DNA of 61,619 bases, counting the filler. It is 6 parts of 6 records of this genome, joined end to end, with 100 filler letters (N's around TTAATTAATTAA, not from the genome) between each part and the next. Parts side by side here need not be neighbours in the genome. Positions count along the whole stretch, not along the records: positions 18,338 to 36,551 come from DRR723986_3404; 5 more parts are not named here. One strand, given 5' to 3'. The translations under genes and the position numbers were made by a program. The notes beneath the pieces were generated by a model, which saw nothing but the letters and a program-made list of their open reading frames with translations, searched no databases and was not told the origin of the DNA. Shown here in pieces: positions 1 to 61,619 of the stretch; positions within the stretch are counted from its first letter, which is position 1, and every line of letters begins with the position of its first letter.

Positions 1-1
1 A

Positions 2-52
2 TGGTCGGAGCGATAGGATTCGAACCTACGACCCTCTGGTTCCAAACCAGAT
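2..52 (-). mobile_element. 3' half of tRNA-Pro(TGG), probable att-site duplication at an island edge
   Basis: Reverse complement ATCTGGTTTGGAACCAGAGGGTCGTAGGTTCGAATCCTATCGCTCCGACCA has anticodon arm, T arm and CCA; D arm and 5' acceptor strand are absent after 52. Confidence 0.8.
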
Positions 53-395
53 AGATGGTGGTTTTTGTCTCTCGCAAGACCGCTGTAAATTCAATGCATT
101 AAGTGGGTTTGGACCCCTCTTTCTGCCGTGCCTCCAAACGCCAAGCCACCAATAAGCCACCGTCTGAGTTGCAATAGAGACGGGATAGCGAGGCTTGCGC
201 CTGCCTGCAACTGTTATGGTGTTTTCACTGCTACCGGGAACAGGCTCCACGCAGTGTGGATCAATGACGCCGTTATCATCACCCATCTGTGGGGAAGTCG
301 AAAACAACCGCGCAACCCTCCAAGGGGGCATGATACTCGCCCGTCGTACCCGTTCTCCCTGAAACCACTGGCGCTTCGTAACCAGCGCAATCAGT

Positions 396-1943
396 TCAGA
401 TGGGGGAGAGCGGAAAAGCCTCAGCATATACCGTCTCGGCCCAGACAGCTTCCTCGGGCGTCAGAGCCGCAAACTCGTTCTCTCGCGCGCGCTGTGACAA
501 GGTGCCGTTGTTCTGCCTGAGAAAGCGAAACAATAGATCGAGGCGCGCATCGGGAAGAGCCAGCCTTTGTTCAATGCGTGTCTTGAACTGGTCGTAGCGC
601 TCAAGGAACAAGAGCTCTTCCGGCAGGTCCCTTTCGATCGTCTGGGCGACGGATTCGAACAGGAAATGGACGTGCGGTGTGGCGTCGAAGTAGCGGTAGA
701 AATCAGCCGTCTCATTGAGGACCTCGACATTGTGGGTGTCTGTTTCCCGCCACCGAATGAAGGGCAGGATACGTTCTGAATGGGAGCGAAGTGTGTCCCG
801 GTACTCGATGATGCGTGACAGAAACGCACTCGATACAGGGAAGACAAGTCCGGCCGGATTAAATCCCGAAGCCTCGAGTTGATGGTGGATGAGGTATCGA
901 TGGATGCGTCCGTTACCGTCTTCGAACGGATGGATATAGACAAAGCCGAAGGCGATCAGCGCTGCTGCAACGACGGGGTTGAGGCCGGACGCGCCTGTAT
1001 TCGCAAAATTCAGCAGCCCGGACATCAGCACTTGAAGGTCTTCAGCCCGAGCGCTGATATGTTCGGGCAAGGGGGCGCCGCTGTGGCGATCACGTTCTCC
1101 GACATATCCCCCCTCGACCCGGTAGCCCATCCGCATGAAGCGGGCATCTGGAATGACGATCCTTTGCAGGCGGCAGAGTTCTTCGTGGCTTAGGCGATTG
1201 TGTCCTGCCTGGGCGACTGCCTGTCCCCAGCTTTGCAGCCGGTCCTGTGGTGGGTTTTCGCCCTCGATGGCAAAGGACGAGCGGGAGTCGGCGAGCAGCA
1301 GGAAGGCGGCCGCCCGGGCAACAAGGTCATTTCCGATCGGTCGGATAATTGCCGCAGCCTCGCCGGCAAGGTCGCGTTCGAGAAAGGCCTTGATTGGCGG
1401 TGTGAGTGTGACCAGCGGACAATAGTCCGTTGACCCCGGCAAATTGTTCCGGACCCTGTGGCGCTGCGAATTGGTTCCGCGGCACGTAATCTGAATGCCG
1501 GGGTTCAGCGCATTTGTGTAACCTACGGCACCCGCATCGGGCAGGTGGAGCGTGGTGCCGGTCAGCCATTCGAAGAAGAACCAGGCGCGCCTTGCATACT
1601 GGCCGTTCGGGCTGGCGCGAACCATGTTTTCGATCGGGGCCGCTCCGGTCTTCTGGAAGAGGGCTTTCAGGATCAACAGGTCGACGGGCTCATAGCGGAG
1701 CGCGAAGGTCATATGTCCTGCAAAACCTGGATCGGGAAGATGGCGCGGAGAATAGAGCCGCCAGCCATCTGCAGCCATCTCTGCAAAGCTTGGCTTTGCT
1801 CCACTCAGCACGCGCGGGAGCGGGATATCGAGGTCGAAGGCGTGGATCAGGGCCGCATATCCACACAGCCGCACACCTTCGGGAACGTGGCGGTCGCGAA
1901 AAACCCTCAAATCGGGCGAAAAATCGTAGTTTTCGTCGGGCAC
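396..1943 (-). CDS. Fic family protein
   Basis: Canonical Fic motif HPFEDGNGRIHR in a 515-aa ORF, GTG start. Confidence 0.9.
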   Translation of the reverse strand: MPDENYDFSPDLRVFRDRHVPEGVRLCGYAALIHAFDLDIPLPRVLSGAKPSFAEMAADGWRLYSPRHLPDPGFAGHMTFALRYEPVDLLILKALFQKTGAAPIENMVRASPNGQYARRAWFFFEWLTGTTLHLPDAGAVGYTNALNPGIQITCRGTNSQRHRVRNNLPGSTDYCPLVTLTPPIKAFLERDLAGEAAAIIRPIGNDLVARAAAFLLLADSRSSFAIEGENPPQDRLQSWGQAVAQAGHNRLSHEELCRLQRIVIPDARFMRMGYRVEGGYVGERDRHSGAPLPEHISARAEDLQVLMSGLLNFANTGASGLNPVVAAALIAFGFVYIHPFEDGNGRIHRYLIHHQLEASGFNPAGLVFPVSSAFLSRIIEYRDTLRSHSERILPFIRWRETDTHNVEVLNETADFYRYFDATPHVHFLFESVAQTIERDLPEELLFLERYDQFKTRIEQRLALPDARLDLLFRFLRQNNGTLSQRARENEFAALTPEEAVWAETVYAEAFPLSPI

Positions 1944-2189
1944 GATGAAAAACCTTCAAAACGTAGATTTGATCTAACGGCACTCTTCCCGAAAAACACT
2001 CACAAAATACGAATAACACTCAAAATATCGGAAAACTGCGAAAAATGATCAAAATGGAGTGCAGCCGAGGCCGCCGATGCGGTCTTCGAAGCTTAAATCG
2101 ATGCTCATGCTGCCTGCCAATAAGCTTGTACCCTGTTTTTTCGGGATTGTTCAAAACAAATTCAGGCGCTTGCGCGTTGCGTGATCAAG

Positions 2190-2264
2190 TATACGCCGCA
2201 GACGATAAATTCATCTTATACGCCATGACGTATATTGACATTTTATACGCTATAGCGCATAAGT
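2190..2264 (+). promoter_or_regulatory. hipBA promoter with three operator-like palindromes
   Basis: TATACG-N6-CGTATA perfect at 2217-2234, variants at 2190 and 2244; TTGACA at 2235-2240. Confidence 0.7.
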
Positions 2265-2291
2265 CTTCCAAGGTCGTCAGGAAAGCACCCC

Positions 2292-2543
2292 ATGTCAGAT
2301 CTCGTCAGATCACCCAAGCAGCTTGGTGTCGCCTTGCGGCGTTCCCGCCGCGCGCAGGCCCTGACGCAGGCGGATCTCGCCAGCCGGGCCGGGGTAAGAC
2401 AAGGCACTATTTCACAGGTGGAGAACGGGCTTGAAACCGTCAAGTTTTCCACGGTCATGGATATCCTGCGGGCACTCGATCTCGAAATCGTTGTCAGGCA
2501 ACGAACCAAAGGTTCGCACAGTGATATCGAGAGCCTGTTCTGA
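2292..2543 (+). CDS. hipB: HipB-like XRE/HTH antitoxin
   Basis: 83-aa HTH (LTQADLASRAGVRQGTISQVENG), stop overlaps hipA start (TGATG). Confidence 0.9.
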   Translation: MSDLVRSPKQLGVALRRSRRAQALTQADLASRAGVRQGTISQVENGLETVKFSTVMDILRALDLEIVVRQRTKGSHSDIESLF

Positions 2544-3853
2544 TGCCCCGGCGACGGCGAAGCGCAAGACTCCTTGTCGCCCTGAACGGCCGTGCCGTGG
2601 GTGTGCTTGATCGCGCAGCGAATGGCGCGATTTCCTTTGCCTATGATCAGGAATGGCTCGCCGATACGCGCCGGGCCATACCCGTCTCGCTTTCGCTCCC
2701 GCTGCGGGAAGAGCGTTATAGTGGGGCTGAGGTATCTGCCTTCTTCGACAATCTCCTTCCTGACAATGACCAGATCAGGCGGAAGGTCGCTGAAAAGGTA
2801 GGGGCGGAGGGGACAGATGCCTTCAGCCTGCTCAACCAGATCGGCCGCGACTGCGTGGGAGCCCTGCAATTTGTGCCGGACGGCAATGACATCGCACCGC
2901 CCGGGCCGCCGGAATATCTGCAGCTGAGCAATGCGGACGTCGCCGAAATCATTCGCAACCTGGCCGCAGCGCCGCTCGGTGTGAGGCCGGATGGCGAACG
3001 GGAATTGCGCATCTCCATTGCAGGCGCCCAGGAAAAGACTGCCTTGCTCTGGAATGATGGCTGGTGCCTGCCAAGAGGCACAGCGCCAACGACGCATATT
3101 CTGAAGCCTCAGCTCGGCAAGCTTCCGAACGGGCTCGACATGACGCTCAGTGTCGAGAACGAACATTTTTGCCTGGCTTTGTGCCGGGCGTTCGGCCTCG
3201 ACGTGGCAAAAAGCCAGATCGTTGATGTCGACGGTGTCCGCATCCTTGCGATAGAGCGCTTTGATCGCCTGATAGCCAGCGATGGCCGGCTGCTTCGTAT
3301 TCCGCAGGAAGACTTCTGCCAGGCGCTCTCGGTGCCGCCGACGCGCAAGTACAATACGGATGGTGGACCGGGTATTCGGCAATGCCTCTCCCTCCTGTCC
3401 GGCAGCGACTATGCGGAAGAAGACAGGCTCGCCTTCCTGAAGGCCCAGGTCGTATTCTGGCTCATCGGGGCAACCGATGGCCACGCCAAGAATTTCAGCC
3501 TCTTCCTGACACCCGGCGGACGCTACAGGATGACGCCGCTCTATGACATCATGTCCTTGCAGCCGAACTATACGGCGAAGCAGCTCAGACGGAACGAATT
3601 TCGCCTCTCCATGGCGGTGGGGGACAACAGACACTACGGGATAGAAAGCATCCTGCCTTACCATTTCCTGGAGGATGCCAAGGCGGCCGGAATAGCGCAG
3701 GAGCAGGTCATGGAGGTTTTTGGCAGCCTTAGCGAAATGACTGTCAGCGCGTTCGAACGGACCGCCGCCTCTATGCCGGACGGATTCCCGCAACACCTGG
3801 CCAAGCAAATAGGCGATGCGATGCAGAAGCGCTCAGAGAAGTTGCGGCGGTAG
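2543..3853 (+). CDS. hipA: HipA family Ser/Thr kinase toxin
   Basis: ISIAGAQEK P-loop, IERFDR, DGHAKNFS, PLYD motifs. Confidence 0.95.
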   Translation: MPRRRRSARLLVALNGRAVGVLDRAANGAISFAYDQEWLADTRRAIPVSLSLPLREERYSGAEVSAFFDNLLPDNDQIRRKVAEKVGAEGTDAFSLLNQIGRDCVGALQFVPDGNDIAPPGPPEYLQLSNADVAEIIRNLAAAPLGVRPDGERELRISIAGAQEKTALLWNDGWCLPRGTAPTTHILKPQLGKLPNGLDMTLSVENEHFCLALCRAFGLDVAKSQIVDVDGVRILAIERFDRLIASDGRLLRIPQEDFCQALSVPPTRKYNTDGGPGIRQCLSLLSGSDYAEEDRLAFLKAQVVFWLIGATDGHAKNFSLFLTPGGRYRMTPLYDIMSLQPNYTAKQLRRNEFRLSMAVGDNRHYGIESILPYHFLEDAKAAGIAQEQVMEVFGSLSEMTVSAFERTAASMPDGFPQHLAKQIGDAMQKRSEKLRR

Positions 3854-4037
3854 CAGGAGACCCCAAAATCAGGCCATTTACCGGCAAAATTCAATAATGC
3901 CGGTAAGGTCCAAAATGCGTTGATGCGGTCGCGGTCATGCCAGCAGGTCTGGCAATGGGCCTGCCTGTTGGGTCGCATTGAGGTCCGACGCCAATATTGC
4001 GCCTTCAGCGGATCGCGTGTGATAGAGCCAGGTCATC

Positions 4038-4760
4038 ATGTTCGTACTCCAGCCGGTCAGCAATGAAGAGCCAGCGCTCAAAGGCGCACCAATGATCTGC
4101 GCAGCGCAGAAGCTGCTGGCCTATCTCACCGATAATGAAACCATCGGGTTGACCCAGGGCAAGGCGTTCCAGCGCAAGTTCGTCCACTGGGCCGCGGCGG
4201 AATTCGCCTGGCCGGGCTGGGAGGAAGACAGACTCTTCCTCGTCAACAAGGTTCTGAACGAATATGATTTCCCGCCGCTCGAAGCGCTGCACTTCGTTCT
4301 CCTGAAACTGAAGCTGATCCGGCACCATAAGCTGACGTGTCGTCTGACAAAGGCGGGCAGGGCATTAGCAGACAAGCCGGGTGACCTCTTCAATCTGGTC
4401 GCGCCCTTCTATCTGTTTGAAATAGACCACACCGCATCCTCGCGGATACCCGAACCGTTGCTCGGGAACTGGAGCGTCTTCCTTGGCGTGCTGAATGTCG
4501 AAGCGGCCGGCGGGGTGAGTTGCGGCGCTCTACGGAAAATTCTCTATGGCCCGCCGGACCCGAAGGAGCCGTATGACCTCTTGCCAGGCATGATCTGGAA
4601 TCAGGTCCTGTCGCCGCTCTGCTGGCTTGGTCTCCTGGCGGAACTCAAGAGCGATGAGCGTCAGCATATCGCAGACCGGCATTACGTGACGACCGGGCTC
4701 TGGGCGCAGGCGTTCAGGTTCCCGTTCGATGAGGGGCCAGTCGCGCGGGTCCGCCATTGA
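4038..4760 (+). CDS. hypothetical protein
   Basis: 240-aa ORF with ATG and protein-like composition; no family recognised. Confidence 0.65.
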   Translation: MFVLQPVSNEEPALKGAPMICAAQKLLAYLTDNETIGLTQGKAFQRKFVHWAAAEFAWPGWEEDRLFLVNKVLNEYDFPPLEALHFVLLKLKLIRHHKLTCRLTKAGRALADKPGDLFNLVAPFYLFEIDHTASSRIPEPLLGNWSVFLGVLNVEAAGGVSCGALRKILYGPPDPKEPYDLLPGMIWNQVLSPLCWLGLLAELKSDERQHIADRHYVTTGLWAQAFRFPFDEGPVARVRH

Positions 4761-4789
4761 TCCTCGCTTGGGACCTGTGGAGCTTGTCA

Positions 4790-5284
4790 TCGTTGCGACA
4801 GGCTTTGTTGCATGATGAGGCGGTCTCACCAGAGAATAGCCTGCGTCAGATCGATCAGGACATGCTGCGGCGGGTGTTCGGCATCAACACGATCGACCCG
4901 GCCCTGATTGCCCAGCATTTCCTGCCGCGCCTTTTAAAGCCGGGGAAATCATTCTTTGCGGCTCTGTCAGCTCGGTTCGGGTTGGTGTCTGACAACCCGC
5001 TGGGCGGATGGTATGCCTATCGGGCAATCAAAGCTGCGCTCCACCGGCTGGTCTGGAACTTCACGATCGAACTTGGTAGGATTTACGAAAATGCTGTGTG
5101 TGTCGGTCTACATCCAGTGACGATAGATACCTCACTTTCACAGCCATTCCAACGCAGCCTTGGTCCCGGCCGACTCTTTGCGCCAAACTATGCCGTAGAA
5201 AGGCTCATTGCCGTTCTCGGCGGGTTGAACCCGGGCCAGTCGGGGCGGATATTTGCCTGGGATGGCAAGGAGGTTGGCCCATGA
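4790..5284 (+). pseudogene. 5'-truncated, degenerate CsgA-like short-chain dehydrogenase
   Basis: GGWYAYRAIKAAL (YxxxK) and LHPVTIDT present, N-terminal NAD-binding glycine motif missing; left boundary approximate. Confidence 0.7.
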
Positions 5285-5321
5285 CGGTAAATGTCTTCCA
5301 GACGGAAAGAATTGCAGGGAC

Positions 5322-6038
5322 ATGACGGACGAGATGAAAAACCAAAAGACGCAGGACGATAGCCCTGTCTCGATTCGTATTCGCGAGCGTCTGAAGCAGG
5401 CGAGAAGCCGCTTTCACGCCAACGACAATATTTCTGCATTCCTGGAGCCTGGTGATCTCGATGCCTTGCTGGCTGAAGTCGAGGAGAAATTCAGGGACGT
5501 TCTCGAAAGCCTCGTGATAGACATTGAAAGCGACCATAACACCCGGGAAACAGCCCGGCGTGTTGCAAAGATGTATCTGACGGAAGTGTTCAGGGGCAGA
5601 TATGTCGAGGCTCCGCCCGTCACCGAATTCCCCAATGCAGAAGCGCTGAACGAGCTGATGATTGTCGGCCCCATCACGGTCCGCAGCGCGTGCAGTCACC
5701 ATTTCTGTCCCATCATGGGACGCCTCTGGATCGGTCTCATGCCGAATGAACGCTCCAACCTGATCGGGCTCTCGAAATATGCTCGATTGGCCGAATGGAT
5801 CATGTCGCGGCCACAAATACAGGAAGAGGCCATTTCGCAGATGGCGGAACTCCTGATGAAGAAGGTGCGGCCCGACGGCCTTGCAGTTGTTATGGAGGCA
5901 GATCATTTCTGCATGCATTGGCGGGGCGTGAAAGACGAAGCTGCAATGATCAACAGCGCGATGCGGGGCTCGTTCCTGAAGGACCAAACCTTAAGGAGTG
6001 AGTTCATGTCATTGCTCAATCTCAGGAGAGTTCGCTGA
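5322..6038 (+). CDS. folE: GTP cyclohydrolase I
   Basis: TARRVAKMY, SACSHH, IGLSK, RPQIQE, HFCMHWRGV. Confidence 0.95.
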   Translation: MTDEMKNQKTQDDSPVSIRIRERLKQARSRFHANDNISAFLEPGDLDALLAEVEEKFRDVLESLVIDIESDHNTRETARRVAKMYLTEVFRGRYVEAPPVTEFPNAEALNELMIVGPITVRSACSHHFCPIMGRLWIGLMPNERSNLIGLSKYARLAEWIMSRPQIQEEAISQMAELLMKKVRPDGLAVVMEADHFCMHWRGVKDEAAMINSAMRGSFLKDQTLRSEFMSLLNLRRVR

Positions 6039-6039
6039 T

Positions 6040-6471
6040 ATGCTTGTGCGATGCCTTTATGCCAGCCAGCCCGTTGGCGCCATCACCGGGAGCCTGCTGA
6101 ACGGGATCCTTGAACAATCCCGCAACAATAATCCGCTGCTGGGTGTCACCGGTTTGCTGTGTGCGACAGACAGGCACTTTATCCAAGTTCTTGAAGGCGG
6201 GCGCGACGAAGTGTGTGATCTCTTCAACGCTATTGTGCGGGACAAAAGGCACCTGAAGGTGAGGATCCTCAGCTATGAGGAGATTTCCGAAAGGCGCTTC
6301 GCGAACTGGGCGATGGGCCAGGTCAATATTTCCAAGACCAACCCGACGCTGCTCCTCAAATATTTCAGACATGCGGACATCAATCCCTTTGACAGCTCGG
6401 GAGCCGCCACTCTTGCCTTGTTGTCGGATCTCGTCGCTGCCGGTGCGCTTGTCCGCCATGGGGACGGATAA
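6040..6471 (+). CDS. standalone BLUF blue-light photoreceptor
   Basis: LYAS, NN..GVTGLL, FIQVLEG, RRFANWAM with conserved Tyr/Gln/Met. Confidence 0.92.
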   Translation: MLVRCLYASQPVGAITGSLLNGILEQSRNNNPLLGVTGLLCATDRHFIQVLEGGRDEVCDLFNAIVRDKRHLKVRILSYEEISERRFANWAMGQVNISKTNPTLLLKYFRHADINPFDSSGAATLALLSDLVAAGALVRHGDG

Positions 6472-6598
6472 CAGCCTGCCCTTCAACCGGTTGGCAATAG
6501 CAGCCCTGAGCGATGTGAACGGACATTGGCTTGCCTTGGGCGCGCGCCGCCCATCCAATAGCCTTCAGCCTGCGGAAAAAAGGTCTGCTTGACCAGGA

Positions 6599-7015
6599 TT
6601 GCAGTCATGTCACGAAAACGATTTTGCATCGCTCACGCCGCGGCGGGCGCCGAACACCGCGCTCTTTTGCTCGCCCGATATTTGTAAGACAACGGGTCAG
6701 TACTCAGATGCACCGGTATTTGACATGACACCTGCCGATCTCAGCACCAAAATTACAAGGCTCGAGCCGCAATCTTTCACGCGGCGATTGGCAAATGGTG
6801 ATATCCAGATACGCTACGTGGCCGTTACGCCTGTGTTGAAGTATCGGGATGATGTCGATTTGCTTGTCCACCCTATAGAAGATGGCGGGTGTGTGCTCGC
6901 CGCCTATTCGAGGTCCAGACTTGGCCTTTATGATTTCGGAACCAATCGGGCGCGCCTCCAGGACCTGTTCGGGCAATTGCGGGCAGCAGATGATGAGCCC
7001 GGCTGGATCAGGTGA
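6599..7015 (+). CDS. DUF1499-like protein, 5' end possibly frameshifted
   Basis: YRDDV and YSRSRLGLYDFGTNRAR; RBS-preceded ATG at 6607 is out of frame. Confidence 0.7.
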   Translation: MQSCHENDFASLTPRRAPNTALFCSPDICKTTGQYSDAPVFDMTPADLSTKITRLEPQSFTRRLANGDIQIRYVAVTPVLKYRDDVDLLVHPIEDGGCVLAAYSRSRLGLYDFGTNRARLQDLFGQLRAADDEPGWIR

Positions 7016-7069
7016 TCCGCCGCTCGCCAATACCCGTGCCGTGTGTGCCACCGAGAAGAGCTGCCATTC

Positions 7070-8054
7070 ATGGCTGATATGAAGAAACCTGTTCGCGTGG
7101 CCATTATTGGTGCCGGGGTGACTGGCATCACATGCGCTGTGCTGCTCCAAGATTCGGGTCTCCAGGTGACGGTCTTTGAGAAAAGCCGGGGCATAGGCGG
7201 GCGACTGGCAACCCGACGGGCAGGTGAAGGCTTGAGCTTCGACCATGGGGCACCCTGTTTTACTGTTCACTCGCGGGCTTTCAGAGCATTCCTGAAAGAG
7301 AAAAGTCCTGAAGGCATCTTGCCATGGGTGCCTGCATCAAGCGCCCCCGGCCATAAGACCAGCCAATGGGTCGTCTCAAAGCCAGGCATGAATGGCTTTC
7401 TGAAGCATGCTGCAACCGGACTTGATGTGCGTCTGGGCTGCGAGGTCGTTTCCATATCCGATCATCCGCAGGGCTGGCATGTCAACACGGGCAAATCCGC
7501 CGAAGACGAGGCATGGGATATCGTCATTGTGACGGCGCCAGCGCCGCAGGCCGCCAAGTTGCTGTCTTTCTCGACCCGGCTTCGACCTGAATTCAATGCC
7601 ATACGCATGGCGCCTTGTTGGGCGCTGATGCTGGCATTTTCCTCTCGCGCGCGGACATCTTTTGATGTTGTGGTGCCTGATGCAGATGATCTTGCATGGA
7701 TCGGTCGAAATTCAAGCAAGCCTGGCCGGGATCGTACGCTTGATACCTGGGTAGCACATGCAAGTGCAGAATGGAGTCGAGCGCATCTTGAATCAGCGCC
7801 AGATCTGGTTCTCGAACTGCTGAAGGGACAGGTTCTGGACGAGATTGACCAATCAGATGCCTTGACCATCTTTGCCGTTGCTCATCGCTGGCGTTACGCG
7901 ACGACGGAGAAGGCGCTTGACGTCCCCTTTCTGAGTGACGAAACCGGGCGTGCATTCTTTGCAGGAGATGGGTGCCTTGGTTCAGGCGTGGAATCTGCGT
8001 TCGAAAGCGGAACCAGACTTGCCCGGCACATCCTACAGCAAAATGACAATACAA
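7070..8054 (+). CDS. FAD/NAD(P)-dependent oxidoreductase, renalase/COG3380-like; runs to contig end
   Basis: IIGAGVTG, EKSRGIGGRLATRR, FDHGA, HRWRYA, GDGCLGSGVESAFESG. Confidence 0.9.
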
Positions 8055-8154
8055 NNNNNNNNNNNNNNNNNNNNNNNNNNNNNNNNNNNNNNNNNNNNTT
8101 AATTAATTAANNNNNNNNNNNNNNNNNNNNNNNNNNNNNNNNNNNNNNNNNNNN
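8055..8154. other. artificial contig spacer; same spacer at 18238-18337, 36552-36651, 44026-44125, 56080-56179
   Basis: N-run, TTAATTAATTAA (stops in six frames), N-run; 100 nt each; composition changes across each. Confidence 0.98.
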
Positions 8155-8454
8155 GATGATCTTGGCCATGGTGAAGGTCTTGCCCGTGCCCGTCGCGCCG
8201 AGGAGGACCTGGTCGCGCTCGCCGGCCTGGATGCCCTCGACCAGTTCCGGAATGGCCGTGCGCTGGTCGCCCGCCGGCTCATAGGGGGAGGCGACGCGCA
8301 GCGGCCGGGAATCGTCGACGCTGACCCAGTTGCGGTCCGGCCGGTGGGGCGTCCAGTTGTCCGACGGCAGCGCCCCCGCCGCATCACGCGCGAAGCCATC
8401 TGCCCCGAAGATCGCCGGGGCTTCTGAAACACCTTTGGAGGGAGACCGAGCCAT
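8155..8454 (-). CDS. uvrB: excinuclease ABC subunit B, N-terminal part
   Basis: [11 protein letters not shown]...[19 protein letters not shown]. Confidence 0.95.
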
Positions 8455-8571
8455 GGGTCGAGATATGGAGCGGGGGAGCGGTGCTGTCTAGGGTGTTCTT
8501 GTTTTGTGCGGGTTGAGTGACCATCTCTTTTCTTCAAAGTGGAGAAAAGTTTAAATCCTAGGGGGGGAGCG

Positions 8572-9756
8572 GTGGACGTTATCTTTGGTTCAGTGTGGGC
8601 AACTGTCGCTACGATAGCTGGCGCCCTGTCTATTGTTACCGGTCTTTTCGGATTCGGATATCGGGTAGGCCACTGGAGGGGGCATTTAAAAAATCCGGAT
8701 GAGATGGCTGTAAGACAAGCATACCGCGAAAGAGATGTTGCGGAACAACAGCTTAATGAAATCAAAGGTCAGATAGCACTGCGGTCGTCGGAAGTTAGGC
8801 GGTACAGCGCGCTCAAGGAGGCGTTGATCGGCGGCGAAAAAACGCTTTGGAACTCACACAAAACGGAACCCTTCGAAGGATACGATCGCCTAGTGCAAAC
8901 AAATGAGGTGCACGTACTAACAGTAATGAACCTGAAAGGAGGAGTCGGAAAAACCACGTTGGCAACAAACCTTGCTGCCTATTTTGATCAACATCTCAAT
9001 AAGAGAGTTCTATTTGTTGATCTAGACTACCAAGGCTCAGCGACAACGGCCATGTTGAATTTGGTCGGGCTAGAGGACATTCCCACACAAAACGCATCTA
9101 AAATATTCACCGTAGAAGGACGCTTACCTTCTGTGGCTGAACTTGCTTTGCATGCTATGCGGCCTCTGTCTCGGACCGAATTGGTTCCCTGCAATTACTC
9201 GTTCTCTGCAATCGAGAACAAGGAAATGGTGAAATGGCTATTTCAAGAAAATCAAACTGATCCCAGGTTCGCCTTGGCCAAGGTGATATTCTCGGAAGAG
9301 TTTAGAGAGAGGTATGACGTAGTTATAATTGATGCGCCCCCAAGACTATCCCTCGGAGCGATCAATGCCCTGACATGCTGTAGAACAATTCTTGTTCCAA
9401 CTATTCCCGACTCGATGTCGACAGAAGCCGTGGGTAATTTTACCGCTCAGTTGAATTCGCTCGCCCCCATACTAAACCCATCGCTCTCTAAATTGTTGTT
9501 GGGGGTAAACAAGACCGGTGCAACGAATATGAATCCTGCAGAGGTTCGCGCTGTGGAACGAGCTTTCGAGGATATGCGAAACTGGAAGGGAATATCGAGA
9601 GTAGTGCCTACCAATATTCCTGATCGGGTCGCTTTTTCAAAAGCTTCCACAGAGCGTTCGCTGGCGTGGTTGCTTAATGATACGAATGCTGTCCAAATTC
9701 GAGATATTATCTCCAAGTTTGGGGATTACGTAGCTCGAGAAACAGGCATCATTTGA
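8572..9756 (+). CDS. ParA/MinD-family ATPase with N-terminal membrane helix and coiled coil
   Basis: Deviant Walker A KGGVGKTT, VDLDYQGS, IIDAPP; hydrophobic N-terminus; GTG at 8572 after a G-rich RBS (alternative start 8539). Confidence 0.85.
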   Translation: MDVIFGSVWATVATIAGALSIVTGLFGFGYRVGHWRGHLKNPDEMAVRQAYRERDVAEQQLNEIKGQIALRSSEVRRYSALKEALIGGEKTLWNSHKTEPFEGYDRLVQTNEVHVLTVMNLKGGVGKTTLATNLAAYFDQHLNKRVLFVDLDYQGSATTAMLNLVGLEDIPTQNASKIFTVEGRLPSVAELALHAMRPLSRTELVPCNYSFSAIENKEMVKWLFQENQTDPRFALAKVIFSEEFRERYDVVIIDAPPRLSLGAINALTCCRTILVPTIPDSMSTEAVGNFTAQLNSLAPILNPSLSKLLLGVNKTGATNMNPAEVRAVERAFEDMRNWKGISRVVPTNIPDRVAFSKASTERSLAWLLNDTNAVQIRDIISKFGDYVARETGII

Positions 9757-9767
9757 GGTCCTGAGAC

Positions 9768-10262
9768 ATGTTCGCACGAAAAATTTCTGCAAGTGATTTT
9801 GTTGATGCGTTGGAGCAGCTGGCGGCAGCGTCAGAAAATGCGGCACCTGCCGCATTGCATAACAGTGCTAAACGTATCCTAGACCGAAGTGAGGGGTTCG
9901 TAGGAAACGATCTCGATGGGCTGATTAATCACATTGTGAACCCTCCGAGATCGAAGCAGAAGAGGCCTTCTAAGAGCCGTCGGAGTGCACCTGCTCGAAA
10001 TGCGGCGAACAAAGAGCAAGTAGCTGAAATCGTTGAGAGCTTGAAAAAGGTAGAAAACGATAAAGCTGCGTTTGAAATTGCGGTCGATAAATACGACAAG
10101 GCTTGCGCCGCCGATACACTCAAAGTGGTGGCGGCACAGTATGCAGCATCAAGCAAACCTAGGACGAAAGCAGCTGCAGTTGAGCTTTTAAAGACAGAGC
10201 GAGGGAACAAGGTTCGGATAGCCAAAAAGCATGGAATTTCCGGAAGCTCCCGGCCTTGGTGA
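9768..10262 (+). CDS. hypothetical basic helical protein
   Basis: 164 aa, GAGG upstream, 11 nt after the ParA gene, same low GC. Confidence 0.75.
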   Translation: MFARKISASDFVDALEQLAAASENAAPAALHNSAKRILDRSEGFVGNDLDGLINHIVNPPRSKQKRPSKSRRSAPARNAANKEQVAEIVESLKKVENDKAAFEIAVDKYDKACAADTLKVVAAQYAASSKPRTKAAAVELLKTERGNKVRIAKKHGISGSSRPW

Positions 10263-10297
10263 GCGGCTTAAGCGTTTTGATTTTTTGAGAGAGAAGA

Positions 10298-10735
10298 ATG
10301 TCCCCACTCACCGAAGCCCGTATCACAAATGTCCGCAACCATATGGCGCTGGAGGTGACGCATGATTGGGATGCAGTGATCGCAACGTTTGAGCATCCGC
10401 GCTACGAGATGCATGGCGGCGGGCAGGTGTTCGATGGAGAGGCGGCGGTGCGGCGCTATTTCGAGCTGTCGCGCACGCCATTCCCAGACCAGGACAATGA
10501 GATCATCTCCATCGCGGTCGATGAGGCGACCGACACGCTGCTGGTCGAGTTCTGGCTGACCGGCACGCATACCGGGCCGCTGCGCGTGGGCGACAAGACT
10601 ATCGAGCCGACGGGGCGGAGTTTCCGGGTACGGATGGCGGCGACGTTCGAGTTCGCACCAGGCAGCGACCGCATCATCTGCGAGCGGCCCTATTTCGACC
10701 AGGGCGCCGTGCTGCGGGCGCTGGATCTAGCTTGA
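10298..10735 (+). CDS. SnoaL-like ester cyclase / NTF2-like protein
   Basis: FPD, EFWLTGTHTG, PTGRSF, ERPYFD. Confidence 0.85.
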   Translation: MSPLTEARITNVRNHMALEVTHDWDAVIATFEHPRYEMHGGGQVFDGEAAVRRYFELSRTPFPDQDNEIISIAVDEATDTLLVEFWLTGTHTGPLRVGDKTIEPTGRSFRVRMAATFEFAPGSDRIICERPYFDQGAVLRALDLA

Positions 10736-10784
10736 GCGTCTGGCCTGAGCGTCTGGCCTGAGCTTCTGGCCTGAGCTTCTGGCT
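10733..10784. repeat. 4 x 13-bp tandem repeat TGAGC(G/T)TCTGGC(C/T)
   Basis: Units start at 10733, 10746, 10759, 10772 between convergent genes. Confidence 0.9.
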
Positions 10785-10796
10785 TGGGCGGGGCGA

Positions 10797-12308
10797 TCAC
10801 ACCACGCCGAACAGGTGTTCCAGCGCGAAGAAGATGACGGCCGCCAGAATGGCTGAAGCCGGGACGGTGATCACCCAGGCGGCGACGACCGTGTTCACAT
10901 GCGCGCGGCGGACCAGCTTGCGCGCGGCGCGGCGGCGCTGCACCCCGGCATACTGGGTCTTGGCCGCATTCGGCGCGTAGGCGTGAATGTAGCGCAGGCG
11001 CGTCCTCGAGTTTGCGGTGAACCATTCCCGGAAGAAGCCGACGCCGAACACGGCGCCCACGGCGATGTGGGTGGAGGAGACCGGCAGGCCCAGCCAGCTG
11101 GCGATGATCACCGTCACGGCGGCGGCGAGCGCGACGCAGAAGGCGCGCATCGGGTTCAGCTTGGTGATCGACTGGCCGACCATGCGGATCAGTTTCGGCC
11201 CGAACAGGACGAGGCCGAAGGAGATGCCGGCCGCGCCGATCAGCATCACCCAGATCGGGATGTGGACCTTGGAGGCGACTTCGCCGGCCTCGACCGCGTG
11301 CACGATGGCGGCCAGCGGGCCGATGGCGTTGGCAACGTCATTGGCGCCGTGCGCAAAGGAGAGCAGGGCGGCAGAGAAGATCAGCGGCCACACGAAAAGT
11401 TCCCGCAGCGACTGGTTACGGTTGGGCATGTCGCGCGACTGGCGCTTGATCAGCGGATGGGTGAGCAGCCAGGCAAGCACGGCGATGCCGGCGCCGATCA
11501 TCAGCGCGTGCGGCATGTCGATATGGACCAGCTTCTTCACACCCTTCAGCGCCATGTATGTGCCGAAGGCGCCGGCCATGATCGCGATCAGCACGGGCAC
11601 CCAGCGGCGCGCGGCGGCGATCTTGTCTTCGCGGTAGATGATGAAGATCTTGATGAAGGCCAGCACGCTGGCCGCGATAATGCCGCCGAGGACGGGCGAG
11701 ATCACCCAGCTGGCGGCGATGGAGGCCATGGTGGGCCAGTGCACCGCGCTGAAGCCGGCCGCGGCAATGCCGGAGCCCATCACGCCGCCGACGACGGCAT
11801 GGGTGGTGGAGACCGGCGCGTTCAGCACGGTGGCGAGGTTCACCCAAAGGGCCGAGGAGATCAGCGCCGCCATCATCAGCCAGACAAAGGTCTCGGTCGT
11901 CGGCACGGTGGAGGGGTCGATGATGCCCTTGGAAATCGTGGAGACGACGTCGCCGCCGGCCAGAAGGGCGCCGGCGCTTTCGCAGACTGCCGCAATGACC
12001 AGCGCGCCGCCGATGGTCAGCGCCTTGGAGCCGACGGCCGGGCCAACATTGTTGGCCACGTCGTTGGCGCCGATGTTGAGGGCCATGTAGCCGCCGATGG
12101 CAGCCGCTGCAATGATCAGGAGGCCATTGTCCTGTCCGCCCATCAGGGCGCCGCCGATGACGACGATGGCCGCCAGGAACAGGAAGGCGAGACCGGGGGC
12201 GACAACACTGCGGGCGGTGGCCTGAACGGCGGCCTCTGCCTTGCCGATCTTGGCAAGGTCCTTGTCCAGGGTTTCCTTGACGAGTGTCGGATCCTTGCCG
12301 TCAGCCAT
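10797..12308 (-). CDS. PiT family inorganic phosphate transporter
   Basis: Two GANDVAN signatures, PVSTTH and PVSSTH. Confidence 0.95.
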   Translation of the reverse strand: MADGKDPTLVKETLDKDLAKIGKAEAAVQATARSVVAPGLAFLFLAAIVVIGGALMGGQDNGLLIIAAAAIGGYMALNIGANDVANNVGPAVGSKALTIGGALVIAAVCESAGALLAGGDVVSTISKGIIDPSTVPTTETFVWLMMAALISSALWVNLATVLNAPVSTTHAVVGGVMGSGIAAAGFSAVHWPTMASIAASWVISPVLGGIIAASVLAFIKIFIIYREDKIAAARRWVPVLIAIMAGAFGTYMALKGVKKLVHIDMPHALMIGAGIAVLAWLLTHPLIKRQSRDMPNRNQSLRELFVWPLIFSAALLSFAHGANDVANAIGPLAAIVHAVEAGEVASKVHIPIWVMLIGAAGISFGLVLFGPKLIRMVGQSITKLNPMRAFCVALAAAVTVIIASWLGLPVSSTHIAVGAVFGVGFFREWFTANSRTRLRYIHAYAPNAAKTQYAGVQRRRAARKLVRRAHVNTVVAAWVITVPASAILAAVIFFALEHLFGVV

Positions 12309-12416
12309 GAGAGCCCCTTCGCTAGCAGGCGATGGGCTGCATCAGCCGCATGCCGCCGGAATTTTCAACCGGATTCGAAATTTCAGGCTGTAGATGTCAC
12401 AAGACTGTCATGAAAC

Positions 12417-12851
12417 TTATGAGTTCAGCGCGAAGATCATGGCCTGAAAGTTCCGTCCAATCATGTTGGCCCGGTCGTAGAAGAAGTCCGCCGCGGCGGG
12501 ATTCGGCATCAGCTCGTCCACGGTCTGGCGGAACAGGCCCAGCCAGCGCGCGAAATGCGCCTCGCTGATACGGCCTGACAGGCGCAGATGCGGCGGCATC
12601 GGGCGGCCATTATAGCGCCGCGTGCCGAGCGCGATGGCCGACCAGAAATCCTTCAGCTTCGCCAGGTGCGGGTCCCAGTCCTCTCCCAGCGCCGACTGGA
12701 AAATGGGCCCCAGCAAATCGTCTTCCCGCACGCGGGCATAGAATGTGTCGACCAGCCGCGAGACCAGCGCCTCGTCGATGCCGAGGGCGGCAGCGTTCCG
12801 CTCCATCGCAGCCTGCCGTTCTTCGCCCGAACGGCGGATGGCGTCGGTCAT
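12417..12851 (-). CDS. group III truncated hemoglobin
   Basis: LVDTFYARVREDDLLGPIF, DWDPHL, DFW, PMPPH, HFARWLGLF. Confidence 0.9.
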   Translation of the reverse strand: MTDAIRRSGEERQAAMERNAAALGIDEALVSRLVDTFYARVREDDLLGPIFQSALGEDWDPHLAKLKDFWSAIALGTRRYNGRPMPPHLRLSGRISEAHFARWLGLFRQTVDELMPNPAAADFFYDRANMIGRNFQAMIFALNS

Positions 12852-12872
12852 GGTCTGCGGTCTAGTCCTGCT

Positions 12873-13025
12873 CTAATCCTTTGGGGGCTCGACCGGCGGC
12901 GGCGTCACCGGCGCGCTGAACGCCTTGCGCACAACCCAGGCCGTGATGCCCACCATGATCACGACCAGGCAGCCAAACCCGATCAGGGCATAGATTGCCA
13001 GATTGTCGACCGTCAGATTCCCCAT
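12873..13025 (-). CDS. 50-aa single-pass membrane protein, absent from the ORF track
   Basis: MGNLTVDNLAIYALIGFGCLVVIMVGITAWVVRKAFSAPVTPPPVEPPKD; AGGAGG RBS; GC-rich third codon positions. Confidence 0.75.
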   Translation of the reverse strand: MGNLTVDNLAIYALIGFGCLVVIMVGITAWVVRKAFSAPVTPPPVEPPKD

Positions 13026-13170
13026 AACCGCCTCCTGCACGGTAGCCTCTTGTGCCGCGCAGGGTCGGGCCTGACCTCTGAAAAATCAATACGTAACCTT
13101 ACAGAGGGACCGGATGTGCCACCGCTGCGGCCGCTTGCGCGGGCAGGCCGTCCTGCGGCATAGGCCCGGC

Positions 13171-14373
13171 ATGTCTCCGGCCCAGCCCCTCTCATATGAT
13201 GCGATCGTGCTCGGCGCCGGAGCGGCGGGCCTCTTCTGCGCGGCGCGTATCGGTCAGGCGGGTAGCCGCGTCGTGGTGCTGGACCATGCGGCCAAGCCCG
13301 CGGAGAAAGTGCGCATCTCCGGCGGCGGGCGGTGTAACTTCACCAATCTCGAAACCGCAGCGAACCGGTTCATCAGCCAGAACCCGCATTTCGCGAAATC
13401 GGCGCTCGCCCGCTACACGCCGTGGGATTTCACCAGCCTCATGGCCGCCCACGGCCTGACCTGGCACGAGAAGACGCTCGGGCAGTTATTCTGCGACCAG
13501 AAATCCGGCGCGATCATCCAGATGCTGCTGGACGAGCTGGCCGCCGGGCAGGGGGAATTGCGCCTCGATACGTCGATCAATTCGGTGACGCATGCCGATG
13601 GCCGTTTCCGGGTGGAGACGTCTGGCGGCGAGTACACCGCGCCGAAACTGGTCGTCGCCACGGGCGGGCTTTCCATTCCCAAGATGGGCGCGACAGGCCT
13701 TGCCTATGACATCGCCCGCCAGTTCGGGCACGAGATCGTGCCGACGCGGGCCGCGCTCGTGCCGTTCGTGTTCACCGGCGCAGACCATGAAGACTTCGCC
13801 TCCATCTCCGGCGTCGCCTGCGACGTGCGCGCGGCGGCGGGCGGGGTGGCCTTCGAGGAAGCGATGCTGTTCACCCACCGGGGCCTTTCCGGCCCGGCGA
13901 TCCTGCAGGTGTCGTCCTATTGGCACCCGGGGGAAGCAGTGATGCTGACCCTGCTGCCGGGCACCGACATTGCGGGCCAGTTGAAAGAGGTGAAGCGTGA
14001 CCGGCCGATGCAGACGCTCGCCACCGCGCTCGAAGGCTTCTTCGCAAAACGCCTCGCAGATCTCATCCTGCGCCGTCAGGGCCTTGACCCCGCTGCGCGG
14101 CTGGCCGGTCTCTCACATGCCGTGCTGGACGATCTCGCGAACGTCCTCACCGATTGGCCGGTGCGCCCGGCGGGCACGGAAGGCTACCGCACGGCGGAGG
14201 TGACAGCCGGCGGCGTCGATACGGGCGGGCTCTCTTCCCGCACCATGGAAAGCCGCCAGGTGCCGGGCCTCCACTTCATCGGCGAATGCGTGGACGTCAC
14301 CGGCTGGCTCGGCGGCTACAATTTCCAATGGGCCTGGGCCAGCGCCGCCGCGGCGGCAGAACGACCTAGCTGA
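13171..14373 (+). CDS. HI0933/YhiN-family flavoprotein
   Basis: GAGAAG, ISGGGRCNFTN, ATGGLSIP, LFTHRGLSGP, GWLGGYNFQWAW. Confidence 0.93.
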   Translation: MSPAQPLSYDAIVLGAGAAGLFCAARIGQAGSRVVVLDHAAKPAEKVRISGGGRCNFTNLETAANRFISQNPHFAKSALARYTPWDFTSLMAAHGLTWHEKTLGQLFCDQKSGAIIQMLLDELAAGQGELRLDTSINSVTHADGRFRVETSGGEYTAPKLVVATGGLSIPKMGATGLAYDIARQFGHEIVPTRAALVPFVFTGADHEDFASISGVACDVRAAAGGVAFEEAMLFTHRGLSGPAILQVSSYWHPGEAVMLTLLPGTDIAGQLKEVKRDRPMQTLATALEGFFAKRLADLILRRQGLDPAARLAGLSHAVLDDLANVLTDWPVRPAGTEGYRTAEVTAGGVDTGGLSSRTMESRQVPGLHFIGECVDVTGWLGGYNFQWAWASAAAAAERPS

Positions 14374-15676
14374 GCTTGTACCGGATCGGCAGGCTTTTCA
14401 GGCCGGAGACGAAATTGGCGCGCGTGCTTTGCGGCTCACCTGCCAGTTCGATCGACTCAAGGCGCGGCAGAAGCTCGTTCAGCAGGGCTTTGATCTCCAT
14501 CCGTGCGAGGTGCATGCCAAGGCAGACATGGACGCCATAGCCGAAGGCGACCTGTTTCTTCACGTCCCGGTCGACCCGGAATTCGAACGGATCCTCGAAG
14601 ACTTGCTCGTCGCGATTGCCTGACCAGTAGAAGAGGGCGAGCCCGTCGCCTTTCCTGATCGTCTTGCCACGAAGTGTGTAGTCCTCGGTCGCTGTGCGCA
14701 TGAAATGCTTCACCGGTGTCGTCCAGCGGATCATTTCCTCGATGGCGTTCGGTAACAGCGAAAGGTCGTTCTTGAGCTTCGCCAGTTGGTCTGGTCGCCT
14801 GATCAGTTCCAGCATGCCGCCGGAGACGGTGGAGCTCGTCGTGTCATGCCCGGCCGTGGCGACGATGATGTAATAGCTCATGGCCTCGCGATCGCCGATC
14901 GGTTGGCCGTCGATCTGGCCATTGGCGATGACGGTGGAGACGTCGTCGCGCGGATTGGCGCGGCGGTCTTCGGTGATGGCGCCGAAATACTTGAACAATT
15001 CCTGCGCCGTTTTCAGGAGATCGACGCCCTCATCGCTGGTCACGGTCTGGCCGGTCTCCGACTTGTTTTCGCTTTCACCGGCCACATCCGGATCGCTGGG
15101 GCCGAAGATTTCCTGCGTCATCTTCAGCATGAATTTTTCATCAGACCTCGGAATGCCGAGGATCTCCATGATCACGCGCAGCGGATACCAGAGGGCGACC
15201 TCTTTCACAAAGTCACACTCGCCGCCGAGGCTGGCCATGTGGTCAACATGTTCCTTGGCGATCTCGGCGATACGGGTTTCCAGCTTGCGGAGGTTCGGCG
15301 GCATGAACCAGGCCTGCGTCAGGGCGCGCAGTTTCATGTGTACCGGGTCGTCGAGGTCGACGAGCGTGCGGAAGAGGTGGGTGTCGCCGGTCATCGACAT
15401 GATCCATTCCTCACCCGCTTTCGGGCTCAGATAGGTTCGGTCGTGATTGATGAAGATCTTGTTGTTCTTCTCGACTTCGAGAATGTCGGCATGTTTGGTG
15501 ACCGACCAGAAGGGGCGGAAGCCGTCGGGTTCGGTCCAGTGCAGCGGGTCGTCCTGTCTCAGCCTGGTGTAGACGTCATGGATTTCCCAGCTGGCATAAA
15601 GGTCCGGATGGACAATCTCGTCGTCCAGCGTGTCGCGCTTGAAGCCCGGAAAGACTGCAGGTGTTCCGTCGGCCAT
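14366..15676 (-). CDS. cytochrome P450, CYP108-like
   Basis: AGHDTT I-helix, EEMIR, heme motif FGYGVHVCLG; subfamily is a guess. Confidence 0.93.
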   Translation of the reverse strand: MADGTPAVFPGFKRDTLDDEIVHPDLYASWEIHDVYTRLRQDDPLHWTEPDGFRPFWSVTKHADILEVEKNNKIFINHDRTYLSPKAGEEWIMSMTGDTHLFRTLVDLDDPVHMKLRALTQAWFMPPNLRKLETRIAEIAKEHVDHMASLGGECDFVKEVALWYPLRVIMEILGIPRSDEKFMLKMTQEIFGPSDPDVAGESENKSETGQTVTSDEGVDLLKTAQELFKYFGAITEDRRANPRDDVSTVIANGQIDGQPIGDREAMSYYIIVATAGHDTTSSTVSGGMLELIRRPDQLAKLKNDLSLLPNAIEEMIRWTTPVKHFMRTATEDYTLRGKTIRKGDGLALFYWSGNRDEQVFEDPFEFRVDRDVKKQVAFGYGVHVCLGMHLARMEIKALLNELLPRLESIELAGEPQSTRANFVSGLKSLPIRYKLS

Positions 15677-15891
15677 GAATTCCTCCCTGTTTTCTTCGAA
15701 GGTGAAGACGTCAGCTCTATGCCGTCAAGCCATACCGCCCGGTCATTCGCCCCGGTTTGCCCCTGTTTACGTGGGTTGGCGGGGGTGTGGCGGCCCTCTG
15801 GCGGGCGCGTGACGCCGTGCTGGCGTGGCTGGCAGGGGAAATTTCCCTTTTGCTTTGGAGGCATTAAGCTGGCCATTGAAAGGAGACTGCC

Positions 15892-16347
15892 ATGCAGTTC
15901 AACGCCGACGCGACCAAGATCAGACGCTGGCGCGAGGAGCGGCACTGGTCGCAGGAACACCTGGCAGATCTCGCCGGGATCGGCCTGCGAACCGTGCAGC
16001 GGATCGAAAAGGGCGAGCCCGCCTCGCGCGAAACCATGACGGCGCTGGCAGCGGCCTTCAATGTCGACGTCATGGCTCTGGCGGTCGACCCCGAAACCGA
16101 AGCCGAGAAGATCGCACGGCGGAAGGATGCCAAGCTGATCGCCGGAACGCGCCTCGGCCTCTTCATCTCCCTTGGCGGCTGTGCCCTCGCGCTGCTCGTA
16201 TTCGCCGGGATCAATATCGGGACCGGATCCCATGTCATGATGTGGCCGATGATCTGGGTGACGGTGGGTGCGGCGGGCCACGGCCTCACAGCCCTCATTA
16301 TCGAGTTGACAGTGAGGTACCGCCAAAAGATCAGCGTTGCGGAATGA
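15892..16347 (+). CDS. XRE HTH regulator with two C-terminal membrane helices
   Basis: WSQEHLADLAGIGLRTVQRIEKG plus hydrophobic C-terminus. Confidence 0.88.
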   Translation: MQFNADATKIRRWREERHWSQEHLADLAGIGLRTVQRIEKGEPASRETMTALAAAFNVDVMALAVDPETEAEKIARRKDAKLIAGTRLGLFISLGGCALALLVFAGINIGTGSHVMMWPMIWVTVGAAGHGLTALIIELTVRYRQKISVAE

Positions 16348-16454
16348 GGCAGCGCCGGGCGCAGTGACAAAACCGCGGCGCCCAGATTTTGACACCAGTT
16401 TTCCAGCCCCCGGGCGCTTGACGGGGCGGCGTGGGAGGATCAAACGCTGCGCGC

Positions 16455-17207
16455 ATGAACGAGACCGGTTCCACGCCTCAAGGTACGAATACGACGCCTC
16501 GCCGGGCCATGTTGCTGGGCGGGGCGATGCTCGTGCTTGTGCTGCTCGTGTTCGGCCTAGGAAAACTGGGCATCCTGCCGAGCGGGGAGGCGATGACGGC
16601 CTGGATGGACGGTATGGCCGACAGTCCCTTGGGCCTGCCGGCGCTGATCCTCGTCTTCTGCGTCGCCGCCTTTCTGGGTGTGCCGCAATTCGCGCTGATC
16701 GCTGCCGCTGTGGCCGTGTTCGGGCCCTGGGCCGGGGCGGGGTATTCCTGGATCGCGACCATGGCATCGGGCGCGCTGACCTTTTATGTCGGGCGGCTGA
16801 CGGGCGAACAGGCTTTCCGCCGCTATGCCGGCAAGACAGCGAACCGGCTGGCGGGCGTTATCGGGCGCAATGCCTTTGTCGCCAGCGCCGTGGTGCGCAA
16901 CGTGCCGACAGGGCCGCTGCTGCTGGTCAACATGGCGTTCGGCGTCAGTCATGCACGCTTCCTGCCTTACTGGGCCGGCATGGGGCTGGGCAGCCTTCCG
17001 AAGATCCTGCTGATCGCTTTTGCCGGGCGCAGCCTGCTAGCCGCACTGCAGGGAAATCCGGTGACCGCAATCCTGACGGCGCTGGCGGCGGTTGCCGTTT
17101 ATGCGGGCATTGCCCTCTGGGTGCGCCAACGGGTCCGGAAATCGGGGCAATCTGTTGCCCTGATCGGTTCAGGCGCGGTTGACAATTCGGGCGATCTGCC
17201 GGAATAA
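16455..17207 (+). CDS. TVP38/TMEM64 (VTT, DedA-like) membrane protein
   Basis: Multi-pass protein with FGPWAG, FYVGR, RNVPTGP..LVN. Confidence 0.85.
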   Translation: MNETGSTPQGTNTTPRRAMLLGGAMLVLVLLVFGLGKLGILPSGEAMTAWMDGMADSPLGLPALILVFCVAAFLGVPQFALIAAAVAVFGPWAGAGYSWIATMASGALTFYVGRLTGEQAFRRYAGKTANRLAGVIGRNAFVASAVVRNVPTGPLLLVNMAFGVSHARFLPYWAGMGLGSLPKILLIAFAGRSLLAALQGNPVTAILTALAAVAVYAGIALWVRQRVRKSGQSVALIGSGAVDNSGDLPE

Positions 17208-17214
17208 CCGCACC

Positions 17215-17283
17215 ATGCGCAAGAATTTGCCCCTACGCCTGCTTCTTACCGGCCCCTGGCCGGTGCCGACTGCTCCGCACTAA
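17215..17283 (+). promoter_or_regulatory. Leu-rich leader peptide of leuA (attenuator)
   Basis: MRKNLPLRLLLTGPWPVPTAPH with TTG/CTA/CTG/CTT/CTT Leu codons; TTGACA at 17179; CCCCTG can pair with downstream CAGGGG. Confidence 0.75.
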
Positions 17284-17358
17284 GTCCGGGGCAGGCGCAC
17301 GGTCAGGGGATTTTCAGCCGAACCTTTTCCGATATTCCCCAGAACCAGGCAGCCTGCC

Positions 17359-18237
17359 ATGACCAAGCCAGAACATATCCGCATCTTCGACACCACCTTG
17401 CGTGACGGCGAACAATCGCCGGGCGCGTCCATGACCCATGGCGAGAAACTCGAACTCGCCGCCCTGATGGAAGACATGGGCGTCGATGTGATCGAAGCCG
17501 GTTTCCCCGCCGCCTCAGAAGGCGACTTTGCCTCCGTCAGCGAGATTGCCCGCCGCTCGAAAGAGGCCATTATCTGCGGCCTGTCCCGCTCGACCGAGAA
17601 GGACATCGAACGCTGCGGTGAAGCCGTACGCCACGCGGCGCGTCCGCGCATCCACACCTTCATCTCCACCAGCCCCGTGCACATGAAACACAAGCTGCAG
17701 ATGGGCCCGAACGCCGTGCTCGAAGCCGTGGGCCGGTCGGTGTCCCAGGCCCGCAACCTGGTCGAAGATGTCGAGTGGAGCGCAGAAGACGCGACCCGCA
17801 CCGAATTTGACTTCCTGTGCAAATGTATCGATGTCGCCATCCAGAGCGGCGCAACCACGATCAATATTCCGGACACGGTCGGCTATTCCCACCCGGACGA
17901 ATATGGCCGCCTGTTCAAGCGCCTGATCGAGAATGTCGCCAATTCGGATAAAGTGATCTGGTCGGCGCACTGCCACAATGACCTCGGCCTCGCCGTCGCA
18001 AACTCCATCAGCGCCGTCGCCAATGGCGCCCGCCAGGTGGAATGCGCGATCAACGGGCTCGGCGAACGGGCGGGCAATGCGGCGCTGGAAGAAGTCGTCA
18101 TGGCGCTGCGCGTCCGCCACGACACGCTGCCTTACACGACCAATGTGAAGAGCGAATACCTCTCGCGTGCCTCCGCCATGCTGAGCCGCATCACGGGCTT
18201 CCCGGTGCAGTACAACAAGGCCATCGTCGGCAAGAAC
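17359..18237 (+). CDS. leuA: 2-isopropylmalate synthase, 3' truncated
   Basis: IFDTTLRDGEQSPG, HCHNDLG, GERAGN. Confidence 0.97.
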
Positions 18238-18337
18238 NNNNNNNNNNNNNNNNNNNNNNNNNNNNNNNNNNNNNNNNNNNNTTAATTAATTAANNNNNNN
18301 NNNNNNNNNNNNNNNNNNNNNNNNNNNNNNNNNNNNN

Positions 18338-18367
18338 ACGAACGAACGAACGAACGAACGAACGAAC
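18338..18367. repeat. (AACG)n microsatellite at contig end
   Basis: About 7 tandem units; likely cause of the assembly break. Confidence 0.9.
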
Positions 18368-18476
18368 AAGTGCCCTGCTGCGCTGAACCTAACTTTGTCA
18401 ACCTCGCTGGGATGACTGTGTGCGCAGACGACCATCATGGCTGGCAATCTTGAACGCGGTCTGGAGCTCCAACAGG

Positions 18477-18544
18477 CGACCAATGCCTGCTTGGCCGCCC
18501 TCAGCTTGCCTAAGGGATCGGGCTATACCTTTAACTTACCTACC
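18477..18544 (-). ncRNA. 3' half of a group I intron (P8 3', J8/7, P7 3', P9), partner of the nad5 intron 5' half
   Basis: Minus strand reads GGTAGGTAAGTTA, AAGGTA, TAGCCC, GAT, hairpin CCCTTAG-GCAAG-CTGAGGG, then a second hairpin; first segment pairs with 33882-33893. Confidence 0.75.
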
Positions 18545-18774
18545 ATATAGACTTATGTCCGTCTGCCCGCTTAATGAGAGGGAGTGCGTTTACGTTTCCC
18601 CGTTGTCTGCAAGAACAAAGACCGCAGGAGCAGCTCCGCCGCAGCGTGGAGGAGGTGGAGCTGTGGTGTCGACCCCAAGGGCCTAACAGTTTGACACAAG
18701 CAGACAAACTTTTGGGTATGCCGAAAGGGAATACGGCTCCGCGAGCAAAAAACTTTAACGCGTTTTTTAAGACT

Positions 18775-18823
18775 TGTTCCACATTCCAGATCCCTCATTG
18801 GAAGGAATGGGGAATATGGAACA
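18775..18823. repeat. dispersed hairpin element, copy 1
   Basis: TTCCACATTCC...AAGGAATGGGGAAT...TGGAA, also at 31609 and 31772. Confidence 0.75.
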
Positions 18824-19768
18824 CACACGAAGGGTTCGTTTTTTTGCTTGTTTTCCCGCCCGCAGGAAGCAACACACATTGAAAAAGACCGCGGAACCCA
18901 CGAGCTACGGGGCGGCCCCCTGCGCTGGCACTTGAACAGAGTTTTGCTTTTTGGTTCAGCTTCTGACAATGTTGGGGCAAGGTTCATGAAATGTTGAACA
19001 AACAGCGAAGCAAAACACTCTCGCTCCCCCCGAAGAATTGGTACAATTTCACATTCCGCTTCTCGTTCTTCGAGAAAGGCATGGGCGACATTCGGGGTAT
19101 ATTGTTCGGGCAAGCAAAAGACCAGCAGTTATTGGCATGATGAAAAAAACTGGCCTCTTCCTATAGAAAGAGATACAAGCACTGTCTTTTTTTCGTAACC
19201 CCCCACGGGGTTTATATTCCGCCCTTCGGCTTCAGCATCCCGCTCTCCCGAGCGAGACGGGTTATCTGGAATGCACAACTCGTCATTGCCCCCGCCAGGG
19301 GCGGTTACGTCGCCCAAAATGCTTCCTCTGCCGGTGGGCCTTCGGGTCCTCCAGCCCCAACGGGCACCCCACATTCTTTGTTTTTCAGGTCAAACAAAAC
19401 AACGAACAATGGAATAAAAAGCGTAGCGGACGAATGGTTCCGCGCTTGTTGCTTTTGATCGACAGACAAATTTTTGTCCTGTCCACACGTTGAAGAAGAG
19501 CTGCGCTTGGGGTGTTTGCACGTTTTGCGCGCACCCCCTACACCTTCGGGCATCGTCAACGCCACCTTTTGCTTCGCCATTGGGAAGCAACGACAACTTC
19601 ACAATAACGGTCTGCCGAGGGTGAGAGTCTCTTGTTCCAGCTTGTCACGGAGGAGCAGCGAACAGCCAATGTTGAGCGACGTGTTTTGTGGTAATAATAA
19701 ATAATACGAAACAAGGACCTCATGTATTGGGTTAGCATTTGGGTTTTGTTCATGCTGATGACAATTGG

Positions 19769-19841
19769 TGAGGCATAGCCAAGCGGTTAAGGCAACGGTT
19801 TTTGATATCGTCATTCGTAGGTTCAAATCCTACTGTCTCAT
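19769..19841 (+). tRNA. trnQ: mitochondrial tRNA-Gln(TTG)
   Basis: Acceptor TGAGGCA/TGTCTCA; anticodon arm ACGGT-TT-TTG-AT-ATCGT. Confidence 0.92.
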
Positions 19842-19995
19842 ATTGCGCGAGCGAAGCGCGAACGATGACGCTTCTGGCGTTCGGAAGAGGTCAATCATCG
19901 TCTCCGCCGCCGAGTTGGTTTCCTTCAGAACGCGCATGTGTTGTCCTTGCCCTTGACTGGCTGCGTTGATCCCAAGTTCGAGGCATGTGAAAACA

Positions 19996-20080
19996 GGAGA
20001 AGTGGCTGAGCGGTTCAAGGCGATAACTTGCTACGTTATTGTATTTAAAAACATCGTGGGTTCAAATCCCACCTTCTCCG
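19996..20080 (+). tRNA. trnS: mitochondrial tRNA-Ser(GCT)
   Basis: GGAGAAG/CTTCTCC, long variable arm, anticodon GCT. Confidence 0.93.
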
Positions 20081-20235
20081 GCCACACGTGTTGCAATTGT
20101 GCTGAATTGTGTTTCAAATCGCAAGAATTTTTCAACATTTGCAAAAAACACACACCGATGATGACATCTTGAAAAAAAAATTTCGTACAAGACCAAGCAA
20201 AAACAGGACCAAGCACAACAAGTTCAAAAGCGCGG

Positions 20236-20649
20236 ATGCTTCGGCGGCAATTCTGTGCGGACACGAGCAAACAGGCCGACACTCTGCCGAAAATAGCCGT
20301 CTGCTTAGCATCATTTAAACCGATAAACCGAAAACGAGAGTTAGCAATGAATTTAGCAAGAGACCATAATTTACATATTGAGTCCACTGTGGATTTTAAA
20401 AAGAAAAATCAACTGTTGTTGTCAGTAATTGCTGGTCCTCATGTTCATAAAAAATCAAGAGATCAGTATAAAATGCAAATATACCGAGGACTTTTTGTCC
20501 TTGTGGTTAACACGAGAGAAGAGTATAAAAGATTTTTAACCTATAAAAAACAGTTATATAGATTGCAAGTTGATGAAGGAATGCAACTATCTTTTGCGTA
20601 TCTACGAGACGAGGTGTGTTGTCTTTCGTCCCGGTTTTGTTCAGCATAA
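20236..20649 (+). CDS. rps10: mitochondrial ribosomal protein S10; start may be 20158 under code 4
   Basis: GPHVHKKSRDQY signature. Confidence 0.85.
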   Translation: MLRRQFCADTSKQADTLPKIAVCLASFKPINRKRELAMNLARDHNLHIESTVDFKKKNQLLLSVIAGPHVHKKSRDQYKMQIYRGLFVLVVNTREEYKRFLTYKKQLYRLQVDEGMQLSFAYLRDEVCCLSSRFCSA

Positions 20650-20759
20650 CAGAAAGGCGGAGCACGAAACACACTCGGCAAAGCAAAATAACTCCACAAA
20701 GCTTTGCGGCACCTACACGGTTGACGTTGTGTATTGAATTTTGAAGGTTTTTGTAAGGC

Positions 20760-21210
20760 CTGCCTTTTGGAAAATTAAGCAAAACATCCGCCAAAAAGGG
20801 CGAAGCCAAAAGGTCGGCAAAAGGGCGAAGCCAATGTCCACATTTCCAAGTTAAAATTCGAAAAACGGCGGGCAACACAGTTAGCGTGTGTCGAGCCAGC
20901 AAACCCTCGTCTTTGCAGACAGACGAGGCTCGTGCGTTCGGTCCGGTTGTTCCTACGCAGTCACAAGAAAGACGAAAGCCAAAGCATCTTGTGCGGAAAC
21001 TGTGCTTGCAAACACTTTCGGGGATCCTTTGCCTCTGTGGCCTTGTTGACCCCTCGCTGTTGGGCGTGCATGTACACACCAACCTATCAGCCTTCGGAAT
21101 TTGCGCGGCCGCGCGCGGATTTAAGGCTCCCGCAAAACGAGACAAAACATGCCGGTCAGGTTTGAGTTTAATCTGAAAATCCTTCGTGGCTTGCTTACGT
21201 GCCGGCGGGA
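20760..21210 (+). pseudogene. probable highly degenerate rps12 relic
   Basis: Between rps10 and rps7; ordered faint matches QCP, RKPKHLVRKL, HTNL, and in another frame LKILRG. Confidence 0.4.
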
Positions 21211-21287
21211 TCTGCGACCTTCGACCGCGGGCGTCGCCGCCTTTTGTGGTGGTGGTGGTCGTAGAAGTGGTCGAAGCCGAAGGGCGG

Positions 21288-21314
21288 AACAACAACAACA
21301 ACAACAACAACAAC
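21288..21314. repeat. (AAC)9 microsatellite
   Basis: Directly visible; poly-Asn in the rps7 frame. Confidence 0.9.
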
Positions 21315-21647
21315 GACTGCTTACATTATCCTTCGGGATTTTGTTCTGTTGAACAACGTAAGCGAGGAATATGGAATAACGGCTGTCACCTTCGACGTCC
21401 AAACACGCGGTATCAGGGATCGATGGTTCAAAGATTCACCCCCTCCTTGTATTTTATATCCCAAGAACGCAAGGGCGCAGCCGCAAGGGGCGCTCTTGCA
21501 AGAAGACGGGCAGATACCGTTACAACAACTGCAGATTTTGGTTCAGACTCGGGTTTTGGGGCCAGCGTGTCGGCTCCTCCACGATTGTCTTTCCAAGACG
21601 CAGGATTCGTAGAATTGTCAGCACTTGTAGCACCTTCGCCCCAAAAT

Positions 21648-22118
21648 ATGGCTTCGACAGGAATCGAACGTGAAATTAGAGAAATTGTTAATAAATTCGT
21701 CAGTTGTCTGATGAAAAATGGAAATCAACCTGTAGCAAAAAAAATTTTGTATGACGCTTGCATGTTTATTAAAATGAGAGACGGAACAAAAACTTCGTGT
21801 AGCCACATGGGCATTAAATTTTTATACCAAGCGGTTCATAACGCAAGACCGCTTATCGAATGTTCACAAAAAGCTTCTGGATCCGCGGGTCGAAGCTTTA
21901 GAAGACGAAACATTAAACCGATTCCAATAACGTCGCACAGGGCAAACAGGCTCGCAATTAAATGAATAATTGAGGGTGCAAGCAAACGTCCGGAAAAAAC
22001 AATGGCTTTACGCCTATCTATAGCCTTGATGGATGCATATCAGGGGAAAGGTTACGCCATAAAAAAACGTGAGGAAACGCACTTGAGGTGCAAGGCTAAC
22101 CTCGCCGTAGCTGCATAA
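21648..22118 (+). CDS. rps7: mitochondrial ribosomal protein S7 (UGA=Trp); start uncertain
   Basis: KFVSCLMKNG..AKKI; LAIK-TGA-IIEGASKR..MALRL..AIKKREETH..AN. Confidence 0.92.
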
Positions 22119-22189
22119 CGGAAACGTAGAGCAGCGCTGTTTTGCTGCACCGCGACCGCGAGGCCAGCCAAAAAAAGCCACACACCAAA

Positions 22190-22723
22190 ATCGCTCGTTC
22201 TATTTGAAAAGGACCCTATATGCACAAAGCGCTGCTTCGAAAGGGCATGTATGAATTCATGATTGCAGAAATAACCCACAGGCCCAAAACCAATGTCGGT
22301 GACGATTCTGCGATAGCAGCTGCTCGTCCTCTAACTGAAGGGGACAAAAAACACACAAATTTTTTTGAAAGAAAAAGAGAGGGAAACCGATTGGCACATA
22401 TCCGGCGAAACTTTGGTTCAGACGAAAACGTCAGAACCAACTCCAAATCTGCGTCAGCAACACCCGCAAAAGGCGCTGGTCTTCGAGCGGCTTCCGCACT
22501 AAAGATCTGAACCCGGAATTCTGTGATACTTCCACACCTTTTAGGAAAAACACACTCCCTCAAAATATACAATGGTAAAAAATTCGTTTCAGTCGAAGAA
22601 CAACTTGGGCCTGCAGTCGCTCAAATTGTGGGTAGAAAAATTGGAGAGTTCAGTGTAACAAGAAAAATATCAAAAAGAACAAATGTTCGTGATAAGAAAA
22701 ACACGCGGGGAGGCCGGGCCTAA
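22190..22723 (+). CDS. rps19: mitochondrial ribosomal protein S19 with large insertion, ATC start
   Basis: ARSI-TGA-KGPY; KI-TGA-TRNSVILP; IYNGKKF; VGRKIGEFSVTRK. Confidence 0.9.
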
Positions 22724-23213
22724 TCGCCACACGCACGTGAATCCTCGACGCCCTTCGCTGACCCTTGTGTGTGAGGTTCTAAATTTGTACCATAACACGA
22801 AAACCACAACCACAAAAAGGGCTCGCGCTTACGCAATTCTCTACGAAAACGTCGCTCCAGCGTGAGCTTTCTGCGGTCAACGTTCCATTCCATGTCTCTC
22901 ATCAAAGGAACGTCCTGAGATGATAGATGTGTCACCGTCGTGGTTGGGCGCGGCGAAACAACATTGTCTCATGGGCCGATGGCATGGCGAAGGTTCTGCG
23001 CTCAACAAAATTGGATGAATTCAGCACAGAGGCTCTACACGGTTCGAAGGGGGGCTGAACCCGCAACACAGAGATGTCCGTGCTGTGTTGAACTAAGAGG
23101 GCAAGCCTGCGAATACGCTGCGCAAAGGTGTGTACCAAGACCCAAGGTTCACCCAAAACGTTTCTTGAACCGATCGGCTGTCTCCTTCAGCCGAAATAAC
23201 CTGTGAGCTTGAG

Positions 23214-23297
23214 GGATAGGTGGCTGAGTGGTTTAAGGCATCAGTTTTGAAAACTGACGTCAATATGACAACAAGAGTTCGAATCTCTTCCTATCCG
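23214..23297 (+). tRNA. trnS: mitochondrial tRNA-Ser(TGA)
   Basis: GGATAGG/CCTATCC, anticodon TGA, long variable arm. Confidence 0.93.
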
Positions 23298-23486
23298 TTT
23301 GTCTGTTGTTTTTTTGCCTCTTGCCCGCTTCGCGGTGGTGGTACAAATTGCTCGCTCCGAGCCGTACGAATGTTCGTTGTCTCTTTGCTTCGCAGCTTCG
23401 CCGCCCAGCCCTGTGGGGTTTTGCTTTGTGTCTTTGTGTTCCGCCTTTTCCGTCCCTCCCTTGCGTAGCAAGCCTTCAAAATCGGT

Positions 23487-23561
23487 GGTGGATATAGCTC
23501 AGTTGGTCAGAGCGATAGTCTGTGGATCTATAAGTCACGGGTTCGATCCCCGTTATTCGCC
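23487..23561 (+). tRNA. trnH: mitochondrial tRNA-His(GTG)
   Basis: Cloverleaf with G-1:C73, anticodon GTG. Confidence 0.9.
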
Positions 23562-23717
23562 TCCTTTTGCTTTTTTTGCCTGCAAGGCCCGCCTTCTTGA
23601 GCCAGCGGGGGTTTCGAGCCGGCTATACGTTTCCGCCTATTCAACAATGCCTCCAATCGAAAAAAGCGGCGGTGAGAGCAAAACCGCGCTCCATGGTTGC
23701 GTTTGCTTCACAATGGC

Positions 23718-23794
23718 GGGCTTATAGTTTAATTGGTTAGAACATACCGCTCATAACGGTAATGCTGCAGGTTCAAGTCCTGCTAAGCCCACCA
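23718..23794 (+). tRNA. trnI: mitochondrial tRNA with CAT anticodon, probably lysidine-type Ile
   Basis: GGGCTTATAGTTTAATTGG...TACCGCTCATAACGGT closely resembles plant/protist mitochondrial trnI(cau); followed by encoded CCA. Confidence 0.8.
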
Positions 23795-24053
23795 GGTCGA
23801 ACAAACATTCTTCGCTCTTTTGGCTGCTGGGATTCTCGCAAAATGAGACAATTTGCGGTTCGTCTACCTTTAGAAGGCCGTGCCCGTTCGCGCAGTGTGC
23901 AAGAGCTATACTGGAGCTGGAGCTTGGAGCTGGTCGTCAGGATTCCGGGCTCTGTTCCCCTGGATTGTTTGTTTCTGCCGGTTGGCTCTTTTTGGAGGGT
24001 GGGCCCGGTATCTGCAGCCCAAAAGAACAAACACTCCGCGGGCAATCAAGGAT

Positions 24054-24127
24054 GGATGTATAGCTCAGTTGGTTAGAGCATTTGACTTCTAATCAAAGAG
24101 TCTTGGGTTCAATTCCCAATACATTCA
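24054..24127 (+). tRNA. trnR: mitochondrial tRNA-Arg(TCT)
   Basis: Anticodon arm TTTGA-CT-TCT-AA-TCAAA. Confidence 0.92.
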
Positions 24128-24497
24128 GTTAATTGCCTTCGGAGAGCCCGAATCAAAACAGAATGCGCACCAAAAGACAAGGCTTTTGGTTGAACGATTT
24201 CACGCTTCTGACGGGCTTCTGCCGCCTGTTTGCCTTTTTCGACCGCTTCTCCGATTTCGGCTTCTTTCCCAGTTCAAGTGTTAGAATTCGACGACGAACC
24301 AACCCATCAAAGACAAACACCAAAAGGGCAAACTTCGCATATCATGGAAGCGACACTAGAGCCGGAGTCCCGTGCTGTGCGCGTGCTTCCGCTGTGTGTT
24401 TTCTTTGATTGCCCTTCGGCGGCTACGACGCGCCTTCTTTTTTGACCGCCGACTTTGCCCGATGCCACCGGTGGGCAAAACAGAAAAGCACCAAAGA

Positions 24498-25298
24498 ATG
24501 CATCTTGTGAGAATCAATTTAGAAAAGTCTTTCGATTATATACTTCGTCATGATACCGTATGTAAAAACAATTTTATAAATGTAATGCAAACACCAAGAG
24601 TACAAAATCTAAGTTTTAATATTGGTGTCGGAGATAAAGCAGTAACAGATCGAAAACAGGTAATACCCGCGCTATTTGCGTTGGAATTGGTCACTGGACA
24701 AAGACCTAACATAACAAGAGCTAGAAAATCAATAGACAAATTTGGGTTACGACGTCAAATGCCCATCGGCGCAAAGGTCACATCACGTGGTAAAAACATG
24801 TATAGCTTTCTCGGGGAGTGTATTAATCCGGTAACTAAAATGCCAATCCTAACGTCTGGCTATCTGCGAAACTTTTTCGGCACCGGCGTGAACGAAGGCG
24901 GAGCAAAAAGGGGCGGAGGAGGTGACGATCTCGGTTGCGAATCAGCACCTGGACTGATCACTGAAAATGCGTGGCAGACACATGCACCCGACTCTCTGCC
25001 GAATGCAACTGTGTGCGTCGGTAACGAGACCCAAAGTTTGTTATCTTTAACAAAGTTTGGACGCGTTGTTTGGGCTCAACATCACGGCTCGGAGAACAAG
25101 TTGAAGGGCAAAAAATCTTTGTGTGCGCCCGACTACGTAATGGATTCTGGAGCCGAGCACGGAAACACCGGCTCTGTTACCGTTGGAATCCCAGATTTGT
25201 TTGTGTTTAAATCTGTAGAAAGGCAGTACAGCAAATTTGATACCCTTTACGGCGCAGACCTCACTGTACGAATATTAAATTTATCCCCTTTAGGTTGA
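24498..25298 (+). CDS. rpl5: mitochondrial ribosomal protein L5 with about 100-aa insertion
   Basis: NVMQTPRV..NIGVG, LELVTGQRP..TRARKSIDKFGLR..PIGAKVT; C-terminal G..TVGIPDL..F. Confidence 0.93.
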   Translation: MHLVRINLEKSFDYILRHDTVCKNNFINVMQTPRVQNLSFNIGVGDKAVTDRKQVIPALFALELVTGQRPNITRARKSIDKFGLRRQMPIGAKVTSRGKNMYSFLGECINPVTKMPILTSGYLRNFFGTGVNEGGAKRGGGGDDLGCESAPGLITENAWQTHAPDSLPNATVCVGNETQSLLSLTKFGRVVWAQHHGSENKLKGKKSLCAPDYVMDSGAEHGNTGSVTVGIPDLFVFKSVERQYSKFDTLYGADLTVRILNLSPLG

Positions 25299-25666
25299 AC
25301 GCCTTTGCAGCACTTGGACGGATCGCATGCGCCTTGAACAACATTCCCAGTGTGTCAGCCTATTGGTGATGAGAAACTCCAAATTCTTTTACGCCAGGAA
25401 GCTTCCGTGTTAATCCACGGACATATTAGAAAAAAAGTTTCTAGCTCTTGAAACAATTTGCTCTCTGGAATCGCGTTACACACTTGGGGTGCGAACTTGC
25501 CGCCGAAAAAGGCGCAAAAGAACAATCCCTCTTAGACGTGGGCATAACGTAAGCAAAAGGAGTGCAGAATTTGGATATTCCACAAGCTGTCGGCTATGCA
25601 GAAGCGTGCATGTGTGCCGGGGTGCGGCATGGACGGAACACGCCCGAATGCGGAGCAAAGCACACG

Positions 25667-27023
25667 ATGAAACAGCATATACACTCAGAAAAATCAATCA
25701 AGTTACTTAAGCATTTTTTTTTGCGAATGAATGGAAAAAAACGAATGAACTCGGCTTTCGTGGACGAGACTTGTCATTCTGAAAATTTGTCGATAAACGC
25801 CGCGGTTAGGTGCAAAGAACCACAAAAAAGCTTGTCCCCAAGACGCTGAGCCGCTTGATTACGGGACAATCCAAGCACAAAAAAAAAAAAAAAAACAGAT
25901 AGGATTATTGTTTCTGAATCAAGGATTGGAATCAGATGATTTAATGAAAATGAGATCTCTTTTAAGAGGATCTGGCATAAATGTAAAAAAAATCCCATTA
26001 CGGTTGTGATCTCGCAGTCGGTCACAGAATAATTTAAATCGGGCCCCAAACCCGACTCAACACAAAAAAATGCTTGTGCACGGAGAAGCGCTGGGATTCT
26101 TTAGCGCCGCCGACGCTGAGGGAGCAAGTTTTTGCTCGGCAGACCCTTTTGTGGCATTTGCAGAGACTTCCGCACTATACCAACACTGAATCAATATAAT
26201 AGCTTTTCTTGCCAGTGTATCAACGACTGCGCCTGCGACGACGAACCATGGAGCCGCTGTTGTGTTTGAGTCTGCGACAGAATCAAAATCATCACGATCA
26301 CGATCACGATCACGACGACCTTCACGCGGTCAAGAACCCGTGACAGCGGGCACGCCACACGGAGTTTGAGCTCGTAGATACGACTGATTACACGTAGCAG
26401 AAAGCTTAACTGCCCAGAATGTGTCTGGATCTGTCGTTGTCGAAGAATTTCCAGGATTGCAGCCGCAGGATGTTTCTTCGTCCTTTGGCAGTTTGTTTTT
26501 TGCTGCGGATTTCTGTTCGCCGGAATATGACAACAACGCCGCTGTCTCAATCAAGGAGCATTCTTATGCTTCGCCTCTAAGACTTTTTGGACGAGCATCC
26601 CCGCCGGCTTGGGACAACGTTGCGTCTGGATCTCAAGGTTCTGCTCATCTCTGTTCGGCGGATGCCGAAAACCCTGCGGCTGCAACAAGTCTTGACGCGG
26701 CAAAACGGGCGCAGTTGTTGGCAGAGAAACAAAATCTTATTAATGATGGTGTACTTACTGTAATATCTCTGTTAAAAAAAAACAATTTACATTATATTGG
26801 TTCAATTGCAAGAAAAGATGGCGGTTCCTCCCCAAAAGTGGAGCAAGCCCCGCACACGTTCCTCTCCGACTTGGAAAATTCACAGTTATATTCCCCAAGG
26901 ACGCTCCAAGGCAACTCGCGATCTGCTTGAAAACGCCTGCTCGCGAGCGCGGGTACGTTCCTCTTTGATTTCGAGTTTTTGAGCTTAAGCGGCCCTAGAC
27001 TGAATTCTTTTGTCCGGCTTTAA
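25667..27023 (+). CDS. rpl10: probable mitochondrial ribosomal protein L10, greatly expanded, with apparent frameshift at an A17 run
   Basis: Code-4 frame open 25797-27023: GLLFLNQGLESDDLMKMRSLLRGSGINVKKI, LVHGEALGFF, LKKNNLHYIGSI; ATG 25667 is in another frame. Confidence 0.55.
26291..26314. repeat. (ATCACG)4 tandem repeat
   Basis: Encodes Ser-Arg repeats within the rpl10 insertion. Confidence 0.9.
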
Positions 27024-27264
27024 ATGGCCTCTCGGTTAACTGCGCGCCCCGAGTTCTGTTCCCCTGCTTGAAAGACACAAAGACCGGCATCGGGCTTTGC
27101 CGTTGTTGTTCTCACAGCCGAAGCCGCAGCCGACGAACAATGTTCAAGGGCGAAGCCAAAAACAAAAAGCTGGGACATTAGACAGTGCGCCTCAAAAATT
27201 CATCCCTGCCCCGCGGTCGGAATGTTTTGAGGCTTATTGAGCCTCAAAAATTCATCCCTAATAA

Positions 27265-27777
27265 ATGTTTCCCTCTATGCATAACTTTAACAGCAACTCC
27301 TACATCTTTAATTTTTTTTATAATTACGAATTAATCGTAATGCTTTGTTTCTTTTTTTTTTTGTTTTCTATGATTCTCTTAGAAAAAGGACAACTTGGGT
27401 CATACCTACAGGAACTCTCGATTGAAGCCAAATCGAAATTGTCTCGATATTTAGAAATTCGGTCAAGTATGATACAAGAACTGTCCCTTCATTTGGATCG
27501 TGCAATGTCAGAAATGAAACGTATCATTGTTTCATGCGACACTACTTCGCAGGACATCCTAGCCTCGCTACAATACGTAACACGGGAATCCTCTAACACA
27601 GACACTATGTTTCAGGTCGATCATCGTCTGAAGACGCTGACATTCCACACACAGTTTCTTTTGCTGGCGATGCAGCAACATTTTACACACGACCTGTTTG
27701 GTACATCAAGCAAATATAATTTAGTGTCAAAAAAAACTTTTTTCGTCGGAGACAAAGCAAAATTGGAATTGGTTTAG
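27265..27777 (+). CDS. atp4: ATP synthase subunit b (atp4/ymf39)
   Basis: 170 aa; [15 protein letters not shown] resembles the atp4 YNEE.IV..CF helix, then a long helical tail; adjacent to nad4L. Confidence 0.7.
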
Positions 27778-27944
27778 TCCAAGGAAGCCTCATCTTGGCG
27801 CGCCCTCCAAATGGACTGCACAAAATGGTCGGTTCCGCCGAAAGACGCCCTGCAATGCCGAAATCCTCGGTCGGAGAATGCGTGCAAAAAGGCACGCAGG
27901 CGCGCGCGCCCGCAAACAAAAGCAGCAAAGGTTCCACTCGGAAA

Positions 27945-28253
27945 ATGATTCTCGATATCATTCGATATGTCGCCGTTGCGGTAATCATTTATATACTTGG
28001 TATGTGTGGTATTGTTCTTGGTAGAAAAAACATAATCATTATGTTAATGTCTATTGAATTAATGCTGCTCGCGGTTAATTTAAATTTATTAATCTTTTCC
28101 GTATATATAGACGATTTGATCGGCCAATTTTTTGCATTACTTATTTTAACTGTGGCAGCCGCAGAATCTGCAATTGGTTTAGCCATCTTAGTGATATACT
28201 TTAGAATACGTGGAACAATATTAGTTCAATTTATACATTTTGTGAAAGGATAG
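27945..28253 (+). CDS. nad4L: NADH dehydrogenase subunit 4L
   Basis: [38 protein letters not shown]. Confidence 0.97.
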
Positions 28254-28319
28254 CAATCTTGCTCCGCTCCACAAGTTCGTCTTCGGCCGCAGGAAACCTT
28301 TGTGCCAAAGCAAGGAAGA

Positions 28320-29330
28320 ATGACATTTAATACACATTTAAGAGAAATAAAAATTCGGTTATCTTATATATTTTTGTTGTCTTTCCCTTGTACATTTGTA
28401 TGTTCGTATAGATTTTCCGAACAAATTTTTCGCCTTTTAGCAAAACCCCTGGAACATGCGTGACTGCTTAAGAGCCATCCTGGTTCAAAAGAAAGCGCAG
28501 CCGTCGAAGCATCATCAAGCTGAGGGATGCTCCGCCAGCCCGAAGGTGTACCCTGGCGATTGGCAACGGAAATTGGCAATGCTAACGACCTTGCTGCTAC
28601 GACGCCTTTTTGCCAAGAGGCGGGTACGTTCTGGGCAAGCGTCAACGGCGAAGAACCCCACACGGCGACGACGCAATGTAACACCACGCCGTTTCATTTT
28701 ATTTACACCGAATTAACCGAAGGCTTTTTTACATATTTTCGAGTTTCTCTGTACGTCACCCTCTACCTGCTGGTTTTTTTAACGGCTTACCAGGTGTGAC
28801 TGGCTATTAAACCTGGACTGTATTTTCATGAAAAGTCCTCACTCAAAGTGTTCATTGTGTTATGCATGCTTTTGTTTGTAACAAACGCTGCGATTACATA
28901 CTTTTGCATATTGCCTTCAGCTTGCAAGTTTTTTTTAAGTTTTTCTTCGACTGCGCCTGCGTCGACGACCAGCTCTTGCCCAGAAATGCTGGAGACCGCA
29001 GGCAGCAAACCTCAGATTCACTTGGAAGCACGTATTTATTCGTATGTGTCTTTTATTTTTGGTTTGTTTTTTTGATGTAATTTTATCTTTCAGTTTCCAG
29101 TTCTCGTCACGTTGGCGGTTAGGTTACGTTTGGTTGATGAAAACCTTATCATACGCAACAGAAGAGCGTCTTACGCCTGAGTTATAGCTTTAACTGGCCT
29201 GTCGGCTGCGGTAGACGCCGCAAGTCAACTTTTAATTGTTGCATGCATATTTTTTCTTTACGAGGTTACGGCCATTTTTATTTTGTTTAGCCACGAGGTA
29301 AGATCCCGCAGGCGTCTACTCACGACATAA
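28320..29330 (+). CDS. tatC: TatC/MttB (UGA=Trp) with two loop insertions
   Basis: HLREIKIRL, LAKPL, FIYTELTEGFFTY, YQV-TGA-..IKPGLY..E, FQFP, D..SQ. Confidence 0.9.
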
Positions 29331-29751
29331 CCTTTGAGGGGGGTTATTGACTGCGTCCTGCGTGCAACATTTTGCTTTTTTTCTGCACCAACTCTACGTT
29401 TGCTCGAGACCTTCACACACTCTGGCAGCCAAAAAGACGCCCTCGCTGGCCTTGTCTTTGGTTTAACCACAACAGCCGTTGCCGCAGCGTTTGCTGGTCT
29501 TTTGCCCAGTGTGAGTTGGTGCCGGCTGTTGGTCCCTTAGGGCCTTGGCGGGCACTGATTCTTCTATCGCGGGCTCGCCCGCGACGTTTTTTTGCTTCGC
29601 ATTGCTTTTGTCTGTTGTTTGTTTTTTGTTTTTGGTCCCGCAAACGCTCAAAGTCCGACACGATCTTGCTCCGCCCCGTTTAAACTGAGAATGCCCGTCA
29701 TATATATATATCTTAATCCAAATAGCGAGAGCATCCCGCAAAAAGGGAGAA

Positions 29752-31251
29752 ATTACTAAAATTTTCGAAAATTCTGCAAACATTCTTATATATACTATAT
29801 CTCTACCGATCTTAGGGATTTTACTTTTGTTGTTAACACCTAACACAACAACAGGTGGATACCTGCAGCATCAAATAGCATTTTTTACGTCACTTTTGGC
29901 CTGAATAGCCTCTATTTTTTTGTGAATACAGTTTGATAAACTAACCGCGAGCTTTCAGTTCGTGCATAAATTAGGGTGAATACCGTTCATAAATATAGAT
30001 TTATATGTAGGCCTTGACGGAATATCTCTGTTTTTTGTATTATTGACAACACTTTTGATCCCAATATGCATCTTAATTAGCAGAAATACAGTTAAGGTCT
30101 ATGTTAAAGAATATATGATTTGTTTTCTCTTTCTCGAGTTGCTCTTACTTCTTGTATTTTCAGTCTTGGACTTGATATTATTCTACATTTTTTTCGAGAG
30201 TATTCTAATACCGATGTTTATAATAATTGGAGTCTGAGGGTCGAGAGAACGAAAGATCGGAGCGGCGTATCAATTCTTTATCTATACACTTTTTGGTTCT
30301 GTGTTCTTCCTTATCGCAATTCTTGTTATTTACTTTGAAACAGGAACTACAGATATTAACTTGTTGCTAACGACGCATTTCCCATTTAATCGTCAAATAC
30401 TGCTGTGATTAGCATTTTGAGCATCTTTTGCAGTTAAAATCCCGGTTGTACCTGTACATACCTGATTACCGGAGGCTCACGTAGAAGCACCTACTGCGGG
30501 TTCTGTTATTTTAGCCGGAGTCTTATTAAAGCTTGGCGGGTATGGCCTGCTTCGTTTTTCGATACCGATGTTCCCTGAGGCGTCAATCTACTTTACACCG
30601 TTGGTTTATGTTATAAGTGTGGTCGCCGTGCTGTACGTGTCATTAACAACTTTGAGACAGGTGGACTTGAAAAAAATAATAGCATACTCTTCAGTCGCGC
30701 ACATGGCTTTTGTCACATTAGGTATTTTTACATACAACCTACAAGCAATTGAGGGTAGCATTTTACTTATGCTAAGTCACGGTGTTGTGTCGAGTGCCTT
30801 ATTTATGTGTGTTGGTGTTCTTTACGATCGACATAAAACTCGAGTAATAAAATATTACTCTGGTATGATTCAAGTCATGCCGCTCTTTATGACCCTTTTC
30901 CTCATTTTTTCTTTGGCAAATCTAAGCCTACCAACAACCGCAGGCTTCATCGGCGAATTTTTAGTTTTAGCAGGTTTATTTCAAATTAACAAAACAGTCT
31001 GTCTTTTAGCCGCAATTGGTATGGTTTTGGGTGCTGCGTATTCAATCTGGTTGTGAAATCGTATTGCATGTGGTAATTTAAAAATATATTTCATTAAACT
31101 ATTTGCTGACATTAATACCCGAGAAATTTACATATTCCTTCCTTTGGTGTTTTTGACGTTTTTTCTTGGAATTTATCCAGAGGTTATTCTGGACACGATC
31201 CATGTGTCTGTCAAAAATTTGATTGCGACCGCAATCCATTTTCATGTTTAG
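29752..31251 (+). CDS. nad4: NADH dehydrogenase subunit 4 (UGA=Trp), probable ATT start
   Basis: [49 protein letters not shown]; several TGA at conserved Trp sites. Confidence 0.97.
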
Positions 31252-31535
31252 CGGGAGGTTGGGTCTCGCCAAAGGATGCCAAAGTTTTTGCTTCGCAATT
31301 TGGGCCCAGGCTCTGAAAGATGGACGCCGCGTTATAGATTCTTCCCACGAAATTCATCGCGTGTTGAACCGTTGTCTCGGATCGTGCCTGGTTTAACCGA
31401 CGACAGCAACAACCAACCCACTCGCAGACACAGCAAAAGAATGGCGATCGCCGCCCACAAAATTGCGCAGGTTCAAACGTTTGCGCGCGCCACTTGGGGC
31501 ATCGCCCGTGTGGATGTTTCGTTCGGGGGGATAGA

Positions 31536-31609
31536 GGACTTATAGCTTAATAGGTTAGAGTGCACGCTTGATAAGCGTGATGTTGGCGGTTCAAGTCCGC
31601 CTAAGTCTA
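31536..31609 (+). tRNA. trnI: mitochondrial tRNA-Ile(GAT)
   Basis: Anticodon arm CACGC-TT-GAT-AA-GCGTG. Confidence 0.93.
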
Positions 31610-31656
31610 TTCCACATTCCACACCCCCTCAAGGAATGGGGAATGTAGAGTGGAAT
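31609..31656. repeat. dispersed hairpin element, copy 2
   Basis: ATTCCACATTCC...AAGGAATGGGGAATGTAGAGTGGAAT. Confidence 0.8.
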
Positions 31657-31692
31657 GTTAAGCAGTTGCAACCACAGGTCCCATAACACTTT

Positions 31693-31766
31693 GCTCCCTT
31701 CGTCTAGCCTGGTAAGGACACCGCTTTTTCGTAGCGATAACACGGGTTCAAATCCCGTAGGGAGTA
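31693..31766 (+). tRNA. trnE: mitochondrial tRNA-Glu(TTC)
   Basis: GCTCCCT/AGGGAGT, D arm GTCTAG..GGAC, anticodon TTC. Confidence 0.9.
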
Positions 31767-31771
31767 TGTCG

Positions 31772-31820
31772 TATTCCACATTCCATTTTCCCGAAGGAAT
31801 GGGGAATGTAGAGTGGAATA
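31772..31820. repeat. dispersed hairpin element, copy 3
   Basis: TATTCCACATTCC...AAGGAATGGGGAATGTAGAGTGGAATA. Confidence 0.8.
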
Positions 31821-32408
31821 AGGTTCAACGCCCCTTTTTGCACGCAGGGGGGGCACAAGAGCATTCACCATGTCGCACCTTTCGGCACACGACTTTTAGT
31901 TGAAACTTTTGCCGCTCGACACACAAAAAGCCGGGGCGCGCCCAACCCTTATGCCGAATAATGTTTCTGGATTCCAGCTAGCATTTAGACGTCGGTTAAA
32001 TCCAAGATCGCGTTTGGCTCGCGCTTAGGGACATCATACCCGAAGCGTGGAACGCGTGTCCCCGAAAACGGTGGGTTAGCAACACCATTTGGAGACATCA
32101 CAATTCCTGAGGCGTGTTAGGATCTACACCTGCACAAAGAGGGAGTGTGTTCAAGCAGCAACGTCTTCGACGGGCTTTCGGTCAGCACGCTGCCCGCTTG
32201 TGCCGATTGCGCCCCAAGGGGCGCCCTTTGGCATCTGAAAACTTTGAGTGCTACGTTCACGTTCTCGAGGGCGGTGTGGGGATGTCATTTCAGGGAGGAA
32301 GGCGGGCCCTTTGTAGGTCTCGGTACGGATAAACGCATCAAGGCCAAGGCCTTTAGGCCGGTTGATCCGCGGCGGAATCGAACAAACCGTCACATCAGAG
32401 AGCAAAAA

Positions 32409-33196
32409 ATGTATCTATTAATACCATTTTTACCCTTACTCGCCTTCTTTGTTGCCGCGACCTTTGGAAGATATATTGGGAGAAAGGGAAGTACAATTAT
32501 AACCACAACTTGCATTTTTTTAACTGCGGTGTTATCAACAATTGCTTTTTACGAAGTAGCTTTAACTGAAACAAATTGCTATGTTCAAGTGACCACATGA
32601 ATTGATTCCGCAATCTTACACGCTTCTTGAGGTTTTCTGTTTGATAGCTTGACAGTTATTATGTTAATTGTTGTAACTTATGTCTCCGCTGTTGTTCATT
32701 TGTATTCTATTGAATACATGGCACACGATCCACATATTCAACGATTTATGTCCTATTTGTCACTGTTTACCTTTTTTATGATTATTCTAGTAACTGCGGA
32801 TAACTTTATCCAAATGTTTATCGGCTGAGAGGGTGTTGGTTTAGCATCTTTTCTGTTAATAAACTTTTGAACTACCCGCTTACAAGCGAATAAAGCAGCA
32901 ATGAAAGCCTTAATTGTAAACCGTGTTGGGGATTTTGGATTAAGTTTAGGAATATTTGCAATTTTTTTTGTATTTGGTGCCGTAGACTATTCCACTGTCT
33001 TTGCCAGCGCAAGTGATTTGATTGGTTACAAATTCTTCTTTCTTCACATGGAGTTTGACGCTTTAACAGTAATCTGTTTGTTAATCTTTATCGGAGCTGT
33101 TGGTAAATCTGCTCAAATAGGATTACATACATGGTTACCTGATGCAATGGAAGGGCCAACACCTGTATCCGCTTTAATACACGCAGCCACTATGGT
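32409..33196 (+). CDS. nad5: NADH dehydrogenase subunit 5, exon 1 only
   Basis: [11 protein letters not shown] through [47 protein letters not shown], where homology stops. Confidence 0.96.
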
Positions 33197-33893
33197 ATCT
33201 ATTTCCTTGCCAAATCGCTTCTCGTCCCTTTTTGTCTGTGCTTTCGTTCCTGAGGATATGAATCTATGCGCTCGTTAGCTTTGGGCGTCCGAAGGAACAA
33301 TTGTCTAAGCAAACGCGCGAAGCGCGATAACGCAGCTTGTAAGCGAGGGGGTTTTGCCTGCGTAGACCCTAGCCAATGTTGAATTGTTCTCCCTGTTCGC
33401 GCTTATGGGCGCAAAAACACACATTGACAAGATGCCATTTCTCTGTTTTGCTTGAAGCAAAAGATCCTGCGAAGCGCGAAGCTTTTCGTCATCCGTTAGG
33501 GTCCCAGAGAGCTTTCTAACTCCATGCTGAAATAAGGCCCGCGACTCTTTGGGGCGATCGTTCTCACTCAAAGATCTGCGTGCTGTGTTTTGCACGCAAA
33601 AACAGGTCATACTCGTTCTGCGCAAGCGCAGCTTGCGCCCAAACCAAGTTTATCAGCAGGTTTCTTGTTGTCCCCTTTGTGTTGCACGTTGCGTTCCCTT
33701 TGGGCCTCCGGCACCTTCCGCTTTGCTCGGCTTCCCATCGTGGCATGCATTCGGGGTGCGTTTACGTCATAACCCCATCACAACCAAACAGGAAATGCTT
33801 CCGTCGCTCCTATTGTCAGGAGACCGTTTCCAGATCCAAAAGGGGCGCGAAAACATGAAATCTCAGAGACTACATGTTAGATAACTGCCTGCC
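33197..33893 (+). ncRNA. 5' half of a group I intron in nad5
   Basis: Exon ends in U; P1 TGGT/GCCA(33209); P3 TCTAAC(33515)/GTTAGA(33876); P ATGCTGAAAT(33524) with Q TATCAGCAGG(33651); P6 AGGTTTC/GAAATCT; R CTCAGAGACTACATG(33862). Confidence 0.85.
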
Positions 33894-34373
33894 GAAACCA
33901 AACAAGCACTCTTACATAAACCGATATGGCCGGTGATGAATTCCTGCCAGCCGTTTCCTCGGAATTTCGAACAATTATGACTACGGCTCCGTTTCTGCTT
34001 CCCGTGCTACGGGGAATTCCTGTCTTGGCTCCCGGTAGTTATACTCCAGTTTTAGGTGAAAAACTCAAGTTTAGGTGACCAACGGCACCACGTATCTCAG
34101 GGTAGAGAACCGGGTTCGAGCATGCGGGACCATTAGTCCCCTTGCTTACATATTCCACAAACATGACCCATTCCTTTTTGCTCTGTCAGAGTGTATCGAC
34201 TCTGCGTGTGTAATGCCGAAGGAAAACCCTCTAGGTGAGGTCTTGTTTGCCGTCCTTACGTTACCGCGCCCTCAGTTGGCTGTTTGTTTATGTCAAAGTC
34301 AAGGAGGACTCGGAGTCGGAACAAAAACCACCTAGGCTCGTACCCCCTTTTTTGTTCAGACCATGTTTGCACT

Positions 34374-34721
34374 ATGTGTGTGAGAATCCCCCTTCGAAAC
34401 ATTCCAAAATTCAATAAAGGTTCCATGTTAACCGTGACCTTAGTATATCGCGATGGTTTACAACAAAACGTGACAGGAATTTGTTTAAAAAAAAAAAATA
34501 GAGGATTCGATTCTGCTTTTGTGTTGGAATTCAAGGAAAAAGCCTCTTCGCCTGTTTCGCCGACGATGGGAGTTCGACCTGAACATACGCACGATTCGCA
34601 CGTTCAACCCGTTACAACGCGAGACCACAAAGCAGGTCAGGGAGGTGTCGCCGATGTTATACGTCAAGAGTTTCCGTTATATGCACCTTATATAAAGGGG
34701 ATCCGTGTGTTGATGCCATAA
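34374..34721 (+). CDS. rpl19: mitochondrial ribosomal protein L19 with insertion; start uncertain
   Basis: IPKFNKGS..V, TGICLKKKNRGFDSAF, QEFPLYAPYIKGI. Confidence 0.85.
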   Translation: MCVRIPLRNIPKFNKGSMLTVTLVYRDGLQQNVTGICLKKKNRGFDSAFVLEFKEKASSPVSPTMGVRPEHTHDSHVQPVTTRDHKAGQGGVADVIRQEFPLYAPYIKGIRVLMP

Positions 34722-34924
34722 GCCAGAAAGCCAGCCTCTTATCCTTCGGAGGTTGTTACCGTTCCGCCACCTCTTCGCGGGGCACTAGAATTTGGGGCCC
34801 TGACTGGCCCTCGAAATGGACACCCCCCGGTTAGCTTGGCGTGGGTTCCGCGCGTTTCAGATGCGGACAAACTTGTGAAATAGATAAACCTTAAATGACA
34901 TAGATTGACGGATTGTGTCTGTCG

Positions 34925-36551
34925 GCAGATAGCAATTCGAATGTATTTGATGGATGCCTTAGTATTGGAAAGAAGGACGTTTACAAAATCGAAAAGCCGC
35001 GATGAATTATTAAATTGTGAATCGTGGATTTCCGCGGGCAAAAACCGTTACAGTGGTGACGACAAGATCCACCTTTGGCAAACAAGCAAATCAAGTTCGC
35101 CGACACAAAGGGCCACACGGATCTTGTCATGAAAAACCAGGAGAATTGAAACATCTAAGTATCCTGTGGAAAAAAAATCAACCGAGATTCCACAAATAGT
35201 GGCGAGCGAACGTGGACTGAACTGGGCCTCAAAAAATCAACATCTTTGGGTCCCAAATGTGGCAAAGCCATGCTTCTCACGCAGAAATGTGCTGGAAAGC
35301 GCAGCCAAAGGAGGTGAAAGCCCTGTGCAGAAGAGAAGCAACAAAATGGGTCAGCATAGTAAAGCAGGGAACGATTTAACCTGTTTGAACATAGGGGTTT
35401 CACCCTCTAAAACCCAGGCAAAGCATATTTTCCAATAACTGATAGTGAACACAGTACCGTAAGGGAAAGGTGAAAAGAACCCAAAAAAGGGAGTGAAATA
35501 GAACCTAAAATCAAATATATACAAGCAACAGGAACTCGAAAACACAGACATAACCTTCAGGGTTTTCCTGCGGAACTGTTCAATTTCGAGTGACTGTGTA
35601 CCTTTTGCATAATGGGTCAGCGAGTTAATCAGCGTAGCAAGCTTAAGTCACTAACAAAGACACATGCGCAATTAATATAAACCAAGTTGCGTTGATTAGA
35701 CCCGAAACCGGGTGATCTAATCATGGACAGGTTGAAGATACAGTAAAATGTATTGGAGGACCGAACTCATGCATGTTGCAAAATGCTGGGATGATCTGTG
35801 ATTAGGGATGAAAGGTCAATCAAACCCGGAAATAGCTGGTTTTCCGTGAAAACTATTTAGGTAGTGCATGGTATGCAAACAGCATGGGTAGAGCTACTGG
35901 ATAGGTATCGGGTTGCACTGAGCTTTACTGAGCCAAACCAAACTCCGAATGCATGCTGCTGAACTGTCGGTGCGCTGCTTAGGCAGCGTTACGACGGTCG
36001 TAAACTATACCATAGACAGACTACGGGTGATAAGATCCGTGGTCGAGAGGGAAAAAGCCCAGATTGTATTCTAAGGTCCCTAAATAATAACTTAGTGGTG
36101 AAAGATATGGGAGAATTAAGACAATCAGAAGGTGGGCTTGGCTTTCCAGGCCCGAAAGCACCATGCGACGCTTTTAAACTCAACTTGATCCAATGAGCAG
36201 CTTACGCTGGTGTATACAATCCAACTATATGCGGGAAATCCTCGCCGTCTCTCTAGCGGCGTCAGGCAATCCGCAGGAAACCCCACATGTGCGACCAAGC
36301 CACCTTGTTCTTATTCTTCTTCTTCAAGTCAAAGAACAGCACGAGCTTGGCTCTGTGGCGGCGATTCCCCAACGACTATATGCTGGAGATCATCAAAGAT
36401 ACCTGCGGCCATGATCAAAATATAGTCTGTTCCGGTGCGTCAGCGTCGGTCACATGTTTTGGAATCGAAGCTCCGCAGGAAAACAAATCCAAAACCAACA
36501 TGTTACAACCATCCATATGTGGAAGCAGCCATCCTTTAAAGAAAGCGTAAT
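34925..36551 (+). rRNA. rnl: mitochondrial LSU rRNA, 5' part, intron-containing; start approximate
   Basis: TGGATGCCTT, GAATTGAAACATCTAAGTA, AGTACCGTAAGGGAAAGGTGAAAAG, GACCCGAAACCGGGTGATCTA, GAAGCAGCCATCCTTTAAAGAAAGCGTAAT. Confidence 0.96.
36139..36519 (+). ncRNA. cis-spliced group I intron in rnl, about E. coli position 1065, no ORF
   Basis: Splits GGGCT/TGGAAGCAGCC; terminal G; P1 GGGCT/GGCCC; P10 TTTCCA/TGGAAG; P ATGCGGGAAA, Q AATCCGCAGG, R CAACGACTATATG, S AAAATATAGTCT. Confidence 0.92.
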
Positions 36552-36651
36552 NNNNNNNNNNNNNNNNNNNNNNNNNNNNNNNNNNNNNNNNNNNNTTAAT
36601 TAATTAANNNNNNNNNNNNNNNNNNNNNNNNNNNNNNNNNNNNNNNNNNNN

Positions 36652-37491
36652 CAGGCGCAGTTCCATATAATAGCGTTTGGGCGAGCGGTTCAGATAGCGC
36701 CGGAACAGCCGTTCGAGCTGCCGGGTGGACATGCCCACCTCTTTGGCAAGGATCGACGGGCTGATCGGCTCTTCGATATTGCTTTCCATCATCTGGATGA
36801 CATTGCTCAGTTTGGGATGGCGCACACCAATCCGTGTGGGCACAGACAGACGCTGTGTGTCCTGATCGGTGCGGATCGAGGAATAGATCAACTGATCCGC
36901 AACCGCGTTGGCCAGATCTTCACCGTGATCATCGGCAATCAGCTTGAGCATCAGGTCAATCGAGGATGTGCCGCCTGCCGTGCTGATCCGGTTGCCGTCA
37001 ACGACAAAGACCGATTTGGTTAATTCTACTTCCTGGAACTCTTCGGAGAAACTGTCCTGATTCTCCCAATGGATCGTGGCACGTTTGCCGTCCATCAGCC
37101 CGGCCTTGGCCAGCGCATAGGCACCGGTGCAAAGCCCCCCCATGATCAACCCTTTGCGGGCCTCACGGCGCAGCCATCCCAAAATGCGTTTGTTGGTGTA
37201 GTCCTGCACATCCAAACCGCAGCACACCATGACCCGGTCATCGCGGTTTAGTTCAATCAGATCGTCATCAAGATGAAATATGGTGCCTGCAGAACAGGTG
37301 GTCTGTTCGCCGCCTTCACCGAGCAGCATCCAGGAATATAGGTTTTTGCCTGACATCCGGTTGGCAATGCGCAGGCTTTCAATGGCTGTCGCAATGGACA
37401 ACATGCTGAACTGCTCTACCAAAACAAAGACAAAACGCCGGGGTTTGTCTTCATTGGGGGGGATGCGGGTGGCCGAGCGCGGGTCTGACAT
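36652..37491 (-). CDS. GlxA-family AraC regulator, 3' truncated
   Basis: GLCTGAY.LA, ATIHWEN, MSTRQLERLFRRYL. Confidence 0.93.
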
Positions 37492-37684
37492 CGCGGCGTC
37501 CTTTGTTTGGGGTATTCACGAGGCTATACCACGTAATTGCGACATATCCTGACGTAATCTTTGCTCACGCGTTGTAGGCTTCGTCAAGAGGTCGAATTTG
37601 AGTTCTGGTCACTCTGGCCAAGCTTTTGTATAGAAAGATTTCTTGATCGCGCTAACAGTGGCGCAGCAGACCGGAGAAAAGACA

Positions 37685-39055
37685 ATGACCAATTGGAGCA
37701 AATCAAGCTGGCGCGCAAAACCGCGGATCCAGATGCCTGATTACCCTGATCAGGCCGCATTGAATGCGGTTGAGGCGCAATTGGCACGATATCCGGTTCT
37801 GGTTTTTGCCGGTGAGGCGCGGCGTCTGAAAAAGAACCTCGCGGCCGCCGGGCGCGGTGAGGCGTTCCTTTTGCAGGGCGGAGATTGCGCCGAAAGCTTT
37901 GAACAGTTCAGTTCCGATGCGATCCGCGACACCTTCAAGGTCATGTTGCAGATGGCCATCGTGTTGACCCATGGTGCAAAAGTGCCGGTGATCAAATTGG
38001 GCCGTATGGCCGGGCAATTTGCCAAGCCGCGCTCGGCTCCGACAGAAGTGGTCGATGGTGTCGAGCTGCCAAGCTACCGTGGTGATATCATCAATGACCT
38101 TGATTTCACTGCACAATCCCGCGTTCCGAACCCGGAAAAGATGCTGCGGGCCTATACACAGGCGGCGGCGACGCTGAACCTGATCCGTGCGTTTTCAACG
38201 GGTGGTTACGCGGATGTGCATCAGGTGCACGGCTGGACGCTTGGTTTTACCGACAATGAAAAGACCGAAAAGTATCGCGAAATTGCCAACCGCATTTCCG
38301 ACACGCTGGACTTTATGGCGGCGGCCGGTGTGACCGCCGAGACCGCCCATACACTGCAATCGGTAGAGTTCTACACCAGCCATGAGGCGCTGCTTCTTGA
38401 GTATGAAGAGGCGCTTTGCCGTCAGGACAGCCAGACCGGTAAATGGCTGGCCGGGTCCGGCCACATGATCTGGATTGGCGACCGTACGCGGCAGCCGGAC
38501 GGCGCACATGTGGAGTTTGCCAAGGGTGTGCAAAACCCAATCGGCCTGAAATGCGGCCCCTCGATGACCAGCGAAGATCTCAAGAAATTGATGGCAACGC
38601 TGAACCCTGACAACGAAGAGGGGCGCTTGACCCTGATCGCGCGATTCGGTGCCGGATCGGTGGGTGAACACCTGCCGCGTCTGATCAAAACCGTGCAGGA
38701 AGAGGGTGCCAACGTGGTTTGGACCTGCGATGCGATGCATGGCAATACGATCAAGTCTTCCACCGGCTACAAAACCCGCCCGTTTGATTCCGTATTGCGC
38801 GAAGTGCGCGAATTCTTTGCTGTGCATGGCGCCGAGGGCACCGTGCCGGGCGGTGTGCATTTTGAAATGACGGGTCAGGATGTGACCGAATGCACCGGCG
38901 GCGTGCGGGCTGTGTCTGATGAGGATCTGTCAGATCGTTATCACACCGCTTGTGATCCACGCCTCAACGCCAGCCAGTCTCTGGAACTGGCCTTCCTCGT
39001 GGCAGAAGAGCTGTCGGCGCGGCGTGAAAGCCAATCGGAGAAAGCCTCAGCCTGA
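37685..39055 (+). CDS. class II DAHP synthase
   Basis: [37 protein letters not shown]. Confidence 0.96.
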
Positions 39056-39076
39056 GATCTGGTTACATGACTTGGG

Positions 39077-39113
39077 AAAAGGCCCGCTTGCCACGATGCA
39101 AGCGGGCCTTTTT
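39077..39113. terminator. bidirectional intrinsic terminator
   Basis: AAAA-GGCCCGCTTGC-loop-GCAAGCGGGCC-TTTTT between convergent genes. Confidence 0.9.
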
Positions 39114-39121
39114 GTTTGTGG

Positions 39122-39574
39122 TCAAATCGGCAGGGCCAGTGTCGCCTTTTCGGTGGAAACAACGATAGAGGTGCGGAACTTCCGCACGTTTTTGTCAGAG
39201 AAAAAGAACCTGTGGGTAAAGGCCTCATAATCGCGCATGTCCTTGGCCACGACCACCATCACAAAATCCGCATCCCCGGCGATGCAGTAAAAGTTCAGCA
39301 CCTGCGCATCTATCCGTGCCTTGCGTTTGAAGGCATCAATTTGGTCAAGCCGGTCGCGCTCCAACTCAACAGACACGATGGCGGTTACATCAAACCCCAG
39401 TTTATGCGCGTCGAGCACCGCCACTTCTTTCTTGATGACACCGCCCTCGCGCAGCATCCTGAGGCGGCGCTGGACCGATGCGGTGGACGCGCCGATCCGG
39501 TCTGCCATGGCCTGCACGGTGGTTCGGGCGTTGTCTTGCAGCAAGGCCAGCAGCTTGAGGTCGGATTTGTCCAT
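39122..39574 (-). CDS. Lrp/AsnC family regulator
   Basis: MDKSDLKLLALLQDNAR HTH, IAGDADF. Confidence 0.93.
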   Translation of the reverse strand: MDKSDLKLLALLQDNARTTVQAMADRIGASTASVQRRLRMLREGGVIKKEVAVLDAHKLGFDVTAIVSVELERDRLDQIDAFKRKARIDAQVLNFYCIAGDADFVMVVVAKDMRDYEAFTHRFFFSDKNVRKFRTSIVVSTEKATLALPI

Positions 39575-39676
39575 GACTGATTTCTTTCAATTGGTGGCAT
39601 ATTTTGATCTGAGCGCATCACATAACTGCAAAATCACAACTATCATAGATCACCGGAGCCGCATAACTTGGGCCGT

Positions 39677-40357
39677 ATGAAACACGGTGCTTTTGCGATA
39701 TTGCCCTTGGCGGCGGGTGCGGCGGTCTATGGGTTTGCCTTTGGATTGCTGGCCGCGCAGGTCGGATTTCCATGGTGGGGCGTGGCGTTGATGAGCGGCT
39801 TTGTCCACGCTGGATCGTCGCAGATCGTGGCGGTGGAACAATTCGCCACCGGTGGCGCTGTCTTGGGCGCGGCACTGGCGGGGGCGGCGCTGAACCTGCG
39901 GTACATCGGGATCATCGCGTCCCTGTCCGAGGTGCTGAAGGGCTTGCCCCTGCGGGTCCGCCTGATGGCGATCCACATCACAGGAGATGAAAACTGGGCA
40001 TTGACCATGGCCAAACGGGCCCATGATCAGGGCGTCGGGTTTCGGTTTCTGATCGGTTCCGGTCTCGTGATGATCACAGTCTGGACCGTTTCAACATCAA
40101 TGGGCGCTGTGATCGGCGCGGCCCTGCCGGATCTTGAGAAATTCGACCTCGGGTTTGCTTTCACCGCTGCCTTTATCGCGATGGCGCGGGGGCTTTGGCG
40201 CAGCCATGCGCAATTGCTGCCTTGGGTCACCAGTTTTGCCGTCACCGGCGCAGTGGTCCTGCTGGAGGCGCCCAAGGCCTATGCGATTGTGGCCGGGGCG
40301 CTTGCAGGGCTGATCGCGTCCTATCTGATCAGGCAAAGAGGGGCAGGGCGCGGATGA
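39677..40357 (+). CDS. AzlC family exporter subunit
   Basis: GFAFGLLA, HAGSSQ, LNLRY, DENWA. Confidence 0.9.
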   Translation: MKHGAFAILPLAAGAAVYGFAFGLLAAQVGFPWWGVALMSGFVHAGSSQIVAVEQFATGGAVLGAALAGAALNLRYIGIIASLSEVLKGLPLRVRLMAIHITGDENWALTMAKRAHDQGVGFRFLIGSGLVMITVWTVSTSMGAVIGAALPDLEKFDLGFAFTAAFIAMARGLWRSHAQLLPWVTSFAVTGAVVLLEAPKAYAIVAGALAGLIASYLIRQRGAGRG

Positions 40358-40650
40358 CCAGCTCTCATTGGATATTGATCGCGGTGCTGGCCATGGCTGC
40401 CTTTGCGATCCGGGTGATTGGGCTGTTTGCAGGGGATGCGATCCGGGCCTCACGCTTTGCCTGGATCCTGGATGATCTGCCGGGGCTGATTGTGGTGTCG
40501 CTTGTGGCGTCTTCGCTGGCGGGTCAGCCGTTGATCACTTGGGTGGCGGCAGGCGCGGCTTTGATTGCGGCGCTGCTGACCAACCATGTGATCGCAACCA
40601 TGTGCATCGGCTTTGCCGCCTATGCCGCATTGGGGTGGTTTGGCGTTTGA
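40354..40650 (+). CDS. AzlD family exporter subunit
   Basis: 98-aa hydrophobic ORF overlapping azlC stop (ATGA). Confidence 0.8.
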   Translation: MTSSHWILIAVLAMAAFAIRVIGLFAGDAIRASRFAWILDDLPGLIVVSLVASSLAGQPLITWVAAGAALIAALLTNHVIATMCIGFAAYAALGWFGV

Positions 40651-40652
40651 AA

Positions 40653-41327
40653 TCAATCGTTTGACGACACCAGCCGCAGATGTCCGCGTGTTACGCCGGT
40701 TTGTGGAGCTGCCTGCACCGCAGGCGCTTTGCGCCGCGGCGCGGGGGCCGGTGGCGGCAAAAATGGTCTCAGGGGTGTGCCGGTCAGCAAGGGCTGCATC
40801 TGGTGGGTGACCACCTCGAACCGGCGCGGGGCAAGCCCGATCTCGCCTTGCGTGACCCAGCAACCCAGCACGCGGCTGACATCACCCAGATCGCTTTTGA
40901 GCGGCAGCAGCAGCATCCGTGCCTCTAGTGCGGGCCGGCCTGCGCTGTCATCGGCAGACAGGCGCAGCGTACAGACTGCTGGCATTTGGCAGACCTCTTC
41001 GATCTTCTCCGATAGGATCGCCCGCGCATCCGGGGTCAGTAACGCCGTCAGGGGCATGCCGCGCACCTCCATGCCCATCAAGGCCCCCAGATGACTGCCT
41101 GCGATACGGATGCGTGCAACGCCCGGCGCGATGCGTTCAAGGATAAAGGCGTTCTCAAGACTGCTTTCAAGCCCGCGCGGGTCCACCTCTGAGCGTTTGG
41201 GCAAAAGCCGTCCGGCGCGCAGGGCCTCCCAATAGGCTTCGACCTGTGCGATGGGGGCAAAACCCATCTCGGGTTGATAGTCCAGAATGGACACGATATT
41301 CGAATTCTCTTCTGGCAGATCAGTCAT
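40653..41327 (-). CDS. PAS_5/DUF1457 domain protein
   Basis: AYWEALR...PKRSEVDP, RIAGS, LLLPL. Confidence 0.85.
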   Translation of the reverse strand: MTDLPEENSNIVSILDYQPEMGFAPIAQVEAYWEALRAGRLLPKRSEVDPRGLESSLENAFILERIAPGVARIRIAGSHLGALMGMEVRGMPLTALLTPDARAILSEKIEEVCQMPAVCTLRLSADDSAGRPALEARMLLLPLKSDLGDVSRVLGCWVTQGEIGLAPRRFEVVTHQMQPLLTGTPLRPFLPPPAPAPRRKAPAVQAAPQTGVTRGHLRLVSSND

Positions 41328-41563
41328 GGACCTACATCCCTCAACACCGAAAAATACCACAGGCCACCTGCATCTGTGACAGGTGTTGCCATGGTCATTG
41401 CACCGCCCCCACGCCGCAAAACTTACCAAACCATAAATACCTCATTTTTAGTCCATTTGGTGAAATTTTCTAAACACTGGTTAACGCCGGCGGGCTGCGG
41501 GGCTTGCCCCGCGCGGCGGTTTCGCCATATTGCAGGCGCAGCGATGGGGCTGCGAAGGGGACG

Positions 41564-42457
41564 ATGATGATCCGATCAATGACAGGTTTTGCCTCGGCCA
41601 CGGGTGCCAACGCGCCCTTCAGCTGGAGCTGGGAGCTGCGTGCGGTGAATGGCAAGGGGCTGGACCTGCGGCTGCGTGTGCCGGATTGGGTGGACGGGCT
41701 TGAGGCGGGGCTGCGCAAGACGCTTGGCGGTGCGGCGGCGCGGGGCAATGTGACCTGCAATCTGCGTCTGACCCGCGAGGAGGGCGGCGGCACCCTTGAG
41801 ATCAACGAAGATCAACTGCATGTCGTGCTCAATGCCCTGCACCAGATCGAGGCCCGAGCGATGGACGCCAATGTCTCGCTTGCCCCCTCCAAAGCCACCG
41901 ATATTGTCACAATGCGCGGCGTGCTGGAACAAGCCAGTCATGAGGATGATGGCGCGGCGCTGTGTAAGGTGTTGCTTGCCGATTTTGCAGCAGTTTTGAA
42001 TGATTTCAACGCGATGCGGTCCGCCGAAGGCACCGCATTGGCCGAGGTTCTGGCCGGACAGCTGGCTGAAGTCGAGGCCTTGACCAAGGCGGCCGCTGAC
42101 GCCGCGGCACTGCGCGCCGATGATATGCAAGACACCCTGCGGCGCAATCTGGCCAAGGTGATGGACAACGCCGATGGCGCTGACGCAGACCGCGTCGCGC
42201 AGGAGTTGGCATTGATCGCCGTCAAGTCCGACATCACCGAAGAGATCGACCGCCTTGACGCCCATGTCAGCGCCGCGCGGGATCTTCTGGCCGAAGGCGG
42301 TCCGGTGGGGCGCAAGCTGGATTTCCTGATGCAAGAATTCAACCGCGAGGCCAACACGCTGTGTTCCAAAGCCCAGAACACCGGATTGACCCGCATTGGT
42401 CTGGCGCTGAAAGCGGTGATCGACCAGATGCGGGAACAGGTACAGAATGTGGAGTAA
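41564..42457 (+). CDS. yicC: YicC/YloC family endoribonuclease
   Basis: RSMTGF, EEIDRL, GRKLDFLMQEFNREANT, MREQVQNVE. Confidence 0.95.
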   Translation: MMIRSMTGFASATGANAPFSWSWELRAVNGKGLDLRLRVPDWVDGLEAGLRKTLGGAAARGNVTCNLRLTREEGGGTLEINEDQLHVVLNALHQIEARAMDANVSLAPSKATDIVTMRGVLEQASHEDDGAALCKVLLADFAAVLNDFNAMRSAEGTALAEVLAGQLAEVEALTKAAADAAALRADDMQDTLRRNLAKVMDNADGADADRVAQELALIAVKSDITEEIDRLDAHVSAARDLLAEGGPVGRKLDFLMQEFNREANTLCSKAQNTGLTRIGLALKAVIDQMREQVQNVE

Positions 42458-42460
42458 CCC

Positions 42461-43117
42461 ATGAGCAGCGCCCAAGAACAGGACCGTCGCGGTCTTTTGA
42501 TCATCCTCAGCTCGCCCTCGGGCGCTGGCAAGTCCACGTTGGCCACGCGGCTGCGCAAATGGGATACGGACCTGAGCTTTTCTGTCTCTGCCACCACGCG
42601 GCCAATGCGTGACGGCGAAGCGGACGGGGTCGATTATCACTTCATGGCTGAAAAGACCTTCAAGGATCATGTGGCGGATGATCAGATGCTGGAACATGCC
42701 CATGTCTTTGGCAATTTTTACGGCAGTCCACGTGCGCCAGTGGAGGCGGCAATCAACGCAGGCCGCGATGTGTTGTTTGACATTGATTGGCAGGGCGCAC
42801 AGCAGATCACCAACTCCGCCCTTGGGGCGCATACCCTGTCGATCTTTTTGCTGCCGCCCTCCATCGCTGAGCTGCGCACACGGCTGGAGAAACGCAATCT
42901 CGACAGTCCGGATGTGATTGCCCGCCGGATGGAGAAAAGCTGGGACGAGATCAGCCATTGGGGCGGTTATGATTATGTGCTGGTCAACGACGATCTGGAT
43001 CAGACCGAAGCGCAGTTGAAAACCATCATTGAAGCCACGCGCCTGCGCCGGTTGCAGCAACCTTGGCTGAACGACCATGTCCGTGGGCTGCAATCTGAAT
43101 TTGAGGAAACATCATGA
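42461..43117 (+). CDS. gmk: guanylate kinase
   Basis: [23 protein letters not shown]. Confidence 0.97.
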
Positions 43118-43635
43118 CCCTTTATGCCCTTGGCGATACCCGCCCGACTGTGGATGACGACGCATGGGTTGCCCCCGATGCCAATGTGATTGGCAATGTG
43201 GTGCTTGAAGCCGGATCGTCGGTCTGGTTTGGCTGCACCCTGCGCGGTGACAACGAGGTGATCCATGTGGGCCAAGGCAGCAACGTGCAGGAAAATTGTG
43301 TGTTTCACACCGATCTCGGATATCCGCTGACCATCGGGGTCAATTGCACCATCGGCCACAAGGTGATGCTGCATGGCTGCACCATTGGCGACAACAGCCT
43401 GATTGGCATGGGGGCAACGGTGCTGAATGGCGCAAAGATCGGCAAGAATTGCCTGATCGGTGCGGGCGCGTTGATCACGGAAAACAAGGTGATCCCGGAT
43501 GGGTCGCTGGTGATGGGCGCTCCGGGCAAAGTGGTGCGGCAGCTGGACGAGGCGGCCTTTAAGGGGCTGACCGCAAGCGCCGAACACTACACAGAAAACG
43601 CGGCCCGGTTCCGCCGCGATCTCAAGCCGCTTTGA
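43114..43635 (+). CDS. gamma carbonic anhydrase family protein
   Basis: Hexapeptide repeats, LRGD, NVQE..H, IGH..LHGC. Confidence 0.93.
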
Positions 43636-43638
43636 TCC

Positions 43639-44025
43639 ATGCCTGACGCGCTGCTTTTGCCGGATCTGATCGGGGCGCTGCCGCTGCCGACCCTGGCGAT
43701 TGATCGCAACGAACGGATCATGGCGATGAACCCGGCGGCGCAGGATCTGCTGGGGGCAGGGCTTCAGGGGCGCAATTTTGTGACCGGCCTGCGCCAGCCT
43801 GCGTTGGTCGAAGCGGTTGAACAATGCCTGAGCGACCGCAAGCCCCGCATGGCACCCTATCTGGCCGGTGACGCGGGGCGCAACACGACTTATGATGTGT
43901 CGCTGCGCCATATGGAAAACCACGGTTTTCTGATCCTGAGCTTTCAGGACGTGACACAACTGGCTCAGGCAGGACAGATGCGCCGTGATTTTGTCGCCAA
44001 TGTCAGCCATGAATTGCGCACGCCG
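43639..44025 (+). CDS. phoR: PhoR-like sensor kinase, 3' truncated
   Basis: PAS-like region then RRDFVANVSHELRTP. Confidence 0.8.
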
Positions 44026-44384
44026 NNNNNNNNNNNNNNNNNNNNNNNNNNNNNNNNNNNNNNNNNNNNTTAATTAATTAANNNNNNNNNNNNNNNNNNN
44101 NNNNNNNNNNNNNNNNNNNNNNNNNCATCATCTTTCAACCTGTCAAACACTTTTGCGAAGAAATTTGTATTTTTCTGCAACACAGCAAAAGTGTGTTCCA
44201 ACCACCCCACAAGACGACGAAAACAAGCCCCTGACGCACAAGGATTTTTTTCTGAGTTGCACAAAAAACAGGCTCCCGAAGGAGCCCTGAAAATATTTCA
44301 TTTTTTTGACGCCCAAGCCCTTTAGAAGGAGCTTTGAACCCATTTAATTCCAATTTAATTCAAATTAATCTGAAAAATTCGGTC

Positions 44385-45161
44385 TTATTTGTTCTTGAAA
44401 TCGGGCTTCCGCTTCTCAACGAAGGCTGCCATGCCCTCTTTTTGATCTTCAGTGGCAAACAAACTGTGGAACATGCGACGCTCAAAAAGCATTCCTTCGG
44501 ACAACGACCCTTCGAATGCACGATTAATGCTTTCTTTGGCCATCATGACAGAGGGATTTGAATAAGCAGCAATCACCGTGGCCGCCTCAATCGCCTCATC
44601 GAGGCACTTGTCCGCAGGAACGACCCGAGAAACAAGGCCGGCACGCTCGGCCTCGGCCGCATCCATGAGACGGCCGGTCAAGCAAAGGTCCATGGCCTTG
44701 GCTTTGCTGATAGCGCGGGGCAAGCGCTGGGTGCCGCCGGCGCCTGGAATGATACCGAGCTTGATTTCAGGCTGACCAAATTTGGCAGTGTCAGCACAAA
44801 TAATGAAATCGGTCATCATGGCCAGCTCGCAACCACCGCCCAAAGCGAAACCACGGACAGCGGCAATCACTGGTTTGCGAATATTGCGGATGGTTTCCCA
44901 GTTGCGAGTGATGTATTCGCTTTTGTACACATCCATATAAGTGAATGTAGCCATGGCTCCAATGTCGGCCCCGGCTGCAAAGGCCTTGTCATTGCCAGTG
45001 ATGACCATGGCTCCGATGTTCTCATCGGAATCAAAGTCCATCAAAGCCTGGCCCAACTCTGTCATTAACTGGTCGTTCAGCGCATTCAGAACCTGGGGGC
45101 GATTCAAGCGCACCAAGCCGACTTTGCCAATGGTTTCTACAAGAATGGTTTCATAGGTCAT
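44385..45161 (-). CDS. enoyl-CoA hydratase
   Basis: [39 protein letters not shown]. Confidence 0.95.
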
Positions 45162-45313
45162 GTTTAGTCTCCAGCTTATTTGATTGGGATGGGGAAAGTC
45201 TAACCGCTCAAATTCGAGGAATCGGCGACTGAAAAGAGTTTTGAAGGAAGACGTGACTTTATTTTCTGTCTAGGACAAAATAGGGGCACTTTGGACAAAA
45301 CAGGTAGTAAAGA

Positions 45314-46060
45314 ATGACAAAGTGCGTATTTGTAATGGGCGCCAATAGTGCGATTGCCCAAGAATTGATTCGGTTGTGCGTGGACTCCGGCCAGGAGGTA
45401 GTTGCCGCGGGACGAGACACTGCGGTACTTGAGGCTCTGTATGGCCACTTGTCGAATGTTCATATCGTAGAGGTTCAAGCTTGTGACTCCGGTTCAGTGG
45501 ACGCGGCTTTTCAGGCTATGGTTGCAGAAGGCCGGCATGTTGATGGCTACGCACATTGCGTGGGTTCCATTTTGGTGGCCCCGCTTGTCAAAACCAGCGA
45601 CGCTCAACTTGACAGCGTCATGCAGGTCAACCTGCTTTCGGCCATGTACGGCTTGAGGGCGTTTTTGAAACAGGCGAAGGCACAGGGCCAGGGTGGCTCG
45701 GCGGTGCTTGTGTCAACTTGCGCAACCGGAATTGGCGTACCCAATCACGAGGCGATTGCAGCAGCGAAGGCCGGCGTTGAGGGCTTGGCCAGGTCAGCTG
45801 CAGCCACACATTCGGCTGACAACATTCGGGTTAATGTGGTCGCACCAGGTTTGACCGACTCCCCGATTGCTTCGGCGTTTCTGAAAAGCGACATGATGCG
45901 GGCGGCAAGTGCAAAGCAATATCCTCTGCAGGGCATCAACACACCAGCCGAAGTGGCACAAGCAATGCATTGGCTGTTGAGCGATGGCGCCAGCCGGATG
46001 ACCGGCGCTGTATTGAACGTCGATGGCGGCTTCCGGAATATACGCCCTCTTGTGAAGTAA
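45314..46060 (+). CDS. atypical SDR oxidoreductase
   Basis: MGANSAIA, IRVNVVAPG, VDGG; catalytic Tyr replaced (IAAAK). Confidence 0.88.
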   Translation: MTKCVFVMGANSAIAQELIRLCVDSGQEVVAAGRDTAVLEALYGHLSNVHIVEVQACDSGSVDAAFQAMVAEGRHVDGYAHCVGSILVAPLVKTSDAQLDSVMQVNLLSAMYGLRAFLKQAKAQGQGGSAVLVSTCATGIGVPNHEAIAAAKAGVEGLARSAAATHSADNIRVNVVAPGLTDSPIASAFLKSDMMRAASAKQYPLQGINTPAEVAQAMHWLLSDGASRMTGAVLNVDGGFRNIRPLVK

Positions 46061-46088
46061 ACCCCATTCGATTGAAAGTAGGCCCACC

Positions 46089-47369
46089 ATGCAGTACCGC
46101 ACACCCAACAAATTTGAATCGAGTCGCAGAGCCGCATTGGATACATTGGCAAAAGTAGACCCGATACTTTATAGCCGCTCCCGAAACTTTCTCGATGGGG
46201 CAGTGACTGGCTTATCCCCTTGGATTACCCATGGATACCTGAGTGTTCGAGAGGCCACGCAGGTCTTGATGGAAAAATACCGCCTGAGTTTTGAGGACAA
46301 ACTGATATTCGAGTTCGCTTGGCGCGAATTTTTCAAGCATGCACATGCTGAACTGGGGAGTGGAATTCTGAACGATGTTCGCCGCCCCGTCTGGCCCGGC
46401 AGGTACAACCATCAATTGCCGGACGATATCCGGGAAGGCCGAACCGGAATTGAAGCAATTGATGCCGGGGTGGCGTTGCTATACGAGACCGGCTATTTGC
46501 ACAACCATGTGCGGATGTGGATTGCCTCGTATGTAGTACATATGCGCAAGGTGCACTGGAAAGTGGGCGCTGACTGGATGTATGCCCATTTATTGGATGG
46601 AGACCTCGCCTCCAACCATTTGAGCTGGCAGTGGGTGGCGGGTACGTTCAGCCACAAACCATACGTGTTTAACTCGGACAATGTGAAAAAATACGCTCCG
46701 AAGTGGGATTGTAGCGGCACGGCGATCGACACCGACTATGAAGACCTTGAATCGATCGCTCGCAGCAAACGCGATGTGGGGCGCGAGAGAAATGCGCCAC
46801 CCGTTGGAGTCGCTGAGCCGACTAGCCACTCCTTTGATGTTGAGCTTTTGAGCGACACGCTGAAGCGCAAGACGGTGGATCTTCGCCAACAGGCTGGTGT
46901 TGACTCGTGCAGTGCACTGATGAGCAACTTCAGGAAGATCAATTTGGTTCACCCCTGGGATCTGAAAGCCTGTTTTGATTTAACACAAAGCGGTGAATTG
47001 CGCGTGGGGCTGATTGACTGTGCGTTTCACAAAGCTCACCCGTGGAATAAGCAGCGATGGGATTTCGTGTTGAACGCCATGGAAACTGGCTGCGACCAGA
47101 TCTGGGTTGTGAACACGGATGACATTGGACACTGCACAAGCATGCTGGCCAGCTTCATGAAAACCGGCGCCGAGTTTGAATTAAGAGAAACATTGAATTC
47201 AGGTTACCTGATGATCGGACGGTGTTTTCCGGTTCGATGGGTACCCGAGGAAAAGCTGCTCCCAAACCCGCTCCGCTTTCAACAGAGCTTTTCGCGCTTT
47301 TACAGAGAGGCCACTTTGATGGCAGGCAGTCTCGAGGAGGCGATACATGGCGGCATTTTGGTGGAATAA
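46089..47369 (+). CDS. photolyase with N-terminal FAD domain (inverted domain order)
   Basis: SRNFLDGAVTGLSPWI, WREFF, TGYLHNHVRMW, LLDGDLASNHLSWQW in the N-terminal half. Confidence 0.85.
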   Translation: MQYRTPNKFESSRRAALDTLAKVDPILYSRSRNFLDGAVTGLSPWITHGYLSVREATQVLMEKYRLSFEDKLIFEFAWREFFKHAHAELGSGILNDVRRPVWPGRYNHQLPDDIREGRTGIEAIDAGVALLYETGYLHNHVRMWIASYVVHMRKVHWKVGADWMYAHLLDGDLASNHLSWQWVAGTFSHKPYVFNSDNVKKYAPKWDCSGTAIDTDYEDLESIARSKRDVGRERNAPPVGVAEPTSHSFDVELLSDTLKRKTVDLRQQAGVDSCSALMSNFRKINLVHPWDLKACFDLTQSGELRVGLIDCAFHKAHPWNKQRWDFVLNAMETGCDQIWVVNTDDIGHCTSMLASFMKTGAEFELRETLNSGYLMIGRCFPVRWVPEEKLLPNPLRFQQSFSRFYREATLMAGSLEEAIHGGILVE

Positions 47370-47372
47370 CAG

Positions 47373-47855
47373 ATGGCACAGGCATTGAAAACACACTGGA
47401 TGAATATTCTTGGTTACGCTGGATTAATTCCTTTTTTGGGTTTGGCAGCCCTCACCGGGATATACACCGGCACCGAAACTGCTGAGCAGCTCGCTTATTA
47501 CAACCTGATCTATGCCCTGTGCATTATTTCTTTTTTGGGTGCTGTGCATTGGGGATTGGCGATTTCACTCAGTAGCCAGGAGCAAGCCACTTACCTGGCG
47601 GGGTTGGACCAAGCAGAATTTGAAACTCGGAGTTTTATCTGGGGTGTGACGCCCTCGCTGCTGGCCTGGTTGGTCGGTGCATTTTCACCACCCCAGTTCA
47701 CCCTGTGGATTCTTGCATTGGTATTGGGCTTAGTCTGGCTGGTGGACCAACGCTTTTTAAAGCCGATGAAAGCCTTTGATGCCTACCTGCGCTTGAGAAA
47801 CCACCTGACTTTGGGTGCAATTCTTGGATTGCTGGTGACCGCCTGCTTTGCCTAA
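47373..47855 (+). CDS. DUF3429 membrane protein
   Basis: LGYAGLIPF, Y...I.SFLGAVHWG, YLRLR..LT. Confidence 0.9.
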   Translation: MAQALKTHWMNILGYAGLIPFLGLAALTGIYTGTETAEQLAYYNLIYALCIISFLGAVHWGLAISLSSQEQATYLAGLDQAEFETRSFIWGVTPSLLAWLVGAFSPPQFTLWILALVLGLVWLVDQRFLKPMKAFDAYLRLRNHLTLGAILGLLVTACFA

Positions 47856-47903
47856 TGGTGTAGTCTTGAATCAAGACTGATCAGAAGCAAGGATGGAAAA
47901 AGT

Positions 47904-48887
47904 ATGTTCAAGGCTGTATTTCTTCAGAAAAACGAACAAGGCGAATTCAAGGCCAGTGTTCAAGAGCTGGACGAGACTCAATTGCCTGGATCTGGCGATG
48001 TGCTGGTTCAGATTTCCCACTCCACTCTCAATTACAAAGACGGTCTGGCCATTTGTAACAAGTCACCCGTAGTACGCCAGTGGCCCATGGTGGCGGGTAT
48101 TGATGGTGCGGGTACTGTGCTGGAAAGCGCCCACCCTGGATTCAAACCCGGAGATGAAGTGATTCTGAATGGATTCGGTGTGGGTGAAACGCATTGGGGC
48201 TGCCTGGCAGAAAAAGCCAGATTGAAAGGTGACTGGCTGATCAAACGCCCCAAGGGCCTGAGTGCGGCGCAGGCCATGGCGATTGGCACGGCAGGTTACA
48301 CCGCCATGCTGTGTGTGTTGGGCCTTGAGAAAAGCGGCGTGAAACCGGAGAGTGGTGAGATTTTGGTGACCGGTGCAACCGGTGGCGTGGGCAGTATTGC
48401 GATTGTGCTGTTGCGCAAACTCGGATACACCGTGGTTGCCACGAGTGGGAAACCTGAGCAAACCGAGTTTTTGAAAGGCCTGGGCGCCAGTGAGGTATTG
48501 GACCGCAAGTTGTTGAGTGAACCCGGGAAACCCTTGCAACGTGAACGTTGGGCTGGTGTAGTGGACTGTGTGGGTTCGCACACACTGGCCAATGCCTGTG
48601 CACAGACAAAGTACGGCGGTACTGTGACCGCTTGCGGCTTGGCTCAGGGCATGGATTTTCCCTCTTCAGTGGCACCATTCATTTTGCGAGGTGTTGCCTT
48701 GAAAGGGATTGATTCGGTGATGGCGCCGCTCGCGGTACGTGAAGAGGCATGGCGCAGACTGGCTTCAGACCTTGATTTGAACAAACTGAATGACCTGACT
48801 CGAACACTCCCTCTGGAGGGTGCGATTGAAGCGGCGGCTCAAATTATGGCAGGCACTAACACCGGCCGAGTGTTGATTAAAATTTAA
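47904..48887 (+). CDS. YhdH/AcuI family MDR oxidoreductase
   Basis: STLNYKDGL, AMAIGTAGYTA, TGATGGVGS, PFILRGV.L.GIDS. Confidence 0.93.
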   Translation: MFKAVFLQKNEQGEFKASVQELDETQLPGSGDVLVQISHSTLNYKDGLAICNKSPVVRQWPMVAGIDGAGTVLESAHPGFKPGDEVILNGFGVGETHWGCLAEKARLKGDWLIKRPKGLSAAQAMAIGTAGYTAMLCVLGLEKSGVKPESGEILVTGATGGVGSIAIVLLRKLGYTVVATSGKPEQTEFLKGLGASEVLDRKLLSEPGKPLQRERWAGVVDCVGSHTLANACAQTKYGGTVTACGLAQGMDFPSSVAPFILRGVALKGIDSVMAPLAVREEAWRRLASDLDLNKLNDLTRTLPLEGAIEAAAQIMAGTNTGRVLIKI

Positions 48888-48903
48888 TAGATTCATAGCG
48901 ACC

Positions 48904-50742
48904 ATGTTGCATTACCAGGTTACGGTGGCAGACCCAAAGGGCCACTACTTTGACGTTCAGTTGCAATTTGAGATTGCAATGGAGCAATTGCAGGGCGCGG
49001 GTGAAAAGCGCTGGATTGACCTGAGCTTGCCTACCTGGATTCCAGGCAGCTATCTGATTAGGGAATTTTCACGGAACGTGCTGTACGTGCGTGCGCAGGC
49101 TGGATCGGTTGAAACTGCATGCACGCGGGAAAGAAAGGACACTTGGCGTGTTCACGTGGATGCCGCGCAACTTGTGCCGACTTCCCAGTCACTGTTAGTT
49201 CAATGCGAATGGCGAGTGTACGCGTGGGACTTGTCAGTCCGCGGTGCACACCTGGATGATACCCATGGTTTTTTCAACGGCACCAGCCTGTTTTTATGCC
49301 CGAGGGGATTCGACCGAGAGCCGGTTGAACTGACAATTTCGAGACCGGGGGAGGATTTGCAGGATTGGCTGGTTGCCTGTGGAATGCCCAGTCAGCCAGG
49401 TACATTGAAAGACCGCCACGGTTGCCCGGTGCTGCGGGCAGGAAGCTCCGTCAAGTTCAAGGCGACCGACTTCGATAGTTTGATCGATCACCCGGTGGAA
49501 ATGGGTGAATTGCAGGTTGAAAGTTTCTCTGCCCTCGGCGTGGAACATGTATTCGCCGTGTATGGCGCCGATACAGACCTTGACTTACTACGCATTTGTA
49601 ACGACCTGAAACCGGTGTGCGAGGCCCAAATTGCCCTATTCGAACCGGAAACCAGGCGAGCGCCCTTTGAACGCTATGTGTTTATGCTGCATGCGACCGA
49701 CAACGGCTACGGTGGACTGGAACACAGAAACAGCACCGCCTTGCTTTTTAACGCGGGAGAGTTGCCACAACGCGGCGTTGAAAAAGCGCCCAAAGGGTAT
49801 GAAGGCTTTCTGGGGCTTTGCAGCCATGAGTACTTTCATTCTTGGAACGTAAAGCGGATGAAGCCAGCCGCATTTGTTCCTTACGACTTGACCCGGGAAA
49901 ACTACACTCGACTGCTTTGGATCTTCGAGGGCTTCACCTCTTATTACGACGACGTGATGCTGGCACGCGCTGGCAAATTGACTGAAGAGGCTTATCTGAA
50001 AAGCGTGGGCAGAAACGTTGCTCAGGTGATGAAAGGGCCTGGGCGCTTGAATCAAAGTGTGGCTGACAGTTCCTTCGATGCATGGACCAAATACTACCGA
50101 CAAGACGAAAACGCACCCAACGCGATTGTGAGTTATTACACCAAAGGCTCACTGGTGGCTTTGTGTATTGATTCCGTACTTCGACAGCGAACCAGCGGAC
50201 AAAAAAACCTGGACGACGTGATGCGATTGATGTGGCAAAAAAAGGGATCTGGGCGGGAAGGGTTGCAGGAAGACGAATTTCCCGGTTTGGTGCTCGAAGC
50301 CACTGGAGTCGACCTTGGGCAGGAGATTTCAGAGTGGACCCAGAGCACGGCAGAGTTGCCATTGAATGATGCGCTGAAGGCTTATGGTTTTACACTAAGC
50401 CAAACCCCGAATGATGAGCAGATTTACCTCGGATTACACGGTCAATTCAAACCTGAAGGCATGCTGGTAAAGCAGGTAATCAACGGCGGCCCGGCGCATG
50501 CGAGCGGAATTTCAGCAGGCGATTTGCTGGTGTCTCTAGGCGAAAAGAAACTGACTGAAACGCACTACAAGCGGATGTTGGCAGCGAACCAGCCTGGCGT
50601 TGCGCTTCGGGCCATTGGATTTCGCGCCGAGCGATTGCTGGAGTTTAGCTTGCTGGCAGGCAAGCCCGTATCCAATGAGTGGACGATCAAGAAACTGGAA
50701 CAGATTGATGGCAGCACTGTTCCGGCGCCGTGGCTTCAGTAA
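48904..50742 (+). CDS. M61 family aminopeptidase with PDZ domain
   Basis: [32 protein letters not shown]. Confidence 0.93.
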
Positions 50743-51524
50743 AAAAGATCGGCCAGTGCCCGGCCTGGTGAGGGTGCTCTCATGAACGCCTCACCAACCA
50801 AAAATGCGTGAATATCGTTGGCTCGCATGAGTGCGACGTCGTCACGGGTTGCAATACCGCTTTCGGTAACCAATAAATGTTCGGGCCCTACTCGGTCTTT
50901 CAGATCCAGCGTGGTTTTCAATGACGTTTCAAATGTTCGCAAATTGCGGTTGTTCACTCCAATTAAAGGGGTTTTCAACTGCAAAGCGATGTCCATTTCT
51001 TGTGCATCGTGCACTTCCACCAGCACATCCATACCTAGTTCGTTGGCACATTGCTCGAGTTCCAGCAGTTGAGGCAACTGCAAGGCAGAAACAATCAACA
51101 AGATAGCGTCAGCCCCCAAACCCCGGGCCTGCACAACCTGATAAGTGTCGATGATGAAATCCTTACGGATACACGGCAAACCACTCGCTTCACGAGCCAA
51201 GTCGAGGTACTGAGGCGCGCCTTTGAAGTATTGAATGTCAGTGAGAACCGACAGACAGGTCGCTCCGTGCTCAGCATAGCTTTTTGCAATTTCCACGGGA
51301 TCGAAAGGTTCGCGCAAAATACCTTTGCTGGGGCTGGCACGTTTTACCTCTGCAATAACTGCAGGCAAACCTTTGGCCACCGCAGTTTTCATGGCATTGG
51401 TGAAACCCCGCGTTGGTGCCAACCTGGCGGCTTTTGCCAACCATTGCACTTCAGACAACACCTTTTTGCCCTGCGAAATTTCTTCGCGTTTGGTGGCGAG
51501 GATTTTGTCAAGAATATCGCTCAT
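50736..51524 (-). CDS. trpC: indole-3-glycerol phosphate synthase
   Basis: [28 protein letters not shown]. Confidence 0.97.
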
Positions 51525-51538
51525 GATGCTGCCTTGTT

Positions 51539-52576
51539 TTATTGCTCAATCGACTTGGTGAAATCGACGAATTCATTGAGTTTGCGAATTGCCGCGCCAC
51601 TGGATATCGTCGCGCGGGCGACTTCAACACCCCCTTTCAGGCTATCCACGATTCCAGCGGTATACAGACCAGCAGCACTATTAAGCAATACGATGTCCCC
51701 GATTACACCGCCCTTGCCATTCAAAGCATGGAAAATTTTGTCGCGTGACTCCTGCACGGAACCTGCGTGCAAGCTGCTGTGTGAGGCCCTGGTCAGACCG
51801 AAATCTTCTGGCTTGATGGAGTAGTTTCTGATTTCACCGTCACGCAGCTCTGCAATTTGTGAGTCGCATTCAATACACAGTTCGTCCATGCCGTTCTCGC
51901 CATGAACAATGAGCGCCTGAACAGACCCTAAACGCCGAAGCACCTCGGCCTGCAATTCAAGCAAGTTGGCGCTATATACACCCATGACCTGACGTTTGGC
52001 ATTGGCTGGATTAGTCAATGGACCCAGAATATTGAACACAGTACGCACACCCAGTTCTTTTCGGACCGGGCCAGCAAAACGCATGGCACTGTGGTGATTT
52101 GGGGCAAACATGAAACCAATGCCAACCCGATCAATCGACTGCGCAACCTGCTCTGGTTTAAGGTTGATGTTGGCACCCAGCAATTCAAGCACATCGGCGC
52201 TGCCAGAATTGGATGACACACTGCGACCACCGTGCTTGCCAACTTTTGCACCGGCCGCCGCCAACACAAACATGCAAGCTGTAGAAATATTGAATGTTTG
52301 CGCACCGTCCCCGCCCGTGCCGCACAAGTCAACCACCTCGGTGCCTGAGGGTAATTCAACTGGGGTTACCAGATCCCGCATCACCTGCGCAGCTGCAGCC
52401 ACCTCTTCGGCTGTTTCACCTTTGACCCTCAAACCCACCAGCAAGCCGGCAATTTGCGCGGTGGTTAGACCACCACTTAGCAGCGCTTGAAAGGCTTGAC
52501 GTGTTAAATCGTGCGACAAGTCTTGACCTGCGAGCAGCTGGTTCAGTGTTGCAGAGTAATTAAAAGGTTGGGACAT
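51539..52576 (-). CDS. trpD: anthranilate phosphoribosyltransferase
   Basis: GTGGDG..TFNIST, KHGGRS.SS..GSAD. Confidence 0.97.
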
Positions 52577-52621
52577 GACGTGTGTGAACAAAAAAGTTGG
52601 ATATGTTAGGTGCGTGTGGGA

Positions 52622-53206
52622 TTAAGCAGCCACAGGTGATTTAACGCGCTTTAAAAAATTCTTCAGGAGGTCATGACCCCGGTCACTCAAGATCGACTCG
52701 GGGTGAAACTGAACCCCTTCAACATCCAGTGTTTTGTGGCGTACACCCATAATTTCTCCATCCGCAGTTTCTGCAGTCACCTCCAGACAATCGGGCAAAC
52801 TCTCACGCTCAATGGCCAAGGAATGATAACGAATGCATGTCAGCGGATTGGGCAATCCTTCAAACACACCCACATTGGTATGGTGAACCGGGGAAGTTTT
52901 ACCGTGCATGATGGTTTTTGCACGCACCACTTTGCCACCAAATGCTTCGCCAATGGCCTGATGCCCGAGGCATACCCCGAGAACCGGCACCACACCGGCC
53001 ATGCGCTGAATCATTTCGATGGACACGCCAGCCTGCGCAGGCGAGCATGGTCCGGGAGATACACACACTGCGCTTGGCCTTAAAGCGAGCGCCTCATCGA
53101 CGGTGATCGCATCGTTGCGAACAACATGAACCTGTTGCCCCAACTCGCCGAAATACTGCACGAGATTGAAGGTGAAACTGTCGTAGTTGTCGATCATCAA
53201 CAGCAT
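52622..53206 (-). CDS. trpG: anthranilate synthase component II
   Basis: [25 protein letters not shown]. Confidence 0.96.
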
Positions 53207-53304
53207 GGTGGACCTGCATTTCAAATAGAGGGGGAGAAAGAAGCGCGTGTTCGATTAAAATGTTAACACATGCGCCTGCCACGGCTCCTTGCGGGCTGGA
53301 ACTA

Positions 53305-54810
53305 TCACGACAACTCGCCATCCAGCCCAGCCTGAACCAACTCAGCGGCACGCATCACCGCGCGTGCTTTGTTTTCAGTTTCAAGCCATTCACTTTCAGC
53401 AACCGAATCGGCAACTACACCGGCACCGGCCTGAACATACAGGGTTTGGTCTTTCACAACGCCTGTGCGAATTGCAATTGCCACGTCCATAGTCCCTGTG
53501 AAACTAAGGTAACCACATGCCCCGCCATATACACCGCGTTTGGTGGGCTCGAGTTCGTCGATGATTTCCATGGCCCGAACTTTGGGCGCACCAGAAAGCG
53601 TGCCCGCCGGAAAGGTCGCGCGCAAGACATCCATCGCGCCCATGCCAGGCTTTAAATCACCCTGCACATTGCTGACTATGTGCATGACATGGGAATAGCG
53701 CTCTATGATCATTTTCTCGGTGACCTTTACTGAGCCCACCTGAGCAATGCGCCCCACATCATTGCGTGCGAGGTCGATCAACATGACATGCTCAGCAATT
53801 TCCTTGGGATCGGCCAGCAGTTCTTCAGCCAAGGCCTGATCTTCAAGCGGAGTTTTGCCACGAGGGCGCGTCCCGGCGATTGGGCGCAAGGTGACCAGCG
53901 GTGATTTGCCCTCCACCTGATCCTGCCGAACCAGGATTTCAGGCGATGAGCCCACCACCTGAAAACTGCCGAAGTTGTAGTAGAACAAATAGGGTGATGG
54001 ATTCAGGGAGCGCAAAGCGCGATACAACATCAGTGCGTCCTGGGTGAAACGCTTGCTAAGCCGTTGCCCCAAAACCACCTGCATCACATCGCCCGCCGCG
54101 ATGTATTCCTTGGACCTGGCAACCATGTCAAAGAAATATTCCTTGCTCATGCTGCGCTCGATCGGGGTGCTTTCGCTGCTGCCAGACACTGGAATGGCAA
54201 TCGGCTCACGAAGTTGCGCCATCAGCCGCTTGACCTCAGCAACACCGTTTTCATACGCATTGGTTTGCGCGGGATCGACAAACACAATGAGCTGAATGGT
54301 GCCCTGGATGTTGTCCACTACCGCCATGCGATCGGTAAACATGAGAAGAATATCGGGAATGCCAAGATCATCTGCCTTGCGACTGGCCTCCAGCCGAGGC
54401 TCCATGTAGCGCACAGTGTCGTAGCCAAAATACCCGGCCAAGCCACCAAAAAAGCGTGGGCTGCCGTTGACTGGTGGAACCTTGAAACGTGCGTGATATT
54501 GCTCGATGAATTGCAGCGGGTCGCCGTTGAATGTTTCGAGCGTTTCCAGTGTGCCATCAGAATGCTGCCGTTGCACCAACACAGAATGCTCAACCACCTT
54601 GACAGTAATGCTGGAGGGCAGACCCACAAACGAATAACGGCCCGACCGTTCGCCACCCACTACAGACTCAAGCAAAAAGGTGTTGGGCTGATTGGCCAGT
54701 TTGAAATACACCGACAATGGTGTGTCGAGATCGGCGTAACAACGCGCAATCAAGGGAATGCGGTTATAACCTTGCGCAGCAAATTGATCGAATTCGTTTT
54801 GAGAAATCAT
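53305..54810 (-). CDS. trpE: anthranilate synthase component I
   Basis: LLESV, NPSPY, GSSPE, PIAGTR, AEHVML.DL.RND. Confidence 0.96.
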
Positions 54811-55487
54811 TGTGGTACCCGTGTGCCCAGCAGGCGTTGTGCAGCTTCTTCGATTGTGTTCACAATTCCATCGCATGGTGTTTCGTGAACAGATCGCCCC
54901 TCGTTGTAACCATAGGGCAACAGCCAACACTCTACGCCTGCGGCACGGGCAGCCAGCGCATCGTTCACGGAGTCACCGATCATCAATGCCTGCGAAGGCT
55001 CGACGCCAAGCAGCTTGCAAGCGTGGATTACCGGCATGGGATCTGGCTTCTTGACCGGGCAGGTATCGCCGCCCACCATCACTTCAAAATAATCGGCAAT
55101 ACCCGTGCGCTCAAGCAAAGGTTGGGTGAAACGCTCAGGCTTGTTGGTGACCACCGCGAGCTTGATTCCCGCATTCTTCAACAGTGCCAACCCCTCTTTG
55201 ACACCGGGATAAAACACCGAATGATTGCCGTTGATGTGGGTGTAGTGGTTTTGCCAGTTGGCCATGGCCTGTGCGTACAGCTCGGGCGACGCCTTTTCGG
55301 TCATGCTGCCGGTCAGGCTTCGATTGACCAGGTTTTCAGCGCCCTTGCCAACATAGACCGCCACTGTTTCTTCGGGTAACACGGGTTTTCCCAAGTCGAC
55401 CAGCATGGCATTCACCGCAGCGGCCAGATCGGGTACTGTGTGCAAAAGTGTTCCGTCCAGGTCGAACAATACTGCTTGCTTGGTCAT
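54807..55487 (-). CDS. gph: phosphoglycolate phosphatase
   Basis: HAD motifs FDLDGTL, TNK, KP.P, GDS.ND; rpe-gph-trpE order. Confidence 0.93.
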
Positions 55488-55493
55488 GTCGGT

Positions 55494-56079
55494 TTATCTC
55501 GTAGTGGCAAGCTCGGCGCGCATTTGATCGATGACGGCCTTGTAGTCGGGCTTGCCGAAAATGGCCGAGCCGGCCACGAAAGTATCCGCACCTGCGCGCG
55601 CAATCTGCGCGATATTCTCAGGCTTTACGCCACCATCCACTTCAAGACGAATATTCTGTCCACCATTGGCCACGTGGGCATCGATGCGCTTGCGCAATTC
55701 GGCCAGCTTGACCAAAGCTTGAGGGATGAAACTTTGACCGCCAAAACCGGGGTTCACTGACATCACCAAAACAAGGTCAAGCTTGTCCATGACGTGATCC
55801 ACCCAGGAAATTGGGGTGGCCGGGTTCAGCACAATACCGGCTTGACAGCCAGAATCACGGATCAGGCCCAAAGTGCGATCCAGATGATCAGTACCCTCGG
55901 GGTGAACGCTGATCAGGTTTGCGCCGGCCTTTGCAAAGTCGGGAATGATTCGATCGACCGGGCGAACCATCAGATGCACGTCAATCATGGCCGAGGTGTG
56001 TGGGCGCAGAGCCTCGCAAACCAAAGGACCAATGGTTAGATTAGGCACGTAATGATTGTCCATCACATCGAAGTGCACC
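55494..56079 (-). CDS. rpe: ribulose-phosphate 3-epimerase, 5' truncated
   Basis: [29 protein letters not shown]. Confidence 0.97.
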
Positions 56080-56243
56080 NNNNNNNNNNNNNNNNNNNNN
56101 NNNNNNNNNNNNNNNNNNNNNNNTTAATTAATTAANNNNNNNNNNNNNNNNNNNNNNNNNNNNNNNNNNNNNNNNNNNNCCCCGACCAACTTTCCAGCCA
56201 CAAAACGGAACGTTGGTAGGAGCCGATTCAGGTAGCTCGTGAT

Positions 56244-56320
56244 GGTGGCCGTAGCTCATCGGGTAGAGCACCGGATTGTGGCTCCGGAGGTGGCGGGTTC
56301 GAGACCCGTCGGCCACCCCA
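56244..56320 (+). tRNA. tRNA-His(GTG)
   Basis: Cloverleaf, G-1, anticodon GTG, CCA. Confidence 0.95.
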
Positions 56321-56332
56321 ATACCGTCCCGT

Positions 56333-56362
56333 TTGTCACCCCTGAAATACGCCCTGTATAAT
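56333..56362 (+). promoter_or_regulatory. sigma70-type promoter for tRNA-Arg
   Basis: TTGTCA-N18-TATAAT followed by GC-rich discriminator. Confidence 0.7.
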
Positions 56363-56373
56363 CGCCGGCCACT

Positions 56374-56450
56374 GCGCCTGTAGCTCAGTTGGATAGAGCA
56401 GTAGCCTTCTAAGCTATTGGTCGAGGGTTCGAATCCTTCCAGGCGCGCCA
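56374..56450 (+). tRNA. tRNA-Arg(TCT)
   Basis: GCGCCTG/CAGGCGC, anticodon TCT, CCA. Confidence 0.95.
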
Positions 56451-56493
56451 CCTCATCTCCGGTCCCTTAAAAGCTGACGACTATCCCTGCCGA

Positions 56494-57123
56494 CTATGGC
56501 CGGGCCTGGCGGCTGTTCTTGCGCAGTCCGTCGAGGAAGGTCGCAGTGCTGCTGTCCAGTAATTGATAGACATCCGCGTCCGGCAGGAAGCGATCGATTT
56601 TCTTGTTCAGCGACAGCATGCTCAGCCCGTGCACCATGGCCCACAGCTTGGTTGCCAGTTCAGTCGGGTTTTCGCCGCTGAGGTTTTCGGCCTCGCAGAA
56701 GGCCTGCACCGCATCGACCAGGACATAGAAACCGCTGGTCTTGAGTTCAGCTGAATCAGCGTCCATCGCCTGCAGGCCGATGTCGCCGAACATCAGGTCG
56801 TGGAAGGCTGCGCGCCGGGTCATGTAGTCGATGTAAGATCTCCCCAGGGCGACGATGGCATCCGCGCTGCCAGGGCGGGTCCCTGCTACCGCGTCCATGC
56901 TGGCGGTGGTCAGTCCCAGGAAACCCAGTTTGGCAACGGCTTCCAGCAGCGCATCCCGGTCACGGAAATGGCGATAAGGTGCGGCACTGCTGACTCCCGC
57001 CCGGCGCGCCGCATCGATCATGGCGAAATCCAGCGAGCCGTTTTCCTCGATCAATTCAGCCGCGGCAATGATCAACGCATTGCGCAGGTCCCCGTGATGG
57101 TAGCGGCTGCTCGCCCTGGCCAC
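56494..57123 (-). CDS. TetR family regulator (WHG-like)
   Basis: YHHGDLR, ARRAGVSSAAPYRHF, WAMVHG. Confidence 0.93.
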   Translation of the reverse strand: MARASSRYHHGDLRNALIIAAAELIEENGSLDFAMIDAARRAGVSSAAPYRHFRDRDALLEAVAKLGFLGLTTASMDAVAGTRPGSADAIVALGRSYIDYMTRRAAFHDLMFGDIGLQAMDADSAELKTSGFYVLVDAVQAFCEAENLSGENPTELATKLWAMVHGLSMLSLNKKIDRFLPDADVYQLLDSSTATFLDGLRKNSRQARP

Positions 57124-57125
57124 GG

Positions 57126-60100
57126 TCAGCCTGCCATCCGGCCGGTTGCCGGGGTCGGGGAGGGCGTGAGTTCCACGCGCTCACCGGTGGGGGTTTTGCC
57201 CAGCCGGTTGAGCAGCAGGAACATGGGCGGTACGAGGTAGAAGGACACCACGGTCGACAGCAGCACGCCGCCGGCAATGGCCATTGCGAAGGGTGGCCAG
57301 AACTGGCTGCCCTCAAGGATCAGGGGCAGGAAACCGCCGAAGGTGGTGACGGTTGTAGAAACAATGTGGCGACTGGAATCCATGATCACCCGGCGGATTG
57401 AATACATGCCGCCTGCCATGGCGCTCTCGTCAATCTGCAGGGCGGTCATGATAATAATAGCAGCGTTGATCGAGACGCCGATCGATCCGATGACACCGAT
57501 AAGCGCCTGGACGCCGAAGGGGTAGCGAAACAGCGCCAGTGACAGCAAGCTCAGGCCCAACGAACAGACGCACACGAGGAAGGCTACCGCTGAAAGGCGC
57601 CAGCTGTTGAAAGTGAGCACCACTGCAGCCAGCATCATGACAATGATCAGGCCCATCGGTGCCATGATATCGGCTACCACGCCGGCGCGTTCATCGGAAT
57701 CGCCGCCGAAGCGATAGCTGTAGCCCTGCGGCAGCGTGATCGGTCTGTTTTCCAGGTCCGCGCGAAGCTGCTTCAAGGCCTCTTCCGGCAGTACGCCACG
57801 CGTGATGTAACCCTGGACGATGTTGACCCGCTTGCCATCTTTGCGCGATATCGGGCTGCGAGCCGGCGTCAGTTCGTAGCGACCCAGGGTGTTCAGGGCG
57901 ACTGCCGGCAGGCCGTCTGGACCTGAGCGCGACAGATCAGCTAGTGGCAGGCGCAGGTTGGCGATCTGCCCGGAGTCCGACCACTCGGACTGGGCCAGCC
58001 GGGTGCGTACCGGCAGGCGCTCGGTATCTTCCAGTACCTCACCGCCGGTCCTGCCGACCAGGGCCGCATCCAGGCTACCCGCGACGTCTGCCAGCTGCAG
58101 TCTGGCCAGGCGCAGGCGCTGCTCATCGAGGTGGAAGACCACCTTGGGCGCGCCCGCTACCAGACTGGTATTGGTGTGGGTCACATCCGGGATCATCTCC
58201 ATCCGCTGGCGGAACTGGTCGCCCAGACCGCGCAGCACGTCCAGATTTGGCCCGAAGACCTCGACTTCCAGCGGCGCGCTCACCGGCGGCCCCTGGTCAA
58301 TGCCCCGGACGATGGTGCGGGTGCCGGGAAAGCGACGGTCGAAGCGTGCCTGCAGGTCACGGATGAGGGCATCTGTGCGGTTCTCATCCGTGGTCAGCAC
58401 CAGCGCTTCGGCATAACTGGGAATGCCTTCGTTGGTCCGCCGCATATTGTAGTAAAACCCCGGCGCGCTCTCGCCGACAGACCAGTCCACGCGACGGATC
58501 AGGGGCTCGCCGCGCAGTAGCTCGTCCATGGCCTTAACCACGTCCAGCGTATTATCAATGGAACTCCCGTCCGGCAGTTTGACCTGCAGGTAGAGCTGGT
58601 CGCGATCGGTACCGGGAAAAAACTGTGCGGTCAGGGTCGGGAAAGCGAGGAAGCCGGAGACCGGCATGACCAGAGCCAGGGCGATAGACGCGATGGGATT
58701 GCGCAGTGACCAGTCGAGGGAGCCGGTAAACCAGCGACCGACGCGGCCGCTATCAATGCCCCTGTCCCACCAGTGACTGCGGGACCCCAGTCCGCCAGGC
58801 AACAGGCGGGCCGCTAGCACCGGAGTGATGGTCAGCGCCAGCACCAGGGAGGAGGCCAGCATGACCACTACGGACTTGGCGATAGAGCCAAGGAAATCGC
58901 CGGCAGGCCCGGGCAGTATTGCCATCGGTGTGAAAGCGAGAATGGTGGTAGCCGTCGACGACAGCAGCGGCATCCGCATCCGGCCCACCGCCCCGGCAAT
59001 TGACTCCAGGGGTGAATGGCCGTGCAACAGTCGCCTGCGAATCTCGTCAGTCATCACGATTGATCCGTCTACCAGCAGGCCCAGCGCCACGACCAGGCCG
59101 GTGACGGACATCTGGTGGATAGGGACCTCGAGATAGTAGAGCAGGGCGATCGACATAAAACTGCACAGCGGCAGGATGATCGCTACCACCACCGCGGCGC
59201 GCCAGCCAAGGGTAAACAGGAGCACCAGAATGACCAGGAACACACCCATCGTCAGGTTCTGTGCAACGCCCGCCAGGCGCTCACGGGTGTAACCGCTCTG
59301 GTCGTAGCTGGTTTCGATGCTGATGCCAGCCGGTGCCGTCGCGCGAAAATCCGCCAGGAAGCTATCGAAGCTGGCACTCCAGCGATCGACCTGCAAGCCA
59401 TCTTTCATGGCGACGCCCACAAGGATCGCCGGTTTGCCCTGGGCCAGCGCCAGCGCACGTGGCGGACTGACCTGGGTCTTGTATACCTGTGCAATGTCGG
59501 CAATGCGCACCGCTCGTCCGTCAGCCTGGGTGCGTACGATGACCTGGCGGATTCGCTCCTGTGAATCAAAGTCCCCGGCCACCTCGATCAGGAACTGGCC
59601 GTGACCTCCGGTCGTTCTTCCTGCAGAGACTTTGGGGTCGGCGGCCCGCAGCGCTGCGGCAAGCTCAGTCAGGGAAATGCCCCGGGCGGCAACAGCTGTC
59701 TCGTCGACCTCCACCCGGATCTCCTCATCCGGACTGCCGAACAGGTCGACCAGCTTGGTGCCGCTGAAGTTGCGGGCCTGGTCAGCAAAGTCCTCAGCGA
59801 TCCGCTTAAGCAGCGGCAGCGGGGGGTCTGTGCCCTCAGCGCCGCTGATTGCAATGATCTTGACGTAGCTGGTCATGATGTCGTTGTCGAAATCCGGCGC
59901 TGACACGCCCTCCGGGAAGGCCAATGCCGCATCATCAATCGCATCGCGAACCTCGCTCCAGGTTCGTTCCAGTGCCTCATCCGGCAAGGAGTCCTGGATC
60001 AGGACCGTCACCACAGAGACCCCTGAGCTGGAAACGGAATTGATTTCGTCCACTTCCGGGATCTTGCGCAGTTCATCCTCGAGCGGGCGCGATAGCAGCG

Positions 60101-60278
60101 CCTCTACCCGGTCCGGGGCGGCGCCGGGATAGAAGGTGGTGATCTTGGCGACAAAATTGGTGATGGTTGGGTCTTCCTGGCGACCAATACTCTGGAAGCT
60201 CGTGACCCCAACCACGATGACCACCAGCAGGGCCAGGGTGAGATAACGGCTGTTGTTGTACAGGAGGCGGGCCAGCAT
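57126..60278 (-). CDS. RND efflux permease
   Basis: RQEDP, LGLLVDGSIV, about 1050 aa with two large periplasmic loops. Confidence 0.95.
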   Translation of the reverse strand: MLARLLYNNSRYLTLALLVVIVVGVTSFQSIGRQEDPTITNFVAKITTFYPGAAPDRVEALLSRPLEDELRKIPEVDEINSVSSSGVSVVTVLIQDSLPDEALERTWSEVRDAIDDAALAFPEGVSAPDFDNDIMTSYVKIIAISGAEGTDPPLPLLKRIAEDFADQARNFSGTKLVDLFGSPDEEIRVEVDETAVAARGISLTELAAALRAADPKVSAGRTTGGHGQFLIEVAGDFDSQERIRQVIVRTQADGRAVRIADIAQVYKTQVSPPRALALAQGKPAILVGVAMKDGLQVDRWSASFDSFLADFRATAPAGISIETSYDQSGYTRERLAGVAQNLTMGVFLVILVLLFTLGWRAAVVVAIILPLCSFMSIALLYYLEVPIHQMSVTGLVVALGLLVDGSIVMTDEIRRRLLHGHSPLESIAGAVGRMRMPLLSSTATTILAFTPMAILPGPAGDFLGSIAKSVVVMLASSLVLALTITPVLAARLLPGGLGSRSHWWDRGIDSGRVGRWFTGSLDWSLRNPIASIALALVMPVSGFLAFPTLTAQFFPGTDRDQLYLQVKLPDGSSIDNTLDVVKAMDELLRGEPLIRRVDWSVGESAPGFYYNMRRTNEGIPSYAEALVLTTDENRTDALIRDLQARFDRRFPGTRTIVRGIDQGPPVSAPLEVEVFGPNLDVLRGLGDQFRQRMEMIPDVTHTNTSLVAGAPKVVFHLDEQRLRLARLQLADVAGSLDAALVGRTGGEVLEDTERLPVRTRLAQSEWSDSGQIANLRLPLADLSRSGPDGLPAVALNTLGRYELTPARSPISRKDGKRVNIVQGYITRGVLPEEALKQLRADLENRPITLPQGYSYRFGGDSDERAGVVADIMAPMGLIIVMMLAAVVLTFNSWRLSAVAFLVCVCSLGLSLLSLALFRYPFGVQALIGVIGSIGVSINAAIIIMTALQIDESAMAGGMYSIRRVIMDSSRHIVSTTVTTFGGFLPLILEGSQFWPPFAMAIAGGVLLSTVVSFYLVPPMFLLLNRLGKTPTGERVELTPSPTPATGRMAG

Positions 60279-60279
60279 C

Positions 60280-61416
60280 TCAGTTACCTGCCTCGACAAC
60301 CGGTGTGCCGGGCGTTACCCGGTGCACACCGTCCGCGATCACCCGCTGGCCGGGGCTGAGGGTGCCGCGCACGAAAGCCCGGTCACCCTCCAGGTGCAGG
60401 ACCTCCACCGATTCCTTTACGCTGGTCATGCCCCCGTTCTGGGCCTGCAGGCGCAGCACATTCCACAGGCCGCGTTCGCCTTCGATCAGGGCTGAGACCG
60501 GCAGCCAGCCGCCGCTTGCCGGAACGCGCTCGGATAGCAGCAGGGTCACGGGCTCCCCATCCAGGCCAGTGACGCCCGTTGGCAGGTCAAACACAGCGGT
60601 GGTGGTCAGGGTTGCCGGATCGATGTCCGGACGAATGGAACGCAGGCTGGCGTTCAGCTCGCGGTCGCGCAGCCGGAGCCGGTAACTCTCACCAATTATC
60701 AGACCGGCGGCTTGTTCCACCGCGATGCCCACGTGCGCCTCGCGGGCGCCGGATTCGACGACCCGCAATACCGGCGCGCCGGCCGCGACCACTGCGCCTT
60801 CATTGACGAAGCGCTCGGCGACTACCCCGTCATAGGGAGCGTACAGGGTGGATTTGGACAGGATGAGCTCAACGCCGGCCAGTTCGGCGCCGGCGCCCTT
60901 GAGCTGTGCTGCCAGCGCGACTTCCCGCAACCGGGTTTCGTCATAGGCCTCGCGGGAAACGGCACCGGTATCGCGCAGATTGCGCTGCCGATCCGCTTTC
61001 AGGCCGGCCAGGTCGAGTTCAGCGGTTACCCGCTCCAGCTCTGCGGCAAGGGCGTCCCGCCGCGCTTCAGCCTGGGCAGTATCGAGGCGGGCAATCGCCT
61101 GTCCCGCAACAAGCTGTGATCCCTCCCGCACAGCCAGTTCGAGCACCAGTCCTGCGACTTCAAAGCCGAGATTGCTGCGCTGGCCCGCCCTGACAAGACC
61201 GAGGAAACTGGTCTCCCGCTGGTAGCTGTCGGTCACCGTATACGGGGTTACCGCTACCGGTAGCGGCTCGTGCGCACCGGCCGCTAGCGAGAAGCCCGCT
61301 CTGGCATAGAGCAGGGCAGTGATGGCCGCCGTGGCCGCTGCTGCTGCCAGTACGCCCCAGGCGGCGCTGCGTCTGCCGATGGTCGGCACGATGGTGGGAC
61401 TGACAGTCATCGGCAT
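60280..61416 (-). CDS. RND periplasmic adaptor (MFP)
   Basis: LGFEVAG, IARLD, coiled coil, LYAPYDG. Confidence 0.93.
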   Translation of the reverse strand: MPMTVSPTIVPTIGRRSAAWGVLAAAAATAAITALLYARAGFSLAAGAHEPLPVAVTPYTVTDSYQRETSFLGLVRAGQRSNLGFEVAGLVLELAVREGSQLVAGQAIARLDTAQAEARRDALAAELERVTAELDLAGLKADRQRNLRDTGAVSREAYDETRLREVALAAQLKGAGAELAGVELILSKSTLYAPYDGVVAERFVNEGAVVAAGAPVLRVVESGAREAHVGIAVEQAAGLIIGESYRLRLRDRELNASLRSIRPDIDPATLTTTAVFDLPTGVTGLDGEPVTLLLSERVPASGGWLPVSALIEGERGLWNVLRLQAQNGGMTSVKESVEVLHLEGDRAFVRGTLSPGQRVIADGVHRVTPGTPVVEAGN

Positions 61417-61438
61417 ATCCAGTATATGTAAGAGGAAT

Positions 61439-61474
61439 TAACATTAATGTTATAGACTATAACATCTACGTCAA
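61439..61474 (-). promoter_or_regulatory. efflux operon promoter with overlapping palindromes
   Basis: TTGACG-N16-TAACAT on the minus strand; palindromes TAACATTAATGTTA (61439-61452) and ATGTTATAG-A-CTATAACAT (61447-61465). Confidence 0.65.
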
Positions 61475-61560
61475 GACCTTCTGAGTGGATTGCTTGCAGG
61501 TCGGCAGTGATTTCGGGACAATGCGCGCTCTGCGCAGAACCCGCGCCGCTATGGTGGTTC

Positions 61561-61619
61561 GGGCGGTCCCCTCGCAACGATAGGTAGTGAACCCCGCCAG
61601 GCCCGGAAGGGAGCAACGG
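61561..61619 (+). ncRNA. ffs: SRP 4.5S RNA, 3' truncated
   Basis: Conserved domain IV GCCAGGCCCGGAAGGGAGCAAC. Confidence 0.9.

Follow-up and report, generated by a model that had tools for sequence, protein, structure and literature searches.

Probable two-piece group I intron, with halves on opposite strands, in the split nad5 gene of Marophrys mitochondrial DNA

The nad5 Locus and Its Two Intron Halves

The window, that is, the whole stretch of DNA analyzed, is 61,619 nt long and consists of six contigs joined by N44-TTAATTAATTAA-N44 spacers. Both intron halves lie on one of them, an 18,214-bp mitochondrial contig at positions 18338–36551, where nad5 exon 1 (+) and the 3' intron half (-) occupy opposite strands (table 1). 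Seven of the nine other ORFs of this contig are exact entries in nr/UniRef. The use of TGA as tryptophan and a GC content of about 45% agree with the published mitochondrial genome of Marophrys sp. SRT127 (GenBank AP019310; PMC6425028). Judged by its sequence, the contig represents mitochondrial DNA of Marophrys sp. SRT127, or matches it exactly in every protein checked.

Exon 1 is 100% identical to residues 1–262 of Marophrys sp. SRT127 NAD5 (P0001), the next-best matches reaching at most 83%, and aligns by tblastn to NAD5 residues 1–264. It encodes Proton_antipo_N and the first 129 of the 294 positions of Proton_antipo_M. The similarity of the nad5 frame to NAD5 stops at ...HAATMV, with ATGGT ending at 33196; the full Marophrys protein goes on with TAGVFL. 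In group I introns, the 5' exon ends in a U paired with a G in P1 (internal guide sequence). The last base of exon 1 is a U (33196), and two guide candidates of only 5 nt, GCCAT at 33435 and GTCAT at 33489, might provide its partner. The ligation site of the coral ND5-717 intron, AGGGU/CCAACU (PMC6545197), corresponds to G|PT within AMEG|PT. Exon 1 continues for 13 codons plus GT beyond this point, which places the present insertion site about 41 nt downstream of ND5-717.

The preliminary description, made from the raw sequence, had read a group I core directly after exon 1. One part of this core stands: CAGAGACTACA, which we take to be the R element as it fits the consensus exactly, has no other exact match on either strand of the contig. 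In contrast, an MFE fold of 33500–33882 did not produce the canonical P3–P6. P3, P4, and P6 of the Marophrys nad5 intron were reported from RNAweasel complemented by manual work (PMC6425028), and we infer P1 and P3–P6 in the 5' half. A consensus scan of the + strand found no S-like element between the R element (33864) and the S element belonging to the rnl intron (36417). The Rfam model Intron_gpI (RF00028, E ≤ 10) matched neither 33185–33896 nor 18338–18546, searched separately and also as truncated ends; the same model does detect the rnl intron at 36129–36449. The ORFs of the 5' half region, 33405–33884(+), 33305–33610(-), and 33745–34038(+), contain no Pfam family.

In the 3' half, AAGGTATAGCCC, which we take to be the S element (two mismatches to the consensus), is one of three S-like sites in the contig and starts at 18531(-). 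The hairpin identified by eye behind it is a candidate P9. The last base of a group I intron is a G (omega-G). Here, omega-G and exon 2 lie beyond the contig end, past the (ACGA)7.5 break: tblastn detected no nad5 exon 2 frame in 18338–18497(-), nor an exon 2 anywhere in the 61.6-kb window. The ORFs of the spacer preceding trnQ have no Pfam family, and this spacer presumably serves as divergent promoter region for the nad5_b precursor. Pfam searches of the adjacent ORFs found no homing-endonuclease remnant beside either break point. The 52-nt 3' module had no exact copy in the genome contig and viral contig collections.

Table 1. Coordinates of the Elements of the Split nad5 Intron
Feature	Position	Strand	Remark
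nad5 exon 1 (nad5_a)	32409–33196	+	Residues 1–263 and first two bases of Val264; ends ...ATG GT
5' half of group I intron, reaching at least the 5' strand of P8	33197–33893	+	From sequence
R element CAGAGACTACA (P7 5' strand and start of P3')	33864–33874	+	Exact match to consensus
P8 5' strand TAACTGCCTGCC	33882–33893	+	Duplex with 18544–18532(-)
P8 3' strand GGTAGGTAAGTTA	18532–18544	-	Duplex with 33882–33893(+)
J8/7 and P7' (S element) AAGGTATAGCCC	18520–18531	-	Directly after P8'; S-like site
Candidate P9 hairpin CCCTTAG-GCAAG-CTGAGGG	18498–18516	-	Identified by eye
Remaining 3' intron tail to contig end	18338–18497	-	(ACGA)7.5 microsatellite at 18338–18367 is the break
Spacer (about 1.2 kb) from 3' intron half (-) to trnQ (+)	18545–19767	.	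trnQ starts at 19768

Pairing between the Halves

The P8 strands TAACTGCCTGCC and GGTAGGTAAGTTA pair over 12 bp, of which two are G-U, and leave one A bulged, at -13.8 kcal/mol according to RNAduplex. Taken alone, this duplex is unremarkable: its energy is reached by 74 of the contig's 36,355 windows of 16 nt, and about a dozen distinct sites are equal or better. Among 2000 shuffles of the 16-mer, one matched it. As the contig has only three S-like sites, the chance of such a pairing in the segment abutting one of them is about 0.2%. P7 could be drawn by hand as CUA/UAG, an A.C mismatch, G-C, a bulged A, and G-C, and was not chosen by RNAcofold. Several of these results coincide with the preliminary description, which had given the same end of nad5, the same distance to ND5-717, the same lack of an S element on the + strand before rnl, the same P8 with its two G-U pairs and one bulge, and the same succession of J8/7, P7', and hairpin immediately after P8'.

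Exon 2 in Environmental Relatives

A protein scan with nad5_b gave no match in the viral contig collection. In metagenome and genome contigs, such scans found no Marophrys-identical copy, only relatives at most 82% identical. Four environmental mitochondrial contigs (L137, L081, L002, and L003) encode a NAD5 exon 2 that is 62–82% identical to that of Marophrys. In tblastn searches with Marophrys NAD5, their alignments begin at residues 262–264, and no exon 1 was found upstream of exon 2 within up to 7.6 kb. The motif AAAGG(T/A)(A/T)TAGTCC precedes exon 2 in all four and aligns with the module at 18.5 kb; the base immediately before exon 2 is in each case a G, as in omega-G. Across the five aligned sequences, the core of the S element is invariant save for one T/C position (TAGTCC in the relatives, TAGCCC in the window). 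The A.C mismatch of P7, between GACUA in R and UAGCC in the S element, is peculiar to Marophrys among these five sequences, the four relatives having the canonical U instead.

Gene order locates nad5_b. On the strand opposite nad5_b, L137 and L081 carry trnQ-trnS-rps10-rps7-rps19-trnS-trnH-trnM-trnK-rpl5, which is the order of the window. In L137 the colinearity extends through orf359-orf170-nad4L-tatC, for 14 genes versus 10 in L081. In both contigs, exon 2 and the homologous S element divergently adjoin trnQ, across spacers of about 650 nt (L137) and about 2.7 kb (L081). This colinearity over 10 or 14 genes therefore places nad5_b just left of 18338, in agreement with the earlier proposal of an exon 2 on the minus strand there. 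As neither exon 2 nor the 3' splice site falls within the window, the assignment to nad5_b is based on synteny, homology, and the published description of the Marophrys gene. In the two MAGs holding L137 and L081, a search for nad5 exon 1 returned only bacterial nuoL and its paralogues.

These relatives also bear on whether the module at 18.5 kb belongs to nad5 at all. It might stem from a different intron, as its 3' part, or be a degenerate intron relic, and pair with the 5' half by chance, the true nad5_b partner being elsewhere. In terms of energy, about a dozen sites of the contig form an equally good or better duplex with the 12-mer, the Marophrys genome has 19 other group I introns (PMC6425028, Table 1), and no exon 2 is visible behind the module, where the contig ends. 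We nevertheless regard this explanation as very improbable. The module aligns with the sequence before nad5 exon 2 in each of the four relatives with a split nad5 and lies beside trnQ, in the same syntenic place as in L137 and L081; the minus strand upstream of it carries neither a 5' intron part nor an exon of another gene.

The opposite-strand layout could likewise have arisen by misassembly, through an inversion or a chimeric join, of a nad5 that is really cis-spliced or uninterrupted. However, the two independent assemblies L137 and L081 share the divergent layout, with nad5_b next to trnQ and ribosomal protein genes, and the gene order of 19768–33196 is unbroken and on one strand. Furthermore, PCR served to close the published genome, and nad5_a/nad5_b primers are reported to give no product from genomic DNA (PMC6425028). 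These observations make an artefact even less probable than an unrelated module, although the window combines contigs of different organisms and the contig ends in a microsatellite. In addition, the best DNA run among the four sequencing runs compared with the contig, all of them as metagenome contigs, has no cover at 18338–18945 and nothing extending past the contig end.

The same split in uncultured relatives indicates a conserved arrangement rather than a recent accident. We think it likely that a split nad5 with a group I intron broken in L8 is an old and stably inherited trait of a wider clade, presumably the centrohelids. [quoted passage not shown] The 5' flanks of the relatives, when available, would permit a true covariation test of helices formed between two RNA molecules.

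Expression of nad5 and Comparison with Known Introns

We consider it highly probable that the two halves of Marophrys nad5 are joined by a two-piece group I intron, whose P8 and P7 form in trans between transcripts from loci on opposite strands. This reading is correct but was already published for Marophrys in 2019, with RT-PCR proof. Nishimura et al. (2019, Sci Rep 9:4850; PMC6425028) reported that nad5_a and nad5_b of Marophrys sp. SRT127 lie on different strands, that the intron has a group I structure whose P7 and P8 arise by pairing of the two transcripts, and that RT-PCR yielded a product spanning the nad5_a/nad5_b junction. The sequence studied here belongs, to judge by its proteins, to the same organism and represents the same gene with exons on different strands. 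Compared with the text description of the published intron, it shows no difference, the window containing the 5' locus but only 207 nt from the start of the 3' half. The preliminary description, working from raw sequence alone, thus correctly rebuilt the published model of a bipartite nad5 intron broken in L8 with P8 and P7 in trans. It had also listed Marophrys among the known trans-spliced cases but did not recognize the sequence as Marophrys itself. As structure, opposite-strand layout, and spliced mRNA had been published for the same organism, its finding matters little. By sequence comparison, what is new here are the relatives with exon 2 only, their S element and terminal G, and the synteny that places nad5_b.

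According to the two-piece model, nad5 would be made from two loci on opposite strands, each transcribed separately. The nad5_a transcript would comprise exon 1 and the 5' intron part through the P7 5' strand (R), P3', and the P8 5' strand. The nad5_b transcript would start within 18545–19767 on the minus strand, and continue through P8', J8/7, P7' (S element), and P9. Behind P9, a tail exceeding 180 nt would lead to exon 2, outside the contig. Held together by the 12-bp P8 helix and by P7, the two RNAs would restore the core that binds guanosine, and the exons would then be joined by the usual pair of transesterifications. The assembled ribozyme may splice by itself or with the help of proteins.

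The sequencing runs compared contained no junction of this organism's nad5 exons. One RNA-library contig spans 33374–33977, with 15 differences and 24 gap letters, and shows only that a relative possesses this region. A loose end at 33197 in an RNA run (ACTGCAGGTGTT...) was considered as a splice signal and rejected: its contig matches over only 63 nt, with five differences, and so represents the nad5 of another organism and is no evidence of splicing here.

A break in L8 is usual for bipartite trans-spliced group I introns (PMC3873408). L8-broken bipartite introns occur in cox1 of Trichoplax, Helicosporidium, and Gigaspora and as rnl intron 1 of Prasinoderma; like the nad5 intron, they form a two-piece ribozyme, and their pieces may be encoded on opposite strands (PMC3873408). 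They differ by their host gene, which is nad5 here and cox1 or rnl in these organisms. Our analysis found no cis-spliced orthologue with an ORF in L8. The hexacoral ND5-717 intron is also a group I intron of nad5, inserted in phase 0, unlike the present one in phase 2, with a hugely expanded P8; in mushroom corals, ordinary cis-splicing does not join its exons (PMC6545197). These exons share one strand, the intron is removed by back-splicing, and its final base is A and not G (PMC6545197). This coral intron, which lies just 41 nt upstream in the same gene, carries genes inside P8, and is removed by back-splicing (PMC6545197), might suggest that the Marophrys exons are likewise joined within one permuted transcript by back-splicing and not truly in trans. 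This is hardly conceivable, since back-splicing requires both exons to share a strand and the halves here are on opposite strands.

Composition of the window and identity of nad5

The window consists of six contigs and not of one molecule: its ten runs of N form five spacers, so distances across these are meaningless. The nad5 finding is confined to a single contig of 18,214 bp, with about 45% GC and TGA coding for Trp, which carries tRNA genes, rps10, rps7, rps19, rpl5, nad4L, tatC, nad4, nad5, and the start of rnl. The other five contigs have high GC and a bacterial aspect, exemplified by a leuA-like ORF ending at 18237 and an SRP RNA at 61561; for those flanking the mitochondrial contig, base composition and ORF pattern both point to bacteria. 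The left end of the mitochondrial contig is an (ACGA)7.5 repeat, the "(AACG)n break" of the preliminary description.

The NAD5 match ends with ...HAATMV in phase 2 (ATG GT), and only the first 129 of the 294 Proton_antipo_M positions (Pfam) are present. A tblastn search found no second nad5 piece anywhere in the window, the sole other match being the paralogue nad4 (22% identity). Over 262 residues, exon 1 is 100% identical to P0001, the NADH-ubiquinone oxidoreductase chain 5 of Marophrys sp. SRT127 (711 aa); the remaining matches listed share at most 83% identity. Past the split, P0001 reads ...HAATMV-TAGVFLIVRC, exactly the V-T-A-G continuation that had been predicted. Seven of nine further ORF translations from the contig, poorly conserved ORFs included, occur letter-for-letter in nr/UniRef; for the other two, the annotated start may simply differ.

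Nishimura et al. (2019; PMC6425028) report a circular Marophrys mtDNA of 113,062 bp, closed by PCR, with 44.7% GC and UGA coding for Trp. In their account, nad5 is divided between two loci, nad5_a and nad5_b, which lie far apart and on different strands; primers placed one in each locus yielded an RT-PCR product from cDNA and none from genomic DNA. Their group I structure, obtained by RNAweasel and manual work, has P7 and P8 forming between both transcripts, and the paper presents this as the first case of group I trans-splicing for nad5. Because it matches this description, the finding is a correct rediscovery: the observation is confirmed and the interpretation supported, and the finding itself is already known. 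A non-exhaustive literature search found no later work on centrohelids that deals with trans-spliced group I introns of nad5.

Features of the window and of related contigs
Feature	Position	Strand	Detail
Spacer	8055-8154		N44-TTAATTAATTAA-N44
Spacer	18238-18337		N44-TTAATTAATTAA-N44
Spacer	36552-36651		N44-TTAATTAATTAA-N44
Spacer	44026-44125		N44-TTAATTAATTAA-N44
Spacer	56080-56179		N44-TTAATTAATTAA-N44
Mitochondrial contig	18338-36551		
P7'	18520-18525	-	TAGCCC
S-like site	18531	-	
P8'	18544-18532	-	GGTAGGTAAGTTA
Genes in the order of L137 and L081	19768-29327		
tRNA	24053-24128	+	Arg(tct)
nad5 exon 1, NAD5 match	32409-33196	+	
R element	33864	+	CAGAGACTACA
P8 partner	33882-33893	+	TAACTGCCTGCC
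143-aa ORF	34290-34721	+	
rnl group I intron	36129-36449	+	
S-like element of the rnl intron	36417		
L137, exon 2 region	6816-8845		
L081, exon 2 region	4220-8372		
L081, trnQ-exon 2 spacer	4300-7190		
L002, exon 2 region	2480-3777		
L003, exon 2 region	400-1964		

Pairing of the two intron halves

The exact R element occurs once in the contig. Downstream of it, directly after GTTAGA, lies TAACTGCCTGCC, which pairs with GGTAGGTAAGTTA over 12 bp including two G-U pairs and one bulged A (-13.8 kcal/mol). This P8' is immediately followed by AAGGTATAGCCC, corresponding to J8/7 and P7'; next comes a hairpin, identified by eye, whose 7-bp stem closes a GCAAG loop. On re-check, the preliminary description proved correct on the nad5 end, the R element, the P8 pairing, J8/7-P7', and the hairpin; within its group I core, P1 and P3-P6 were not confirmed here. 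The Rfam group I model matched neither half with truncated matches allowed, the halves being scored separately. Opposite the canonical R element, P7' leaves an A.C mismatch in the guanosine-binding helix; this position reads TAGTCC in all four relatives described below, versus TAGCCC in the window.

The P8 duplex by itself is not special. Of 36,355 16-nt windows of the contig, 74 reached an energy of -14.6 kcal/mol or lower, and there are some dozen separate sites that pair as well as or better than the P8' site. Its special feature lies in the conjunction with an S-like site. Only three such sites (at most two mismatches) exist on both contig strands, one of them inside the complete rnl intron. 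The site next to P8' lacks its own 5' intron part and abuts the complement of the sequence following the orphan R element. When the 16-mer was shuffled 2000 times, the observed energy was reached once.

The break lies in L8, where, according to Pombert et al. (2013; PMC3873408), bipartite group I introns are usually interrupted. Docking of the two precursors via P8 and P7 would restore the guanosine-binding helix, after which the splicing reaction would follow the same course as in cis. We agree that location on opposite strands excludes cis-splicing. It also excludes back-splicing, by which the coral nad5 intron ND5-717 is reported to be removed (PMC6545197). The nad5 split site does lie 41 nt downstream of the ND5-717 ligation site (G/PT of AMEG/PT) given in that source, as stated previously.

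Relatives carrying exon 2 alone

As the contig ends before exon 2 is reached, we searched for relatives. Exon 2 protein scans gave 160 loci, of which 131 with a best tblastn segment at least 45% identical to P0001 were kept and 29 dropped. The N-terminal NAD5 part is also present in 120 of the 131. In three environmental mitochondrial contigs (L137, L081, and L002), exon 2 stands alone, preceded by 900 nt or more of sequence; eight loci are ambiguous, mostly cut by contig ends, among them L003 (590 nt upstream). In these four relatives, the P0001 match begins at aa 262-264, and the base preceding exon 2 is G, assuming the Marophrys splice phase. All four carry AAAGG(T/A)(A/T)TAGTCC 24 to ~240 nt upstream of exon 2, aligning with the 3' intron half of the window. 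Two of the four contigs are binned in bacterial MAGs.

Opposite nad5_b, L137 and L081 carry trnQ, trnS(gct), rps10, rps7, rps19, trnS(tga), trnH, trnM, another tRNA, and rpl5, a run extended in L137 by orf359, orf170, nad4L, and tatC; this is the gene order of the window. In both, nad5_b is divergent and adjoins trnQ, the exact point where the window contig breaks off. The homology of the 3' intron half, S element included, and the trnQ synteny locate nad5_b on the minus strand, just to the left of 18338, supporting the position proposed earlier. An inversion misassembly, which had been named as a refutation, is argued against because three independent assemblies agree. Public sequencing runs gave nothing useful at the nad5 junction or past the contig end. 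With four relatives carrying exon 2 alone, the split of nad5 seems conserved beyond Marophrys; that uncultured relatives share it is new, if modest, as an observation.

The trnQ-exon 2 spacer of L081 is ~2.9 kb long, very GC-rich, and palindrome-laden, unlike the ~1.2 kb of the window and unlike L002 and L003, in which this spacer is AT-rich.

Other features of the mitochondrial contig

The ORF previously designated rpl19 has its exact protein in nr/UniRef, and its Pfam Ribosomal_L19 match is weak (20.5 bits vs. a cut-off of 22, E 4.9e-4). The complete group I intron within rnl (Rfam RF00028, 41.7 bits, below the gathering score of 50, E 8.8e-08) probably matches one of the small introns that the published genome has in rnl. 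Between the tRNA assigned to Arg by ARAGORN and its syntenic counterpart in L137 and L081, tRNA-Lys(ttt), mean column identity is 92%, and the middle anticodon base differs. Marophrys mtDNA is described as having no tRNA for AAR (Lys) (PMC6425028). This gene could be a remolded trnK, or its anticodon could be edited.
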